In this document: positions 1 to 64,000 of the stretch, piece after piece
Position numbering within the stretch: the first letter of the stretch is position 1
Layout: every line of letters begins with the position of its first letter
NCBI GenBank assembly: GCA_002269645.1
Contig: NIVC01000110.1
Span: forward strand, 496,001-560,000
DNA from: Macrostomum lignano
Lineage: Eukaryota
Reading direction: 5' to 3'
DNA: 64,000 nt
Made by a program: the position numbers and the translations under genes
The notes under the pieces: model-generated
Database searches by the model: none
What the model saw: the letters and a program-made list of their open reading frames with translations, nothing else
What the model was told of the DNA's origin: nothing

Positions 1-576
1 TAAATGACGGATGATATGAAAATCGACTGTTTGACTTGGCTTTATACGGTGAGTTCAGCACTAACCAGGTTAACGAGCTGCGGTCTGCGATGCTCTATAG
101 CTGCAATCCCTGACTGACAAGCCGACCCAGAGGTGCACACCTCGAAAGCATTCAAGCCAGGCCCTGCGTTTGTTGGGCTATCTGGACTCGGGCAACCGAC
201 CCATGACCCTGACTTTTGAGTAGGCCATGTTTATTACGGGTGATCTTGGTAAGTGTCCCGCCTCTTACTATTGAGCCTCGGCTCAATGAGCCTGAGCCTG
301 AGGCTACGGCTCTGATTTTGGTTGGCTCTTGGATTTGGTGTCTACGGCTCTCACATTAGCCACCTCTGCTTTTCTTGGTTTGCCTGGGGATGGCCTGGGG
401 CGTATAGCCAGGATTTCCGCTTGGGTGGGGGCACGTCTCAGGGGAGCGCCAAGCCTGCTGGAAAGGGACGGCAAGGTCACCCAGCTGCATCCGGGACGGA
501 CCTCTGTCCCCTGCTGCGAAGTCAAGCAAGTAATTAAAGTGTCCGACTTTATGTTGAATCGCTCATAGGTTCTCAC

Positions 577-1935
577 CGTAGCCTTGTGTCATGATGTGTC
601 CGTTATTATACTCCACTTTCTGATCATCAGCTACAGGGCACTCGCACCGATTCTTGAGATGGATGTCATGTCCTTGGATGATGCGCAGCACATCAATATC
701 GGACTCGATGCCAGTCCTGCCATCCAAACTGCTCAGGCTGTTGCCCCAGCCGTCGGTGAAACTGCCAACCACGAAAAACGCAGAGTCGTTATGCCTCTTC
801 CTCAGGATATCCTGCAGTACATCGGCAGCAGCGCTCTGCAAGGCGGCTCTGGAGTGCACGAAGCCCGATCGTCTTAGCGCTGAGTTCAGCCGCAGACTGA
901 GCACTGCATCATTGCTTGGAGCAGCTTTGAAACAAAAAAAGAAATTGAAACGCTTAAAAGAGTTGAAAATTGAAACGCTCAAGATTTTTTACAGGAAGGC
1001 TAATTAATCTGCTCACCTTTTGTCTTTTGCAACTGTGAGCATGACCATGCGTCACCTCTTATGGTTCGGTCCAAGACTTCAGCTGCTCGAGCGCTGCCGA
1101 ACTCCCGAGCCCGATTCAATGCCAGCTGAAGTTCGTGCAGGGAGCGGTCAAGACAGGCGCATTTAAGAAGAACCTCAAGCACACCATGATGGTCATTCTG
1201 GGCTGCAATATACAGAGGCGATCTGTCATTGTTACTTTTTTGATTGACATCTGCTTGCGCATTGATGAGTGCATCAACAATCTGATAGTGGCCGTTTTGC
1301 GATGCAATGTAAACCGGTGAGCAGCCATTAACAGCCTCCCGAAGGTTGACATCGGCCTGTGCTTTGATAAGAGATTTTACAACTCTATAGTGACCATTTT
1401 CCGAAGCAATGTACAGTGGCGACTGACCAGTCTGTCTCCGCAGATCGACATCTGCTCCTCCTTTGATGAGTAATTTGACCACCTTCCGCTGCCCGTTCTG
1501 GCATGCGATGTACAGTGGTGACTGGCCCGTATTGCGAAGAAGATCAACGCTTGCTTGAGCTGCGATTAGGGACTTAACCAGATGGTGATGACCATTTCGC
1601 GATGCAACGTAGATTGGCGATTCCCCGCTTATTCGTTGAAGGTCGACGTTAGCTCCTGCTTCGATGAGACGTTCGACAACTTGACAATGACCATACTGCG
1701 ATCCGATGTACAGTGGCGAAGAGCCGGTGACTTTCTCTTGAAGATTGACATCAGCTCCGAATGTGATAAGCAAACTGACGATTGACTGATGACCATTCTG
1801 CGACGCTGTCCATAGTGGTGACTCTCCGTTGTCGTTTCGGAAATTGACGCAAGCTCCACAATGTAGAAGCGATCTGACCTGTTCGAGATGACCATCACAG
1901 GATGCAGTGAAAAGAGCTTTGCCTTCAGCTTCCAT
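577..1935 (-). CDS. Ankyrin-repeat protein spliced to a Mab-21/cGAS-like nucleotidyltransferase domain (partial gene; exons 1935-1017 and 924-577, further exons unresolved)
   Basis: About 8 ankyrin repeats (GxSPLYIASQNGH..VV..LI..GADVN). A 92-nt GTGAG...TTTCAAAG intron (1016-925) joins them in phase to an ORF with an NTase motif, VVGSFTDGWG...ESDIDV. Next donor GTGAGA at 576. Confidence 0.75.
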
Positions 1936-2288
1936 CTACATCATCATAGTACGAGTTAAGAGTACTGAAACTTTTCTCTCCGTACAACAAATAGTGCTTG
2001 AGCATGCAGACTGTAATGCTTCAGTAATTATATGCTCTGATGTGCGAGCAAAATAGACGTTAACTCTTCTCTGCACAGTTCTCGTTTTATAAGATGCCAC
2101 TTTTTCTGCTTCAATGTACGTTGCGGACGTACAGTGCGTTTCCCTTACTTGTCTACTGTACAGCTAAGCATCCCCGTACTCTCTACACTTTAATTCCCGC
2201 TCTGGACAGAAATCCTCGCTGTAGCCCTAATACAGCTTTTGCCCCCGGTCAGTTCAAAGAAGGAACTTGCTTAGAAATTAAGTTAAAG

Positions 2289-2760
2289 CATTATTCTACA
2301 TGATTCTGCATGATTCTGCATGATTCTGCATGATTCTGCATGATTCTGCATGATTCTGCAGGATTCTGCATGATTCTGCATAATTCTGCATGATTCTGCA
2401 TGATTCTGCAGGATTCTGCATGATTCTGCGTGATTCTGCAGGATTCTACATGATTGTGCATGATTCTGCATGATTCTACATGATTCTGCATGATTCTGCA
2501 TGATTCTGCATGATTCTGCATGATTCTGCATGATTCTGCATGATTCTGCATGATTCTGCATGATTCTGCATGATTCTGCATGATTCTACATGATTCTGCA
2601 TGATTCTTAATAAATCGTCATGATTCTACATGATTCTGCATGATTCTTAATAAATCGTCATGATTCTGCATGATTCTGCATGATTCTTAATAAATCGTCA
2701 TGATTCTGCATGATTCTTAATAAATCGTCATAATTCTGAATGATTGATTCTGCATGATTC
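2289..2760. repeat. 10-bp tandem repeat (TGATTCTGCA)n
   Basis: Directly visible; produces the MQNHAESCRI pseudo-ORFs. Confidence 0.95.
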
Positions 2761-3091
2761 TGTAACCATGGTATGCAACAGGACTCAGTTTTGGAATGTT
2801 GGAAAGCACTTTTGCTTCTTCTTCTTACTGTTAGTAGGCTATGTAGTGGCATTTTAAACGTTGAAAACCTATAACTTCTGTACCATTTCGGATAATGAAT
2901 TAGATTTTTAATAAAATATATCTAACCCTCAATCTTTCAATCTGATATGGCAGTGATAAGGAATCATAAGGTAGTTGTGTATATTTCTTTGTTAGAATCA
3001 ATGTAGTAAATTTTGAATTACGTCGGCAAGTAGATGTCAAAATTGAAACGCTGCGAACTCTCCGGGAAATCTCGTCAGCTTGAGTAAGGCA

Positions 3092-3658
3092 TTATGATGT
3101 TCTTATTGTCACCAAGCGAGTAACGCTCAACTCCATGGTGCCCTGCTTAGTATTGTATGTGGCGCGCGCCACGGCAATGCCTTGCATTTGCTGCTGCGAA
3201 ACGGGTGCTCGGTAACTGGTGGTAGCGACAGTGCGCACACTGCTCGGTCTGTAGGATTGAGTTGTTGGTTGAGCTGAATTGCTGGGTTGGCTCGAGTCTC
3301 TGTGATTTCTGCAGCAAGGACAGCAACAAAGACCGCAACAGATCAGCAAGCCGATTAAGACGTGGCCTAACACTCCGAATATTATGATGTAGCCTATAAC
3401 TTGGCCAGATCCTGATGCGGAGTCGGAATTATTCCTGGCTGTAGTGAGCCTCGTCTTGACAGATTTGGCCGTCGTTGTCACCGAACTACTAGAACTGGGA
3501 GCTGTCACGAACTTGAAATTCTCTAGTTGTTTTTCCGAATTTCGAGGATGCATCGTCGTAGCAGCCTGTTGTGACTTTAAGACGCTTATTGGCTGTCCTG
3601 TTGACGGACAGCTGAGCATCATCAGAACAAGTATTAGGCACGCGACTGTTCGGCTCTG
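3092..3658 (-). CDS. Exon of a single-pass type I membrane protein (signal-like segment, S/T-rich stalk, TM, Cys-rich juxtamembrane)
   Basis: ORF 3092-3622 extends upstream to hydrophobic VACLILVLMMLSCPSTG after a CTTCAG acceptor. TM is VIGYIIIFGVLGHVLIGLLICCGLCCC. Confidence 0.55.
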   Translation of the reverse strand, partial: QSRTVACLILVLMMLSCPSTGQPISVLKSQQAATTMHPRNSEKQLENFKFVTAPSSSSSVTTTAKSVKTRLTTARNNSDSASGSGQVIGYIIIFGVLGHVLIGLLICCGLCCCPCCRNHRDSSQPSNSAQPTTQSYRPSSVRTVATTSYRAPVSQQQMQGIAVARATYNTKQGTMELSVTRLVTIRTS

Positions 3659-3771
3659 AAGTGTACAAAGTTGATATAGCTTAAACTTTCCTTCAAAGGT
3701 TTTCTACGAGCGTATGAAGCTATAGATGTTTCCTATTCTTCTCATACGAAGTGAGGTTTATAAGATCTAAA

Positions 3772-4040
3772 GGGCTGTAGCCTTAGTAGTGGTTCGAGCG
3801 TCGGACTCACTGAAACAATTTACGTCCTTGAGCAAGACACTTAACTGATCTGCATTGCTTCAGTTCACCCAGCTGCAAAACGGGTGCCAGCATTATAGCT
3901 GGGGTAGTTGAGGGTGTGTGTGGCGACCCCCCCCCCCAGCATTTGCACTGAACAGCCGTACGCAGCCTTCAGATGCGGCGTGCAATAGCTGCGGTGGAAC
4001 TGTATGAATTTAGCTCTACTGTCAAGGATATAACATTAGC
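3772..4040 (+). mobile_element. tRNA-derived SINE-like repeat
   Basis: A-box-like head GGGCTGTAGCCTTAGTAGTGGTT, then CCTTGAGCAAGACACTTAAC and CACCCAGCTG..AACGGGTGCC, resembling conserved CORE/Deu-type SINE cores (recognition only). Confidence 0.45.
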
Positions 4041-6200
4041 TTACTAAGGAATAAACTATGACTAACAATGACATGCGAGAAGTGCGAGAAGTGCGCCAAC
4101 AAACTCACATTTATTAATTGAAGCATCTTACGAGCTGGGCACCTGTAGAGTGTAAGAATTACAGACAGTCAAATGTTTGTTTTCAGTGTTTATAAATACC
4201 GCAAGCTGCTTTTTCTAGCAAAATTGGCAATCAACACGCACAGAGGTGCAATACCTGATACAGCTGAGCTGTTCGAACCAGGACTCTCTGCATGGGCCTA
4301 TAAAAGACATTGAATCAAAATATTTTGCATGGCATACACTGTGTTATCTATACATAGATAGAGCTTGCTTCACAACTCGTAAACGCGGATGCTATGGTTG
4401 AGTTACTGGTAAGAACTGTACACCAATGTGCAGTCTTTTTAGGACCGCGTTTCTCGGTTTCGCTTTCTAAGATATCAAATCTTTCGTGCAGATAGATTAG
4501 CTGTGTGGGATACTCGTAGAATAAAAGTTGCGTTTTGCATTGAAGTCGATCGAGTTGCAAACTGAAGTGGAAAAATATAGAAGCTTTTATCTTTTGTAGG
4601 AGACACCTTTTGTAGCAGAATACCCATGCATGAAAAAAAGTATTCCATGAATTAGCTGGTTGAGTTTTCGTACGCTCGTACAGAATTGGAACATCCTGGT
4701 TCTAAACATCCTTGTTCTTGCATGTCATATCTAATACCGATAGCTAAATAAAATTTTAGACCTGAAAAGGTATATAGAACTATGTCTTCTTACAAATTAA
4801 AATTCTTACACTTGATGTTACATTTTCTCTTCACAGTTTTAAGACGACTTTCTGAAAAATACTTTAAACACATGAACTCTGAAATCTATAAGAGCTTCTA
4901 TGGCGATCCATGAGAATCCGGAAGACACCTGACCGCCTGGGGATATGATTGACTATAATGCGGAGGAATGTGGCAAAGTGCCACTGGACTAGTAAGTCTG
5001 GGGGTAGCTTGGGCGCAAAGATTATACTTCGAAGTACACTCAGCAACATTGAAAAGTTTCCACCCTCGCGCCAGCCGGTATATATAGAGTTTCAGAACTG
5101 GTTTTTGTCGCCAGACTTGTGCCGTAGACGATTGATGATTTCGTCAACATGCACTTGGGCCATAGACAAAAACTTGGGTCCTAGACGCCAGACAGGTCGA
5201 AGGAAACAGTCACATGGAACAGACAGCAGCAGCTTACTGAGTCTAAAATCCACGTTCGCTACCGGACGCGCAAAATCAACTACTAAACTCAATTTCGTCA
5301 GTAGTCTCTGCAGTGCATGCATCATTCTTAGTTTGATTGAGTAGTTTTTTATTAAATTCCTGAGAAGTTCTATTGAATTCTCAAAAAATAGCGTCTATGT
5401 CCCTAAGCTACTGAACTCAAATTTATAAGTAACCCATGTCGGCTTTTTCGCACAAGTGACAAAAAAACAGCGGTCGCACTTTCCCAATTTACCGCAATAG
5501 TGGGGATGATGATCAGGGAAGGCTGAGATGGTTGGTAATGAATAATCACACGTATAACGACGTACTCTGAAGTACTTTATTCAGTCGTCCAATAAGTTAA
5601 CGGTGTATACGTCGACAGTTATCAAAACCGCAAATTCGAAACTTTCGAAATTAAAATAAAAGGATCTTGGTCTCAATCAGAATCGTTATAAACCCAGCTG
5701 TATCGATGAAAACCAGCAAACTGCAGCGTCCAATATTTATGCATTGAAACGTGCTTTTGATGTTAAAATGTCAAATACAAACAGTTAACGGTAAGCTACG
5801 AGTAAAACAAAACTATATGAAACAATTTGATTGTAAAAACACTATAAATAACCTCAGATAGGTTAGGCTACAGACTCTGTCTGCAGAGACTCCAGACTCA
5901 GACCAGTACAGACTCTAGAGGTTCGGGTGGTTCCGGAAAGACCAGCGGCTGATTTGTATCATTCGCGCTAGGATACAATCGGGGCTTTTGATCACGTCGA
6001 TGCAGCACGAATATGGCAACAGCGGCTAGTAGCACAGTAGTAACAAATATTAACGAAATCAGGTTCTCTCTTGTATAGCAGGAGTCCTCTGTATAGGAAC
6101 TTGGAAATTCGAATGAACCATCTGGAACTCTGTGTGGACTTGATAAAGTTATATACTCATCGAGACTTTTACAGAAGCAATTCGCCTCCCAGGGTTGACA

Positions 6201-6485
6201 CTACTGCCACAGCGGGGAGGTCTCAACCGTTCTCAAGAAGGCTTCAACATCAAACACAGTCGCCGGCATTGACAAGTCGGCAAACTTGCAGTCTGAACAG
6301 GTGCAAGTTTTTCGATCGGTTTCCAACCAGGCCGAAATCCTCACGCTGCATTGGTGTTGGGATTGTGTTGCTATTACCCTCTTGTACATTGATTTCTTCT
6401 GCTCAGTGGGATAAAGCAGGCAGGCTAAGCAGATAAGAAGAGTGAAAATAAGTAGATGCCTCAGTTCCGTGTCGCGCAGTTTCAT
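6201..6485 (-). CDS. Possible exon of a small secreted or type II membrane protein
   Basis: 94-aa ORF with N-terminal hydrophobic stretch LLIFTLLICLACLLY and several Cys; no family recognised. Confidence 0.3.
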   Translation of the reverse strand: MKLRDTELRHLLIFTLLICLACLLYPTEQKKSMYKRVIATQSQHQCSVRISAWLETDRKTCTCSDCKFADLSMPATVFDVEAFLRTVETSPLWQ

Positions 6486-6632
6486 TTCTAAGGCTCTGAA
6501 GATTTCAAAAATACATGAAGCTTTTTTTTAAGCGATAAAATCTGTTTTGTACACCTAAGATTTGCTCAGGTATCCAAGCTTATAGGGAGTACATGTAGAT
6601 TTATTGCAAACAGATCATATGGCTGAGGTCAT

Positions 6633-8794
6633 ATATGAGTCATTTGGAATCGCTCAGTTTCTATAAGAGTCATTGGGAATCGCTCGCATGCTATAAGAGT
6701 CATTGGGAATCGCTCAGATGCTATAAGAGTCATTGGGAATCGCTCGCATGCTATAAGAGTCATTGGGAATCGCTCGCATGCTATAAGAGTCATTGGGAAT
6801 CGCTCGCATGCTAATAAGAGTCATTGGGAATCGCTCGCATGCTATAAGAGTCATTGGGAATCGCTCGCATGCTATAAGAGTCATTGGGAATCGCTCGCAT
6901 GCTAATAAGAGTCAACGGGGAATCGCTCGCATGCTATAAGAGTCATTGGGAATCGCTCGCATGCTATAAGAGTCATTGGGAATCGCTCGCATGCTATAAG
7001 AGTCATTGGGAATCGCTCGCATGCTATAAGAGTCAACGGGGAATCGCTCGCATGCTATAAGAGTCATTGGGAATCGCTCGCATGCTATAAGAGTCATTGG
7101 GAATCGCTCAGATGCTATAAGAGTCATTGGGAATCGCTCGCATGCTATAAGAGTCATTGGGAATCGCTCGCATGCTATAAGAGTCATTGGGAATCGCTCG
7201 CATGCTATAAGAGTCAACGGGGAATCGCTCGCATGCTATAAGAGTCATTGGAAATCGCTCGCATGCTATAAGAGTCAACGGGGAATCGCTCGCATGCTAT
7301 AAGAGTCATTGGGAATCGCTCGCATGCTATAAGAGTCATTGGGAATCGCTCGCATGCTATAAAAGTCAACGGGGAATCGCTCGCATGCTATAAGAGTCAT
7401 TGGGAATCGCTCGCATGCTATAAGAGTCATTGGGAATCGCTCGCATGCTATAAGAGTCATTGGGAATCGCTCGCATGCTATAAGAGTCATTGGGAATCGC
7501 TCGCATGCTATAAAAGTCAACGGGGAATCGCTCGCATGCTATAAGAGTCATTGGGAATCGCTCGCATGCTATAAGAGTCATTGGGAATCGCTCGCATGCT
7601 ATAAGAGTCATTGGGAATCGCTCGCATGCTATAAGAGTCATTGGGAATCGCTCACATGCTATAAGAGTCATTGGGAATCGCTCGCATGCTATAAGAGTCA
7701 TTGGGAATCGCTCGCATGCTATAAGAGTCATTGGGAATCGCTCAGATGCTATAAGAGTCATTGGGAATCGCTCGCATGCTATAAGAGTCATTGGGAATCG
7801 CTCGCATGCTATAAGAGTCATTGGGAATCGCTCGCATGCTATAAGAGTCATTGGGAATCGCTCGCATGCTATAAGAGTCATTGGGAATCGCTCGCATGCT
7901 ATAAGTGTCATTGGGAATCGCTCGCATGCTATAGGAGTCATTGGGAATCGCTCGCATGCTATAAGAGTCATTGGGAATCGCTCGCATGCTATAAGAGTCA
8001 ACGGGGAATCGCTCGCATGCTATAAGAGTCATTGGGAATCGCTCGCATGCTATAAGAGTCATTGGGAATCGCTCAGATGCTATAAGAGTCATTGGGAATC
8101 GCTCGCATGCTATAAGAGTCATTGGGAATCGCTCGCATGCTATAAGAGTCATTGGGAATCGCTCGCATGCTATAAGAGTCATTGGGAATCGCTCGCATGC
8201 TATAAGAGTCATTGGGAATCGCTCGCATGCTATAAGAGTCATTGGGAATCGCTCGCATGCTATAAGTGTCATTGGGAATCGCTCGCATGCTATAGGAGTC
8301 ATTGGGAATCGCTCGCATGCTATAAGAGTCATTGGGAATCGCTCGCATGCTATAAGAGTCATTGGGAATCGCTCGCATGCTATAGGAGTCATTGGGAATC
8401 GCTCGCATGCTATAGAGTCAACGGGGAATCGCTCGCATGCTATAAGAGTCATTGGGAATCGCTCGCATGCTATAAGAGTCATTGGGAATCGCTCGCATGC
8501 TATAAGAGTCATTGGGAATCGCTCGCATGCTATAAGAGTCATTGGGAATCGCTCGCATGCTATAAGAGTCATGGGGAATCGCTCAGATGCTATAAGAGTC
8601 AAGGGGAATCGCTCAGATGCTATAAGAGTCACGGGGAATCGCTCAGATGCTGTAAGAGTCACGGGGAATCGCTCAGATGCTATAAGAGTCACGGGGAATC
8701 GCTCAGATGCTGTAAGAGTCACGGGGAATCGCTCAGATGCTGTAAGAGTCACGGGGAATCGCTCAGATGCTATAAGAGTCACAGGGAATCGCTC
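6633..8794. repeat. 30-bp satellite (AAGAGTCATTGGGAATCGCTCGCATGCTAT)n
   Basis: Head-to-tail near-identical units without spacers. Confidence 0.95.
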
Positions 8795-9183
8795 TTCGAG
8801 ACAGCTTACAAAGAGAAAGTAAGAATCATTCGGTATATTTACTCACCGCCGATGTACAGTGACAGCTAAAAACGATCGCATTCGCTCTCTGAGAATTGTC
8901 TAACTTAATTTTGCTTGATATTCGTTTTCTACATGCGCACAAGCGCAAAAGCAGAAGCAGACTGGGCAGAAGAGATATCGCGCAAGCAATATTTTCATAC
9001 GAAAACTACATGTTTACATGTACAGTATTGTACACACGTAGATAATAGGTTTGAAAACCGTCAGTAAGCCGAGAAATACATGCATAATGTACGATAAGTG
9101 CATGGTTTAAAAGAGCTGTAAATGGCTTACATGATAGTGTACAGTATACCACCCGCCGCGCACTGTACGCGTGCACTCGCACA

Positions 9184-9420
9184 CAGGGCGGATTTAGAGG
9201 GGGAGCGAGGGGGCCGCCCCCCCCCCAGAAACAGCTTGACGAAACATATTGCGCCCCCCAAAAACCTAAGTTTGCGCCGTTTAAACTTGATTTTTCGCCC
9301 CTACACGCATTTTTTTGCGCCCGCCCCTAAGTTAAAAATTTGGCGCCCCTCATATTTATGTTGGCGCCCCAAAGCTGGACCGCCCGCCTCCCCGAAAATT
9401 AACTTCTCGATCCGCCATTG
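9184..9420. mobile_element. hAT-like MITE, 237 bp
   Basis: Imperfect TIRs CAGGGCGGAT / ATCCGCCATTG; 8-bp TSD CTCGCACA at 9176-9183 and 9421-9428. Confidence 0.8.
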
Positions 9421-9483
9421 CTCGCACATGTAACCATAATGATGTGCAAAATACCGCACGGCCGTCTTCCGTATTATAAGCAC

Positions 9484-9772
9484 AAGGGTGTCAGTGGAGA
9501 CATCAGGGGTGTCAGTGGATGCATCAGAGGTGTCAGTAGAGACATCAGGGGTGTCAGTGGATGCATTCAGGGCGTCAGTGGATGTATTCAGGGTGTCAGT
9601 GGATGTATTCAGGGTGTCAGTGGATGCATCAGGGGTGTCAGTGGATGCATTCAGGGCGTCAGTGGATGTATTCAGGGTGTCAGTGGATGCATCAGGGGTG
9701 TCAGTGGATGCATTCAGGGTGTCAGTGGATGCATTCAGGGTGTCAGTGGATGCATCAGGGGTGTCAGTGGAG
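9484..9772. repeat. ~21-bp minisatellite (GGGTGTCAGTGGATGCATCAG-like)
   Basis: Directly visible. Confidence 0.9.
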
Positions 9773-9818
9773 GCATAATTTCGGGGTTTGAAATAAATCA
9801 AGAAACAAAAGAAACAAT

Positions 9819-10110
9819 ATATTTTTAACAGATATGCAAGATGCACATTTAAACAAAGACCAAGTGCAACTAAATCGATTTTATTAGAAAATATTTTTAA
9901 CAGATATGCAAGATGCACATTTAAACAAAGACCAAGTGCAACTAAATCGATTTTATTAGAAAATATTTTTAACAGATATGCAGGATGCACATTTAAACAA
10001 AGACCAAGTGCAACTAAATCGATTTTATTAGAAAATATTTTTAACAGATATGCAGGATGCACATTTAAACAAAGACCAAGTGCAACTAAATCGATTTTAT
10101 TAGAAAATAT
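9819..10110. repeat. 72-bp tandem repeat, about 4 copies
   Basis: Unit ATATTTTTAACAGATATGCA...TTTTATTAGAAA; 24-aa periodicity in ORF 9301..10146. Confidence 0.9.
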
Positions 10111-10574
10111 TATTCGAATGTTTATAATAAATAAATATTCGATCAAAGAAAATTATGAAAGCAATAGAAATCAGGAAGTTTTTTGTTAATTTAAAAAACG
10201 CGACACCTGTAATTTTTATAATGCAAAGCTATAATTCGACGGAAATAACGGTCGATGTAGTTGTAAATATTTGGCGGAAATTGAGCTTTATTTTTCTAGA
10301 ATTATAAGCCCGTTACCTTGCAAAAATCGTGCGACAACAGAATAGTAAGATTTGAAATGCTTGTACTTAGCTACTTAGTAAAGTCAGTAGCCATTGGCAG
10401 GTGATAATACTTAGCTAGAAGAAAGTATGTACGGAATTTAATTATTACAACCTTCGAACTAATGGTAGCTAGTAATAAAAACTTTATTAATAGTAAAAAC
10501 CTAAATCTGACAAGCAGCTCCAAGAACAATACAAAATTACAGTGGAGATCTAGCAATCTTTTTGACAATCTCCC

Positions 10575-11150
10575 GTGGAAATCTATCAAGCAACGAGACA
10601 ATCTACTGTAGAAATCTATCAAGCAACGAGACAATCTACCCCGGAAATCTACCAAGCAACGAGACAATCTACCGTAGAAATCTACCAAGCAACGAGACAA
10701 TCTACTGTAGAAATCTATCAAGCAACGAGACAATCTACTGTAGAAATCTATCAAGCAACGAGACAATCTACTGTAGAAATCTATCAAGCAACGAGACAAT
10801 CTACTGTAGAAATCTATCAAGCAACGAGACAATCTACTGTAGAAATCTACCAAGCAACGAGACAATCTACTGTAGAAATCTATCAAGCAACGAGACAATC
10901 TACTGTAGAAATCTATCAAGCAACGAGACAATCTACTGTAGAAATCTATCAAGCAACGAGACAATCTACTGTAGAAATCTATCAAGCAACGAGACAATCT
11001 ACTGTAGAAATCTACCAAGCAACGAGACAATCTACTGTAGAAATCCACTAAGCAACGAGACAATCTACTGTAGAAATCCACTAAGCAACGAGACAATCTA
11101 CTGTAGAAATTCACTAAGCAACGAGACAATCTACTGTAGAAATCTACCAA
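10575..11150. repeat. 33-bp minisatellite (AGAAATCTATCAAGCAACGAGACAATCTACTGT)n
   Basis: Directly visible; no spacers. Confidence 0.95.
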
Positions 11151-11619
11151 TCCTTCGGACGACTGTGCTTTGAGTATAATAGAAAAAATAAAGGCAAAAA
11201 ATAAACACGAAGTTTATTTCTCTAAAGAAATAAAGCATTGTTTCGTGCATTCATAGTGCACTGTTCTGAATAAAAATAGGCTAGAAGTCTACTATGGTAA
11301 AAAAAAACATGTAGCCTGTCAAGTGTAAGAGGTACAAATTATTGATACGAATAGCAACTGTATGACAATAAATATTCGCTATAGTAACATAAGTATGCGA
11401 GTCTTAAACGACAATTAGTCATGACTTTCCATTGCCCAAAATGGGTTATATTTACACGAACGAATATCATGTTTCCCATGCGAGCACATACATAGCACGA
11501 AAATCACGTATAGGTTGTAGGATTAATACACATGTATCACTACCATGTGTTTTATGCTGGATAAGTCAGATATAAATATACACAGCAGACGAATTGAGAG
11601 AGAAGCAGGCATACACTGA

Positions 11620-11714
11620 TGGATGGATAGATTGATAGATAGAATAGATCTAGATCTAGATAGATAGATGGCTAGATAGATCGATAGCTAGATAGATCGA
11701 TAGCTAGATAGATC

Positions 11715-11755
<41 letters not shown>

Positions 11756-11784
11756 CTAGATAGATAGAAAGCTAGATTAATAGC

Positions 11785-11847
<63 letters not shown>

Positions 11848-11857
11848 ATAGATAGGC

Positions 11858-11919
<62 letters not shown>

Positions 11920-12128
11920 CTTGATAGATAGATAGCTAGATAGCTAGATAGCTAGATAGATAGAAAGCTAGATTAATAGCTAGATAGATAGATAGCTAGA
12001 TCGATAGATAGATAGATAGATAGATAGCTAGATAGCTAGATAGATAGAAAGCTAGATTAATAGCTAGATAGATAGATAGCTAGATCGATAGATAGATAGA
12101 TAGATAGATAGGTAGATAGGTAGATAGC

Positions 12129-12159
<31 letters not shown>

Positions 12160-12176
12160 GTAGATAGGTAGATAGC

Positions 12177-12234
<58 letters not shown>

Positions 12235-12240
12235 TATAGA
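11620..12240. repeat. (GATA)n microsatellite
   Basis: Directly visible. Confidence 0.95.
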
Positions 12241-12243
12241 TAA

Positions 12244-13233
12244 TTAAACATGCAGAACTTCGGGTGTCTGCGGAGTATCTGGATAGCGAATTGGTCGGTT
12301 AGTTTCTTCAGCTCGCACCAGTCGTTCCGATTCAACTTTCGGACCAGTAGTGCTGCTCGGAGAGGACGAGTCACTTGGCTGCCGCTCAGTGGCCTCTTCG
12401 CCCTCTGCAACAGCAGGGAGCTGCTGGACAGGCTGTCCTGTGGCTACACTGAAGTCCGCCGGTGACTGAGGATACTGGTTCACTGAAATCGTGTCGTTAT
12501 CAGATCTAGCTAATGGTGGCGCTGTCGGAAGCAGAGGCTGATTAGTAGCTTCTTCATCTTGGTCGACTTGATCTTCATGGATGGAATTAGTAGAAGCTTC
12601 AGTTTCATCAACAAATGACACTGTGGCTCGTACGTTTGACCCCATCTGTGAGGCTGATGACGCAAGCAGATTTAATTGGATTGCATCGCGAGTGTTAGTG
12701 TTCTGTCTAGATATTTTCACGACCACAAATCCAATTAGAGCAAAACTGCATAGCGCCAGAGTGGCAAGAATTGCGACAAGTAAGACCATAGGGCTGGCTG
12801 CCACATCTGCAGACTGAATGGATGGCTTTTCGATAACTGTGTTAGAATTAGTGGCTGCGGTAGTACCAGTGGTTGTTGTTGGTGTTGTTGTCACTGTCAC
12901 TGTTGTTACCACGGGACTCTCAGCACTAGTGGTTAGGCCAGGCTTATTAGCCGTGGAAATCGGAATGAACAAATCGGTACACGAGTTTTCCGACTTCCAT
13001 TTTTGGCACAAAGAATTGTAGAATTCCTTAGAGTTTTCATTCATAACAACACTGTCTAAGCATGAGGATAGTTCTGATGTGCACTGACTGCAAGAGCAAG
13101 CATCGTTCCTATATTGAACTCTGAAGTCGCATTTTTCAATTGGATGCTCTGAGCAGATGGACAGCTGATATGTAGAATGCACCATAGATAGCAGAACCAG
13201 CACAGGCACCAGACCAGAATTCAGCATTGCCAT
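12244..13233 (-). CDS. Type I membrane protein, 329 aa: signal peptide, small Cys-rich ectodomain, Thr-rich stalk, TM, acidic low-complexity tail
   Basis: MAMLNSGLVPVLVLLSMVHS signal, 8-Cys ectodomain, TTVTVTTTPTTTT stalk, TM MVLLVAILATLALCSFALIGFVVV. Confidence 0.75.
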   Translation of the reverse strand: MAMLNSGLVPVLVLLSMVHSTYQLSICSEHPIEKCDFRVQYRNDACSCSQCTSELSSCLDSVVMNENSKEFYNSLCQKWKSENSCTDLFIPISTANKPGLTTSAESPVVTTVTVTTTPTTTTGTTAATNSNTVIEKPSIQSADVAASPMVLLVAILATLALCSFALIGFVVVKISRQNTNTRDAIQLNLLASSASQMGSNVRATVSFVDETEASTNSIHEDQVDQDEEATNQPLLPTAPPLARSDNDTISVNQYPQSPADFSVATGQPVQQLPAVAEGEEATERQPSDSSSPSSTTGPKVESERLVRAEETNRPIRYPDTPQTPEVLHV

Positions 13234-13889
13234 TGTAAAAAATCTAAAAAGACAATAGAGTTATATTGTAAGTGTCATACTGGGAACCATAAATCTATTA
13301 TTATTTTTAAGATAAATGAAATAAAAAGAAGCAAGCAAAATATAAAATTATTTATATTAATATTAATATTAATAATATTTATATAATATAATATTTATAA
13401 ATTATAAATTATAATATAATTATTATAATATTTATAATAATATTTATATTAATGTATAAATTTGTATAATGTCAACTAAAAATACAAATATAAATAAAAT
13501 ATAAAACATAGAACTAAATTTGATCAAGTTTAACACCCCTATTACCTTTACTAAATTTAATATTTTATTTATTTATTTAATCTTACTACTTTTTATACCT
13601 TAGCTTTACTTATAAAGGTCTAAATGCTTGAACATCTTTACATTGTCTTGGCAGTTGTTTGTTATCAATATGGTAACCACATAAAAATGAGTGATTAAGA
13701 GGTAGTCTGGTCTTCAATTTAAATTTTTTATATTAGATTTTTTTTTTGTTTGACTTGATTTATTTAGAAAAAAAGAAATATATTAGCCAAAAATGCAAAT
13801 TTGCAAATGTAAATTTTCAATATCAATTCACTGTGTAATCTAAATATACTAAATCTCTAAGGTTTGTTTGTATGCTTGCTTGTCCATCT

Positions 13890-14100
13890 ATCTTCTAAAT
13901 ATACTAAATCTGAAAAGTTTCTATATATATATATGTACATAATCCATTTTAAAGAAATTTATTCAACCGATTTTTTCAAACTTGCACCATTCGATCAGAA
14001 ATTCTTGCAAATCGGTACAGTTCTCTTGGCTAAGAGATTGCTTCATTTTAAAGGGATTCAATATTCGAAAAACTGTATTTTCCCTATCTAATTAGTGTAT
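13890..14100 (+). mobile_element. Dispersed repeat, possibly a non-autonomous Helitron-like fragment
   Basis: Shares CAACCGATTTT(C)TTCAAACTTGCACCATTCGATCAGAAATT with 45440-45700; TC/CT-ATATA-rich 5' end. Confidence 0.4.
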
Positions 14101-14579
14101 TTTTCTCAATGAGAGCTCAATATGTCTACAGCCATAGACTAAACTTCAATTCTTGAGCTGATACAATGAGTTATAAATAGTTATACCTAGCTTGTTAAAT
14201 TTTACAATTTATTATGAATATCTTCGTCTTCAACTTGTTTGAAACCTGAACTGATTGTCTGAATTAAAGCTGGGTGTTACAAAATGTGCATAATCACTTG
14301 AACAGAAATGCCTAGACGACATTGCGCTACATTTAAAAGGGAATTGCTGAGATGTCAAGGCTTAAGAGGGAATTGCTGAGATGTCAAGGTCTAATGGGAA
14401 ATTTCAGAGATGTAAAGTTCTGGGTGAATGGCTAAGATTTCAAGGCTTGCTGGGGTATAATTGCTTAGAAGTCAAGGCTTATTGTGGGAATTTTTGAGAT
14501 ATCCATTTTCACTGGGCGGAATTGCTGAGATATCAAGGCTCACTATTGGTGGATAATCATTGGTGGAATTGCTGCGATA

Positions 14580-15375
14580 TATAACTGTCTAATGGGTGCT
14601 GTTGTAAACTGTCTAACGGGTGCTGTTATAACTGTCTAATAGATGCTGTTGTAACTGTCTAACAGGTGCTGTTGTAACTGTCTAATGGGTGCTGTTGTAA
14701 CTGTCTAATGGGTGCTATTGTAAACTGTCTAATGGGTGCTATTATAACTGTCTAATGGGTGCTGTTGTAACTGTCTAACAGGTGCTGTTGTAACTGTCTA
14801 ATGGGTGCTGTTGTAACTGTCTAATAGGTGCTGTTGTAACTGTCTAATGGGTGCTACATGTATTGTAAACTGTCTAATTGGTGCTGTTGTAAATTGTCTA
14901 ATTGGTGCTGTTGTAACTGTCTAATAGGTGCTGTTGTAAACAGTTTAACGGGTGCTGTTGTAAACTGTTTAACGGGTGCTATTGTAACTGTCTAATGGGT
15001 GCTGTTGTAAACTGTCTAACGGGTGCTATTGTAAACTGTTTAACGGGTGCTGTTGTAAACTGTTTAACGGGTGCTGTTGTAAACTGTCTAACCGGTGCTA
15101 TTGTAACTGTCTAACGGGTGCAATTGTAAACTGTCTAATGGGTGCTGTTGTAAATTGTCTAATGGGTGTTATTGTAAATTGTCTAATGGGTGCTATTGTA
15201 AACTGTCTAATGGGTGCAATTGTAAACTGTCTAATGGGTGCTGTTGTAAATTGTCTAATGGGTGCTATTGTAAATTGTCTAATGGGTGCTATTGTTAACT
15301 GTCTAACAGGTGCTATTATAAACTGTCTAATGGGTGCTGTTGTAAACTGTCTAACGGGTGCTGTTGTAAACTTTC
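14580..15375. repeat. ~23-bp minisatellite (AACTGTCTAATGGGTGCTGTTGTA-like)
   Basis: Directly visible. Confidence 0.9.
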
Positions 15376-18370
15376 TAAATTTTTATGTCCCGCAAAGCGG
15401 GTCTAATTGCTAGTTTGGACTAAATAACTAATTTTGCAATGGTGCAACATAGCACCAAAATTTAACAATTTTTCACTAGACAGTTCTATGCCATCTACAT
15501 AGTTATTATAGTTAATAGTCATTTTGTCTGTTGCTAGTTTGTCTCCCACTCTTTCCTCTGCAAAAATATAGTATAGTCATTTTGTTTACCACAAAATATT
15601 AAACATGATATCAGTATTAATATGTATACTTGTATAATATTAAAAACAATTATCTGAAAATCATAAAATACTTCTAATAAAGATAATAAACTCATTTTGT
15701 TAGAAGTATAAGCATATATAAAAATATGGTTTCTAGAAGGACCCAAATATTGACCTATATATAGCTATATATATATATATCTCTACATATAAAAATCAAA
15801 ACTCTGTCTGTCTATGTGTGTGTCTATGTGTGTACAATTTAGATCACTATGGACTCCCAAACCGCTCAACCAAATTACAGTAAACTTTACACCTACCCTA
15901 AACTTACTATGGAGAATGTCTTAGGCTACCTTAAAATTTCTTAGACTGAAGTTTTTGTACCTAAAAGTACAAAAAACTGCTCAAAATGTGTGATTTTTTT
16001 TACTGAATCCTCCATAGTGCCGCTCCACTTCTACCGATTCTCTTCAAATTTGACACAGACAATCTTTAACTATTTTGGCACAATCATGTAAAATTTCAAG
16101 TCTCAAAGTTAATCCTGAGCAATGCTCTGCACTTTTAAAGTTAGGCTGTTTTTTTCTACATAGCAACCACCCCAGCCTCTACCTGCCAGCGCCTGCCTCT
16201 CTTTCCTGATCTGGGCCCAGATGTGTAAAAGGGGTTTCAAAATTGACTAACTTTCAGCTGCCATAAGTTTGTTCCACATAAAGCGATTGACTTTAAACTT
16301 GACACAATTTTTCATTAACTGAAAAAATGAAAAATTGAAATTTTTCAAGATTGATACAGATTGCAGTGAAGCTAAAGTTATATAAATTCCTTTCAAGACT
16401 GCAAATTGGCAAGAAAGATGACATGATAAAAGCCTGAGAACAACCATGAGAATAATAAGTCCCACAAACTGGCTTTCCAAGCAGGGATAGGCAGACTTTT
16501 ATCTCAAAGGCCAGATAAAGAATCAAGCTCATGGCTAAGGGGCAGATGAGTGGAAAGAAGGAATAGATGATTAGAAAGAGAGCAAAGGCAAGAGAGGGGA
16601 TAAGAGAAAATATAGAAGATTCCACAGATTCTCAAATCCCAAATAAATCTCTAGATCCAAACAACAACTTTTGAAACCATATTGGGATTCCAGATAGTCA
16701 AAATCTGCAGAAATTATCACATCCTTTTTCAATAGCTTGTTTAATTTATATCATACTGTTTTTAAATAGTGCAATAAACAAAATTATATATACAGAATAA
16801 TATCATTATAGCTTTCTGTACAATTTGCTACTTTCCTAGTCATTTCTTAGTTCACCTTCACTTGTCTCTGTTTACTTTGTTTTCTCTCTCTCTGTCTAGC
16901 TCAATCTTGTTATTCTTATTTGTCTCCCTCGCTGCCTTCTGATTGGCTCACTAGTCTCGCCTCTCTCTTCAGTTGCGCACTCTACCCCTTTCTTTTTATT
17001 ATCTGCAATTCAACCCCCTAAGTTAATATCTGGTATAAATATATCAGTTTGGGTCCTGCGCCCACTTATTGCTCCAATTTAACTCTAATTAAATAGTCTT
17101 TAGTTTAGTTTTAGTATTTTCTCTACAATATCTTATCTTATATTTTTTCTTTTCTTTTAAAAAAGTCACTTTGTCTGCCAATGTAGTAGGGCATTTTGGA
17201 TGGGAACTGGTTACTCTAACCCTAATCCTAACCCCCAATTATATACGTGACTATTGATTGCTCAGCACCCTTCACTTGATTAAAATTAGTAAATGTTTAT
17301 ATATTGCCATCTACAACTTTGACAAATACAAAGCTTCTAGTTTATTTGGGTCACACATTTATTAGTTCTTGATTTAAGCTGACTTCATTTGCCTTTATTT
17401 CCTTTTTAACATTTTAAAACATACTTTTACAATACATTGCACCAAAAGGTGCAGCTAGTCAGCATTCATGTGCAGCTTATTAGCTAGAAAAGGATAGTGT
17501 GATTCCAAAGATAGTATCATTTAAACTTGCAGGCAAATTGCTTCCGCCTTTGGAATAAGTAAGCCCCCCATAGCAGTAATACCCAGTTAGCCATGTCCCT
17601 GCTAGAGGCCTGCTCAAACCTGCTCAAATTTTGTTAAGTGACATTTCTAATTTCATTCTGCAAACTCAGTTGTGACACATTCAGTTATATTTCTTATTTG
17701 TTCTCAATTCATTTATATACGAGAATGTTTTCTGTCTTAGATAGATTTTACAACATTGAGCATTGCAATAAAACATTTCTGCAGTTTGCCTGCATACATG
17801 AAAATGTTCTTGAATTACATACAATCATACAACTGATTAAGAGAATGTAGACCAAAGCATACATATTCAAATTAGTTGCTTATCAACATTGAATTACAAC
17901 AAAATCTCAAAATTCTTATGATTACAAAGTACTATTGCAAATAATGATGTACAATAATAAAAAAGTAATTAATTATTCAATACTAACTTTTAAAATAGAA
18001 ACAAAAACTTTAAACATACACTCAAAGCTCTATACTCTTTTGTCACCAAAATAGATGACACCAAAATGACTGTCATCAAAATAATTGTAATTTTTTCAGA
18101 TATGGTATAATATTGTGAGTAATAATGAAATATTAATAAATAATTCATTGAATAAATTCACTAAAAATTCATGCACAAGCACCAAATAGTAACATGAAAT
18201 AATTAAAGTACAAATACATATATTAAGTTTGTAAGTTTGTTTTAATGCACTGCCACTTCAATATTTGGTATAAATATAGTGTGCATTAATCTTAATTTTT
18301 GTACTTTTAAGTGACTTTTGTACTTTCATAGGACTTATAAGTGATAGTTTCCTAGTTCTATATTGGCTCC

Positions 18371-19008
18371 CAGTGTTGGGCACTATTAATGAAAATCTTA
18401 ACTTCCGTTAATAGCAAAAGCGTTAGCATTAAAACAAAAAATCTTAACTTATTAACCTTTAATTTCATTAAGTTAACTGAAAGTTAACTAATAAGCATTA
18501 ATAAGCATTAATCTGGTAAAGTTACCATAGAAAATATAGAAATCTTATACTAATTTCCAAAGCAGACTTCATAATACACCGCTTTGCTTTTCCACCTTTT
18601 TAGCGAAACACAGAGGTCATCTAAGCAATTTGCAAGCTAAAAGGTAATAAATAATATTTTAAAAAAACTTGTATGCATAATACTACCAAAAGTAAGCATA
18701 CCATAAAGGAATAAACTCAGCTATTTGAAACTTGAAAGCTAATTAGTTAATCATAAAATACAAATAGGAAGGTTGTCTTAATAGCATTAACAGGCATAGC
18801 AAAAATACAAAAGATTGGAAAAGAAGTGAATCAAAGCAATTGGTGCTCACGCGCAACAATAAAGTTACATTGACAATGAATTTGTTGTTAACTCATACAA
18901 TTATTAACACAAATTAATTATTCCGTTAGTTCAAAAAAATTTTAATAGCAATCTGTTAATGTTAATGAAAAATCTTAATGCTTATTAATGGACTGGTGCC
19001 CAACACTG
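18371..19008. mobile_element. hAT-like MITE, 638 bp
   Basis: Perfect 13-bp TIR CAGTGTTGGGCAC / GTGCCCAACACTG; 8-bp TSD TTGGCTCC at 18363-18370 and 19009-19016. Confidence 0.9.
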
Positions 19009-20139
19009 TTGGCTCCCATATAGCCTATATAGTCCCATATAGTCTTGTGCATTAGATTACTAGGCCAATACTTAGGTTAATATAGAGCACTAAGCTAATT
19101 AAACTTAGGCCTACTCATAATGATTAGTCTTAAATACTAAAGTATCAGAATAAGGTGTAAGTCCAAGGTCTAAATATTATTATACTCTAATAATAGACTG
19201 TGCTCAAAAGAAATACCTCTAGAGATAGACCTAAAGTAAAGATTATATAGTGCACTATAGTCAAGATGATATACATTACACCAGAAATTTCTGGTGTACA
19301 ATTGAAAATTTTACTTGGCCTACAATTGGCGTAAAAATGAGTCAAAATATATTTGGCATACCTTTTAGCGTGACGCCGTGGCATAAATATGCCAAGTAGT
19401 GTATGCCAACTCCAACCTTCATGCCAAAGTTAATATTAACAATTATTGGCATAATGCCATAACCTCAGAATCTTATTATAAAATCATAAAAACCATAAAG
19501 CTTGTAGGATGAAAATTTTATAACTATTTGATTTATAAAAAATTAAAATTCCACACAAACCAATTGTGTAATTTTCTATAAAAAACTTTAACAAAAAATT
19601 GATTTTTGTTGGCATTATCTGTAAGCCAATTTACTTTAAATGAAATCCACACATTTGTTAAATAATTTAAAGAAAAATATGTAACACACAAAGGTCATTT
19701 ATTGTCCCAAAGCCTAGAAAACCTGGCGTAAGTTCCTAGGACCTTGGCATACATTTCAGTATGAAGTGGCATAGATTTTTAGGGGACTTTTTATTCCGGC
19801 ATATACCATGAGTCCATGACATGATCCTGACTAGGCCCCCCTATGGATAATGTATAACAAGGTCTAAGAATAGTATATATGTATGCCACAGCCAGGAAGA
19901 CGGTAGAATCCTCGGAATTTTCCGGCGCAAATCAGCAATTTGCCGGCGCACGGCGCACACTTCACTGCGCCCCGCGCATGGGCTCGGCGCATCGGCGCAT
20001 GGCTCGGTGCATCGGTGCATGGCTCGGCGCATGGCGCACAAGGTACGTCAGTGTACGTGACAATATAATAATGATATTGTATATTAAATGTCAATCAATC
20101 AATAAAATAAACGATAGTCGATACGATAGTCGTTATTTC

Positions 20140-21804
20140 AGTAGTAGTAGTAGTAGTAAGTTGGCTCAGGCAAGAAGCCTGTTTGGCCAATATATTTCTA
20201 TGTATTTAAGATTGCTTCAGGAATAGGAGACAATATTTTAGCACTAGTTATTTAATTATGATTAGTACGAGTTTTGCAAAATGGTATTTGAAAGAACGCG
20301 GAAAAGTTATTAACGATACTTGGACGACTAACGAAGCGAAAGAAAAAGCAAGGAGTTAAAAAAAGTATTGCAGTTAATAAAAGTAAAAACGAAAGAAAAA
20401 TGAACAAAAACGAACTTCGAAGGGACTTTACGTTAAGCGAATGACGACGATTTAAATAGGTATTAGATAGGAAACTAATTAAATACTAATTAAGTGCTAA
20501 TTAAGTAGGAAATTAAAAATGGGAAAGGCGGATTTATTTCACTGCTGATATGTCTGTTTCAGTTTGCATAACTGTTTTAGCTATTCATGACTTCATATAT
20601 TTTAGCTACACCAGTGAGCTCTTTTCTGACTCTTTTTTCATTTGTAGCATATCCTAACTTGTGTACTTGCTTGTCATTTAGGAGGTACTGACAGAAGTAT
20701 TTTTTTCTGAACTTTTCGGTTTGTGGACATTCGGTCAAGTAGTGTAGGATATCGGAACCATTTCTCGCTCCACACAGTCTACATGGTTCATGAGAGAAAA
20801 TGTTGGGTGTAATTTCGCATTTCAGTTTTAGGAGGGTTGTTAGGAATTTTTTGTTTCTAAAAGTGCATGGAAAGTAATCTGAAAGGTCAGGCCTGCAGAT
20901 TTTTTTGTAGAGATAGGCGTTTTTATAGAGTTTAATATGTTGCTGATTCTCTAGCTTTTGGCTAAGTTCTCTTTCTCTGTGTATCTTGAGGTGCTTTTTC
21001 ACTAGGTATTTCTCGTTATTAAAGCTTTGGGAAAGTTTATCTTCAGTTAGTGCTTTTAAGTCTATACTTTCCAGTTTCTTTAGTATATTTGTTTTCCATG
21101 GATTTTTTTGGCTGGTGTTTGAGTAGAAAATTTCTAGTGTCGTTTGGCAAAGTTTTTGATGTCTAATCTTCAGCCAGTAGGTAAGATAGGTTTTAGCAAT
21201 TCGTTGGGAGATTGGAGTAAGCTCAAGTTCTGATGATATCACACTGTTGCTAGCAAATTTTGGTAGATTGAGGAGATATTTGTAGAATTTCAGCTGAATG
21301 TTATCAATAGCTTTTGTTTCAGAAATGGTAGCCAGAGGGCCCCAGAGCTCACAGCCGTACGTGATAACGGGGGTGACAAGCGCGTCGAATAGTCTGCGAA
21401 TGAGTGTGATGTCCAGGGACGTATTTTTTACCTTGTGGAGTAGGGAAAACATAGCTGAATAACCCTGCTTAGTTTGATGTTCAATACATTTTTTAAAGCT
21501 GTTTTTTGGTTCAAAAATAATTCCCAGGTATTTAAATTCATTTACTTCCTCTATTTCTTGGTTGTCGTAGATTATTTTTGTAGCAAAACTTTCTGTGTCA
21601 TTTTTTTGTCTGGTACTGCCCTGCATAAACTTTGTTTTGCTTGCATTAACTTTCAAGTAGTTTTGCTTGCAGTAATTTTCCATAGTTGTAAATGTGTCTT
21701 GAAGTTCATCTTTGTTTTTAGCTAGAATGGCTTGATCGTCCGCAAAGAGCAGGATGAGTGGGAAAGCAGATCTCGTAAGAGAGCGCCTAGCTCCAATTTC
21801 CAAT
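20140..21804 (-). pseudogene. 5'-truncated non-LTR retrotransposon (LINE) ORF2: C-terminal reverse transcriptase, thumb and CCHC knuckle
   Basis: ORF 20577..21803 has LLFADDQAILA, LKVNASKTKFM, FKYLGIIF and CRLCG...HYLTEC; AT-rich 3' UTR with a (TAC)n tract near 20140-20157. Confidence 0.85.
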
Positions 21805-22112
21805 AGTAGTATATAAAAAGACGCTTCTAGACCCAGAGCACTTTTTTAACGACCGTTTTAAGGGTCCAGAGGGGGGACACGGGGGGTAAATAAAAAAACA
21901 CATCTAAACACCATTAACACATCTAATCACCCATAATCACCCCTAACAATAAAAATCACTTCCCAACACTTCCAAACACTCCCCAACACCCCCCTCGCGT
22001 CCCCCCTCTTAAGACCTTACAAACGGTCATTAAAATAAGGTCTGATCTAGAAGCGTCTTTTTCTATACTACTACTCTATAACCCCTTGCCCGCGCCGCAG
22101 GCGCGAAGGGTC
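21805..22112 (+). repeat. Left terminal inverted repeat (308 bp)
   Basis: Reverse complement of 44699-45006; I see two substitutions. Confidence 0.97.
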
Positions 22113-22129
22113 TTTTTCTGTTACTAAAA

Positions 22130-22427
22130 ATGACCCGAGTTTACACCTTTTGAGACTGTTGCTAAAAATGCAGAGATAATAAAACAACATATTTTGAATG
22201 GAATAATTGATGAAGTTTATTTAAAATATGACGACAAGCATGACCTAAAGCTTTATCCATTAGAGCTAGATGAGATGTATGATTTAGAACAAGAGGGTGA
22301 GTTAATATTTCAACTTGGAGATTATTTAAATTCGGATGATTGGGAGGTTAGATCAACAGATTCCGAATCAACAAATAGTTCATATGAAACCAGTGATTCA
22401 GAGAATGAAAGTGAAATTTTTATGTGA
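22130..22427 (+). CDS. Small acidic Polinton protein (probable frameshift near the start)
   Basis: Open frame 22134-22427 with a D/E/S-rich C-terminus; AAAAATG at 22130 is one base out of frame. Confidence 0.4.
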
Positions 22428-22443
22428 AAAAAATATTTAAAAA

Positions 22444-22668
22444 ATGAACTATTATTCTATAACAGAAACGACATTTATTGTGAAAAATATATATAAAAAA
22501 ATGAAGGTAAACTATTCCTACATCGGAAATGTGCCGATTAATGAACTTAATGAAAATTTAAGTTTGATAACACTTGAACAAATGTCAATAATAATATTAG
22601 TAACAATTATAGTAATAATATTGTTTTTGTTTGTTATAAAAAATTTACTACCATGTTGTCTTAAGTAA
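22444..22668 (+). CDS. 74-aa membrane protein
   Basis: AAAAATG start; C-terminal TM MSIIILVTIIVIILFLFVI. Confidence 0.6.
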   Translation: MNYYSITETTFIVKNIYKKMKVNYSYIGNVPINELNENLSLITLEQMSIIILVTIIVIILFLFVIKNLLPCCLK

Positions 22669-22678
22669 CTGTTTGAAC

Positions 22679-24288
22679 TTAGTTCGCAGACATTATCTGG
22701 TTCTCATAAAAAGAACCCAATATTTCTTCACCATCCTTATCAGCAATTATATAGGTTGTAGGGTTTGTATTTAAAACTTTACTGATGGTAAATTTCTCAC
22801 TTATTTTCCAATATCCTTTTCTTCCCTTTTCAAACTTATCTTTCCATTTATAGATATAAACAGAATCACCAACCTTAAAACCTTTAGTTTTCTTTTTTTC
22901 AAAATCTCCAAAAGTAACCCTAACGTTTTCAGGATTGTTATAAGCTTGTTGAGGAGTCATCTTTATCGCCGAATGATATGAATTATTATAATCTTTCACC
23001 ACGTCTGGTAATATTTTTACCCATTTTTGGTTACCATTAAGACTAAACTGAAACCACAATTTCTTACCTAAAGTTCTATTAAATCTTTCTATTAATGCGT
23101 TTTTACTCTCTCCATAAATAGAATAAATTTTATTAATATACTCCCCATTCGCGTCCTTTTTCCTTTCTTGTCCTTTTTCAAAATGATATAATTTATACAT
23201 ATGAGGATTGTAAAATTCTTTTCCTTCGTCAACACACAACCTTTCACTTTTTTCTCCAAGACTTCTAAAAGCAGCAGCAACACCCTCTCCCTTTTTGGAT
23301 TTTAAAGGAACAGCCCACGCGTATCGAGTAAAACCATCTAATATGGTTAAGATATATTTATATCCTCTTTCGTTCGGCATCGACATTAAATCAGCATACC
23401 AAATTTCATTCTTTTTGAAGTTCATGATTTTTCTATAAAATTTAGGTTTTCGATATTCTTTATGAAGAATCTTTGCCTCATCAGAACTTAACCCGCCGCC
23501 ACTTAACAACAAACACTCAACACAATTATTTCCATGTTGATTATAATTAATTCCTAAACCAAATTTAACTTTAGACTGCAAGATCTTTTTAACCATCCAC
23601 CTAGTTAATTTTTGACCTACCGATAATCCCTGCAAGTTATCTAATCCTTGAATCATTTTTTGATCGGCTTCATGTTTTAATCTTAATGCTTCCTCGGGTG
23701 TGTTCTTATCAGCATCTCTGTATGCTAAGTCATGATAGTATGCTAACCAATCAATTCCATTTATGGAATTGAATCGGCTTTTGGGGTGTCATCAGGATTT
23801 AATCTCAAATCTAAGCGAGTGCCGGGTAGTTTACCCTCAATCTTTCGAAAGAGGCTGGAGCACACCTTAAGCGGCGATAATTACCGCCCATCTCCGTCTG
23901 CTCTCTGAACCTTCTCCTTATATTTAAAATACTTAGGAGCTTGGCTGCGCATTGCCACCGTGTCTTCAAGCTTTTTACCTTTGGGAAGAGGAGTTACCTC
24001 TGTTCCTTCAAAAGATTTCTCAATTGAAGTGGTACTTGAAGCAGTATGACGGGTTTCACGCAATTTGGAGATGTCGCCACAAATAGTGACTAGCAAGGAC
24101 ATTGCCTTCCTCACTCAGGCCACGGGTTAACCTGTGAAGTTCATTGATGGTAAATGTAGTTCCCCAGTATACCTTCCAGTAGTAAAGATTGGTGGTAAGC
24201 TTGTTAATCCTTTTTGAACATCTAACAATCCTCCTTCAAACACTATTTGATCGTTCCGAAGGAACGCGAACTTCGTTCGGTTGCTCAT
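22679..24288 (-). CDS. int: Parvovirus-type phospholipase A2 (PLA2X) fused to a retroviral-like rve integrase; exon 1 24288-24130, exon 2 23826-22679, 1-nt deletion near 23763
   Basis: Spliced PLA2 reads GELHLPSMNFTG|PGTRLDLRL..IP[fs]INGIDWLAYYHDLAY..HEAD and runs without a stop into the integrase DDE core (WYADL, CVDEGKEF, IERFNRTL). Confidence 0.88.
23827..24129 (-). ncRNA. Group I intron, IC1-like, 303 nt, no internal endonuclease ORF
   Basis: P1 CAGGU/GCCUG with U.G at the 5' splice site; P3 CAUCUCC/GGAGAUG; P4 UGCGUG/UGCGCA; P5abc with A-rich bulge and GAAA loop; P7 G(A)GAGCA/UGCUCC; P8 GGCGGU/AUCGCC; P9 with GAAA loop. Removal restores G-P-G-T. Confidence 0.9.
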
Positions 24289-24838
24289 TTTTAATAGCCT
24301 TAAAAATACATGAAAGCACCAATTGTTTTGCAAACTCTTCAATGGTTGGTTGTTTAACTTTTTTATAGTTATTATCTACGCTAGTTAAGTATCTTTTATT
24401 TGTCCAATGTTCAGACTTTTTCATCTGATCTTCATCTTTGTAACTAAACGAAGAAGCGGGAATGAAATGATCAATATCTAACTTTCCAGTATAATCTTTT
24501 GATACATAATAATTTCTTGTGAAATTTAACCAATCAAAAAAGAATTCTTTTGTGCAACCAAGATATGAGATATAGTCCTTGTCATTAAAATTTTTCAACG
24601 CCCAATTTATTCTATTTCTAATTAAAACAATATGTTTGTAATTATCATCAGTGTGATACTTATTTTTTCTATATTCATTCCATTTATCTTTATTGTTTTT
24701 TATCCAAATAGCAGATGAGGTATTATGACAAGATCGACAATCATTTCTAAATTTTTTTGAATCATTTCTCCAAAAATAAAATTCTTTCGTCATCGGTTTT
24801 TCTTGTTTACACTTAGTACAAATCTTATTAGTTTCCAT
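24236..24838 (-). CDS. Free-standing HNH endonuclease with N-terminal CxxC..CxxC zinc finger (giant-virus-like type)
   Basis: CTKC...CRSC, YLGCTKE, DIDHFIP...HWTNKRYL...DNNYK. Confidence 0.75.
   Translation of the reverse strand: METNKICTKCKQEKPMTKEFYFWRNDSKKFRNDCRSCHNTSSAIWIKNNKDKWNEYRKNKYHTDDNYKHIVLIRNRINWALKNFNDKDYISYLGCTKEFFFDWLNFTRNYYVSKDYTGKLDIDHFIPASSFSYKDEDQMKKSEHWTNKRYLTSVDNNYKKVKQPTIEEFAKQLVLSCIFKAIKNEQPNEVRVPSERSNSV
24252..24279. repeat. Double-hairpin element
   Basis: CGTTCC-GAA-GGAACG CGAAC-TTC-GTTCG. Confidence 0.85.
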
Positions 24839-24861
24839 TTTATAAAAAATAAATTTAACAA

Positions 24862-25530
24862 TTAATTAAACACCAGTATGTCCAGCAGCTTTCGCGCAGC
24901 TAAAACAAGTTTTCTAGGAGTTTTAAATCCTTCTCCAACAGCCGGTTTGTTATTTATAGAATTAACAATCCTTTTATACAAGCTGGTATTTTTAACAGCT
25001 CCTCCTAACTCATCATAAAAAATTCTAGCACTTATTAATTCATCCCTAGTATATAAATCAGGGTTAAATTTTACCCTAGGGTTCATAACAATATTATATG
25101 CTCCACCCAATTCTCTATATAGTTCATTTCGATTTTTATCAACTCCACCAATTCGATAATTATTATTACCTAAATCTGTCGCAGCAATACTAGCTGGTAC
25201 TCTTGGATATTGTTCCCGATCGCCCCGCTCTGCACGTCTAATCTCTGCAATTCTCAATTGCGCTTGATCAACATCATAAGCAGGCGGCTCATCCAAAATT
25301 TCATCCTCTTTTGGCTCCGTATTTTTAGCAATTTTTTCCAGAAGATCTTTATCTGTTTTTTCTAGTTCACTTATTTTCCCAGTAATAGGATTAACAAAAG
25401 GAGCAGCAAATCTTTCACCCGCTAATTGTATTCCTAACTTTCTTTTTTGTAAATTTCTAACAAAATCAGAATATCTTTGCTTCTCTTTATAAATCGCTAA
25501 CTCTCCATCAACGTCCATAAATTGACTCAT
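24862..25530 (-). CDS. Polinton protein of unknown function, 222 aa
   Basis: AAAAATG start, FAAPFVNPITGKI segment, GEG|F motif near the C-terminus. Confidence 0.7.
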   Translation of the reverse strand: MSQFMDVDGELAIYKEKQRYSDFVRNLQKRKLGIQLAGERFAAPFVNPITGKISELEKTDKDLLEKIAKNTEPKEDEILDEPPAYDVDQAQLRIAEIRRAERGDREQYPRVPASIAATDLGNNNYRIGGVDKNRNELYRELGGAYNIVMNPRVKFNPDLYTRDELISARIFYDELGGAVKNTSLYKRIVNSINNKPAVGEGFKTPRKLVLAARKLLDILVFN

Positions 25531-25564
25531 TTTTTAACATAAAAAACTTTTTTAACTTAAAAAA

Positions 25565-27034
25565 ATGGCTGAAACAAAAACTATGTGGAGTGATAAATTT
25601 CATTTCAAAAAGCACCGACAGTATATTAATGAGGTCAGAGCAAAGATTTAAATTATACCCTACCAACAAGTGATAATTCAAATAACTTTACTACTGGAAC
25701 GGTAACTTTTGACATCGGCGCAACCAACACTATATTGGATATGAAAAATGCGTTTTTCCGCGTTAGATGGTTGTATACTAGAAATGATGGAACTGCTCTT
25801 GCAGCCGGAGATATCGCAGATCGATCCGGAATAATAATTGAAAATGATTGGTTTTATAAATGTTTTTCCCAAGCTCAACTAACTGTTAATGGTGCTGAGG
25901 TTGAGACATCATCAAACCCCGCAGAGATTAATGGAGTTTTGAAACATTTAAATTATACTTATTTATCAAAACAAGTTGGTGATAATGTTGGGTGGATGCC
26001 GGATAAAGGTAACGGTCAAGCAGTAGTTTTCCCTAATGTACAAAACGCAGCCGGTGCAGATACTGCAGCGCTAATTGTTTACCTTAATACAAACATAGTT
26101 CCAGTTGTAACCACTATGACTAATACAAAAGATATTAATACTGGTTTTATAGATCGTCAGAATAAATTCCCAGTCGCGGTTTTAACCACAGCAACAGCAT
26201 ATGAGCAGGACTTTTCAATCTTTCCACTATTTGGGTTTTTCTCACCAAATCGGGTATGGAAAGGATTAAAATTTGGGATACAGTTGCAAATATCTGGTGG
26301 ATATCAGCCTAGGATACTTTATGGAACCTCAATTTCAACCGATATAGCAGTTCGTATAGATTCAATTCAATTAGTCGTACCAACTATTGAGGTAACAGCC
26401 CCACTTTTAAAACACATCGATAATCAGTTAACGCATGATCAGGAAATATTTTATTTGAATCGTAGACACTTTATGCGAACCATTAATAACAATCAGGATT
26501 CATTCCAGTGGCAAATACTGACATCAAAACGTCGGGTGAGATATATTTTTGTTTGGTTTAAATAACAAATAGAAGGAGTAAAAGAGCAAATGGGGATTTA
26601 TATTGGCTTCAATCGGTGCCATAGCAGAACAAGCAGCCACCGCAACAGACAATGCGGCTGCAGCTATTAACGAGTTTAATGTTCAGAATATCCGCCTGCA
26701 GGTTGATGATCAATATTATCCGGTTAAAGATCCTCTTAATCTAAATATTGCAAATAATAATGTTAATGATTTTATAAAATATTATCAAGATTATGCTAAA
26801 AATGAAGCGTATGCCGTCCCTCAGTACACACCCACAGAGTTTCTAAACATTCATCCAGTGGTTGTTTATGATCTAACGGCACAGAAAGAAAACGTAGCCA
26901 ATATTGGACTTAATTATATGTTAGAGATTAATAAAACCGGTAATCAGGCACTTGACGCCCACGTATTGTTTCTAGAGGAATATATGTCAATTGCTAAAGC
27001 TGATGGCACGATTGTTCGGGACGCACCATTGTAA
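25565..27034 (+). CDS. Major capsid protein (double jelly roll), interrupted in the assembly near 25643 and 26563-26600
   Basis: RVRYIFVWF, NIRLQVDDQYYP, HPVVVYDLTAQKE match Polinton MCP motifs; position next to ATPase and penton. Confidence 0.85.
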
Positions 27035-27118
27035 AATGAGTGCAGTGCAAAGCACGTCGCACCACTTTAGTGTCGCAGGTCTCCGACCGTCGCGCCTATT
27101 TAAATTATTTCTTTAAAA

Positions 27119-27919
27119 ATGGTAAAGGCAAAACACGATAAGATATTTCCAAATGATCCTTTTCTTTGTTTAGTAATCGGAGGATCAGGTAAAGGAAAAA
27201 CACACTTTGTTTACGATTTATTAACAACAGATGGAATGTTAGACTATAATAATTTAATAATTTATACTAATAAACCTAGAATAAAATATTATGAATTTCT
27301 TAAACATGGATTAAAAAACAAATTAAAAAAAGATGTCTTGTTTAGAATGTTAAGAGCATATGAGCAATATGAGGATGATGACGAACCGCGATTTAATCTA
27401 GCAGACATTGAGGATTTATGTAAAACAATGGCACAACAGCCAGAAAACATCACCGATCGCCCCGAAGGGTCGCGGACTTCGTCCGATCGCGCCCCAACTG
27501 TTAGAGTATCAACCCGATTAGCCTATGATCAAATTCCAAAACATGATAAAACACTAATTATTTTTGATGATTGTATTAATGACGGTGATCAAGAATTACA
27601 AAAGGAAATTTTTGTTAGTGGTAGAGGAGATGGAATTGGAGCTTTTTATCTTACTCAATCCTTTAGAGAATTAGAATCGATTATAAAAAAGAATGCTAGC
27701 TGTTGTGTAATGTTTGATTTAGATAACTATGATCTACAAAATATTCACGCTAGATTTAATCCCGGATTGGATGCAAAACCACTTAAAAGTATGTGTAAAA
27801 AAATTTGGGATGATAGCCAACACAAACATATTTATATCAATCCGAGGTTAGAAAGGAAACATAGAATTTTAACAAATTTGATAAAAGAAGATAATGAGGA
27901 AGAAGAGGATCGTGCATAG
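27119..27919 (+). CDS. A32/FtsK-type packaging ATPase
   Basis: Walker A GGSGKGKT, Walker B LIIFDD, downstream SGRG..YLTQS. Confidence 0.92.
   Translation: MVKAKHDKIFPNDPFLCLVIGGSGKGKTHFVYDLLTTDGMLDYNNLIIYTNKPRIKYYEFLKHGLKNKLKKDVLFRMLRAYEQYEDDDEPRFNLADIEDLCKTMAQQPENITDRPEGSRTSSDRAPTVRVSTRLAYDQIPKHDKTLIIFDDCINDGDQELQKEIFVSGRGDGIGAFYLTQSFRELESIIKKNASCCVMFDLDNYDLQNIHARFNPGLDAKPLKSMCKKIWDDSQHKHIYINPRLERKHRILTNLIKEDNEEEEDRA
27458..27485. repeat. Double-hairpin element inside the ATPase ORF
   Basis: CGCCCC-GAA-GGGTCG CGGAC-TTC-GTCCG (one mismatch); CCGATCGC occurs at both ends. Confidence 0.8.
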
Positions 27920-27936
27920 CACGCGGACTTCGTCCG
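27911..27936. repeat. Double-hairpin element over the ATPase stop codon
   Basis: CGTGC-ATA-GCACG CGGAC-TTC-GTCCG. Confidence 0.85.
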
Positions 27937-27956
27937 GTTAATTTCCCACTATAAAA

Positions 27957-28742
27957 ATGACTACAAATTTAAATACTATAAAACAATTGGTAGATCGAAC
28001 TAATTCAAAATTTAGTACAACATTACAGTTTATAATGACAACCAGCGAGCAACGGATTCAATTGCGCGATCCATTACAACTTGATCAAAGCCTAAGTTAT
28101 CAAATAGGTTTAATTCTATTTTCGGTTTTCAACATGCCTCAATTAATTAATGCAACAAATAATCAATTTAGATATTCTAAAGATTCCGGAGCCAATTGGA
28201 CAACATTTAGCGTTAACCCAGGAGCGTATAGCTATACTGATTTGAATGCTTATATAGAAGGAGAATTAACAACTAATGGTGATTGGGTAGCAGGAGCAAT
28301 TGTTATAGGTGTTGATTTACCGTCTGGCAGATTCACACTATCACTAGGATCCGGATATCAGGTTGATTTCACAATTGCAAATTCACTCAGAACCATACTT
28401 GGATTTAATTCCCGAATAGTTACCACATCAAGCACCGGTGATACCGTGGGAAACATTGAGGGCGGAGTCAATACAATTAATATAACAACCGACATATCAA
28501 ACGGCGGTTATATAACAGATAATAATGGAGTTTTGGTTCAACGTGGAATTATTTATTCAATCCCATTTCTTGCTGTTCCAATTGGAGAGAAAATGATTGT
28601 TGCACCCCAAACCCCAATATATTATCCTTTAAATCAATATAGCGTTCAATCAATTTATATTAGGATTGTAGATGAAAGCGATAGATTAATAAGTTTTGGT
28701 GGGCAGTCAATAACAATAATTTTACGTATAAAACAGGTTTAA
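27957..28742 (+). CDS. Minor capsid protein (penton, single jelly roll)
   Basis: IQLRDPLQLD, PGAYSYTDLN, SLRTILGF, INITTDI, SIYIRIVDESDRLISFGGQSITIILRIK. Confidence 0.85.
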   Translation: MTTNLNTIKQLVDRTNSKFSTTLQFIMTTSEQRIQLRDPLQLDQSLSYQIGLILFSVFNMPQLINATNNQFRYSKDSGANWTTFSVNPGAYSYTDLNAYIEGELTTNGDWVAGAIVIGVDLPSGRFTLSLGSGYQVDFTIANSLRTILGFNSRIVTTSSTGDTVGNIEGGVNTINITTDISNGGYITDNNGVLVQRGIIYSIPFLAVPIGEKMIVAPQTPIYYPLNQYSVQSIYIRIVDESDRLISFGGQSITIILRIKQV

Positions 28743-28744
28743 TA

Positions 28745-28823
28745 GAACCGAAGGTTCGCGGACTTTGTCCGTTTCCTATAGTAAAAATGGGTAATCGAAC
28801 AACATGTTCGCGTGCAAAGCACG
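28745..28823. repeat. Two double-hairpin elements (28745-28771 and 28796-28823; copies at +5334)
   Basis: GAACC-GAA-GGTTC G CGGAC-TTT-GTCCG and CGAAC-AACAT-GTTCG CGTGC-AAA-GCACG. Confidence 0.8.
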
Positions 28824-28996
28824 ATAATAATAATAATTTAATAAAAAAACAATCAGAAAAAGTTAAAAAAGCTGAAGATAATTACGAACTAGAACTAGCA
28901 AAATTAAGGCAGTTACAAGCTGATAAAATAAGAAAGGAATTGTTAAAACCCACACCTACGAAACTAACTAAAACCAAGAGTTTTTCAGGAACATAA
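28787..28996 (+). CDS. 69-aa basic protein (copy 1)
   Basis: AAAAATG start, MGNRTT N-terminus, Lys-rich. Confidence 0.6.
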   Translation: MGNRTTCSRAKHDNNNNLIKKQSEKVKKAEDNYELELAKLRQLQADKIRKELLKPTPTKLTKTKSFSGT

Positions 28997-28997
28997 A

Positions 28998-29464
28998 ATG
29001 ACCATGACGTGGGATGATTTTAAACAAAGATATGGAACGGACACAACAAGCAATATCGAATTAACAAATTGGGCGAGGCAGTTAAAAATAAAACCATTCA
29101 GATGTGTTATGCGAGATGAGATCAAAGACTTACCACAATATGGATCTTTCATTGTTAATATTGAAACAACAAAAGAAAATGGTGTTCATTGGTCGGCAGT
29201 TTATTCCAAACCTAAACTTGTTTATTTTTTTGATTCATACGCGCTTCCTCCGTTACAGGAAATAAAAGACAAATTTAATCATACTAAAAATCGTTTATGT
29301 GGAGATCATCACGAACAGTTTCAAACATTTGATAAAAGTTATTGCGGGCAGGCTGCGTTATATTTTTTATATAAAATCGACGAAGTCCGCGAACCAAAGG
29401 TTCGATCAATAACTCGAAGGAAACCCCCGAAGACTTTAGGGCGATTTTAGACTCTATAAAATAG
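28998..29464 (+). CDS. Adenain-like cysteine protease (copy 1, 1-nt deletion at ~29379)
   Basis: HWSAVY, FFDSYA, QFQ, YCGQ give the His-Asp-Gln-Cys set. Confidence 0.88.
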
Positions 29465-29474
29465 ACAGTAAAAA

Positions 29475-31522
29475 ATGTTATTTTCTGGAACACCCTCATG
29501 GAACGGAACAACAAGTAGTGGCGGTGGTGGCACATCTGGTGGAATAAGTGTTACATTCGGAGATAATCGATATATTAATGAAGATGAAGGTTATAAAAAA
29601 AGTGAAGTTGATACTAAACTAAATTTAAAAAGAAACGTTGCAGATTCCTATACTAAAACTCAAATAGATGATTCACTAAATCTGAAACGGAACGTAGCGA
29701 TTCCTATACCAAAACCGAAGTTGATAATTCATTAAATTTAAAACGCAATACAGCCGATTCTTATGCCAAAACCGAAGTTGATAATTCATTAAATTTGAAA
29801 CGGAACGTAGCCGATTCTTATACCAAAACAGAGGTTGATAATTCATTAAATTTGAAACGGAACGTAGCCGATTCTTATACCAAAACCGAAGTTGATAATG
29901 GATTAAATTTAAAAAGAGATGTAACTGATTCTTATTCTCGAACTGATTCTGATTCACGTTATGTTCAAACCACCGCAACCGGAAACCTAGATATGAGCAA
30001 CAACCGAATTATAAATGTTTCAATTACAACTAGTGATTCAGTGGTTGATAAGAACTATGTCGATAATCAAGTTGCCACTCGTAGTGGAAATATTAATATG
30101 AATAATTTTAAATTAACAAATTTATTATTTGGAACAGATAACGCAGACTCGATAACTCTAGGCCAAGTAAATGAGCGAGCTAATGCAACCGACGCCGATA
30201 TTTTTACAACGCCGCTTACATCAAATACTTCAAATCCTGATGTTGTTCTTACAGCATCTGAAAATGGCAACACAGCTTTTCGAGTTGGAGATGGAAGCCT
30301 TGCGACACAATGGTCACCAAATACCGGAACCACAACCAATATGGAAATTCAATTTGAATTTTTAGGTTATAATAGAAGAATATTTGAATTAAGAATTACA
30401 GGCAGTGAAACAATTGAGATACCCTCGGGGTGGTCGGTTCGCGCAAAAAATGTTGCTACCGATTCATGGACGACATTAACTACGTCGGGATCACCAGTTC
30501 AAGCAACATCATTTGCTCTATCTAATTTAACGACTAATTTTTGGAAATATTATAGCGTATTCTTCCCAACTGGTGGTACCGGTACACAACCTATCGAGGT
30601 TCGTCAAATACAATTATTTGAACACCGTGTTGAAATTCAAGATCTTAATTGGCCAACTCAAATACTTTCTGCAGTTCCGCGAGCGTACGTAGATCAGCTA
30701 GCTACTCCAACATCAAATGGTAGAATGTCTGGAAGCGATAAAAATAAATTGGATGGAATACATGCTATTGATGCAGCCTTGTTCGAACCAGTAATTTGTA
30801 ATTGGTCTGGATATCAAAATCCAACAACCGCCGGAGATATATATCCAGTCGGTTCTTTAATTGGTGACGCTTCTTATATCGATTATCAAAATGGAGCTAG
30901 AATTACTCGTGAAACCGCAGGTGTAAGTGGGGCTTTACAATTTAATTTCACACATTTTCAAAATATATCTGCGTCTTTCTTTTTCCGAGTTGCTAATTCT
31001 ACAGGAGATGGTGCAGATGCGGTTTGGTTTTATGCATATTGTCACGAACGTCCAACATCGGAATTTGGAACTGGATTATCAACCGACGCCGGGCTGATAG
31101 TGTTTGCTAGTGAGTGGACTGATAGGTTTGGAGTTGTTTGGAGTAATAAAAAATCAGACGGATCTACGGTTCGTAACGATGTTAGTAGTGATGCGGATCA
31201 AACTGTAGCCTATGCTAATATTGATAACGGTGATTGGCATTTATTTGAAGTTAATATTTTAAATCAAAGGGTTTGGTACCGATTACAGTCATACAATGTT
31301 GCTGGTGATTCTTTTACCCTCATTGGACAGAACGTTTTCACATATGATAGTGGAACTTGGGGAACTTTAGATAAATCTGGAACCCTTATGGGTTTTGGTG
31401 CTCGAACTGGTGGAGCGGATGCTGCACATTTTATTCGTGGTGCAGTTGTATGTGGTAGTACGTCGTTTGGTTATGTTTTTCCCTCTACTGCTTATTTGGA
31501 AAAACCTCCTACTCAAATATAA
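29475..31522 (+). CDS. Fibre-like protein (copy 1, 1-nt deletion at ~29697)
   Basis: Same as 34810-36858 apart from the frameshift. Confidence 0.8.
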
Positions 31523-31553
31523 AATATTTATATATAAAATATTTATATATAAA

Positions 31554-31880
31554 ATGGCTTTTAGTAGAACTCCATCGATGCGGCAAAATAATGTTATTAT
31601 TCCTATTCCTAAACAAGAATCAAATATAAAAACATTCAAATCTCATACCAAATTTTTATTTAGTACTGTAAATGTTCAGGATAATAAGAAGCTTCAAGAA
31701 TTAATTAAATTATTAAAAAATCATATTATACTTCAAGAGTTTTGGAAAATAGGATTTAAATGGGAGAAAAAAGAAAGAATAACTCCAATACAATACCTAT
31801 TAAGCTCCGGGCAAATCCCCAAAGAGCGTGGGGAATTCATTTTGGTGCTATTAAAAATAGACGAGAATGTCGGTATCTGA
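31554..31880 (+). CDS. 108-aa protein of unknown function (copy 1)
   Basis: AAAATG start at 31554 within ORF 31395..31880. Confidence 0.55.
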   Translation: MAFSRTPSMRQNNVIIPIPKQESNIKTFKSHTKFLFSTVNVQDNKKLQELIKLLKNHIILQEFWKIGFKWEKKERITPIQYLLSSGQIPKERGEFILVLLKIDENVGI

Positions 31881-32523
31881 AGCAGATAAATGGGAACGCG
31901 ACCGGTTCAACCAACGTAAAGGTCAGATGTTGAGTAATGTTGATCGAATAAATTATGATTATGATTTATATGCTAAAAAAGTAAGAAGAGTTTCAAACCA
32001 TATAAGAAATATGGACTTTTTCAATATTGGATTTGGAAGCTTATCAATGTTATGTGTAATCGTTTTAGGTATTTTACAATCTATTCCAACTCTTAATTTA
32101 TCTCAATTATTTTTAGGTATTTCAATTGGCTCAATATCAGGTTTTGAATTGATCAGGAACTTATCAATACTTTTAGCAATTAAATTATATCTTAAAAAAA
32201 GAAAGGAAAAATATAAATCTTTAAGAGATGTTGCAAAACAATATAAAAATCAATTATATTTATATGTGCAAAAAATATTGGATGACGGAGAGATAACGAT
32301 TCATGAATTATCAACCGCGGTTGAATTATATGAAAAATATTTAAAAGATAGAAATAGAATTTTAGATGTTGAAACTTTTACCGATATGGAATTAAAAGAG
32401 TTGAGACTCGATAAACCCAAAGCTCCACCGATAGAAACATTAGGCATTTACGAACCTGAAACTATTGCTACTGGGGCACAAAGCCCGCGATCAGGAAGTG
32501 CTGTAGAACTTCAGGTTGTTTAG
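31867..32523 (+). CDS. 218-aa protein with two predicted TM segments (copy 1)
   Basis: Hydrophobic FFNIGFGSLSMLCVIVLGIL and LFLGISIGSISGFELIRNLSILLAI, then KILDDGEITIHE. Confidence 0.7.
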   Translation: MSVSEADKWERDRFNQRKGQMLSNVDRINYDYDLYAKKVRRVSNHIRNMDFFNIGFGSLSMLCVIVLGILQSIPTLNLSQLFLGISIGSISGFELIRNLSILLAIKLYLKKRKEKYKSLRDVAKQYKNQLYLYVQKILDDGEITIHELSTAVELYEKYLKDRNRILDVETFTDMELKELRLDKPKAPPIETLGIYEPETIATGAQSPRSGSAVELQVV

Positions 32524-33003
32524 TTTTTCTAATGCATATGTTATATATTCTTCCCAAAGTGGTAACTCTCTTCTGATCCTAGGTTTAAATTTTTTATCAA
32601 TACATAAAAATTCCAATGACTTTTTCAATAACATTTCGTTAGGTATGTTACCAATCCTTATAAACTTTGTATTCTCTCGCATAAGAAAATTGAAATAATA
32701 TCCAACTAAAATTAAAATCCTTTCGGAGTCTTTCGAACTTAATCCCTTTCCTTTATTTAAATGGAAAAAGTTATTATATAAATAAACATTATTTCCGGGA
32801 ATTAAAATTGGATCAGAAATGTCTCTTGTAAGATTTCTTAAAATTGTGTTTTTAAAATAGTAATATGAGTTTTCAATCTTTTTTGTTTTTTCAAATTGAT
32901 ATATTTTAGAACATGAATAACACATATGATATATATCTCCGTTTGCTGTTTGCCCTCTGTGCATAGTCACGTTACATTTATTACAAACATAAATGTCTTT
33001 CAT
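32491..33003 (-). CDS. 170-aa protein with N-terminal CxxC..CxxC zinc ribbon (copy 1)
   Basis: CNKC...CYSC. Confidence 0.65.
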   Translation of the reverse strand: MKDIYVCNKCNVTMHRGQTANGDIYHMCYSCSKIYQFEKTKKIENSYYYFKNTILRNLTRDISDPILIPGNNVYLYNNFFHLNKGKGLSSKDSERILILVGYYFNFLMRENTKFIRIGNIPNEMLLKKSLEFLCIDKKFKPRIRRELPLWEEYITYALEKLNNLKFYSTS

Positions 33004-33029
33004 TTTTTTGTTATTTTTTTAGATTAAAA

Positions 33030-33362
33030 ATGGAGAGCTGGTTCAAAACCGATTCTAATGTGATTAATTATCTCACACCCAATATGTTGGAGAATAAAGA
33101 ATATAATATTATATGTTTGAGACAGGTTAAATTTATTGGGCTTCAATCAATATTTTTACAATTAGATGGGCAAAAAATTTTATGTCTAAGCGGAGATGAT
33201 GTTAAAAATTTTCCTGTTTTAGTTATTAATAAACCTAAAGCGTTTGTTATGAAATACTGCAACGAGGGTGGATTGCAATTTAAACTAAAACAAACAAATA
33301 ATAAAAAGAGTGATAGGACTGTAAAATTGGCGGCTGTTTGGGAGGATGACGACGAAGACTAA
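33030..33362 (+). CDS. 110-aa protein of unknown function (copy 1)
   Basis: AAAAATG start; intact in both copies. Confidence 0.6.
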   Translation: MESWFKTDSNVINYLTPNMLENKEYNIICLRQVKFIGLQSIFLQLDGQKILCLSGDDVKNFPVLVINKPKAFVMKYCNEGGLQFKLKQTNNKKSDRTVKLAAVWEDDDED

Positions 33363-33377
33363 ATTTTTTATAAGAAA

Positions 33378-33737
33378 ATGGATACGATAAAAATCCTTAT
33401 CACTAAAGAGCGTGAACTTAATGATATTAATAAAAAAATAAATATAATTATATCTCAGAAATATCATGAGTATGGGGACGATATGTTTCCCATCCGATAT
33501 GAGATAGATAAAAGAAAACGTTTTTTAAGACAAGATATTGTTTATGCTGAAATAGTAATTGAAATTGAAATAGATAGATTGGTTAGAAAAATAAAAAAAC
33601 TTAGGAAAAAAATAAAGGATTGTTTAAGTTACCCTGCCGACTGTGAGGATAATTGGTGCTCAATAATATATGAAATTGAAGTTAATGATTTGCTCAAACA
33701 ATTACATGCTTTAGTTTTTTACAGACCCGATAAGTAA
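33378..33737 (+). CDS. 119-aa coiled-coil-like protein (copy 1)
   Basis: AAAATG start; intact in both copies. Confidence 0.6.
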   Translation: MDTIKILITKERELNDINKKINIIISQKYHEYGDDMFPIRYEIDKRKRFLRQDIVYAEIVIEIEIDRLVRKIKKLRKKIKDCLSYPADCEDNWCSIIYEIEVNDLLKQLHALVFYRPDK

Positions 33738-34076
33738 TTTAATTCCCGAATAGTTACCACATCAAGCACCGGTGATACCGTGGGAAACATTGAGGGCGGA
33801 GTCAATACAATTAATATAACAACCGACATATCAAACGGCGGTTATATAACAGATAATAATGGAGTTTTGGTTCAACGTGGAATTATTTATTCAATCCCAT
33901 TTCTTGCTGTTCCAATTGGAGAGAAAATGATTGTTGCACCCCAAACCCCAATATATTATCCTTTAAATCAATATAGCGTTCAATCAATTTATATTAGGAT
34001 TGTAGATGAAAGCGATAGATTAATAAGTTTTGGTGGGCAGTCAATAACAATAATTTTACGTATAAAACAGGTTTAA
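33737..34076 (+). pseudogene. 3' fragment of the penton gene created by the duplication
   Basis: Identical to 28403-28742; no N-terminus. Confidence 0.9.
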
Positions 34077-34120
34077 TAGAACCGAAGGTTCGCGGACTTT
34101 GTCCGTTTCCTATAGTAAAA

Positions 34121-34330
34121 ATGGGTAATCGAACAACATGTTCGCGTGCAAAGCACGATAATAATAATAATTTAATAAAAAAACAATCAGAAAAAGTTAA
34201 AAAAGCTGAAGATAATTACGAACTAGAACTAGCAAAATTAAGGCAGTTACAAGCTGATAAAATAAGAAAGGAATTGTTAAAACCCACACCTACGAAACTA
34301 ACTAAAACCAAGAGTTTTTCAGGAACATAA
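34121..34330 (+). CDS. 69-aa basic protein (copy 2)
   Basis: Identical to 28787-28996. Confidence 0.6.
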   Translation: MGNRTTCSRAKHDNNNNLIKKQSEKVKKAEDNYELELAKLRQLQADKIRKELLKPTPTKLTKTKSFSGT

Positions 34331-34331
34331 A

Positions 34332-34799
34332 ATGACCATGACGTGGGATGATTTTAAACAAAGATATGGAACGGACACAACAAGCAATATCGAATTAACA
34401 AATTGGGCGAGGCAGTTAAAAATAAAACCATTCAGATGTGTTATGCGAGATGAGATCAAAGACTTACCACAATATGGATCTTTCATTGTTAATATTGAAA
34501 CAACAAAAGAAAATGGTGTTCATTGGTCGGCAGTTTATTCCAAACCTAAACTTGTTTATTTTTTTGATTCATACGCGCTTCCTCCGTTACAGGAAATAAA
34601 AGACAAATTTAATCATACTAAAAATCGTTTATGTGGAGATCATCACGAACAGTTTCAAACATTTGATAAAAGTTATTGCGGGCAGGCTGCGTTATATTTT
34701 TTATATAAAATCGGACGAAGTCCGCGAACCAAAGGTTCGATCAATAACTCGAAGGAAACCCCCGAAGACTTTAGGGCGATTTTAGACTCTATAAAATAG
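34332..34799 (+). CDS. Adenain-like cysteine protease (copy 2, intact, 155 aa)
   Basis: His-Asp-Gln-Cys motifs as in copy 1. Confidence 0.9.
   Translation: MTMTWDDFKQRYGTDTTSNIELTNWARQLKIKPFRCVMRDEIKDLPQYGSFIVNIETTKENGVHWSAVYSKPKLVYFFDSYALPPLQEIKDKFNHTKNRLCGDHHEQFQTFDKSYCGQAALYFLYKIGRSPRTKGSINNSKETPEDFRAILDSIK
34712..34739. repeat. Double-hairpin element inside the protease ORF (copy 1 at 29378-29404)
   Basis: CGGAC-GAA-GTCCG CGAACC-AAA-GGTTCG, with ATC on both sides. Confidence 0.85.
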
Positions 34800-34809
34800 A
34801 CAGTAAAAA

Positions 34810-36858
34810 ATGTTATTTTCTGGAACACCCTCATGGAACGGAACAACAAGTAGTGGCGGTGGTGGCACATCTGGTGGAATAAGTGTTACCTTCGGAGATA
34901 ATCGATATATTAATGAAGATGAAGGTTATAAAAAAAGTGAAGTTGATACTAAACTAAATTTAAAAAGAAACGTTGCAGATTCCTATACTAAAACTCAAAT
35001 AGATGATTCACTAAATCTGAAACGGAACGTAGTCGATTCCTATACCAAAACCGAAGTTGATAATTCATTAAATTTAAAACGCAATACAGCCGATTCTTAT
35101 GCCAAAACCGAAGTTGATAATTCATTAAATTTGAAACGGAACGTAGCCGATTCTTATACCAAAACAGAGGTTGATAATTCATTAAATTTGAAACGGAACG
35201 TAGCCGATTCTTATACCAAAACCGAAGTTGATAATGGATTAAATTTAAAAAGAGATGTAACTGATTCTTATTCTCGAACTGATTCTGATTCACGTTATGT
35301 TCAAACCACCGCAACCGGAAACCTAGATATGAGCAACAACCGAATTATAAATGTTTCAATTACAACTAGTGATTCAGTGGTTGATAAGAACTATGTCGAT
35401 AATCAAGTTGCCACTCGTAGTGGAAATATTAATATGAATAATTTTAAATTAACAAATTTATTATTTGGAACAGATAACGCAGACTCGATAACTCTAGGCC
35501 AAGTAAATGAGCGAGCTAATGCAACCGACGCCGATATTTTTACAACGCCGCTTACATCAAATACTTCAAATCCTGATGTTGTTCTTACAGCATCTGAAAA
35601 TGGCAACACAGCTTTTCGAGTTGGAGATGGAAGCCTTGCGACACAATGGTCACCAAATACCGGAACCACAACCAATATGGAAATTCAATTTGAATTTTTA
35701 GGTTATAATAGAAGAATATTTGAATTAAGAATTACAGGCAGTGAAACAATTGAGATACCCTCGGGGTGGTCGGTTCGCGCAAAAAATGTTGCTACCGATT
35801 CATGGACGACATTAACTACGTCGGGATCACCAGTTCAAGCAACATCATTTGCTCTATCTAATTTAACGACTAATTTTTGGAAATATTATAGCGTATTCTT
35901 CCCAACTGGTGGTACCGGTACACAACCTATCGAGGTTCGTCAAATACAATTATTTGAACACCGTGTTGAAATTCAAGATCTTAATTGGCCAACTCAAATA
36001 CTTTCTGCAGTTCCGCGAGCGTACGTAGATCAGCTAGCTACTCCAACATCAAATGGTAGAATGTCTGGAAGCGATAAAAATAAATTGGATGGAATACATG
36101 CTATTGATGCAGCCTTGTTCGAACCAGTAATTTGTAATTGGTCTGGATATCAAAATCCAACAACCGCCGGAGATATATATCCAGTCGGTTCTTTAATTGG
36201 TGACGCTTCTTATATCGATTATCAAAATGGAGCTAGAATTACTCGTGAAACCGCAGGTGTAAGTGGGGCTTTACAATTTAATTTCACACATTTTCAAAAT
36301 ATATCTGCGTCTTTCTTTTTCCGAGTTGCTAATTCTACAGGAGATGGTGCAGATGCGGTTTGGTTTTATGCATATTGTCACGAACGTCCAACATCGGAAT
36401 TTGGAACTGGATTATCAACCGACGCCGGGCTGATAGTGTTTGCTAGTGAGTGGACTGATAGGTTTGGAGTTGTTTGGAGTAATAAAAAATCAGACGGATC
36501 TACGGTTCGTAACGATGTTAGTAGTGATGCGGATCAAACTGTAGCCTATGCTAATATTGATAACGGTGATTGGCATTTATTTGAAGTTAATATTTTAAAT
36601 CAAAGGGTTTGGTACCGATTACAGTCATACAATGTTGCTGGTGATTCTTTTACCCTCATTGGACAGAACGTTTTCACATATGATAGTGGAACTTGGGGAA
36701 CTTTAGATAAATCTGGAACCCTTATGGGTTTTGGTGCTCGAACTGGTGGAGCGGATGCTGCACATTTTATTCGTGGTGCAGTTGTATGTGGTAGTACGTC
36801 GTTTGGTTATGTTTTTCCCTCTACTGCTTATTTGGAAAAACCTCCTACTCAAATATAA
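34810..36858 (+). CDS. Fibre/adhesin-like protein, 682 aa: 19-aa shaft repeats, F5/8-type-C-like domain, C-terminal L-type (ConA-like) lectin domain (copy 2, intact)
   Basis: (KRNVADSYTKTEVDNSLNL)n, LDMSNNRIINV, KNYVD, RMSGSDKNKLDGI; AFRVGDGSLATQWS; LIGDASY..FQNISASFFFRV..GADAVWF. Confidence 0.8.
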   Translation: MLFSGTPSWNGTTSSGGGGTSGGISVTFGDNRYINEDEGYKKSEVDTKLNLKRNVADSYTKTQIDDSLNLKRNVVDSYTKTEVDNSLNLKRNTADSYAKTEVDNSLNLKRNVADSYTKTEVDNSLNLKRNVADSYTKTEVDNGLNLKRDVTDSYSRTDSDSRYVQTTATGNLDMSNNRIINVSITTSDSVVDKNYVDNQVATRSGNINMNNFKLTNLLFGTDNADSITLGQVNERANATDADIFTTPLTSNTSNPDVVLTASENGNTAFRVGDGSLATQWSPNTGTTTNMEIQFEFLGYNRRIFELRITGSETIEIPSGWSVRAKNVATDSWTTLTTSGSPVQATSFALSNLTTNFWKYYSVFFPTGGTGTQPIEVRQIQLFEHRVEIQDLNWPTQILSAVPRAYVDQLATPTSNGRMSGSDKNKLDGIHAIDAALFEPVICNWSGYQNPTTAGDIYPVGSLIGDASYIDYQNGARITRETAGVSGALQFNFTHFQNISASFFFRVANSTGDGADAVWFYAYCHERPTSEFGTGLSTDAGLIVFASEWTDRFGVVWSNKKSDGSTVRNDVSSDADQTVAYANIDNGDWHLFEVNILNQRVWYRLQSYNVAGDSFTLIGQNVFTYDSGTWGTLDKSGTLMGFGARTGGADAAHFIRGAVVCGSTSFGYVFPSTAYLEKPPTQI

Positions 36859-36889
36859 AATATTTATATATAAAATATTTATATATAAA

Positions 36890-37215
36890 ATGGCTTTTAG
36901 TAGAACTCCATCGATGCGGCAAAATAATGTTATTATTCCTATTCCTAAACAAGAATCAAATATAAAAACATTCAAATCTCATACCAAATTTTTATTTAGT
37001 ACTGTAAATGTTCAGGATAATAAGAAGCTTCAAGAATTAATTAAATTATTAAAAAATCATATTATACTTCAAGAGTTTTGGAAAATAGGATTTAAATGGG
37101 AGAAAAAAGAAAGAATAACTCCAATACAATACCTATTAAGCTCCGGGCAAATCCCAAAGAGCGTGGGGAATTCATTTTGGTGCTATTAAAAATAGACGAG
37201 AATGTCGGTATCTGA
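36890..37215 (+). CDS. 108-aa protein (copy 2, 1-nt deletion at ~37153)
   Basis: ATCCCAAAG versus ATCCCCAAAG in copy 1. Confidence 0.5.
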
Positions 37216-37858
37216 AGCAGATAAATGGGAACGCGACCGGTTCAACCAACGTAAAGGTCAGATGTTGAGTAATGTTGATCGAATAAATTATGATTATGAT
37301 TTATATGCTAAAAAAGTAAGAAGAGTTTCAAACCATATAAGAAATATGGACTTTTTCAATATTGGATTTGGAAGCTTATCAATGTTATGTGTAATCGTTT
37401 TAGGTATTTTACAATCTATTCCAACTCTTAATTTATCTCAATTATTTTTAGGTATTTCAATTGGCTCAATATCAGGTTTTGAATTGATCAGGAACTTATC
37501 AATACTTTTAGCAATTAAATTATATCTTAAAAAAAGAAAGGAAAAATATAAATCTTTAAGAGATGTTGCAAAACAATATAAAAATCAATTATATTTATAT
37601 GTGCAAAAAATATTGGATGACGGAGAGATAACGATTCATGAATTATCAACCGCGGTTGAATTATATGAAAAATATTTAAAAGATAGAAATAGAATTTTAG
37701 ATGTTGAAACTTTTACCGATATGGAATTAAAAGAGTTGAGACTCGATAAACCCAAAGCTCCACCGATAGAAACATTAGGCATTTACGAACCTGAAACTAT
37801 TGCTACTGGGGCACAAAGCCCGCGATCAGGAAGTGCTGTAGAACTTCAGGTTGTTTAG
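37202..37858 (+). CDS. 218-aa two-TM protein (copy 2)
   Basis: Identical to copy 1. Confidence 0.7.
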   Translation: MSVSEADKWERDRFNQRKGQMLSNVDRINYDYDLYAKKVRRVSNHIRNMDFFNIGFGSLSMLCVIVLGILQSIPTLNLSQLFLGISIGSISGFELIRNLSILLAIKLYLKKRKEKYKSLRDVAKQYKNQLYLYVQKILDDGEITIHELSTAVELYEKYLKDRNRILDVETFTDMELKELRLDKPKAPPIETLGIYEPETIATGAQSPRSGSAVELQVV

Positions 37859-38337
37859 TTTTTCTAATGCATATGTTATATATTCTTCCCAAAGTGGTAA
37901 CTCTCTTCTGATCCTAGGTTTAAATTTTTTATCAATACATAAAAATTCCAATGACTTTTTCAATAACATTTCGTTAGGTATGTTACCATCCTTATAAACT
38001 TTGTATTCTCTCGCATAAGAAAATTGAAATAATATCCAACTAAAATTAAAATCCTTTCGGAGTCTTTCGAACTTAATCCCTTTCCTTTATTTAAATGGAA
38101 AAAGTTATTATATAAATAAACATTATTTCCGGGAATTAAAATTGGATCAGAAATGTCTCTTGTAAGATTTCTTAAAATTGTGTTTTTAAAATAGTAATAT
38201 GAGTTTTCAATCTTTTTTGTTTTTTCAAATTGATATATTTTAGAACATGAATAACACATATGATATATATCTCCGTTTGCTGTTTGCCCTCTGTGCATAG
38301 TCACGTTACATTTATTACAAACATAAATGTCTTTCAT
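37826..38337 (-). CDS. Zinc-ribbon protein (copy 2, 1-nt deletion at ~37987)
   Basis: TACCATCC versus TACCAATCC in copy 1. Confidence 0.6.
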
Positions 38338-38363
38338 TTTTTTGTTATTTTTTTAGATTAAAA

Positions 38364-38696
38364 ATGGAGAGCTGGTTCAAAACCGATTCTAATGTGATTA
38401 ATTATCTCACACCCAATATGTTGGAGAATAAAGAATATAATATTATATGTTTGAGACAGGTTAAATTTATTGGGCTTCAATCAATATTTTTACAATTAGA
38501 TGGGCAAAAAATTTTATGTCTAAGCGGAGATGATGTTAAAAATTTTCCTGTTTTAGTTATTAATAAACCTAAAGCGTTTGTTATGAAATACTGCAACGAG
38601 GGTGGATTGCAATTTAAACTAAAACAAACAAATAATAAAAAGAGTGATAGGACTGTAAAATTGGCGGCTGTTTGGGAGGATGACGACGAAGACTAA
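38364..38696 (+). CDS. 110-aa protein (copy 2)
   Basis: Identical to copy 1. Confidence 0.6.
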   Translation: MESWFKTDSNVINYLTPNMLENKEYNIICLRQVKFIGLQSIFLQLDGQKILCLSGDDVKNFPVLVINKPKAFVMKYCNEGGLQFKLKQTNNKKSDRTVKLAAVWEDDDED

Positions 38697-38711
38697 ATTT
38701 TTTATAAGAAA

Positions 38712-39071
38712 ATGGATACGATAAAAATCCTTATCACTAAAGAGCGTGAACTTAATGATATTAATAAAAAAATAAATATAATTATATCTCAGAAATATCA
38801 TGAGTATGGGGACGATATGTTTCCCATCCGATATGAGATAGATAAAAGAAAACGTTTTTTAAGACAAGATATTGTTTATGCTGAAATAGTAATTGAAATT
38901 GAAATAGATAGATTGGTTAGAAAAATAAAAAAACTTAGGAAAAAAATAAAGGATTGTTTAAGTTACCCTGCCGACTGTGAGGATAATTGGTGCTCAATAA
39001 TATATGAAATTGAAGTTAATGATTTGCTCAAACAATTACATGCTTTAGTTTTTTACAGACCCGATAAGTAA
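38712..39071 (+). CDS. 119-aa protein (copy 2)
   Basis: Identical to copy 1. Confidence 0.6.
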   Translation: MDTIKILITKERELNDINKKINIIISQKYHEYGDDMFPIRYEIDKRKRFLRQDIVYAEIVIEIEIDRLVRKIKKLRKKIKDCLSYPADCEDNWCSIIYEIEVNDLLKQLHALVFYRPDK

Positions 39072-42000
39072 TTTTTCTGTTAATCTCTTCCAGTTATTCA
39101 AGACTTTTTCCTTATTTAATTTTTTAAGTTCTTTTGGAAATGTTGAATAATAATTATCTATATCTTTTTCATATTCTAGAAATGTATTATATTCACAATC
39201 ACATTCGGATTCACAATCACAATCGTAATAATAATTATTTATTGCCGCTTTGTATTCATTATATTTACTTATTATATCTTCTTTTTGTTTTTTATCTTTT
39301 ATCATATTTTTTATCTCTTCTTTTAAACCATATGGATATGTTTTAATTTTATCATCTAAATATCTTTTATCATCAAATGGACTTAATGTTTTTTTATCTG
39401 TCTCGATGACAAACATCTGATGCTTATCTGAATTTAATCGATATTGTGGAGCATGATAATTTTCAATTGTATTAAGGTAATCTAAAAGTACGTTTTTATA
39501 ATCATCAAATGTTATCTTTTTTACTGCTGCTCTTGATACCCCTTTTATTTTTTTTACCTCTCCCTCCTGTCCTAAAACCTTAAATGCATAGCATTTTGAT
39601 CTTATTGCTATAAACTCGGTTATGATTTTGCTATTTAATTCATCTTTCATTTTAAGTACAACTTTTTTATTTTGATCTGATTTTAAAGGATGGTTATCCG
39701 GATAGTCGGAGGTATCCAATGTATCCTTAATTTTTTCCATATCTTTATAGACATCGAACCTTTGGTTCGCGGACTCCGTCCGGTCATCTGTTTCAACCTT
39801 AAATACCAAACTGTCGGTGTCTGCATATATTGGATAGTTATCTGGCCATGTTTTATTTATAACATCATAATAGTATTCATACATTACTAGCTTTGCAAAA
39901 TCTAAAACAACCATTCCAATAAATATTGGTTTAAGAAATTTTGTTGTTTTATTTCTCATATGAATACCCATAAAGTTATCATCAAATTTTATAAAGTCTT
40001 TAAAGTTAGGTTTTGAGAAATATTTCTTTGCTTTATCAATATCCTTTTCTAAATGGAATTGGGTTCTATCTCTAATATTTTCAACCGTTTTTCCATAAAA
40101 AGCATTATTCATTAATTTCCAATAATCTTTCTCAAAATTTGTTTTTGACATCTGTCTCTGATTTGAATTAAAGTCAATATATTTAGCTAACCAATCTTCC
40201 TCAATAAACGATATTGTTCGATGTACTTTAGACACTTTTAATCCCTGCTTTTCATAAAATTGTAGAAGCTTATAATGCACTACATAGTTTTTCTTATCAT
40301 GTAAATTTAATATTAATTTTTTTGTTGCTAGATGTTTTGTATTATCTACTTTAAGATAATCTTTTTGTGTTTGTGATAAATCATCTTCATTAACTGAACA
40401 ATGCTCTGGAGCTAAAGGATATTTATATGTTTTTGCTTTTGCTTCCCGAGTATATTGCAAATCCACCTCTACGATACAGCCCCTTCCTTCGGGAATATTT
40501 TTGTAATAATCGGGGTCATCTTCCCATTGGAAATCAGCTATTGGTAATTTTTGTTTCATACAACCACCGTATAAATTGTTTGCATCTAGATATAATACAT
40601 ATGATGATTTTTCTTTTTTATTATAATTTGGTAGATATTTATTATTTACTTTAGTATATCTATCTCCTAGTACACCCGAGAATCCACCGCGAATTCCTCT
40701 CTCAATCATTAACAACATATCATGATCAGTTAGTAAATCAATCTTAACATCTGTATGTTTCAAACCACAAGCCCATGTTAATCCCGGTGCACTGAAACAA
40801 TATGCGGGATCAATTTTAAAATTCTCATATGTATGATTCCTAAAGTTTTCAAATGCATCAGCTAATAGGAGAACATCTGCTTTAAGATATAGATTATGAT
40901 AATCTTTAAATGTTTTACAATTAAAGTATTTCCATACTTTTTGAGCGTGTTCATAATCCGATTCACTTATGTTTGTTTGTGATAATGTTGAATAAAACTT
41001 TTCAATTGGGGTAATTCGGTATGAAAAAATACGTCTTCAGATGTTACATATTCATATGGGTAGATGCCCTTACGAGTTAATAGCATTAGTTCTTCCTCGG
41101 ATAGTTTTTCCTTTTTGAAACGATTCAATAGTATTGGAAAGTTTTTCTTTACTATTTCTAAATCCCATGGTTTTGGAACTAATGATGAAACAACATTTGC
41201 TAAAGATGTTGATAAGAATCTCAAGGAATCTAGAAAAACTAGATGGGAGTATTTCTTACCATATGTTATTGATATGTAATTTTCTGATGTTTTAGGTAAT
41301 ATATTTATTTCATATTCATCCTTTCCTAAATGAAGCAATTCTCGAACTAAGAAATGAAAATCATATCCGGATCCATTATGAAAAAATACTGGTATTTCCT
41401 TACATCCTTTTCCTTCTTTTGCGTTACATGATCTACATGCTGCCCCTCGATAATTTCCTGTTAGATGACAATGTTCTCGTATCTTATTATTCTTACTTAA
41501 ATGTCTTTTGCACATAAAACAATTTGTTGCATTTTTATAATTGTCTCTATCCTTATTTGTCATATTAATATTTTTTGATAATTTATCATATTGATTTTGA
41601 ATATATTCAAATACATTTACTAATGATTCTGCCATGTGCTTAGCTGCATCATTACCGTGGTAAGTAATCATCCTTGATTTAAATATATGATCAGCTACAG
41701 AGTGTACATATATACAATAACTATTCGGAAACTGTTGTGCCAATTTTTTTGTGCATTCGTCCCGTAGGGTCGCATGCTTTGCATGATCCCCGTCATCAGA
41801 TGTCGTCTGTGATTCTTTTAAGGGAACATTTGTTGCTTCAAAATCAGCATATATTACTATTGGTTTTTTAACTGCCATATAATGTTGTTGGAACTTTAGG
41901 GTTGCATCTTCAGATGCTGGCATTATAGCATTAGTAAATTTGTGATCTAAACAAAATCGTTGGTGGTTTTTAAGAGCTGTTTCATCCTTTTTAAATGTAA

Positions 42001-43039
42001 AACAATTTCTACATAGTGGATATCTATTTCTATTTTCTCTTAAAAAAGAACTAATATCTTTTATGTATATATAATGTGTTTCATTTTCGCGCTGCATGTA
42101 CAAAAGATCGATTTGATCTGGTGCTGTTATATCAGTTGCTGGCTTAACAAGATAACAGTTTTTCTTATACCATTCTGGATCGGTTAAAATTTCTTCTAGA
42201 TCTTTTGGTTCTTCAATTGTAAACACATTAATATTTAAACCATTCATTTTTTCAATCTTATATATATCATCTATTGCTACTGGGTATGATATGTTTTTCA
42301 TTATTATTTCATCCTCATATTGTCTATAATTATATATTTTATTAATGTGTGATTCTACTTGATTGTGATATTTATGAATTAATAAACACCATAATAAACA
42401 TTTATTATCTTTATTGTCTGGATTTATAATCATAGGTGATTTAAATTTGAGCTTCATATGTGATCGTCCTTTAAGAATTTCTATAGGTGCAATCTTTACT
42501 ATTGCTGAATTACAGGATACAAATATAAACCCAGATCCGTTTTCTGTCATCTTATCTATCCATTCATCAAACTCAGCTTCTATTTGATCGAATTGATTGT
42601 TGTAATTTCCCATTGATAATAATGTTTTATATGATTCTTGTGAAAAGTTATTTATTACTTCAATTTCTGAATTTGCATTAAGAATATTTGGTTTTTTAAA
42701 TTCTGTTTCAACTTCTATTTTATACTTAATTGGCTGTCGTTTGTTATTTGGCCTTATAGTATAATTGTTTAATATAGTCTTTAATTTATCTTTCATTTGT
42801 TTAAAATATTCTTTATAATTTGTATTTATATCTATATCTATATATATTACTTCAGCTCCATTTTGTCCTTGTGGTTGGGGGTTATTAATATCATTTAATT
42901 GTCTTTCTAAACGTATCTCATTTTCTGCCCTAATTCTTGCTTCTATTTCAGCCCTATCGGCAATTCGTTGTGCATCGATTTGAGCTATTAATTGTGCTCT
43001 AAGTTCAGGGTTGTCGATTTGAGCTAAAATTGCTTCCAT
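39045..43039 (-). CDS. polB: Protein-primed family B DNA polymerase (~1330 aa) with an endonuclease VII-like insert; 1-nt deletion at ~41010
   Basis: ExoI IYADFEA, ExoII FHNGSGYD, ExoIII YLKADV; YLDANNLYG, KLMNNAFYGKT, YADTDS; CFMC..REHCHLTGNYRGAACRSCN. The two track ORFs join through frame PIEKFYSTLSQTNISESDYEHAQKVW. Confidence 0.95.
39755..39782. repeat. Double-hairpin element inside polB
   Basis: CGAACC-TTT-GGTTCG CGGAC-TCC-GTCCG. Confidence 0.85.
41758..41785. repeat. Double-hairpin element inside polB
   Basis: CGTCCC-GTA-GGGTCG CATGC-TTT-GCATG (one mismatch). Confidence 0.75.
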
Positions 43040-43123
43040 TTTATAGAATAAAATTTATATAATGTTTGAATTATTGATTTTTTAATTTTGTGTTTTTGGT
43101 GTCCAGACCCTCCCCCCAGGAGC

Positions 43124-44108
43124 CTATTCGAGATCTGCTTTTGGTAATAGCAATCCATTGCCCATAACGTTTGAATTTAAGAAAATTCCTGAACCTGCTT
43201 TTGGTCTCATTTCGAGATATAATCCGCTTCCGTCGTGTTTTTCAATGATATTAAAATCTTTTCCTAATTTATTAAAAATTTTCTGAACAGCTGGTCTAAA
43301 ATTGGATCCAATATTGTCAAAAAATCCTTTAGCTTTCTCGCCCGTTTTTTCTAAAGTTTGACCAAATTCGTGTAGTTTATCTGCGACAACTCCACTTCCT
43401 TGGGTTGTTCCTTGTAAAAGTAAACCATTGCCATGATTTGATCCTTTTAGTATTAACCTTTTCCAGCTGATAACCTAGCTTCTGCATTTCTTTTTTGCTC
43501 AGCTGTTGCTGAACTACTATTAATTGTATCGATAAGTTTTTGTTTAAATTGTGCGTCCTGCGTTATTTGCTGTCTTTGAAATTCGGCCTCTCTTTTAGCT
43601 TTTTCGTCCGCAGCTTTTTTGTCATTTACTGCTTTTGCAATTCCAGCTGCTCCGCCAGCAACTCCTCCAGCTGCTCCAATTCCTGCAAAAATTATTGGGA
43701 GCAAAGCTGCAAGGGGCAAGATTCCCCCCTGTTTCGCTCTTAACTCTCCTAGCTGTTTTACATTATCATGAATTCTTTTTCCGGCTAAACCGACTGCTCC
43801 AGCTGCGCCAAGCCTAAAAGAAGCGGTAGAATGGGTAGTAATCCGCCGTCCTTTTTAGTGTGAGTCTCCATTAAAAATTTCACATCGGAGTCTGTCAACC
43901 TATAATTTCTGCCGCGATTCTTAAAGGATATTGGCCTTCCTTCTTGTGCATATTTTGCTGCGAGTTTAAATGTATCGATGTCGTAGTCAAACTTTTTACC
44001 TAATCGATCCAATCTTTTTAACATTGTGTGGCTATGTTTATTATCATCTAGATCTAAAGTATCTACAATTTCTCCTATAAAATATAAGCGGTCGTTATCT
44101 GTGTCCAT
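43124..44108 (-). CDS. Putative virion core/membrane-active precursor (~328 aa after two 1-nt corrections near 43810 and 43455)
   Basis: Reconstructed: DGG-LLPILPLLLGLGAAGAVG, QGG-ILPLAALLPIIFAGIGAAGGVAGG, GKG-L, GNG-L, GSG-V, GSG-L, GSG-I, GNG-L; stop TAG at 43126-43124. Confidence 0.7.
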
Positions 44109-44118
44109 TTTTATATTG

Positions 44119-44517
44119 TTAAAATTTCTTTAATCCTTTTCCACCTTTAATAGTATTTAACATTTTATTAAAATCCTGAATATCTTTATTACTTATTGGT
44201 GCGCTTTTCGTGGGGGTTTCTGTTGGTTGTGCGGCTTGTGCCAGCTTTAAATCTTTTATTGCATTTATTTGTGAGAGGGTGTCGTTAAAATCTCTCAATT
44301 TCTTTAGTTCTTCTGCCGCTCTAGCTGCTTCAATTCCTCCTTTTACAGCATTTGTTATAGAGCCTGCTGCAGAGCCAGCTTGCCCTATAAGCCCCATATT
44401 GTCTTTAACAAAATTTGCTGCTGTTCCAACCACATCAAAAAGCCCCTCACCTCGGTATTCAACTGGGTCTCCTACCTGCAATTCATTCAGATTTTGCATA
44501 TGTGTAACGTGTGTCAT
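44119..44517 (-). CDS. 132-aa putative virion protein with an amphipathic helix after GEG|L
   Basis: GEG-LFDVVGTAANFVKDNMGLIG; ends GGKG-LKKF. Confidence 0.7.
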   Translation of the reverse strand: MTHVTHMQNLNELQVGDPVEYRGEGLFDVVGTAANFVKDNMGLIGQAGSAAGSITNAVKGGIEAARAAEELKKLRDFNDTLSQINAIKDLKLAQAAQPTETPTKSAPISNKDIQDFNKMLNTIKGGKGLKKF

Positions 44518-44555
44518 TTTTTGTTCTATTTTTAGTAACAGAAAAAGATTGTCTG

Positions 44556-44653
44556 CATTCCATTTAGACCAGATTTTAGACCAAATTTTTGAAAACGAAA
44601 ACCAAAACGATAGTCTAGTTTTGTTTGGTCTAAAATCTGGTCTAAATGGAATG
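44556..44653. promoter_or_regulatory. Perfect 30-bp inverted repeat with 38-bp spacer, function unknown
   Basis: CATTCCATTTAGACCAGATTTTAGACCAAA at 44556-44585; exact reverse complement at 44624-44653. Confidence 0.6.
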
Positions 44654-44698
44654 TTGGGTGGGTAGGTGAGCTGACTATAAATAGCTTCTATTCTTTCC

Positions 44699-45006
44699 GA
44701 CCCTTCGCGCCTGCGGCGCGGGCAAGGGGTTATAGAGTAGTAGTATAGAAAAAGACGCTTCTAGATCAGACCTTATTTTAATGACCGTTTGTAAGGTCTT
44801 AAGAGGGGGGACGCGAGGGGGGTGTTGGGGAGTGTTTGGAAGTGTTGGGAAGTGATTTTTATTGTTAGGGGTGATTATGGGTGATTAGATGTGTTAATGG
44901 TGTTTAGATGTGTTTTTTTATTTACCCCCCGTGTCCCCCCTCTAGACCCTTAAAACGGTCATTAAAAAAGTGCTCTGGGTCTAGAAGCGTCTTTTTATAT
45001 ACTACT
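44699..45006 (-). repeat. Right terminal inverted repeat (308 bp)
   Basis: Reverse complement of 21805-22112. Confidence 0.97.
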
Positions 45007-45439
45007 TCCAATGTTGTTTCTTCTATTTCAAATTTCATTAATCGACTTAACAAACTTAACAAATTTGCGCCTTTCGCGGCTTTTGTTGCGTCTTTTTGCT
45101 TATATTTTGCAAATAGAAGCTATGATTGAACTGCTTGAACTTCCATTGGTATTGATTCAATTTAGATACTTAATACTTGATGGTGCTTTTTTAAGTGTAT
45201 TTTTCTCAGCGCATGGCGCACAAGTAATTTTTTTTTCTCGGCGCACGCGGCGCACAACAAAAATTTTGATGGATGTTATTCCGGCGCACACGCTGCACCT
45301 TCCTGACCATGGTATGTATGTACAATGTACAAGGCTTAATTATTCATATTCTATGTGAGTGAGTTAGGCCCTATTAATTAGTAAAAAACAAGCCTCAATT
45401 TGCTTTAGATTTTAATCAAACAAATGTAATAAAAATTCA

Positions 45440-45700
45440 TATCCTATATACTAAAAATGAGTTGTCTGTGGGTATGCGATAGATTTCAGAAAAATTGGCT
45501 CAACCGATTTTCTTCAAACTTGCACCATTCGATCAGAAATTTTCCTGGGACGGTACATGCATCGTGGCTAAGAAATTGCTCAATGTTAAAGGGATTAAAT
45601 ATTTGAAAAACATGCTTTTTTGCAAAGGTCAAGCAAAATTTTCGACTTGAAATGCATTGTAAGAATGCTAGAGAAAAAACTGACTGGCTGAATTCCGATT
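45440..45700 (+). mobile_element. Dispersed repeat, possibly a non-autonomous Helitron-like fragment
   Basis: Shared block with 13890-14100. Confidence 0.4.
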
Positions 45701-46039
45701 GTGATAAAGATTGCATCACAACAAGTTGAAAACAGTGTCAAAGAAATGCACACACGACTTGAATGAAATTGCGTAACCATATTGGCAACTTAAATTGAGA
45801 CTGATTCTGGCTGACTGAGAAATTGATTATGTCATAACTTTTTACTCCAATTGACTTGCTGTAAGAATTGAATTATAAGGGCCACAATTTTTATTCTCCA
45901 ATTGAAAAAGATAGCCCAGATGCGAACAGACTGGAATGCTAATGTAGCGACTTGGGTTCGAATCTTAGTAGGGCAAAAAAGATTTTTTTTTATTAAAACA
46001 CCTTAAAAACACAAAACTTCTAAACATAAAAGAAGCGCA

Positions 46040-49000
46040 ATGTCAAACATAGAAGAGCCACCATGTCGAACATAAAAGAGCTAACATATCGAATATTAAA
46101 GAGCCACCATGTCAAACCTAAACGAGCCACCATGTCTAATATTTAAGAGGCACCATTTAAAACATATAAGTGACTTTATGTCAAACATAAAAGAGCCACC
46201 ATTTCGAACATTAAACAGCCACCATTTCGAAATTAAAGAGCCACCATGTCGAAAATAAAAGAGCCACTATTTCGAACATTAAAGAGCCACTATGTCAAAC
46301 ATTTAGGAGCCACTTTTTCGAACATTAAAGAGCCACCATATCGAACATAAAAGAGCCACTATTTTAAACATTAAAGAGCCACCATTTCGAACATAAAAGA
46401 GCCACCATGTCTATCATTAAAGAGCCACCATGTCAAACATTCAAAAGCCACATTGTCAAACATTAAAGAGCCACTATGGCAAACATTTAGGAGCCACTTT
46501 GTCGAACATTAAAGAGCCACCATGTCAAACATAAAAGAGCCAACATGTCAGACTTTAAAAAAGCCACCGTATTAAATATAAAAGAGTTACCATGTAGAAC
46601 AAAAAAGAGCCACCATTTCGAACAAAAACGAGCCACCATGTCAAACATTCAAAAGCCACATTGTCGAACATTGAAGAGCCACCATGTCAAACATTAAAGA
46701 GCCACCACGTCAAACCTAAACGAGCCACCATGTCTAATATTTAAGAGGCACCATGTAAAGTATATAAGTGACTTTATGTCAAACATAAAAGAGCCACCAT
46801 TTCTAACATTAAACAGCCACCATGTCGAAAATAAAAGAGTCACTATTTCGAACATCAAAGAGCCACTATGTCAAACATTTAGGAGCCACTTTTTCGAACA
46901 TTAAAGAGCCACCATGTCAAACATAAAAGAGCCAACATGTCAAACATAAAAGAGCCAACATGTCAAACATAAAGAGCCACCATGTCAAACATTTAAGAGC
47001 CACCATGTCAAACATATATGTGACTTTGTGTTAAACATTAAAGAGCCACCATTTCGAACATTAAAGAGCCACCATGTCAAACATGAAAGAGCTATAACAT
47101 GAAGAATATTAAAGAGCCACCATGTCGAACATAAAAGAGCTGCCATGTAAAATAACAAAGAGCTACCAAGTTAAACATAAAAGAGCCACCATTTCGAACA
47201 TTAAAGAGCCACCATGTGAAACATTAAAGAGCCACCATGTTAAACATTTAAGAGCCTTCGTGTCAAACCTAGAAGAGCCACCATGTCGAACATAACAGAG
47301 CTACCATGTCAAACATTAAAGAGCCACCATGTCAAACATTCAAAAGCCACATTGTCAAACATTGAAGAGCCACTATTTCAAACATTTAGGAGCCACTTTG
47401 TCGAACATTAAAGAGCCACCATGTCAAACATAAAAGAGCCAACATGTCAGACATTAAAAAAGCCACCGTATCAAATAAAAAGAGTTAACATGTAGAACAA
47501 AAAAGAGCCACCATTTCGAACATAAAAGAGCCAACATGTCAAACATAAAGAGCCACCATGTCAAACATTTAAGAGCCACCATGTCAAACATATATGTGAC
47601 TTTATGTCAAACATTAAAGAGCCACCATTTCGGACATAACAGAGCTACCATGTCAAACATTAAAGAGCCACCATGTCGAACATAAAAGAGCAACCATGTA
47701 AAACATTAAAGAGCCACCATGTCAAACATTAAAGAGCCACCATGTCGAACATTAAAGAGCCACCATGTCAAACCTAAAAGAGCCACCATGTCGACCATAA
47801 AAGAGTCACTATTTCGAACATTAAATATCCACCATGTCAAACATAAAAGAGCCAACATGTCAAACATAAAAGAGCCAACATGTCAAACATAAAGAGCCAC
47901 CATGTCGAAAATGAAAGAGCCACTATTTCGAACATTAAAGAGCCACCATTTCGAACATAAAGAGCCACCATGTCGACCATAAAAGAGCCACTATTTCGAA
48001 CATTAAAGATCCACCATGTCAAACATAAAAGAGCCAACATGTCAAACATAAAAGAGCCAACATGTCAAACATAAAGAGCCACCATTTCGAACATTAAAGA
48101 GCCACCATTTCGAACATTAAAGAGCCACCATTTCGAACAATAAAGAGCCACCATGTCAAACATGAAAGAGCTATAACATGAAGAATATTAAAGAGCCACC
48201 ATGTCGAACATTAAAGAGCCACCATGTCGAACATTTAAGAGCCACCATGTTAAACCTAAAAGAGCCACCATGTTAAACCTAAAAGAGCCACCATGTTAAA
48301 CCTAAAAGAGCCATCATGTCAAACCTAAAAGAGCCACCATGTCGAACACTTAAGAGCCACAATGTAAAATATTAAAGAGCCACCATTTCGAACATATAAG
48401 TGACTTTATGTCAAACATTAAAGAGCCACCATGTAAAACAAAAGAGCCACCATTTCGAACATTAAAGAGCCACCATGTCAAACATTTAAGAGCCACCATG
48501 TTAAACATAAAAGAGCCACCATGTAGAATATTAAAGAGCCACTATGTTGAACATTAAACAGCCATCATGTCAAACCTAAAAGATCCACAATTTCGAACAC
48601 TTAAGAGCCACAATGTAGAATATTAAAGAGCTACCATGTCAAACATTTAAGAGCCACCATGTCAAACATTTAAGAGCCACCATGTAAAACATTAAAGAGC
48701 CACCATTTGAAACATTAAAGAGTCACCATGTCAAACATTTAAGAGCCACCATGTCAAACATTTAAGAGCCACCATGTCAAACATTTAAGAGCCACCATGT
48801 CAAACCTAAAAGAGCCACCATGTCAAACCTAAAAGAGCCACCATGTCGAACATAAAAGAGCTATACCATGAAAAACATTAAAAAGCCACTTTCTCGAACA
48901 TTAAAGAGCCACCATGTCAAACATTTAAGAGCCACCATGTCAAACATTTAAGAGCCACCATGTCAAACCTAAAAGAGCCACCATGTCAAACCTAAAAGAG

Positions 49001-49345
49001 CCACCATGTCGAACATAAAAGAGCTATACCATGAAAAACATTAAAGAGCCACTTTCTCGAACATTAAGGAGCCACCATGTCAAACATTTAAAAGCCACCT
49101 TGTCAAACATTAAATAGCCACTTTGTCGAACATTAAAGAGTCACTGTGTCAAACATAAAAGAGCCACTGTTTCAAACATAAAAGAGCCACCAGGTTAAAC
49201 ATTAAAGAGCCACCATGTAAAACATAAAAGAGCCACCATGTCTGACATTAAAAAGCCATCGTTTCAAACATAAAACAGTTGCCATGTAGAACTTAAAACA
49301 GCCACCATGTCAAACATAAAATTTACACAATTTCAAACATAAAAG
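46040..49345. repeat. ~22-bp satellite (AAAGAGCCACCATGTCAAACAT[T/A])n
   Basis: Directly visible, diverged units. Confidence 0.95.
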
Positions 49346-49414
49346 TAAGCGAATTTTAAAGGAGCCACTATAATGCTAAGGAAATTATCGCACTAGCTAC
49401 TTATTGTCTGGTGG

Positions 49415-49805
49415 ATGCTTGCTATTTGGGGATGCTATCTATGTAGGGGATGCTTGCTATCTGGCGGATGCTTGCTATCTGGGGGATGCTTGCTATCTGG
49501 GGGATGCTTGCTATCTGGGGGTTGCTTGTAATCTGGAAGATGCTTGCTATCTGGCGGATGCTTGCTATCTGGGGATGCTTGCTATCTGGGGGATGCTTGC
49601 TATCTGGGGATGCTTGCTATCTGGGGGTTGCTTGTAATCTGGAAGATGCTTGCTATCTGGCGGATGCTTGCTATCTGGAAGATGCTTGCTATCTGGCGGA
49701 TGCTTGCTATCTGGGGGATGCTTGCTATCTGGGGGATGCTTGCTATCTGGGGGTTGCTTGTAATCTGGAAGATGCTTGCTATCTGGGGGATGCTTGCTGT
49801 CTTGG
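49415..49805. repeat. ~18-bp minisatellite (GATGCTTGCTATCTGGGG)n
   Basis: Directly visible. Confidence 0.9.
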
Positions 49806-52800
49806 GATGATTTCTTTTTGCATTGCACTTCCTTTGAGTATTTTGTCTGTTTTTTTTTGTGAAGGCCTTTTTTGGCTATCTTTTTGTTACTTGTAGAGAA
49901 CAGAGGTTCTATACAGATGTCCCCCAACGGGGGGCGAAGATTGCTAGTTTTTTCTAAAAGCAAAAAACCATAAAACCCAAGGCAAGTGCCAAGTTGAAAA
50001 CCTAAATACCCTAATAAGCAACATTTTGTTATTACTTATGAATACTTTTTTATTATCATTATTAATGAAAAAATAGAAGAAACCTAACTTACCAGGCCTG
50101 CAATGTTCTTCGATTCTAGGCCCTAACCTTTAACCAATACGGCAATAGGCCTAACCAAATCTATTACTGTGTTGAAGCTGACAAAACACTCTATCTTTCA
50201 ATTGCTCTATTCCTTGTTCTAAGTTAAGCATTTGCAGAGCAGACTTCATTCTCAGGCAGGGCTGACCCAAGGTAGGCACTTCAGTGAGAAAATTAAATTT
50301 CAGAAATTGTTATAGGCTGCTATTTCACTAGATAGATCTTACTTTCCCATTTCCAAAATGGCCAAACTTTAGTGATTTGGTTGAGTAATAAGGAAACTAC
50401 AGCTATTTTAGTAACCCCGATTTGTGCCTTTAGCCAATGGAATTTTTACATTACGGTTTGTGATCATTTTTCGCCAAAAAGTTGGCTTTTTGTCTTTGAA
50501 CACTTGTAATTAATTTTCTAGCCAACCAAAATGACTGTGCTTGGTGTCATTTTGTTCAGTTTTTTAGTGTTAATTGTATGAATTATATATTTTAATATTA
50601 TTTTATATGCCCAAGTTGCTAAGCTAATTGAAACAGGATGGGTGTATGAAATTTTGACTATTTTAACCAGATACGCAATGATTGCAATTTTAAAAATACA
50701 ATAGCATCTGTTCTGCTTGCTTAATTTATACAAGGCTAGTGTCATTTTGTTCAGGTTTTTACCTACTATAATACTATTCTACTTCTTGCCCTAAATTTTT
50801 AATGCATGACAGACACCCCAACTGCAATGTAATGTGCTGTACAGGCTTTGCGCATGGGTTTATTAAAAAACGGTTTTGCCTATCGTGTTCAGCATAGCAG
50901 AATTAGTTAAATGACACAGAGAACTAGTTTGCCGGAAGGCAGAGTCTCACAAAAAACACGAAATACACGTTTCAATGGGTATTTTACATGTAAACGTATC
51001 AAAAAAAGAAACCTCCACAAAATTTTTGCGCCTATAGCTATTGGCAAGCGGTTTTTTTTACTGTGCTTGTATTGTCAATAGGTAATGAAAAATATAAAGA
51101 GAAACAATGCAGGAAAAGCATTTCATGGAAAATTTTGGATTTGAAATTTTGCATAGAGCCATATGGGCATTAAAAGAAAAAAAAATTTTTTTTAACACCA
51201 GAAAAATGTTTCTAAATTATCCCTTTACACTATAAAACCTTTGTTTCCATTATAAGAAACACATTGCAGCTAAGAAAAAGCATTTTCTGAACCACTGTTT
51301 TTTTATTCATTTTGGCTTCAATTTTATATTCCTCCTAAAAAATGGTCAACTTTAAAAATAGACAGTGCAAAAAGTATAACAAAGCTAGACTTGCAGTTGG
51401 TGTCATTTGAAAGAGCTCCTTTTTACCTTTTAAATGCATATTTTACTTTCATCCTGGCTTCTATAGTTTCTTTAAAATCGCCCTTGAAAAATTGGACTTT
51501 TTTCTTACTTTTTTGCCATTGGCACGCACTTCTTATAACTCACTGAAGTCCCTACCCAAGGCTAGCCCAAAGGTGGACCACGGCAATTCCATAGTAAACC
51601 CACGGAATAGATTTAAGTCACGGAACATGAAAAATTATATTTTGGTGTTTGAAAATGAATTTTTTCTATATCATAAAAATCTCTATAAATATGTTATTTA
51701 TAACTATTTTTAAATACTAAAACTTTAATAACTTAAAAATGCCTAAAGTTCTAGAAAATAGAGGTATCTTTTTTATAATATGTACTAAAAAAGTGTTTAG
51801 TTTAAGATTACCTGTTTCTAAGAAAGTGATTTTATAAGTAGATTTATGTGCAATTCAGTGGTTGATAGACCTTGTTTTTGTTTTTAAGCAGCACATGTGT
51901 CATATTCGTAGTCGCTTCGCAGGTAAAAGTAACAGTATTTTTTATCCGGTTTTACTAGTATTCATCAGCTGTCCTTAATTAATAGTGGCAACCATAATAA
52001 GCAAAATTATAATGAACTCATTTTTTTAGCACAATTATAATAATTTTGTTTTTCCTGATGTCTTTAACTTTTTTTAAAAAAGACATTGTCAAATTGTCCA
52101 GGGTCAATGTTTTTCTTCCAATTTTAAATTGAATATTTTGCATTCATTTGTAGTGGCTGATTTTGATGGGTGGGGGAAGTGCTATAATAATTTTTAAGGT
52201 AGAAAATACACGTTATTGGGCCTTATATAGTATATATAAATTGGCATATAGTATAAATCTCCTAGTTTGCTGTGTTAAATTTTTTTTAGTTTTTTTTACA
52301 AATGGTTGAAACTGGCAGAATACAAGTAGCAGGTATATTATTATAAATGCCAAGTAAGTATTAGATCAGATAATAATAAAAGTGAACCATGCCACTGCCA
52401 TTGGAAGTTTCCAAAATGACAGTGTCAAAGACCTTTTCTAGAAACATGTGGTGCCATAGATGTTTATGAAGTATTTGTTCATTGACATCTCATTGGAAAC
52501 TAGTTACTTTGGTGACAATTTGGTGATAGTCACTTTAATGACATCCATTTTGATTTTGGTAACAGGTTAGGCCTACTATAGTCCATTTTGCGGATGGTGG
52601 GGTGTATGTTAGAAAATTCCGGCATACACTTGATTTTCTTGGCATTCACCAGCATACATTTCTTGGCTGTGTACAGTGTGGCATATAGTGTGGTGTATGG
52701 TGACTGGCATAGAAATTAATATAAAGAATTTTTTGTGCTTTTTCTGTGTTAAGTTATTTCAAAAACCATTTTTTCTGCTACTATTTTCTCATTTACCAAT

Positions 52801-53256
52801 CATTTTAATTACCGGAATTGTTACAACATCGTCATGTCATTATCAATTTTTGTAGTTTAAATTTAAATTTAAATATTCATTAATTTTTTTATCATTTTTA
52901 AGTTGGCATACATTTAAAATCTGTTGTTATACAATTGAAAATTCAATAAAAATGTGTCCAGCATACACAGAAAACCTTACGCAATATAGACTATAGTGAC
53001 AAATGTATATCTAGGTAGGGGCCTAATCTGGCTAGCAGAAATGTTTTTAGGACATTTTGTCAAAAAATTAAAGTCAATTTTAAATTTAGGTTAAAATATT
53101 TGGTTGGGGAGAAAGTTCCCGCGGTTTCTAGAACTTTCAATCTAAGAACTTTCTAGAACATTCCAGAGCCCAGCTGTGTGGGTATATATTGAGAGTGGGT
53201 ATGTGTGATTCTAACATGCTATTTAAACCAGAGATTACTCACTAGTCACCAGCATT

Positions 53257-54942
53257 ATGGATCTCTCTTGGGCCTATATTTGTGGTCTCCTGCTCTATGA
53301 CTTCAAATCTGGACTGTCAGCCGTAGAATCCAGCTGCCGCATCAACGCTACATTTGGTGTGGGTACCATGCCTGAATGCACCACCCAGGACTGGTTTGCG
53401 TAGTTTTGCCAGGAAATTTTAACCTCGAAGATTTGCCCTAGTCAGGTCGTCCCTCCAAGGTTGATGATGACTAGCTGCGCACATTTTTAGAGGCTGACCC
53501 TCGGCAAACCACGCGTGAGTTAGCGCAGGTCCTTGATGTAGACCATAAAATGGTCACCAGTCATTTGCATCAGCTGGGCAAAGTGTACAAGCTGGCACAA
53601 TGGGTACCCCACCAATTGTCAGATTGGGACAAGGAACGCAAGGCAGAGGTAGCCACTTCTCTCCTCTCCTACAGGCGCATGCACAACTAGTTGAAGTCCA
53701 TTGTTATGGGTGATGAAAAGTGGTGCCTGTACATCAACATCAAATGTTGACGATAATAGGTTGATGCTGACGCGACGCCTGAGCTGCAGCCAAAGGCCGG
53801 AATCCACCCACACAAGGTCATGCTCTGCGTGTGGTGGGACTGCAAGGGCGTCATCTACTACAAATGGCTACCAGACATTTCCCCTCCGGCAATTCCCCTC
53901 TAGACATTTCCCCTTGGTGGCATTTCCCCTCTGGACATTTCCCCTCAGCGGCGTTTCCCCTCTGGACATTTCCCCTCAGCGGCATTTCCCCTCCGGACAT
54001 TTCCCATCAGCTATAACAAAATAACAGAGCTTTAGAACATGCCAAAAAGAAGTTTTGCATGCATGTACGTCACATCCATGTAGTTATGCTGTTAGATTGC
54101 TTTTATTGTGAGAGTAGATGGTTTTATTATGTTTTATTAAAGGTTTTATTATAATAAAATTATAATATAAAATATTATTCTCTTTATTATTAATATATAA
54201 AAAATTTTTATATATTATTATTATGTTATTATATTATTTTGTATATTATTATTTTTATACTATAATATTATAATATTATTATATTATTACATTTATATAT
54301 ATACTTATATACATTTATATATATACATGCAACTTATGTTCTCTTTGGACATGTCCGAAGGCACTGTTATTTTGTTATAGATGAAGGGGAAATGTCTGGA
54401 GGGGAAATGTCCAGAGGGGAAAAGTCCCTGAGGGGAAATGTCCAGAGGGGAAAAGTCCCTGAGGGGAAATATCCCTGAGGGGAAGTGTCCGGAGGGGAAA
54501 CGCCGGAGGGGAAATGTCCGTAAGTGACTACAAACTGCTGCCACCCAGCACATTGATTATGGCCAAGCTATACTGCCAACAGCTGGATCAATTGGCTGCC
54601 GCCATCGCACAGAAGCATTTGAACCATGGCCTAGTACGATTCCTTCATGATAACGCTTGTCCACACACTGCTAAGGTGACTTGCCAAAAGCTACTGGACC
54701 TTAGCTGGGAATTGGTGCCCCATCCACTGTATTCACCAGACTTGGCACCAAGTGACTATCACTTGTTTTTGTCTCTGGCCAATGCCTTGAACAACAAAAC
54801 CTTTGCTGATGATGAAGAGCTCAATAACTGGCTGAACAACTTTTTCACTTCAAAGCCAGAGAAATTTTATAGTGACGGTATTATGAGTCTGCCTGAAAAA
54901 TGGCAGGTGATCAATTGTGATAGTGATTATTTTGTTTCTTAA
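53257..54942 (+). pseudogene. Mariner transposase pseudogene
   Basis: LLYDFKSG, MGDEKW, FLHDNACPH, YSPDLAPSDYHLF; in-frame stops, frameshifts and a MITE insertion. Confidence 0.9.
53865..54526. mobile_element. MITE with GGACATTTCCCC subterminal repeats inserted in the mariner transposase
   Basis: 8-bp TSD ACTACAAA at 53857-53864 and 54527-54534; inverted repeat arrays around an AT-rich core. Confidence 0.8.
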
Positions 54943-55896
54943 TTGGCTTTTTGTTTTTAAAAAACTCAGTTTGACAGAAAGTTCTAGAAACCATGGGAAC
55001 TTTCTCCCCAACCGAATAGTTTTCTTAGTAATTATTTAAATGTCTTGCTAAGTTAAAATAAAAAATATATTTAAGGGACCTTATTATTTTTGTTTAAGCA
55101 AAAGGGTTTCTAAGAAATAAGCATAGGCTAAAAATAAATCCAACTCTTAATCTAACTTATGGTTTTCCGTTTATATCTTAGCTTTGCCTTTATACATACA
55201 GATATGCCTAGTGTTTTATATTTCTTATTTTATAAGCTTTTGACAATTTCTATTTTTGATAAAATAAGGAAATATAAAAGTAAATAACATTTTTCTAAGA
55301 AGCACTTTGTTTTGAAAAGAAATCTTTTAAAAATACATGCTTTTTCTTAGAAACATCTCAATTTAAACAAGCAAGAAGCAGTATACTTTCTTTTCAAAAC
55401 TGACCTATTTAAGCAAGGCATTAAATTACAAGCATCTCATCTAGAATATTTATTTCAGCTTGAATGGAAAATTATGCACACATTTGGCACCAAAGTAACC
55501 TATGACCAAAATGGATAATTACCAAATTGACTCGGCCTATCACTAAAATAACCATAATTCATCTCATTGGCCATTAGCAGTACAAGTTCCTTTATGCTTA
55601 TATGCTTAACTTTGGAAATGCAGTAACAAATTTAGCTACTTTAAAAAGTGAATTTTAAGTTTGATTTTAAAAGAAATTTTTATTCATTTTATAACTTTTT
55701 TGTAATAGAAACAAATAGAAATTTATTTTTATATTAAACATTAGGCCAATAAATACAATTTATTTGTTTATATGTGTTTCTAGTTTATCTTGATACAGTT
55801 ATTGTTATTATAAAGGTGTTTATTTTATAAATAACTGACTTCAATGCATGCACAAAGTCTGTCACCTTCTGCAAACAGATCTCGCCAATTTCACCA

Positions 55897-63585
<7,689 letters not shown>

Positions 63586-63589
63586 GTGA

Positions 63590-64000
63590 GTGCCAGAATG
63601 TCAGATCCTCAGTTGCTGGGCCACAGCCTCCCAGATCCTCAGTTGCTGAGCCAGCCTCCCAGATCCTCAGTTTCTGGGCCAGCCTCCCAGATCCTCAGTT
63701 TCTGGGCCAGCCTCCCAGATTCATAGGTTTGGTTGGTTGCTATTTTGTCGCTATGCCTTTACTATATTGTGTGTAATTTTGATATTGGAGCACTGAAAAT
63801 GGTTTGTGCTGACTGACTAGTTGGTATTCTGTTTCTAAGCTGTAACTGTTGCCACGCCGTTGCTATGCTGTTTCAATGCTGTTGCTATGCTGTTTCAATG
63901 CTGTTGCTATGCTGTTTCCATGCTGTTGCTATGCTGTTTCCATGCTGTTGCTATGCTGTTTCCATGCCGTTGCTGTGCTGTTTCCATGCTGTTGCTATGT
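63590..64000. repeat. Two intronic minisatellites (~30-bp unit at 63590-63720; 20-bp unit at 63845-64000)
   Basis: GCCAGCCTCCCAGATCCTCAGTT.. and GCTGTTGCTATGCTGTTTCC.. Confidence 0.85.

Follow-up and report, generated by a model that had tools for sequence, protein, structure and literature searches.

Within the 64,000-nt stretch of the Macrostomum lignano assembly that we analysed (the window; GCA_002269645.1, contig NIVC01000110.1, positions 496,001 to 560,000, forward strand), a PLA2-integrase gene is interrupted between a Gly and a Pro codon by 303 nt. What is this insert, and why does it sit at exactly that place? A first-pass annotation had read it as an IC1-type group I intron that lies in a protein-coding gene of a Polinton in an animal genome and gates expression of the gene. 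Its coordinates (23827-24129, minus strand, 303 nt) proved correct. Below we examine the rest of that reading, using relatives of the locus in the same genome and in databases.

The element and its host

The insert lies in an element spanning 21805-45006 with long inverted repeats that start with AG, a 6-bp target duplication, an rve integrase and a packaging ATPase (Table 1). These features support its identification as a Polinton integrated in an animal nuclear genome. The integrase scored 31.1 bits against PF00665, slightly under the cut-off of 32.6, and the PLA2 family PF08398 gave E 0.013 on L002, also under the cut-off; many full-length homologs have both PF08398 and PF00665. Capsid, protease and pPolB had no Pfam match in the window. 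These three labels are our assumption from known motifs and gene order; polymerase motifs are visible in the translation of the window's pPolB. The copy is damaged in exon 2 (near 23765) and in pPolB.

The host is an animal. The genome of 764 Mb gave 86 Wnt matches, and contigs C506, C952 and C67 bear Wnt exons as well as introns of the kind described here, about 24 kb apart on C952. The contaminant contig that the first-pass annotation had allowed for is thereby set aside. As to the phylum of the host, searching for COX1 produced just a weak, interrupted match, and an ORF of the flank had no match in the Atlas. The P5a motif of the intron had 161 exact matches in the genome and a control had none; Wnt loci are present two to four times in the assembly, so the true copy number of the intron lies below 161.

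The Polinton was inserted into a LINE-type reverse transcriptase ORF (window 20577-21804), just before its FADD motif; the right flank holds no long matching frame. An ankyrin-repeat ORF lies in the host flank at 1000-1935. Inside the element, a tandem duplication of about 5.3 kb (about 28787-39071) contains protease-like, fibre-like and small genes. Its two copies differ by small indels, and it may be real or an assembly artefact.

Table 1. Features of the Polinton and of the intron that it carries (window coordinates)
Feature	Position	Strand	Basis or remark
6-bp target duplication	21799-21804 and 45007-45012	.	flanks of the element
Left terminal inverted repeat, begins AGTAGT	21805..22112	.	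308-nt repeats
Right terminal inverted repeat	44699..45006	.	308-nt repeats
Polinton interior, free of GGNCC	22113..44698	.	site listing
Exon 2: C-terminal PLA2 part fused to rve integrase; frameshift near 23765	22679..23826	-	PF00665, E 1e-7
ORF from internal in-frame ATG, encoding the integrase domain, downstream of the intron	22679-23656	-	
Group I intron of type A (303 nt, no ORF), ending in A and splitting Gly and Pro codons	23827..24129	-	covariance model, intron-less allele, covariation
P9.0, P9 with GAAA loop, 3' end (terminal A)	23827..23857	-	P9 mapped; P9.0 by eye
P7 (23903-23899 with 23862-23858), 3' strand of P3, P8, J8/7; G-binding G-C pair retained	23858..23903	-	mapped helices, comparison of types
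P4, P5 and the P5abc domain (A-rich bulge, GAAA loop)	23946..24062	-	mapped helices
P2 and P2.1 (the P2.1 loop houses the nuclease ORF in family C)	24076..24115	-	mapped helices
P1: exon 24134-24130 paired with guide 24120-24116; 5' splice site at a U.G pair	24116..24134	-	U.G kept in 9/9 rows with letters
Exon 1 of PLA2-integrase, 53 codons from the presumed ATG; overlaps the end of the upstream nuclease gene	24130..24288	-	
Free-standing endonuclease VII/HNH-like ORF	24236..24838	-	phrog_1035, E 3e-8
Packaging ATPase	27119-27919		PF04665, above cut-off
pPolB (presumed), broken	39045-43039		polymerase motifs, gene order

The insert is a group I intron

When a 3-kb stretch was scanned with cmscan, the covariance model RF00028 matched 23836-24139 with 62.1 bits (E 1e-14; gathering cut-off, 50 bits), which bears out the first-pass annotation's expectation of a covariance-model hit. 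Other copies scored 65.6 bits (G-ending) and 88.9 bits (family C). A scan of the whole window with the fast filters of Rfam returned no match, so routine annotation would overlook the intron.

The boundaries were fixed by a natural intron-less copy from the same Polinton subfamily (L072), the intron-minus allele that had been sought. It reads in a single 432-codon frame through N-F-A-G-P-G-T, which places the insertion exactly between Gly and Pro, as annotated. The gene is likewise open where the insert is absent in P0182 and P0185. A spliceosomal intron was rejected: GT and AG positions fail to restore the frame, and most copies have no terminal AG. Other 3' splice sites at nearby G's, judged by eye, are out of frame or fall within P9.

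Imposed on 12 aligned introns, the drawn structure left 94.7% of cells paired. Double-sided (compensatory) changes occurred in 26 of its 87 pairs, P2, P3, P4, P5a-c and P7 among them, whereas none of 500 shuffles reached as high and slid controls gave 2-10 pairs. Because the structure was taken from the window copy and the 12 sequences are related to one another, this comparison is biased towards it. All helices named in the first-pass annotation were mapped and counted except P9.0 (2 bp) and the partial P10, both of which were read by eye only. A free-energy fold found P2, P2.1, P3, P4, P5ab, P6a and P8 and missed P1 and P7; its z was -2.0, with 3 of 100 shuffles equally good.

The unusual P7 of the window intron, GAGCA/UGCUC, had been called compensatory and is as annotated; the sister introns have GACUU/AAGUC and GACUG/CAGUC. 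The view that P7 is under structural selection is supported. The G-binding G-C pair and the bulged A are present when mapped on Tetrahymena numbering (PMC10020454, in excerpt). Type A differs from the three other types in that its third P7 pair is flipped and its J8/7 ends in G instead of A. These three bases correspond to the A306-C266-G309 triple of Tetrahymena (PMC10020454, in excerpt), and the entire equivalent triple seems to have changed together. The flipped pair with its third-strand base, along with natural A- and G-ending alleles of a single core, offers ready tests of rules for the ribozyme active site.

P2.1, a full P5abc and the absence of P7.1 and P7.2 characterize IC1 introns, and the insert has this set of peripheral features. 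Against the consensus of the 11-nt GAAA receptor, the window copy is one base off, as annotated, and the family C intron holds the complete 11-nt version. We conclude that the insert belongs to the group I introns and has peripheral domains of the IC1 type; with the inverted repeats and the Wnt-bearing contigs, the core of the first-pass reading stands.

The terminal base and splicing

Instead of the terminal guanosine of group I introns, the window copy has A. Among type A introns with an exact match to the 3' end, 59/79 end in A and the other 20/79 in G, C and T being absent; family C introns end in G in all 23 parsed cases. With A in 59/79 copies, the terminal A is an inherited allele and not a private lesion, and it occurs on several recombinant backgrounds. 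A coral mitochondrial intron without a terminal G has its exons ligated correctly at reduced efficiency (PMC6545197); by analogy, the absent G would lower the expected efficiency of splicing and not affect group I membership.

A-ending introns, that of the window included, might nevertheless be passengers without useful splicing, carried along in non-autonomous copies that would start their integrase at the internal ATG and depend on G-ending copies for PLA2. The internal ATG does precede the integrase domain, the window copy is broken in two genes, and the G-binding pair is unchanged although the last base is A. The PLA2 exons flanking A-ending introns had pN/pS values of 0.08 and 0.06. Of the variants in these exons, 23 also occur in G-ending copies, and the 7 private ones comprise 6 synonymous and 1 nonsynonymous; this signal of selection may therefore have been brought in by recombination. 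What speaks against passengers is that A is the majority state on several backgrounds and never replaced by C or T, and that the PLA2 part of exon 2 is open in 15/24 A-ending against 15/20 G-ending loci (30/44 type A loci overall); the coral intron gives a precedent for splicing without the G. We regard the passenger explanation, which is compatible with the mechanism proposed below, as unlikely.

Contigs from four sequencing runs that we guessed to be RNA were compared over 23450-24450; such contigs show presence only. None had a joint that skips 23827-24129, and one X12 contig spans the entire intron. Contig edges of X12 at 24130 and 23821 were considered as splice sites and rejected, nearby substitutions explaining both. 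We consider useful splicing highly likely for the intron lineage as a whole and, with less assurance, likely for the A-ending copies.

Introns of other kinds at the same codon

Three intron types, A, B and C, occur in this genome at the same Gly-Pro codon position of PLA2-integrase. Family C introns (836-895 nt) belong to a second Polinton lineage. Type B (L031, L032) has a different core and shares P2.1 and P5abc with type A, which suggests domain swapping between introns at one site. A fourth intron follows the same Gly in L167, a viral contig of environmental origin whose genes are those of a Polinton (PF21738). The first-pass annotation suggested that the ribozyme may have come from a protist or algal virus pool; outside this genome, the L167 intron is the only one that we found at this codon. 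RF00028 matches neither the type B (L031) nor the L167 intron; their J6/7 we take to be IE-like. Two fetched copies of type B (L031:1772-2097) are out of frame right after the 3' end.

A short palindrome of about 30-35 nt recurs in genes of the window's Polinton (29372-29422, 34707-34757, 39737-39787) and also in the introns of L077, L045 and L175 (P5c-P5a junction; 333-nt type A variant), with variants at the start of exon 1. It looks like a tiny mobile insert.

Two database proteins, P0184 and P0222, start within the 3' end of the intron, which indicates intron-bearing alleles in other assemblies. Among 63 homologs with the PLA2 HD..Y motif, 51 are intron-less with intact Gly-Pro and 6 have Gly-Ala instead. 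Uninterrupted Gly-Pro Polinton lineages exist in this genome too (28 pattern matches vs 5 in a control). Further searches yielded little: single-protein scans of viral contigs found nothing; a 16-nt intron motif occurred at 52 loci, none with an intron; a 22-nt motif recovered L167 and one chance match in viral contigs, and five prokaryotic loci, none of them matched by the intron profile; a metagenome scan gave two distant nuclease loci with no intron at either.

These comparisons bear on the proposal that PLA2-integrase retains the intron to gate its expression. Unspliced RNA does reach a stop at the first intron codon, and by analogy with the coral intron (PMC6545197) the terminal A should slow exon ligation. 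Yet alleles of the same subfamily (L072) and most homologs do without the intron, three different cores occupy the site, and we saw no sign of conditional control. No observation points to regulation, and downstream of the intron the integrase domain is preceded by an in-frame ATG of its own. The gate, as the first-pass annotation had it, is highly improbable.

A nuclease of the Eco47II family

Family C introns carry an ORF inside the P2.1 loop. In L045 its product matched PF09553, the Eco47II family, with 26.3 bits, a marginal score at a cut-off of 25.9; a free-standing form scored 20.6 bits, under the cut-off. A predicted model of the family C nuclease (pLDDT 86) had EcoO109I as its best match among 48,161 chains (rmsd 4.2, 159 aligned), with a Z of 8.4 that barely exceeds the level the structure-search tool calls common. 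The site of EcoO109I is, we take it, RGGNCCY. A sequence search of solved structures with the nuclease profile gave nothing significant. The model points to a PD-(D/E)xK fold with a catalytic D...E-x-K motif in an enzyme of 160-170 aa that has no added DNA-binding domain. Eco47II homologs are assigned the site GGNCC (PMC10305163, in excerpt).

The genome holds 113 nuclease matches in two clades. Of the family C introns, 17/23 parsed keep a frame of at least 211 codons. Members of the free-standing clade are 66% identical to the intronic form; the ORF is open and sits immediately upstream of exon 1, next to a type A intron that lacks an ORF (L175). Among the matches listed (contigs up to C2506), the intron motif follows 298-417 nt downstream in 26/29 of this clade. 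A free-standing nuclease stands upstream of 12/59 A-ending and 0/20 G-ending type A introns. The layout of collaborative homing, a free-standing nuclease linked to an ORF-less intron, is thus found alongside the intron-embedded layout in one genome.

The slot upstream of PLA2-integrase is an exchangeable nuclease cassette: it holds an endonuclease VII-like gene in the window, an Eco47II-like gene in L175 (474-977) and a GIY-YIG gene in L167 (2804-3145). By position and family, the endonuclease VII-like gene could itself be the homing partner of the window intron, like F-CphI for the cyanophage psbA intron; homing endonucleases with an Endo VII motif exist (PMC6083498, in excerpt), and L167 has its GIY-YIG gene in the same slot. 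But intron-less L072 has a homolog of this gene beside the uninterrupted site, which a cutter of the junction would attack, and the absence of GGNCC described below would be left unexplained. We consider such a partnership very unlikely.

No linked methylase accompanies the Eco47II-like enzyme. PF00145 matched the genome 12 times, never on a contig that also has a nuclease match, and L045, L175 and the window element lack a methylase. In giant viruses the homologs stand beside a C5-methylase-like ORF in all 17 loci examined (20 fetched). On giant-virus-like contigs (L093-L112) the nuclease and the C5-methylase form convergent pairs, and P0029 is a fusion of both.

Seven database nuclease homologs read through into the same intron core (4/9 from one set, and P0010, P0012 and P0015), as do 12/14 further members listed of one cluster. 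In a tree of 52 proteins, both forms from this genome group with P0012 (97/89), within a clade (100/96) of mostly intron-tailed enzymes that lies apart from the giant-virus pairs. A derivation from the restriction-modification pairs of giant viruses was rejected: the enzymes belong to one family, yet the tree does not make them sister groups. The nuclease homolog P0005 and a PLA2-less integrase homolog, P0208, may lie on the same contig (longest contig 14,527 for both).

Absence of GGNCC from the element

Gly-Pro codons always spell GGNCC, and the intron divides the site between GGN and CC. The intron-less junction of L072 holds GGNCC; intron-bearing junctions do not. Of 38 GGNCC sites in the window, none falls between 21868 and 45366. 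The only one in the element of about 23 kb, at 21863, is in the left repeat; the right repeat differs there, and the site is probably a later change.

In the 17.4 kb of interior that remain when the terminal repeats and one copy of the duplication are left out, 8.6 sites were expected under a third-order Markov model and none was found (P 2e-4), the lowest of 256 patterns; with proteins and codon use fixed, 4.9 were expected (P 0.0075). Host flanks showed no depletion, at 1.3 times the Markov expectation. Among gapped patterns, CCNGG ranks second by depletion in the interior (0.45 of expectation), perhaps a trace of another nuclease.

All 44 type A loci of about 3 kb have no GGNCC, these being related sequences that overlap the same region. 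Six of 23 family C loci have 1-2 sites, in or outside the element. Intron-less relatives with intact Gly-Pro are not depleted, with 16 sites against 13.7 expected (L182) and 11 against 9.4 (L183); of six remoter relatives, five have 2-7 sites in their ORFs and the last, which is short, has 0 against 1.4. For L167, 0 against 1.0 under the strict null is not significant. Unrelated viral DNA had 428 sites against 558 expected (0.77), and one of 22 low-GC loci had none. Protein-level depletion of Gly-Pro was discarded as evidence: the pair is rare in an unrelated protein set too, and the homologs are non-independent.

A proposed mechanism for persistence of the intron

Together, a nuclease partner and the loss of GGNCC explain the insertion site better than regulatory gating. 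We find it reasonably probable that the nuclease cuts GGNCC, that carriers are immune through site loss and the intron, and that rivals are either destroyed or, with an intron-bearing copy as the source for repair, converted. Judging from its structure, the intron would be excised from the PLA2-integrase mRNA by two guanosine-dependent transesterifications. A partner nuclease of the Eco47II family would cut GGNCC and so let the intron persist and spread. The Gly-Pro of the PLA2 loop would force one GGNCC on an element from which all other sites have been lost; by splitting this last site, the intron would make the element immune without a methylase. Where several elements replicate in one cell, the nuclease would cut intron-less or unpurged rivals, and these would be lost, or repaired from the intron-bearing copy and so acquire the intron (homing). 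The nuclease would act from within the intron in family C, and from a free-standing gene beside the ORF-less intron in part of the window's subfamily, a collaborative layout. In the window copy the nuclease slot is taken by an endonuclease VII-like gene, so that this copy would be an immune non-carrier.

Several facts count against this mechanism, among them the marginal profile and structure scores of the nuclease, its place in the tree away from the giant-virus enzymes, the somewhat low GGNCC counts of unrelated viral DNA, the non-significant zero of L167 and the sites in 6/23 family C loci. The host is its weak point. A four-base cutter without a methylase should damage a host whose DNA is not depleted of GGNCC; we found no host-protective mechanism and no linked methylase. 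As a guess, the host might escape if expression of the nuclease were confined to replicating elements. In addition, Gly-Pro is dispensable, given the 6/63 homologs with Gly-Ala.

The host-toxicity problem would be avoided by classical homing, in which a nuclease of restriction fold reads a long exon-junction site and is harmless to the host, and the purge is a relic of passage through GGNCC-restricting cells or giant viruses. Both nuclease layouts fit the known path from free-standing to intronic enzymes (PMC3984707, in excerpt), and giant-virus contigs carry restriction-modification pairs of the Eco47II family. Against it, the enzyme is small (160-170 aa) and has no extra DNA-binding domain; a relic purge should have eroded, but 23 kb hold a single site, which arose by a change in one of the terminal repeats; and the intron-less relatives are unpurged. 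Classical homing with a relic purge seems to us distinctly unlikely, and we retain the GGNCC-cutting nuclease as the preferred explanation. More tentatively, the whole may amount to restriction without modification among integrated animal viruses: a methylase-less GGNCC cutter, an element-wide purge, a self-splicing intron as the immunity device for a site that the protein forces, and a majority allele that ligates at a terminal A in nuclear mRNA.

Comparison with known systems

The suggestion in the first-pass annotation of an undescribed system is too broad. Group I introns of protist Polinton-like viruses are published, with 53 in Paulinella, 44 in Rhodomonas and 2 in Desmodesmus (PMC12220804, in excerpt). 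Like the present intron they match RF00028, measure about 300-380 nt and lie in protein genes of integrated elements; unlike it they are found in protist hosts only, in Rhodomonas in a short gene before the capsid gene, and the excerpt of that paper describes no nuclease partner or site purge (PMC12220804). The Macrostomum case concerns an animal, PLA2-integrase and an Eco47II-like partner. PLA2-like genes are known in adintoviruses (PMC8502044, in excerpt), and the available portions of PMC10748475 and PMC10675990 report no such intron in Polintons. In the open-access literature, with subscription papers outside it, searches found neither a group I intron reported from an animal's Polintons or nuclear genes nor an Eco47II-like intron partner. 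Group I introns also occur in protein genes of chloroviruses. What appears new is putative homing by intron and nuclease in a provirus of an animal nucleus, where the enzyme is of restriction type and its presumed site has been lost from the whole element.

A review restricts nuclear group I introns to rRNA genes of microorganisms, with His-Cys box nucleases (PMC3679873, in excerpt), and for animals the group I introns on record are mitochondrial, in sponges, placozoans and cnidarians (PMC9240083, in excerpt). P2.1, P5abc, the GAAA loop and its receptor, P9 and the nuclear location are common to nuclear IC1 rRNA introns (PMC3679873, in excerpt) and the intron described here, which lies instead in a protein gene of an animal provirus. 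Contrary to the statement in that excerpt, group I introns thus extend to protein genes in the animal nucleus. As standard Rfam scans miss such introns, more may hide in animal genomes. The coral ND5-717 intron is likewise an animal group I intron in a protein gene and without a terminal G; it is mitochondrial, obligatory and vertically inherited (PMC6545197), whereas the present one is nuclear and optional, with a polymorphic last base.

With Eco47II-family type II restriction-modification systems, including the giant-virus pairs, the partner enzyme shares family, predicted fold, D...E-x-K motif and avoidance of the site in the carrier. It differs in that no methylase is present, and protection apparently comes from site loss and the intron. 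If the enzyme cuts GGNCC, a restriction enzyme has been recruited for homing or for competition between viruses, an intron standing in for the methylase, and the question becomes how an animal genome tolerates more than 100 matches to a frequent cutter.

Collaborative homing between a free-standing endonuclease and a group I intron devoid of an ORF is known in phages (PMC3984707 and PMC6083498, both in excerpt), and it has been raised as a possibility for insect-associated Polinton-like viruses (PMC11296320, in excerpt). The present system resembles the phage one in its free-standing nuclease next to an ORF-less intron at the presumed target, and it has the intron-embedded form too. It differs in being a eukaryotic virus in an animal, in the type II restriction family of the enzyme, in a presumed short site and in element-wide loss of that site. 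A single genome here contains the two stages of the route by which a free-standing nuclease is proposed to give rise to a mobile intron, together with intron-less targets, so that the route can be tested in a eukaryote.

Follow-up and report, generated by a model that had tools for sequence, protein, structure and literature searches.

Restriction-type and HNH-like nuclease genes, group I introns and purged GGNCC sites in Polintons of Macrostomum lignano: an apparent case of phage-style homing

The closest described systems are found in phages, in which collaborative homing has been reported for F-CphI, encoded beside the psbA intron of cyanophage S-PM2, and for T3/T7-like phages (PMC6083498, PMC3984707, PMC10448857). 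F-CphI has an Endo VII motif, and the free-standing nuclease-like protein of the locus studied here likewise matches a PHROG family named 'endonuclease VII'. The locus differs from the phage cases in that it belongs to a eukaryotic integrated virus in an animal, that two unrelated nucleases alternate in one slot, that one of these nucleases is of a short-site restriction family, that nuclease and intron are mostly unlinked, and that specificity appears to be due to purging of the genome instead of to a long recognition site. The use of a restriction fold for homing has a precedent in the PD-(D/E)XK homing endonuclease I-Ssp6803I (PF11645; PMC3424549), which resembles the Eco47II-like protein described below in this respect. 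However, I-Ssp6803I reads a 17-bp site, whereas the protein found here matches RE_Eco47II and EcoO109I, and the accompanying purge spans GGNCC in all contexts.

With respect to the intron, integrated genes of protist PLVs are likewise known to contain RF00028 introns about 300 nt long, and free-standing HNH and GIY-YIG genes occur in PLVs (PMC12220804). Those introns are reported to be restricted to a few protist groups and to lie in a short gene preceding that of the capsid, and the accessible text of that report describes neither a linked nuclease nor site avoidance. Nuclear group I introns have been stated to be confined to the rRNA genes of eukaryotic microorganisms; the core structure of the nuclear rDNA introns of groups IC1 and IE is like that of the intron described here, which, unlike them, interrupts a protein-coding gene and belongs to an element of an animal nuclear assembly (PMC3679873). 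The accessible text of a further paper mentions collaborative homing only for the helicases of entomopoxviruses (PMC11296320), PLA2X genes have been described in animal adintoviruses (PMC8502044), and an HNH insert is known in nematode polymerases (10.1101/2023.08.22.554363). In the accessible literature, supplements aside (e.g. Tables S11-S12 of PMC12220804), we found no publication that describes animal Polintons with group I introns, an Eco47II-like gene engaged in homing, or the combination of site purging with intron immunity.

The window, i.e. the whole stretch of 64,000 nt that was analysed, contains a Polinton of what we call family 1 (21805..45006; 23.2 kb) that has the features of a Polinton/Maverick element: 308-nt terminal inverted repeats (TIRs), a 6-bp target-site duplication and, according to a Pfam scan of its frames, an rve integrase, a double jelly-roll (DJR) capsid fragment and an A32 ATPase, the polymerase (pPolB) being recognised by its YADTD motif and having no Pfam match. 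The genome gave 132 matches to the 200-aa HNH-like ORF of this copy, and the searches on which the survey is based scored subsets of their candidates (150 of 467, 123 of 1626, 150 of 715 and 28 of 29353). After the removal of 12 duplicates from 180 loci, 168 distinct places were classified by slot and intron, those of family 2 having been chosen partly via intron matches. For the haplotype analysis, 13 of the 136 family-1 places, which were unsegmented, were left out and 8 identical ones were merged, giving 115 haplotypes. A search with PF04665 yielded no other Polinton family in the genome at E 0.001, and the control family used below therefore consists of one fragment only. The genome also contains 86 matches to Wnt (PF00110), which mark the host as an animal, and some of the contigs concerned hold element copies as well (e.g. 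C506 and C952).

The gene interrupted by the intron had been taken for a PLA2 gene. A PLA2 domain is indeed present, but it is only part of the product: intronless copies read as a single frame of 423-452 aa with Phospholip_A2_4 and rve domains, i.e. as a PLA2-integrase fusion, and such fusions are common among the relatives of the interrupted gene. Exon 1 (24130..24288, minus strand) comprises 53 codons, the last of which is a Gly codon, and has a 33-nt insert near its start. Exon 2 (22679..23826, minus strand) encodes the remainder of the PLA2 domain and, in frame with it, the rve integrase; the window copy has a frame break near 23764, where most other copies (among the 150 of 467 candidates scored) are open. 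The insertion site lies between a Gly and a Pro codon (GGN|CCN), in the conserved GPG loop of the PLA2 domain, a loop that 34 of 120 relatives share; the PLA2 part is missing from many of the 120. A conserved upstream gene of unassigned family (24862..25530, minus strand) forms the other border of what we refer to as the nuclease slot.

The intron itself (23827..24129, minus strand; type A, 303 nt) matches Rfam RF00028 at 62.1 bits (cut-off 50; E 9e-14), and its splice sites, 24130|24129 and 23827|23826, are fixed by intronless natural alleles. As had been proposed, it has no endonuclease of its own: no ORF of its own of at least 60 aa is present, and it contains just a 52-aa frame and a 77-aa frame starting with GTG, the latter being the ribozyme core read as codons. 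It has a U.G pair in P1, at the 5' splice site, and the G-C pair in P7, as group I introns do, but in the window copy it ends in A and not in G. Two intron types, A and B, occupy the identical site, and type B matches RF00028 with just 34.2 bits (E 4e-7). P1 and P7 covary between the types, the P1 pairing being CAGGU/GCCUG in type A and CGGGU/GCCCG in type B, and P7 occurring in four covarying versions. Type A has a P5abc-like extension, which we take to be like that of IC1 introns. The terminal base is A in 68 of the 93 type A haplotypes and G in 25; the introns of type B, of family 2 and of a metagenome contig (L181) have the terminal G.

Splicing is thus uncertain for the 68 haplotypes whose intron ends in A, although their P7 retains the G-binding pair. 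It is nevertheless plausible by analogy, because the PLA2 part of exon 2 is conserved and because the hexacoral mitochondrial intron ND5-717, which like most type A introns lacks the terminal G, splices in vivo (PMC6545197). The dN/dS of the PLA2 part of exon 2 is 0.06 among terminal-A copies, the same as among terminal-G copies, a value to which recombination could have imported the signal. None of the listed data sets that contain the sequence is recorded as RNA, and the exon-exon joint across the intron was absent from four contig runs over 23300-24900, a result that counts neither way since contigs drop rare forms. The long intron B of one place (L131) was considered as a second endonuclease carrier and rejected, as its insert encodes nothing that matches a nuclease and is apparently unrelated DNA that was inserted there.

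The slot of the window copy holds a putative free-standing His-Me (DH-N-N) nuclease gene (24236..24838, minus strand) encoding 200 aa with two N-terminal CxxC pairs. The ORF is real and, as described in the original prediction, is oriented like the group I intron, its stop lying 106 nt upstream of the intron insertion site; this distance and the 53-nt overlap with exon 1 were both confirmed from exon 1 at 24288-24130. The overlap, however, includes the 33-nt insert, and amounts to 20 nt in copies without it. The label 'HNH' given to the gene is not one that Pfam provides: the 200-aa protein has no Pfam match, and PF01844 matches 5 of 125 aligned family members. It does find support in the motif D123-H124..N147..N156, which together with the two CxxC pairs is common to the 125 aligned sequences, in a match of residues 5-164 to PHROG 1035 'endonuclease VII' (E 3e-8), and in weak fold matches, the best Foldseek rows being Cas9 HNH domains (E 0.1-0.3; VIA Z at most 5.4). 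The predicted model (pLDDT 92) has the strand-strand-helix order of a His-Me finger (E120-124, E148-152, H153-159). Representatives matching the protein number 3671, and sequence searches of the PDB gave no useful match. The protein is probably a nuclease. Sixty of the 61 open copies retain the motif (dN/dS 0.56), and 27 of 88 copies lack a full open frame.

In family 1, the slot contains an HNH-like gene in 100 places and a 167-aa Eco47II-like gene in 36, four places having neither gene or being incomplete. The HNH carriers have intron A in 81 places, intron B in 16 and no intron in three, and the carriers of the free-standing Eco47II-like gene have intron A in 29 and intron B in seven. The HNH-like gene had been expected to co-occur with the intron, and this expectation failed: 97 of 100 HNH places and 36 of 36 Eco47II-like places carry the intron, which, being as frequent without the HNH-like gene, is not explained by the presence of that gene, and across all 115 haplotypes the intron type is independent of what the slot holds (Fisher p 0.78). 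Nor is the HNH-like gene confined to intron-bearing sites, as two of its three intronless carriers (L100 and L139) have open frames with an intact motif at an intact intronless junction; variants in the flanks may protect such copies. In family 2, the Eco47II-like gene lies inside intron A in 16 of the 17 intron-bearing places (the remaining gene being unplaced), and 11 places have neither nuclease nor intron. Intronless junctions were seen in 0 of 53 Eco carriers and in 14 of 113 non-carriers (p 0.005, a value that overstates the case because the copies are related; the incomplete places L098 and L099 were omitted). No intronless copy was found among fifteen further places, and no intronless Eco carrier among six further Eco places, three of which are without context. 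Both nuclease genes are, as expected of homing genes, optional genes between conserved genes or inside an intron, and the swap of these two unrelated genes is clean between shared borders. The idea of a free-standing nuclease that acts on intron-minus sites and lies beside an ORF-less intron is well supported, but the best-supported partner is the Eco47II-like enzyme that fills the slot in other copies.

The Eco47II-like protein is unrelated to the HNH-like one and has the PD-(D/E)XK fold. Pfam RE_Eco47II (PF09553) scored above cut-off in two of the four proteins tested, and the neighbours in the Atlas are RE_Eco47II and RE_EcoO109I. The model aligns with EcoO109I over 166 of 167 residues (Z 9.8, rmsd 3.7; next row 7.4), and Foldseek returned EcoO109I (E 3e-4) and AvaII (E 1e-3). 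EcoO109I recognises RGGNCCY and AvaII GGWCC. Homologues of Eco47II cut GGNCC (PMC10305163). The Polinton protein thus matches Eco47II (PF09553), EcoO109I and AvaII in fold, in catalytic motif and in the sequence that is depleted around it (see below), and differs from them in being shorter (167 aa) and in residing in an intron or a swap slot. No methylase was found among the 24 window frames scanned, the window copy being an HNH carrier. The dN/dS values are 0.26 for the free-standing and 0.32 for the intronic genes, and the catalytic motif is kept in 16 of 17 open free-standing copies; a full open frame is absent in 10 of 27 free-standing and 11 of 17 intronic copies.

Several observations bear on the history of this gene. 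The integrase of family 2 is about 60% identical to that of family 1 and the Eco47II-like gene about 60-66%, and in the one pair compared between the families the intron is 81-88% identical versus 62-67% for the exons. The metagenome contig L181 has a homologous intron with an Eco-like ORF at the PLA2 site of a PLA2-integrase gene, and ten further database relatives of the protein read on into the intron core. The free-standing clade nests among these intron-read-through relatives in a midpoint-rooted tree, which hints that the gene may have escaped from the intron, a direction that such rooting does not fix. Rooting the tree with P0295-P0297 was found to be invalid, as these are HNH-family proteins pulled in by a shared intron tail. 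IMG/VR contained no relatives of the Eco protein, its alignment, the PLA2-integrase or P0001.

The window element contains a single GGNCC against 27.1 expected in its 23.2 kb, and this site is present in one of the two TIRs only; among 680 patterns GGNCC ranks second, with by far the lowest ratio of the top rows. The host flanks hold 37 sites versus 50.3 expected. The ORFs of the element contain no GGNCC, against 18.5 expected by codon shuffling and 7.4 by synonymous permutation (none of 300 permutations being as low), and no Gly-Pro against 10.8 expected. Two family-2 elements have one and zero sites against 15.8 and 17.1, and 15 pooled element stretches (137,462 nt) contain five against 158.6, four of the five being at intronless junctions. 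The pooled count leaves out the degenerate third-family places L194-L201, as well as L182, L183, L185, L190, L191, L202, L206, L207 and L210, in which host-like or inserted DNA is mixed in and which hold 5, 18, 46, 4, 22, 7, 8, 4 and 4 sites, respectively. In the control, a degenerate third-family fragment of 4.9 kb, 17 sites were found versus 8.0 expected, eight of them in one repeat-rich frame; neither this fragment nor the host flanks show the purge. Between the slot and the integrase, GGNCC is absent from all 112 intron-bearing haplotypes and occurs exactly once in each of the three intronless ones. The intronless junction is a Gly-Pro of the form GGN CCN in 12 of the 14 intronless places (L162 differs and L159 is unread), and, as Gly-Pro is always GGNCC in the standard code, this site is immune to silent removal. 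Both Polinton families have been purged of nearly all other GGNCC sites and, in the elements tested, of all other Gly-Pro.

Based on these data, phage-style intron homing appears to take place among these Polintons. We consider it likely that intron, nuclease slot and base composition form a conflict system, in which the Eco enzyme cuts GGNCC, the intron immunises and homing follows. We also lean towards a more specific reading, according to which a genome-wide purge of its sites, and not a longer recognition sequence, has made a short-site restriction enzyme into a nuclease for homing and exclusion at a single site, the intron hides the one site that cannot be recoded, and two unrelated nucleases enter and leave this intron and compete for it. 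The Eco47II-like enzyme would cut GGNCC, and in purged genomes its sole target would be the intronless junction. The intron would render the junction DNA immune while splicing would restore the Gly-Pro, and cut rivals would be destroyed, or repaired from an intron-bearing copy, which amounts to homing. The HNH-like gene would be the second, unrelated homing nuclease competing for the slot; its product would probably cut or nick near the same junction with a longer, allele-specific recognition, and its carriers would still need the intron for protection from the GGNCC cutter. It should be noted that a five-base cutter expressed from resting copies would be lethal to host chromatin, which counts against this reading. 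As host DNA would be exposed to a short-site cutter too, the conflict is probably played out during viral replication, among genomes being copied in a co-infected (or co-activated) cell at a stage when harm to host DNA is of no consequence, and not between resting integrated copies.

If this reading is correct, it has several implications. Group I introns would be present in a protein-coding gene of animal nuclear elements in well over a hundred copies, and site purging combined with intron immunity would constitute a new route to homing specificity. The two nucleases at one site would provide a natural series (free-standing, intron-borne and absent), which would make the origin of mobile introns from collaborative homing, and the reverse, directly testable. 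The system would also be an indirect sign that these Polintons replicate and fight as viruses, because a transposon that only rests in the genome would have little use for a GGNCC cutter. Finally, the introns ending in A would be a large natural set for testing 3' splice-site rules.

The strict form of the original prediction, in which the HNH-like enzyme itself cleaves junctions without the intron, is kept from cleaving those that have it, and spreads both elements, is compatible with the reading given above, and we regard its chances as only a little short of even. Consistent with it, four of 297 proteins (P0006 and P0295-P0297), which are 35-38% identical to the window protein, end in translated intron core (66-69% identity); by their likeness to the Eco ORFs, they may be intron-borne. 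In addition, one HNH class is accompanied by intron B in all nine of its copies, across differing flanking backgrounds of the upstream-gene tree, on which eight state changes gave 6.3 independent pairs in the same direction and none in the opposite one (median p 0.03); the integrase tree offers only four pairs (p 0.125), and no link was seen between the Eco47II-like gene and intron B. HNH class is most strongly associated with the flanking haplotype at the insertion site (0.34-0.44, versus 0.04-0.21 beside the gene), a weak sign, as the score is depressed by low variation in the middle of exon 1 and inflated by clonal copies. The three intronless HNH places, two with open frames, and the equal frequency of the intron in the absence of the gene argue against the strict form, as does the absence of any Rfam RNA from 14 IMG/VR loci with more distant HNH relatives.

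Another view, which we think possible but doubtful, is that the HNH-like gene encodes a homing nuclease acting on its own (intronless homing), its targets being the flanking DNA of copies with another gene in the slot and its protection coming from sequence variation, not from the intron. The clean swap of unrelated genes and the existence of intronless carriers agree with this, and so does the divergence of the HNH alleles, which range from 100% down to about 52% identity while the integrase exceeds 90%, the N-terminal 100 residues of the HNH-like protein being its most variable part. Diversity is also raised in the last 40 nt of exon 1. However, flanking sites are weakly tied to slot content (r2 0.30 at most), and the relatives that may be intron-borne point to the intron site. 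Linkage of intron type B with exon sequence is confined to the closest 15-30 nt (r2 1.0; in exon 2, r2 is down to 0.04 at more than 30 nt). Short conversion tracts around the insertion site would leave such a pattern, and ordinary recombination may do so too. As slot and intron type are unlinked overall, nuclease and intron mostly fail to move as one unit. Changes on the integrase tree (slot 16, intron state 15, terminal base 13) are fewer than the shuffled means (24, 21 and 22, respectively), implying that vertical descent matters too, yet they are far too many for single events.

The purge itself might instead have been imposed from outside, by a co-infecting giant virus or an earlier host that had such an enzyme, with the intron serving as a shield and the Eco47II-like gene being a captured passenger; this we judge improbable. 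One cluster of RE_Eco47II proteins among the Atlas neighbours is 96% viral, Nucleocytoviricota being the commonest, and the nuclease-free, intronless family-2 elements L184, L186, L187 and L193 are largely purged as well, which is compatible with pressure from neighbouring elements and also with an outside source. Two further nuclease-free places mixed with other DNA, L183 and L185, have three GGNCC each in the capsid region. A passenger is difficult to reconcile with the purifying selection on the Eco gene and the retention of its motif, and with its position inside the very intron that splits the site, never together with an intronless junction.

Finally, we give little credence to a fossil pattern shuffled by ordinary recombination, in which most introns, ending in A, would be unspliced and neither nuclease would be active today: the frequency of the terminal A and the broken frames among the copies of both nuclease genes would agree with it, but the strong conservation of the PLA2 part of exon 2 among terminal-A copies (subject to the caveat on recombination given above), the in vivo splicing of the coral intron and the many identical or near-identical copies with open frames speak against it.

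The intron that interrupts the PLA2-integrase gene exists in more than the 303-nt, ORF-less form found in the window copy (type A). At the same insertion site, a second and distinct group I intron (type B), of about 325 nt and with 64% identity to type A, is found at L109:1510-1835 and in 22 other places in family-1 Polintons, and the exon 2 start beside it would encode Gly-Ala-Gly-Leu instead of Gly-Pro-Gly. At one locus (L131:690-1850), about 840 nt of DNA unrelated to the intron lies inserted within type B. A terminal G is near-universal in group I introns; the terminal base of type A (window 23827) is an A in 68 of 93 haplotypes, and the G-binding pair in P7 is unaltered.

The diversity of exon 1 is highest in its final 40 nt, and in the loop of the PLA2 domain (window 24130-24144) a conserved aromatic residue is replaced by Met or His in many copies. 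Together, the diversity at the exon end and the altered loop residue look as if they reflected escape from a nuclease. In family 2, the start of the PLA2 gene recurs as an inverted second copy near the opposite terminus (L182:469-594, L184:390-515 and L188:471-650), so exon 1 seems to be part of the terminal repeat there. Two intronless genes have additional sequences upstream: a 5' exon 1 fragment together with intron sequence (L164:950-1133) precedes a complete PLA2-integrase gene, and a Prim-Pol-like ORF (L161:951-1628) precedes a family-2 gene.

Palindromic inserts of ~30-35 nt, all of one family, are dispersed across the element, with 11 motif matches when both strands were searched (window 24250-24284, about 27470, 27920, 28755, 34090 and 39766, among others). 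They are located in genes, in spacers and, as in the 333-nt form of the intron at L061, in the intron's P5 region, often leaving reading frames intact.

Elsewhere in the window Polinton, the polymerase (39045-43039, minus strand) is split over two frames and carries an Endonuclease_7 domain, much as pPolB2 of nematodes and oomycetes has an HNH insert. The capsid gene (25735-27034, plus strand) consists of two frames separated by a gap, both here and in most copies retrieved. A block of ~5 kb, containing a protease-like gene, a fibre-like gene with a 57-nt repeat and three small ORFs, is duplicated in tandem (28998-33737 and 34332-39071). The insertion site of the Polinton itself lies at the edge of a frame encoding a reverse transcriptase (RVT_1; 20577-21803, minus strand).
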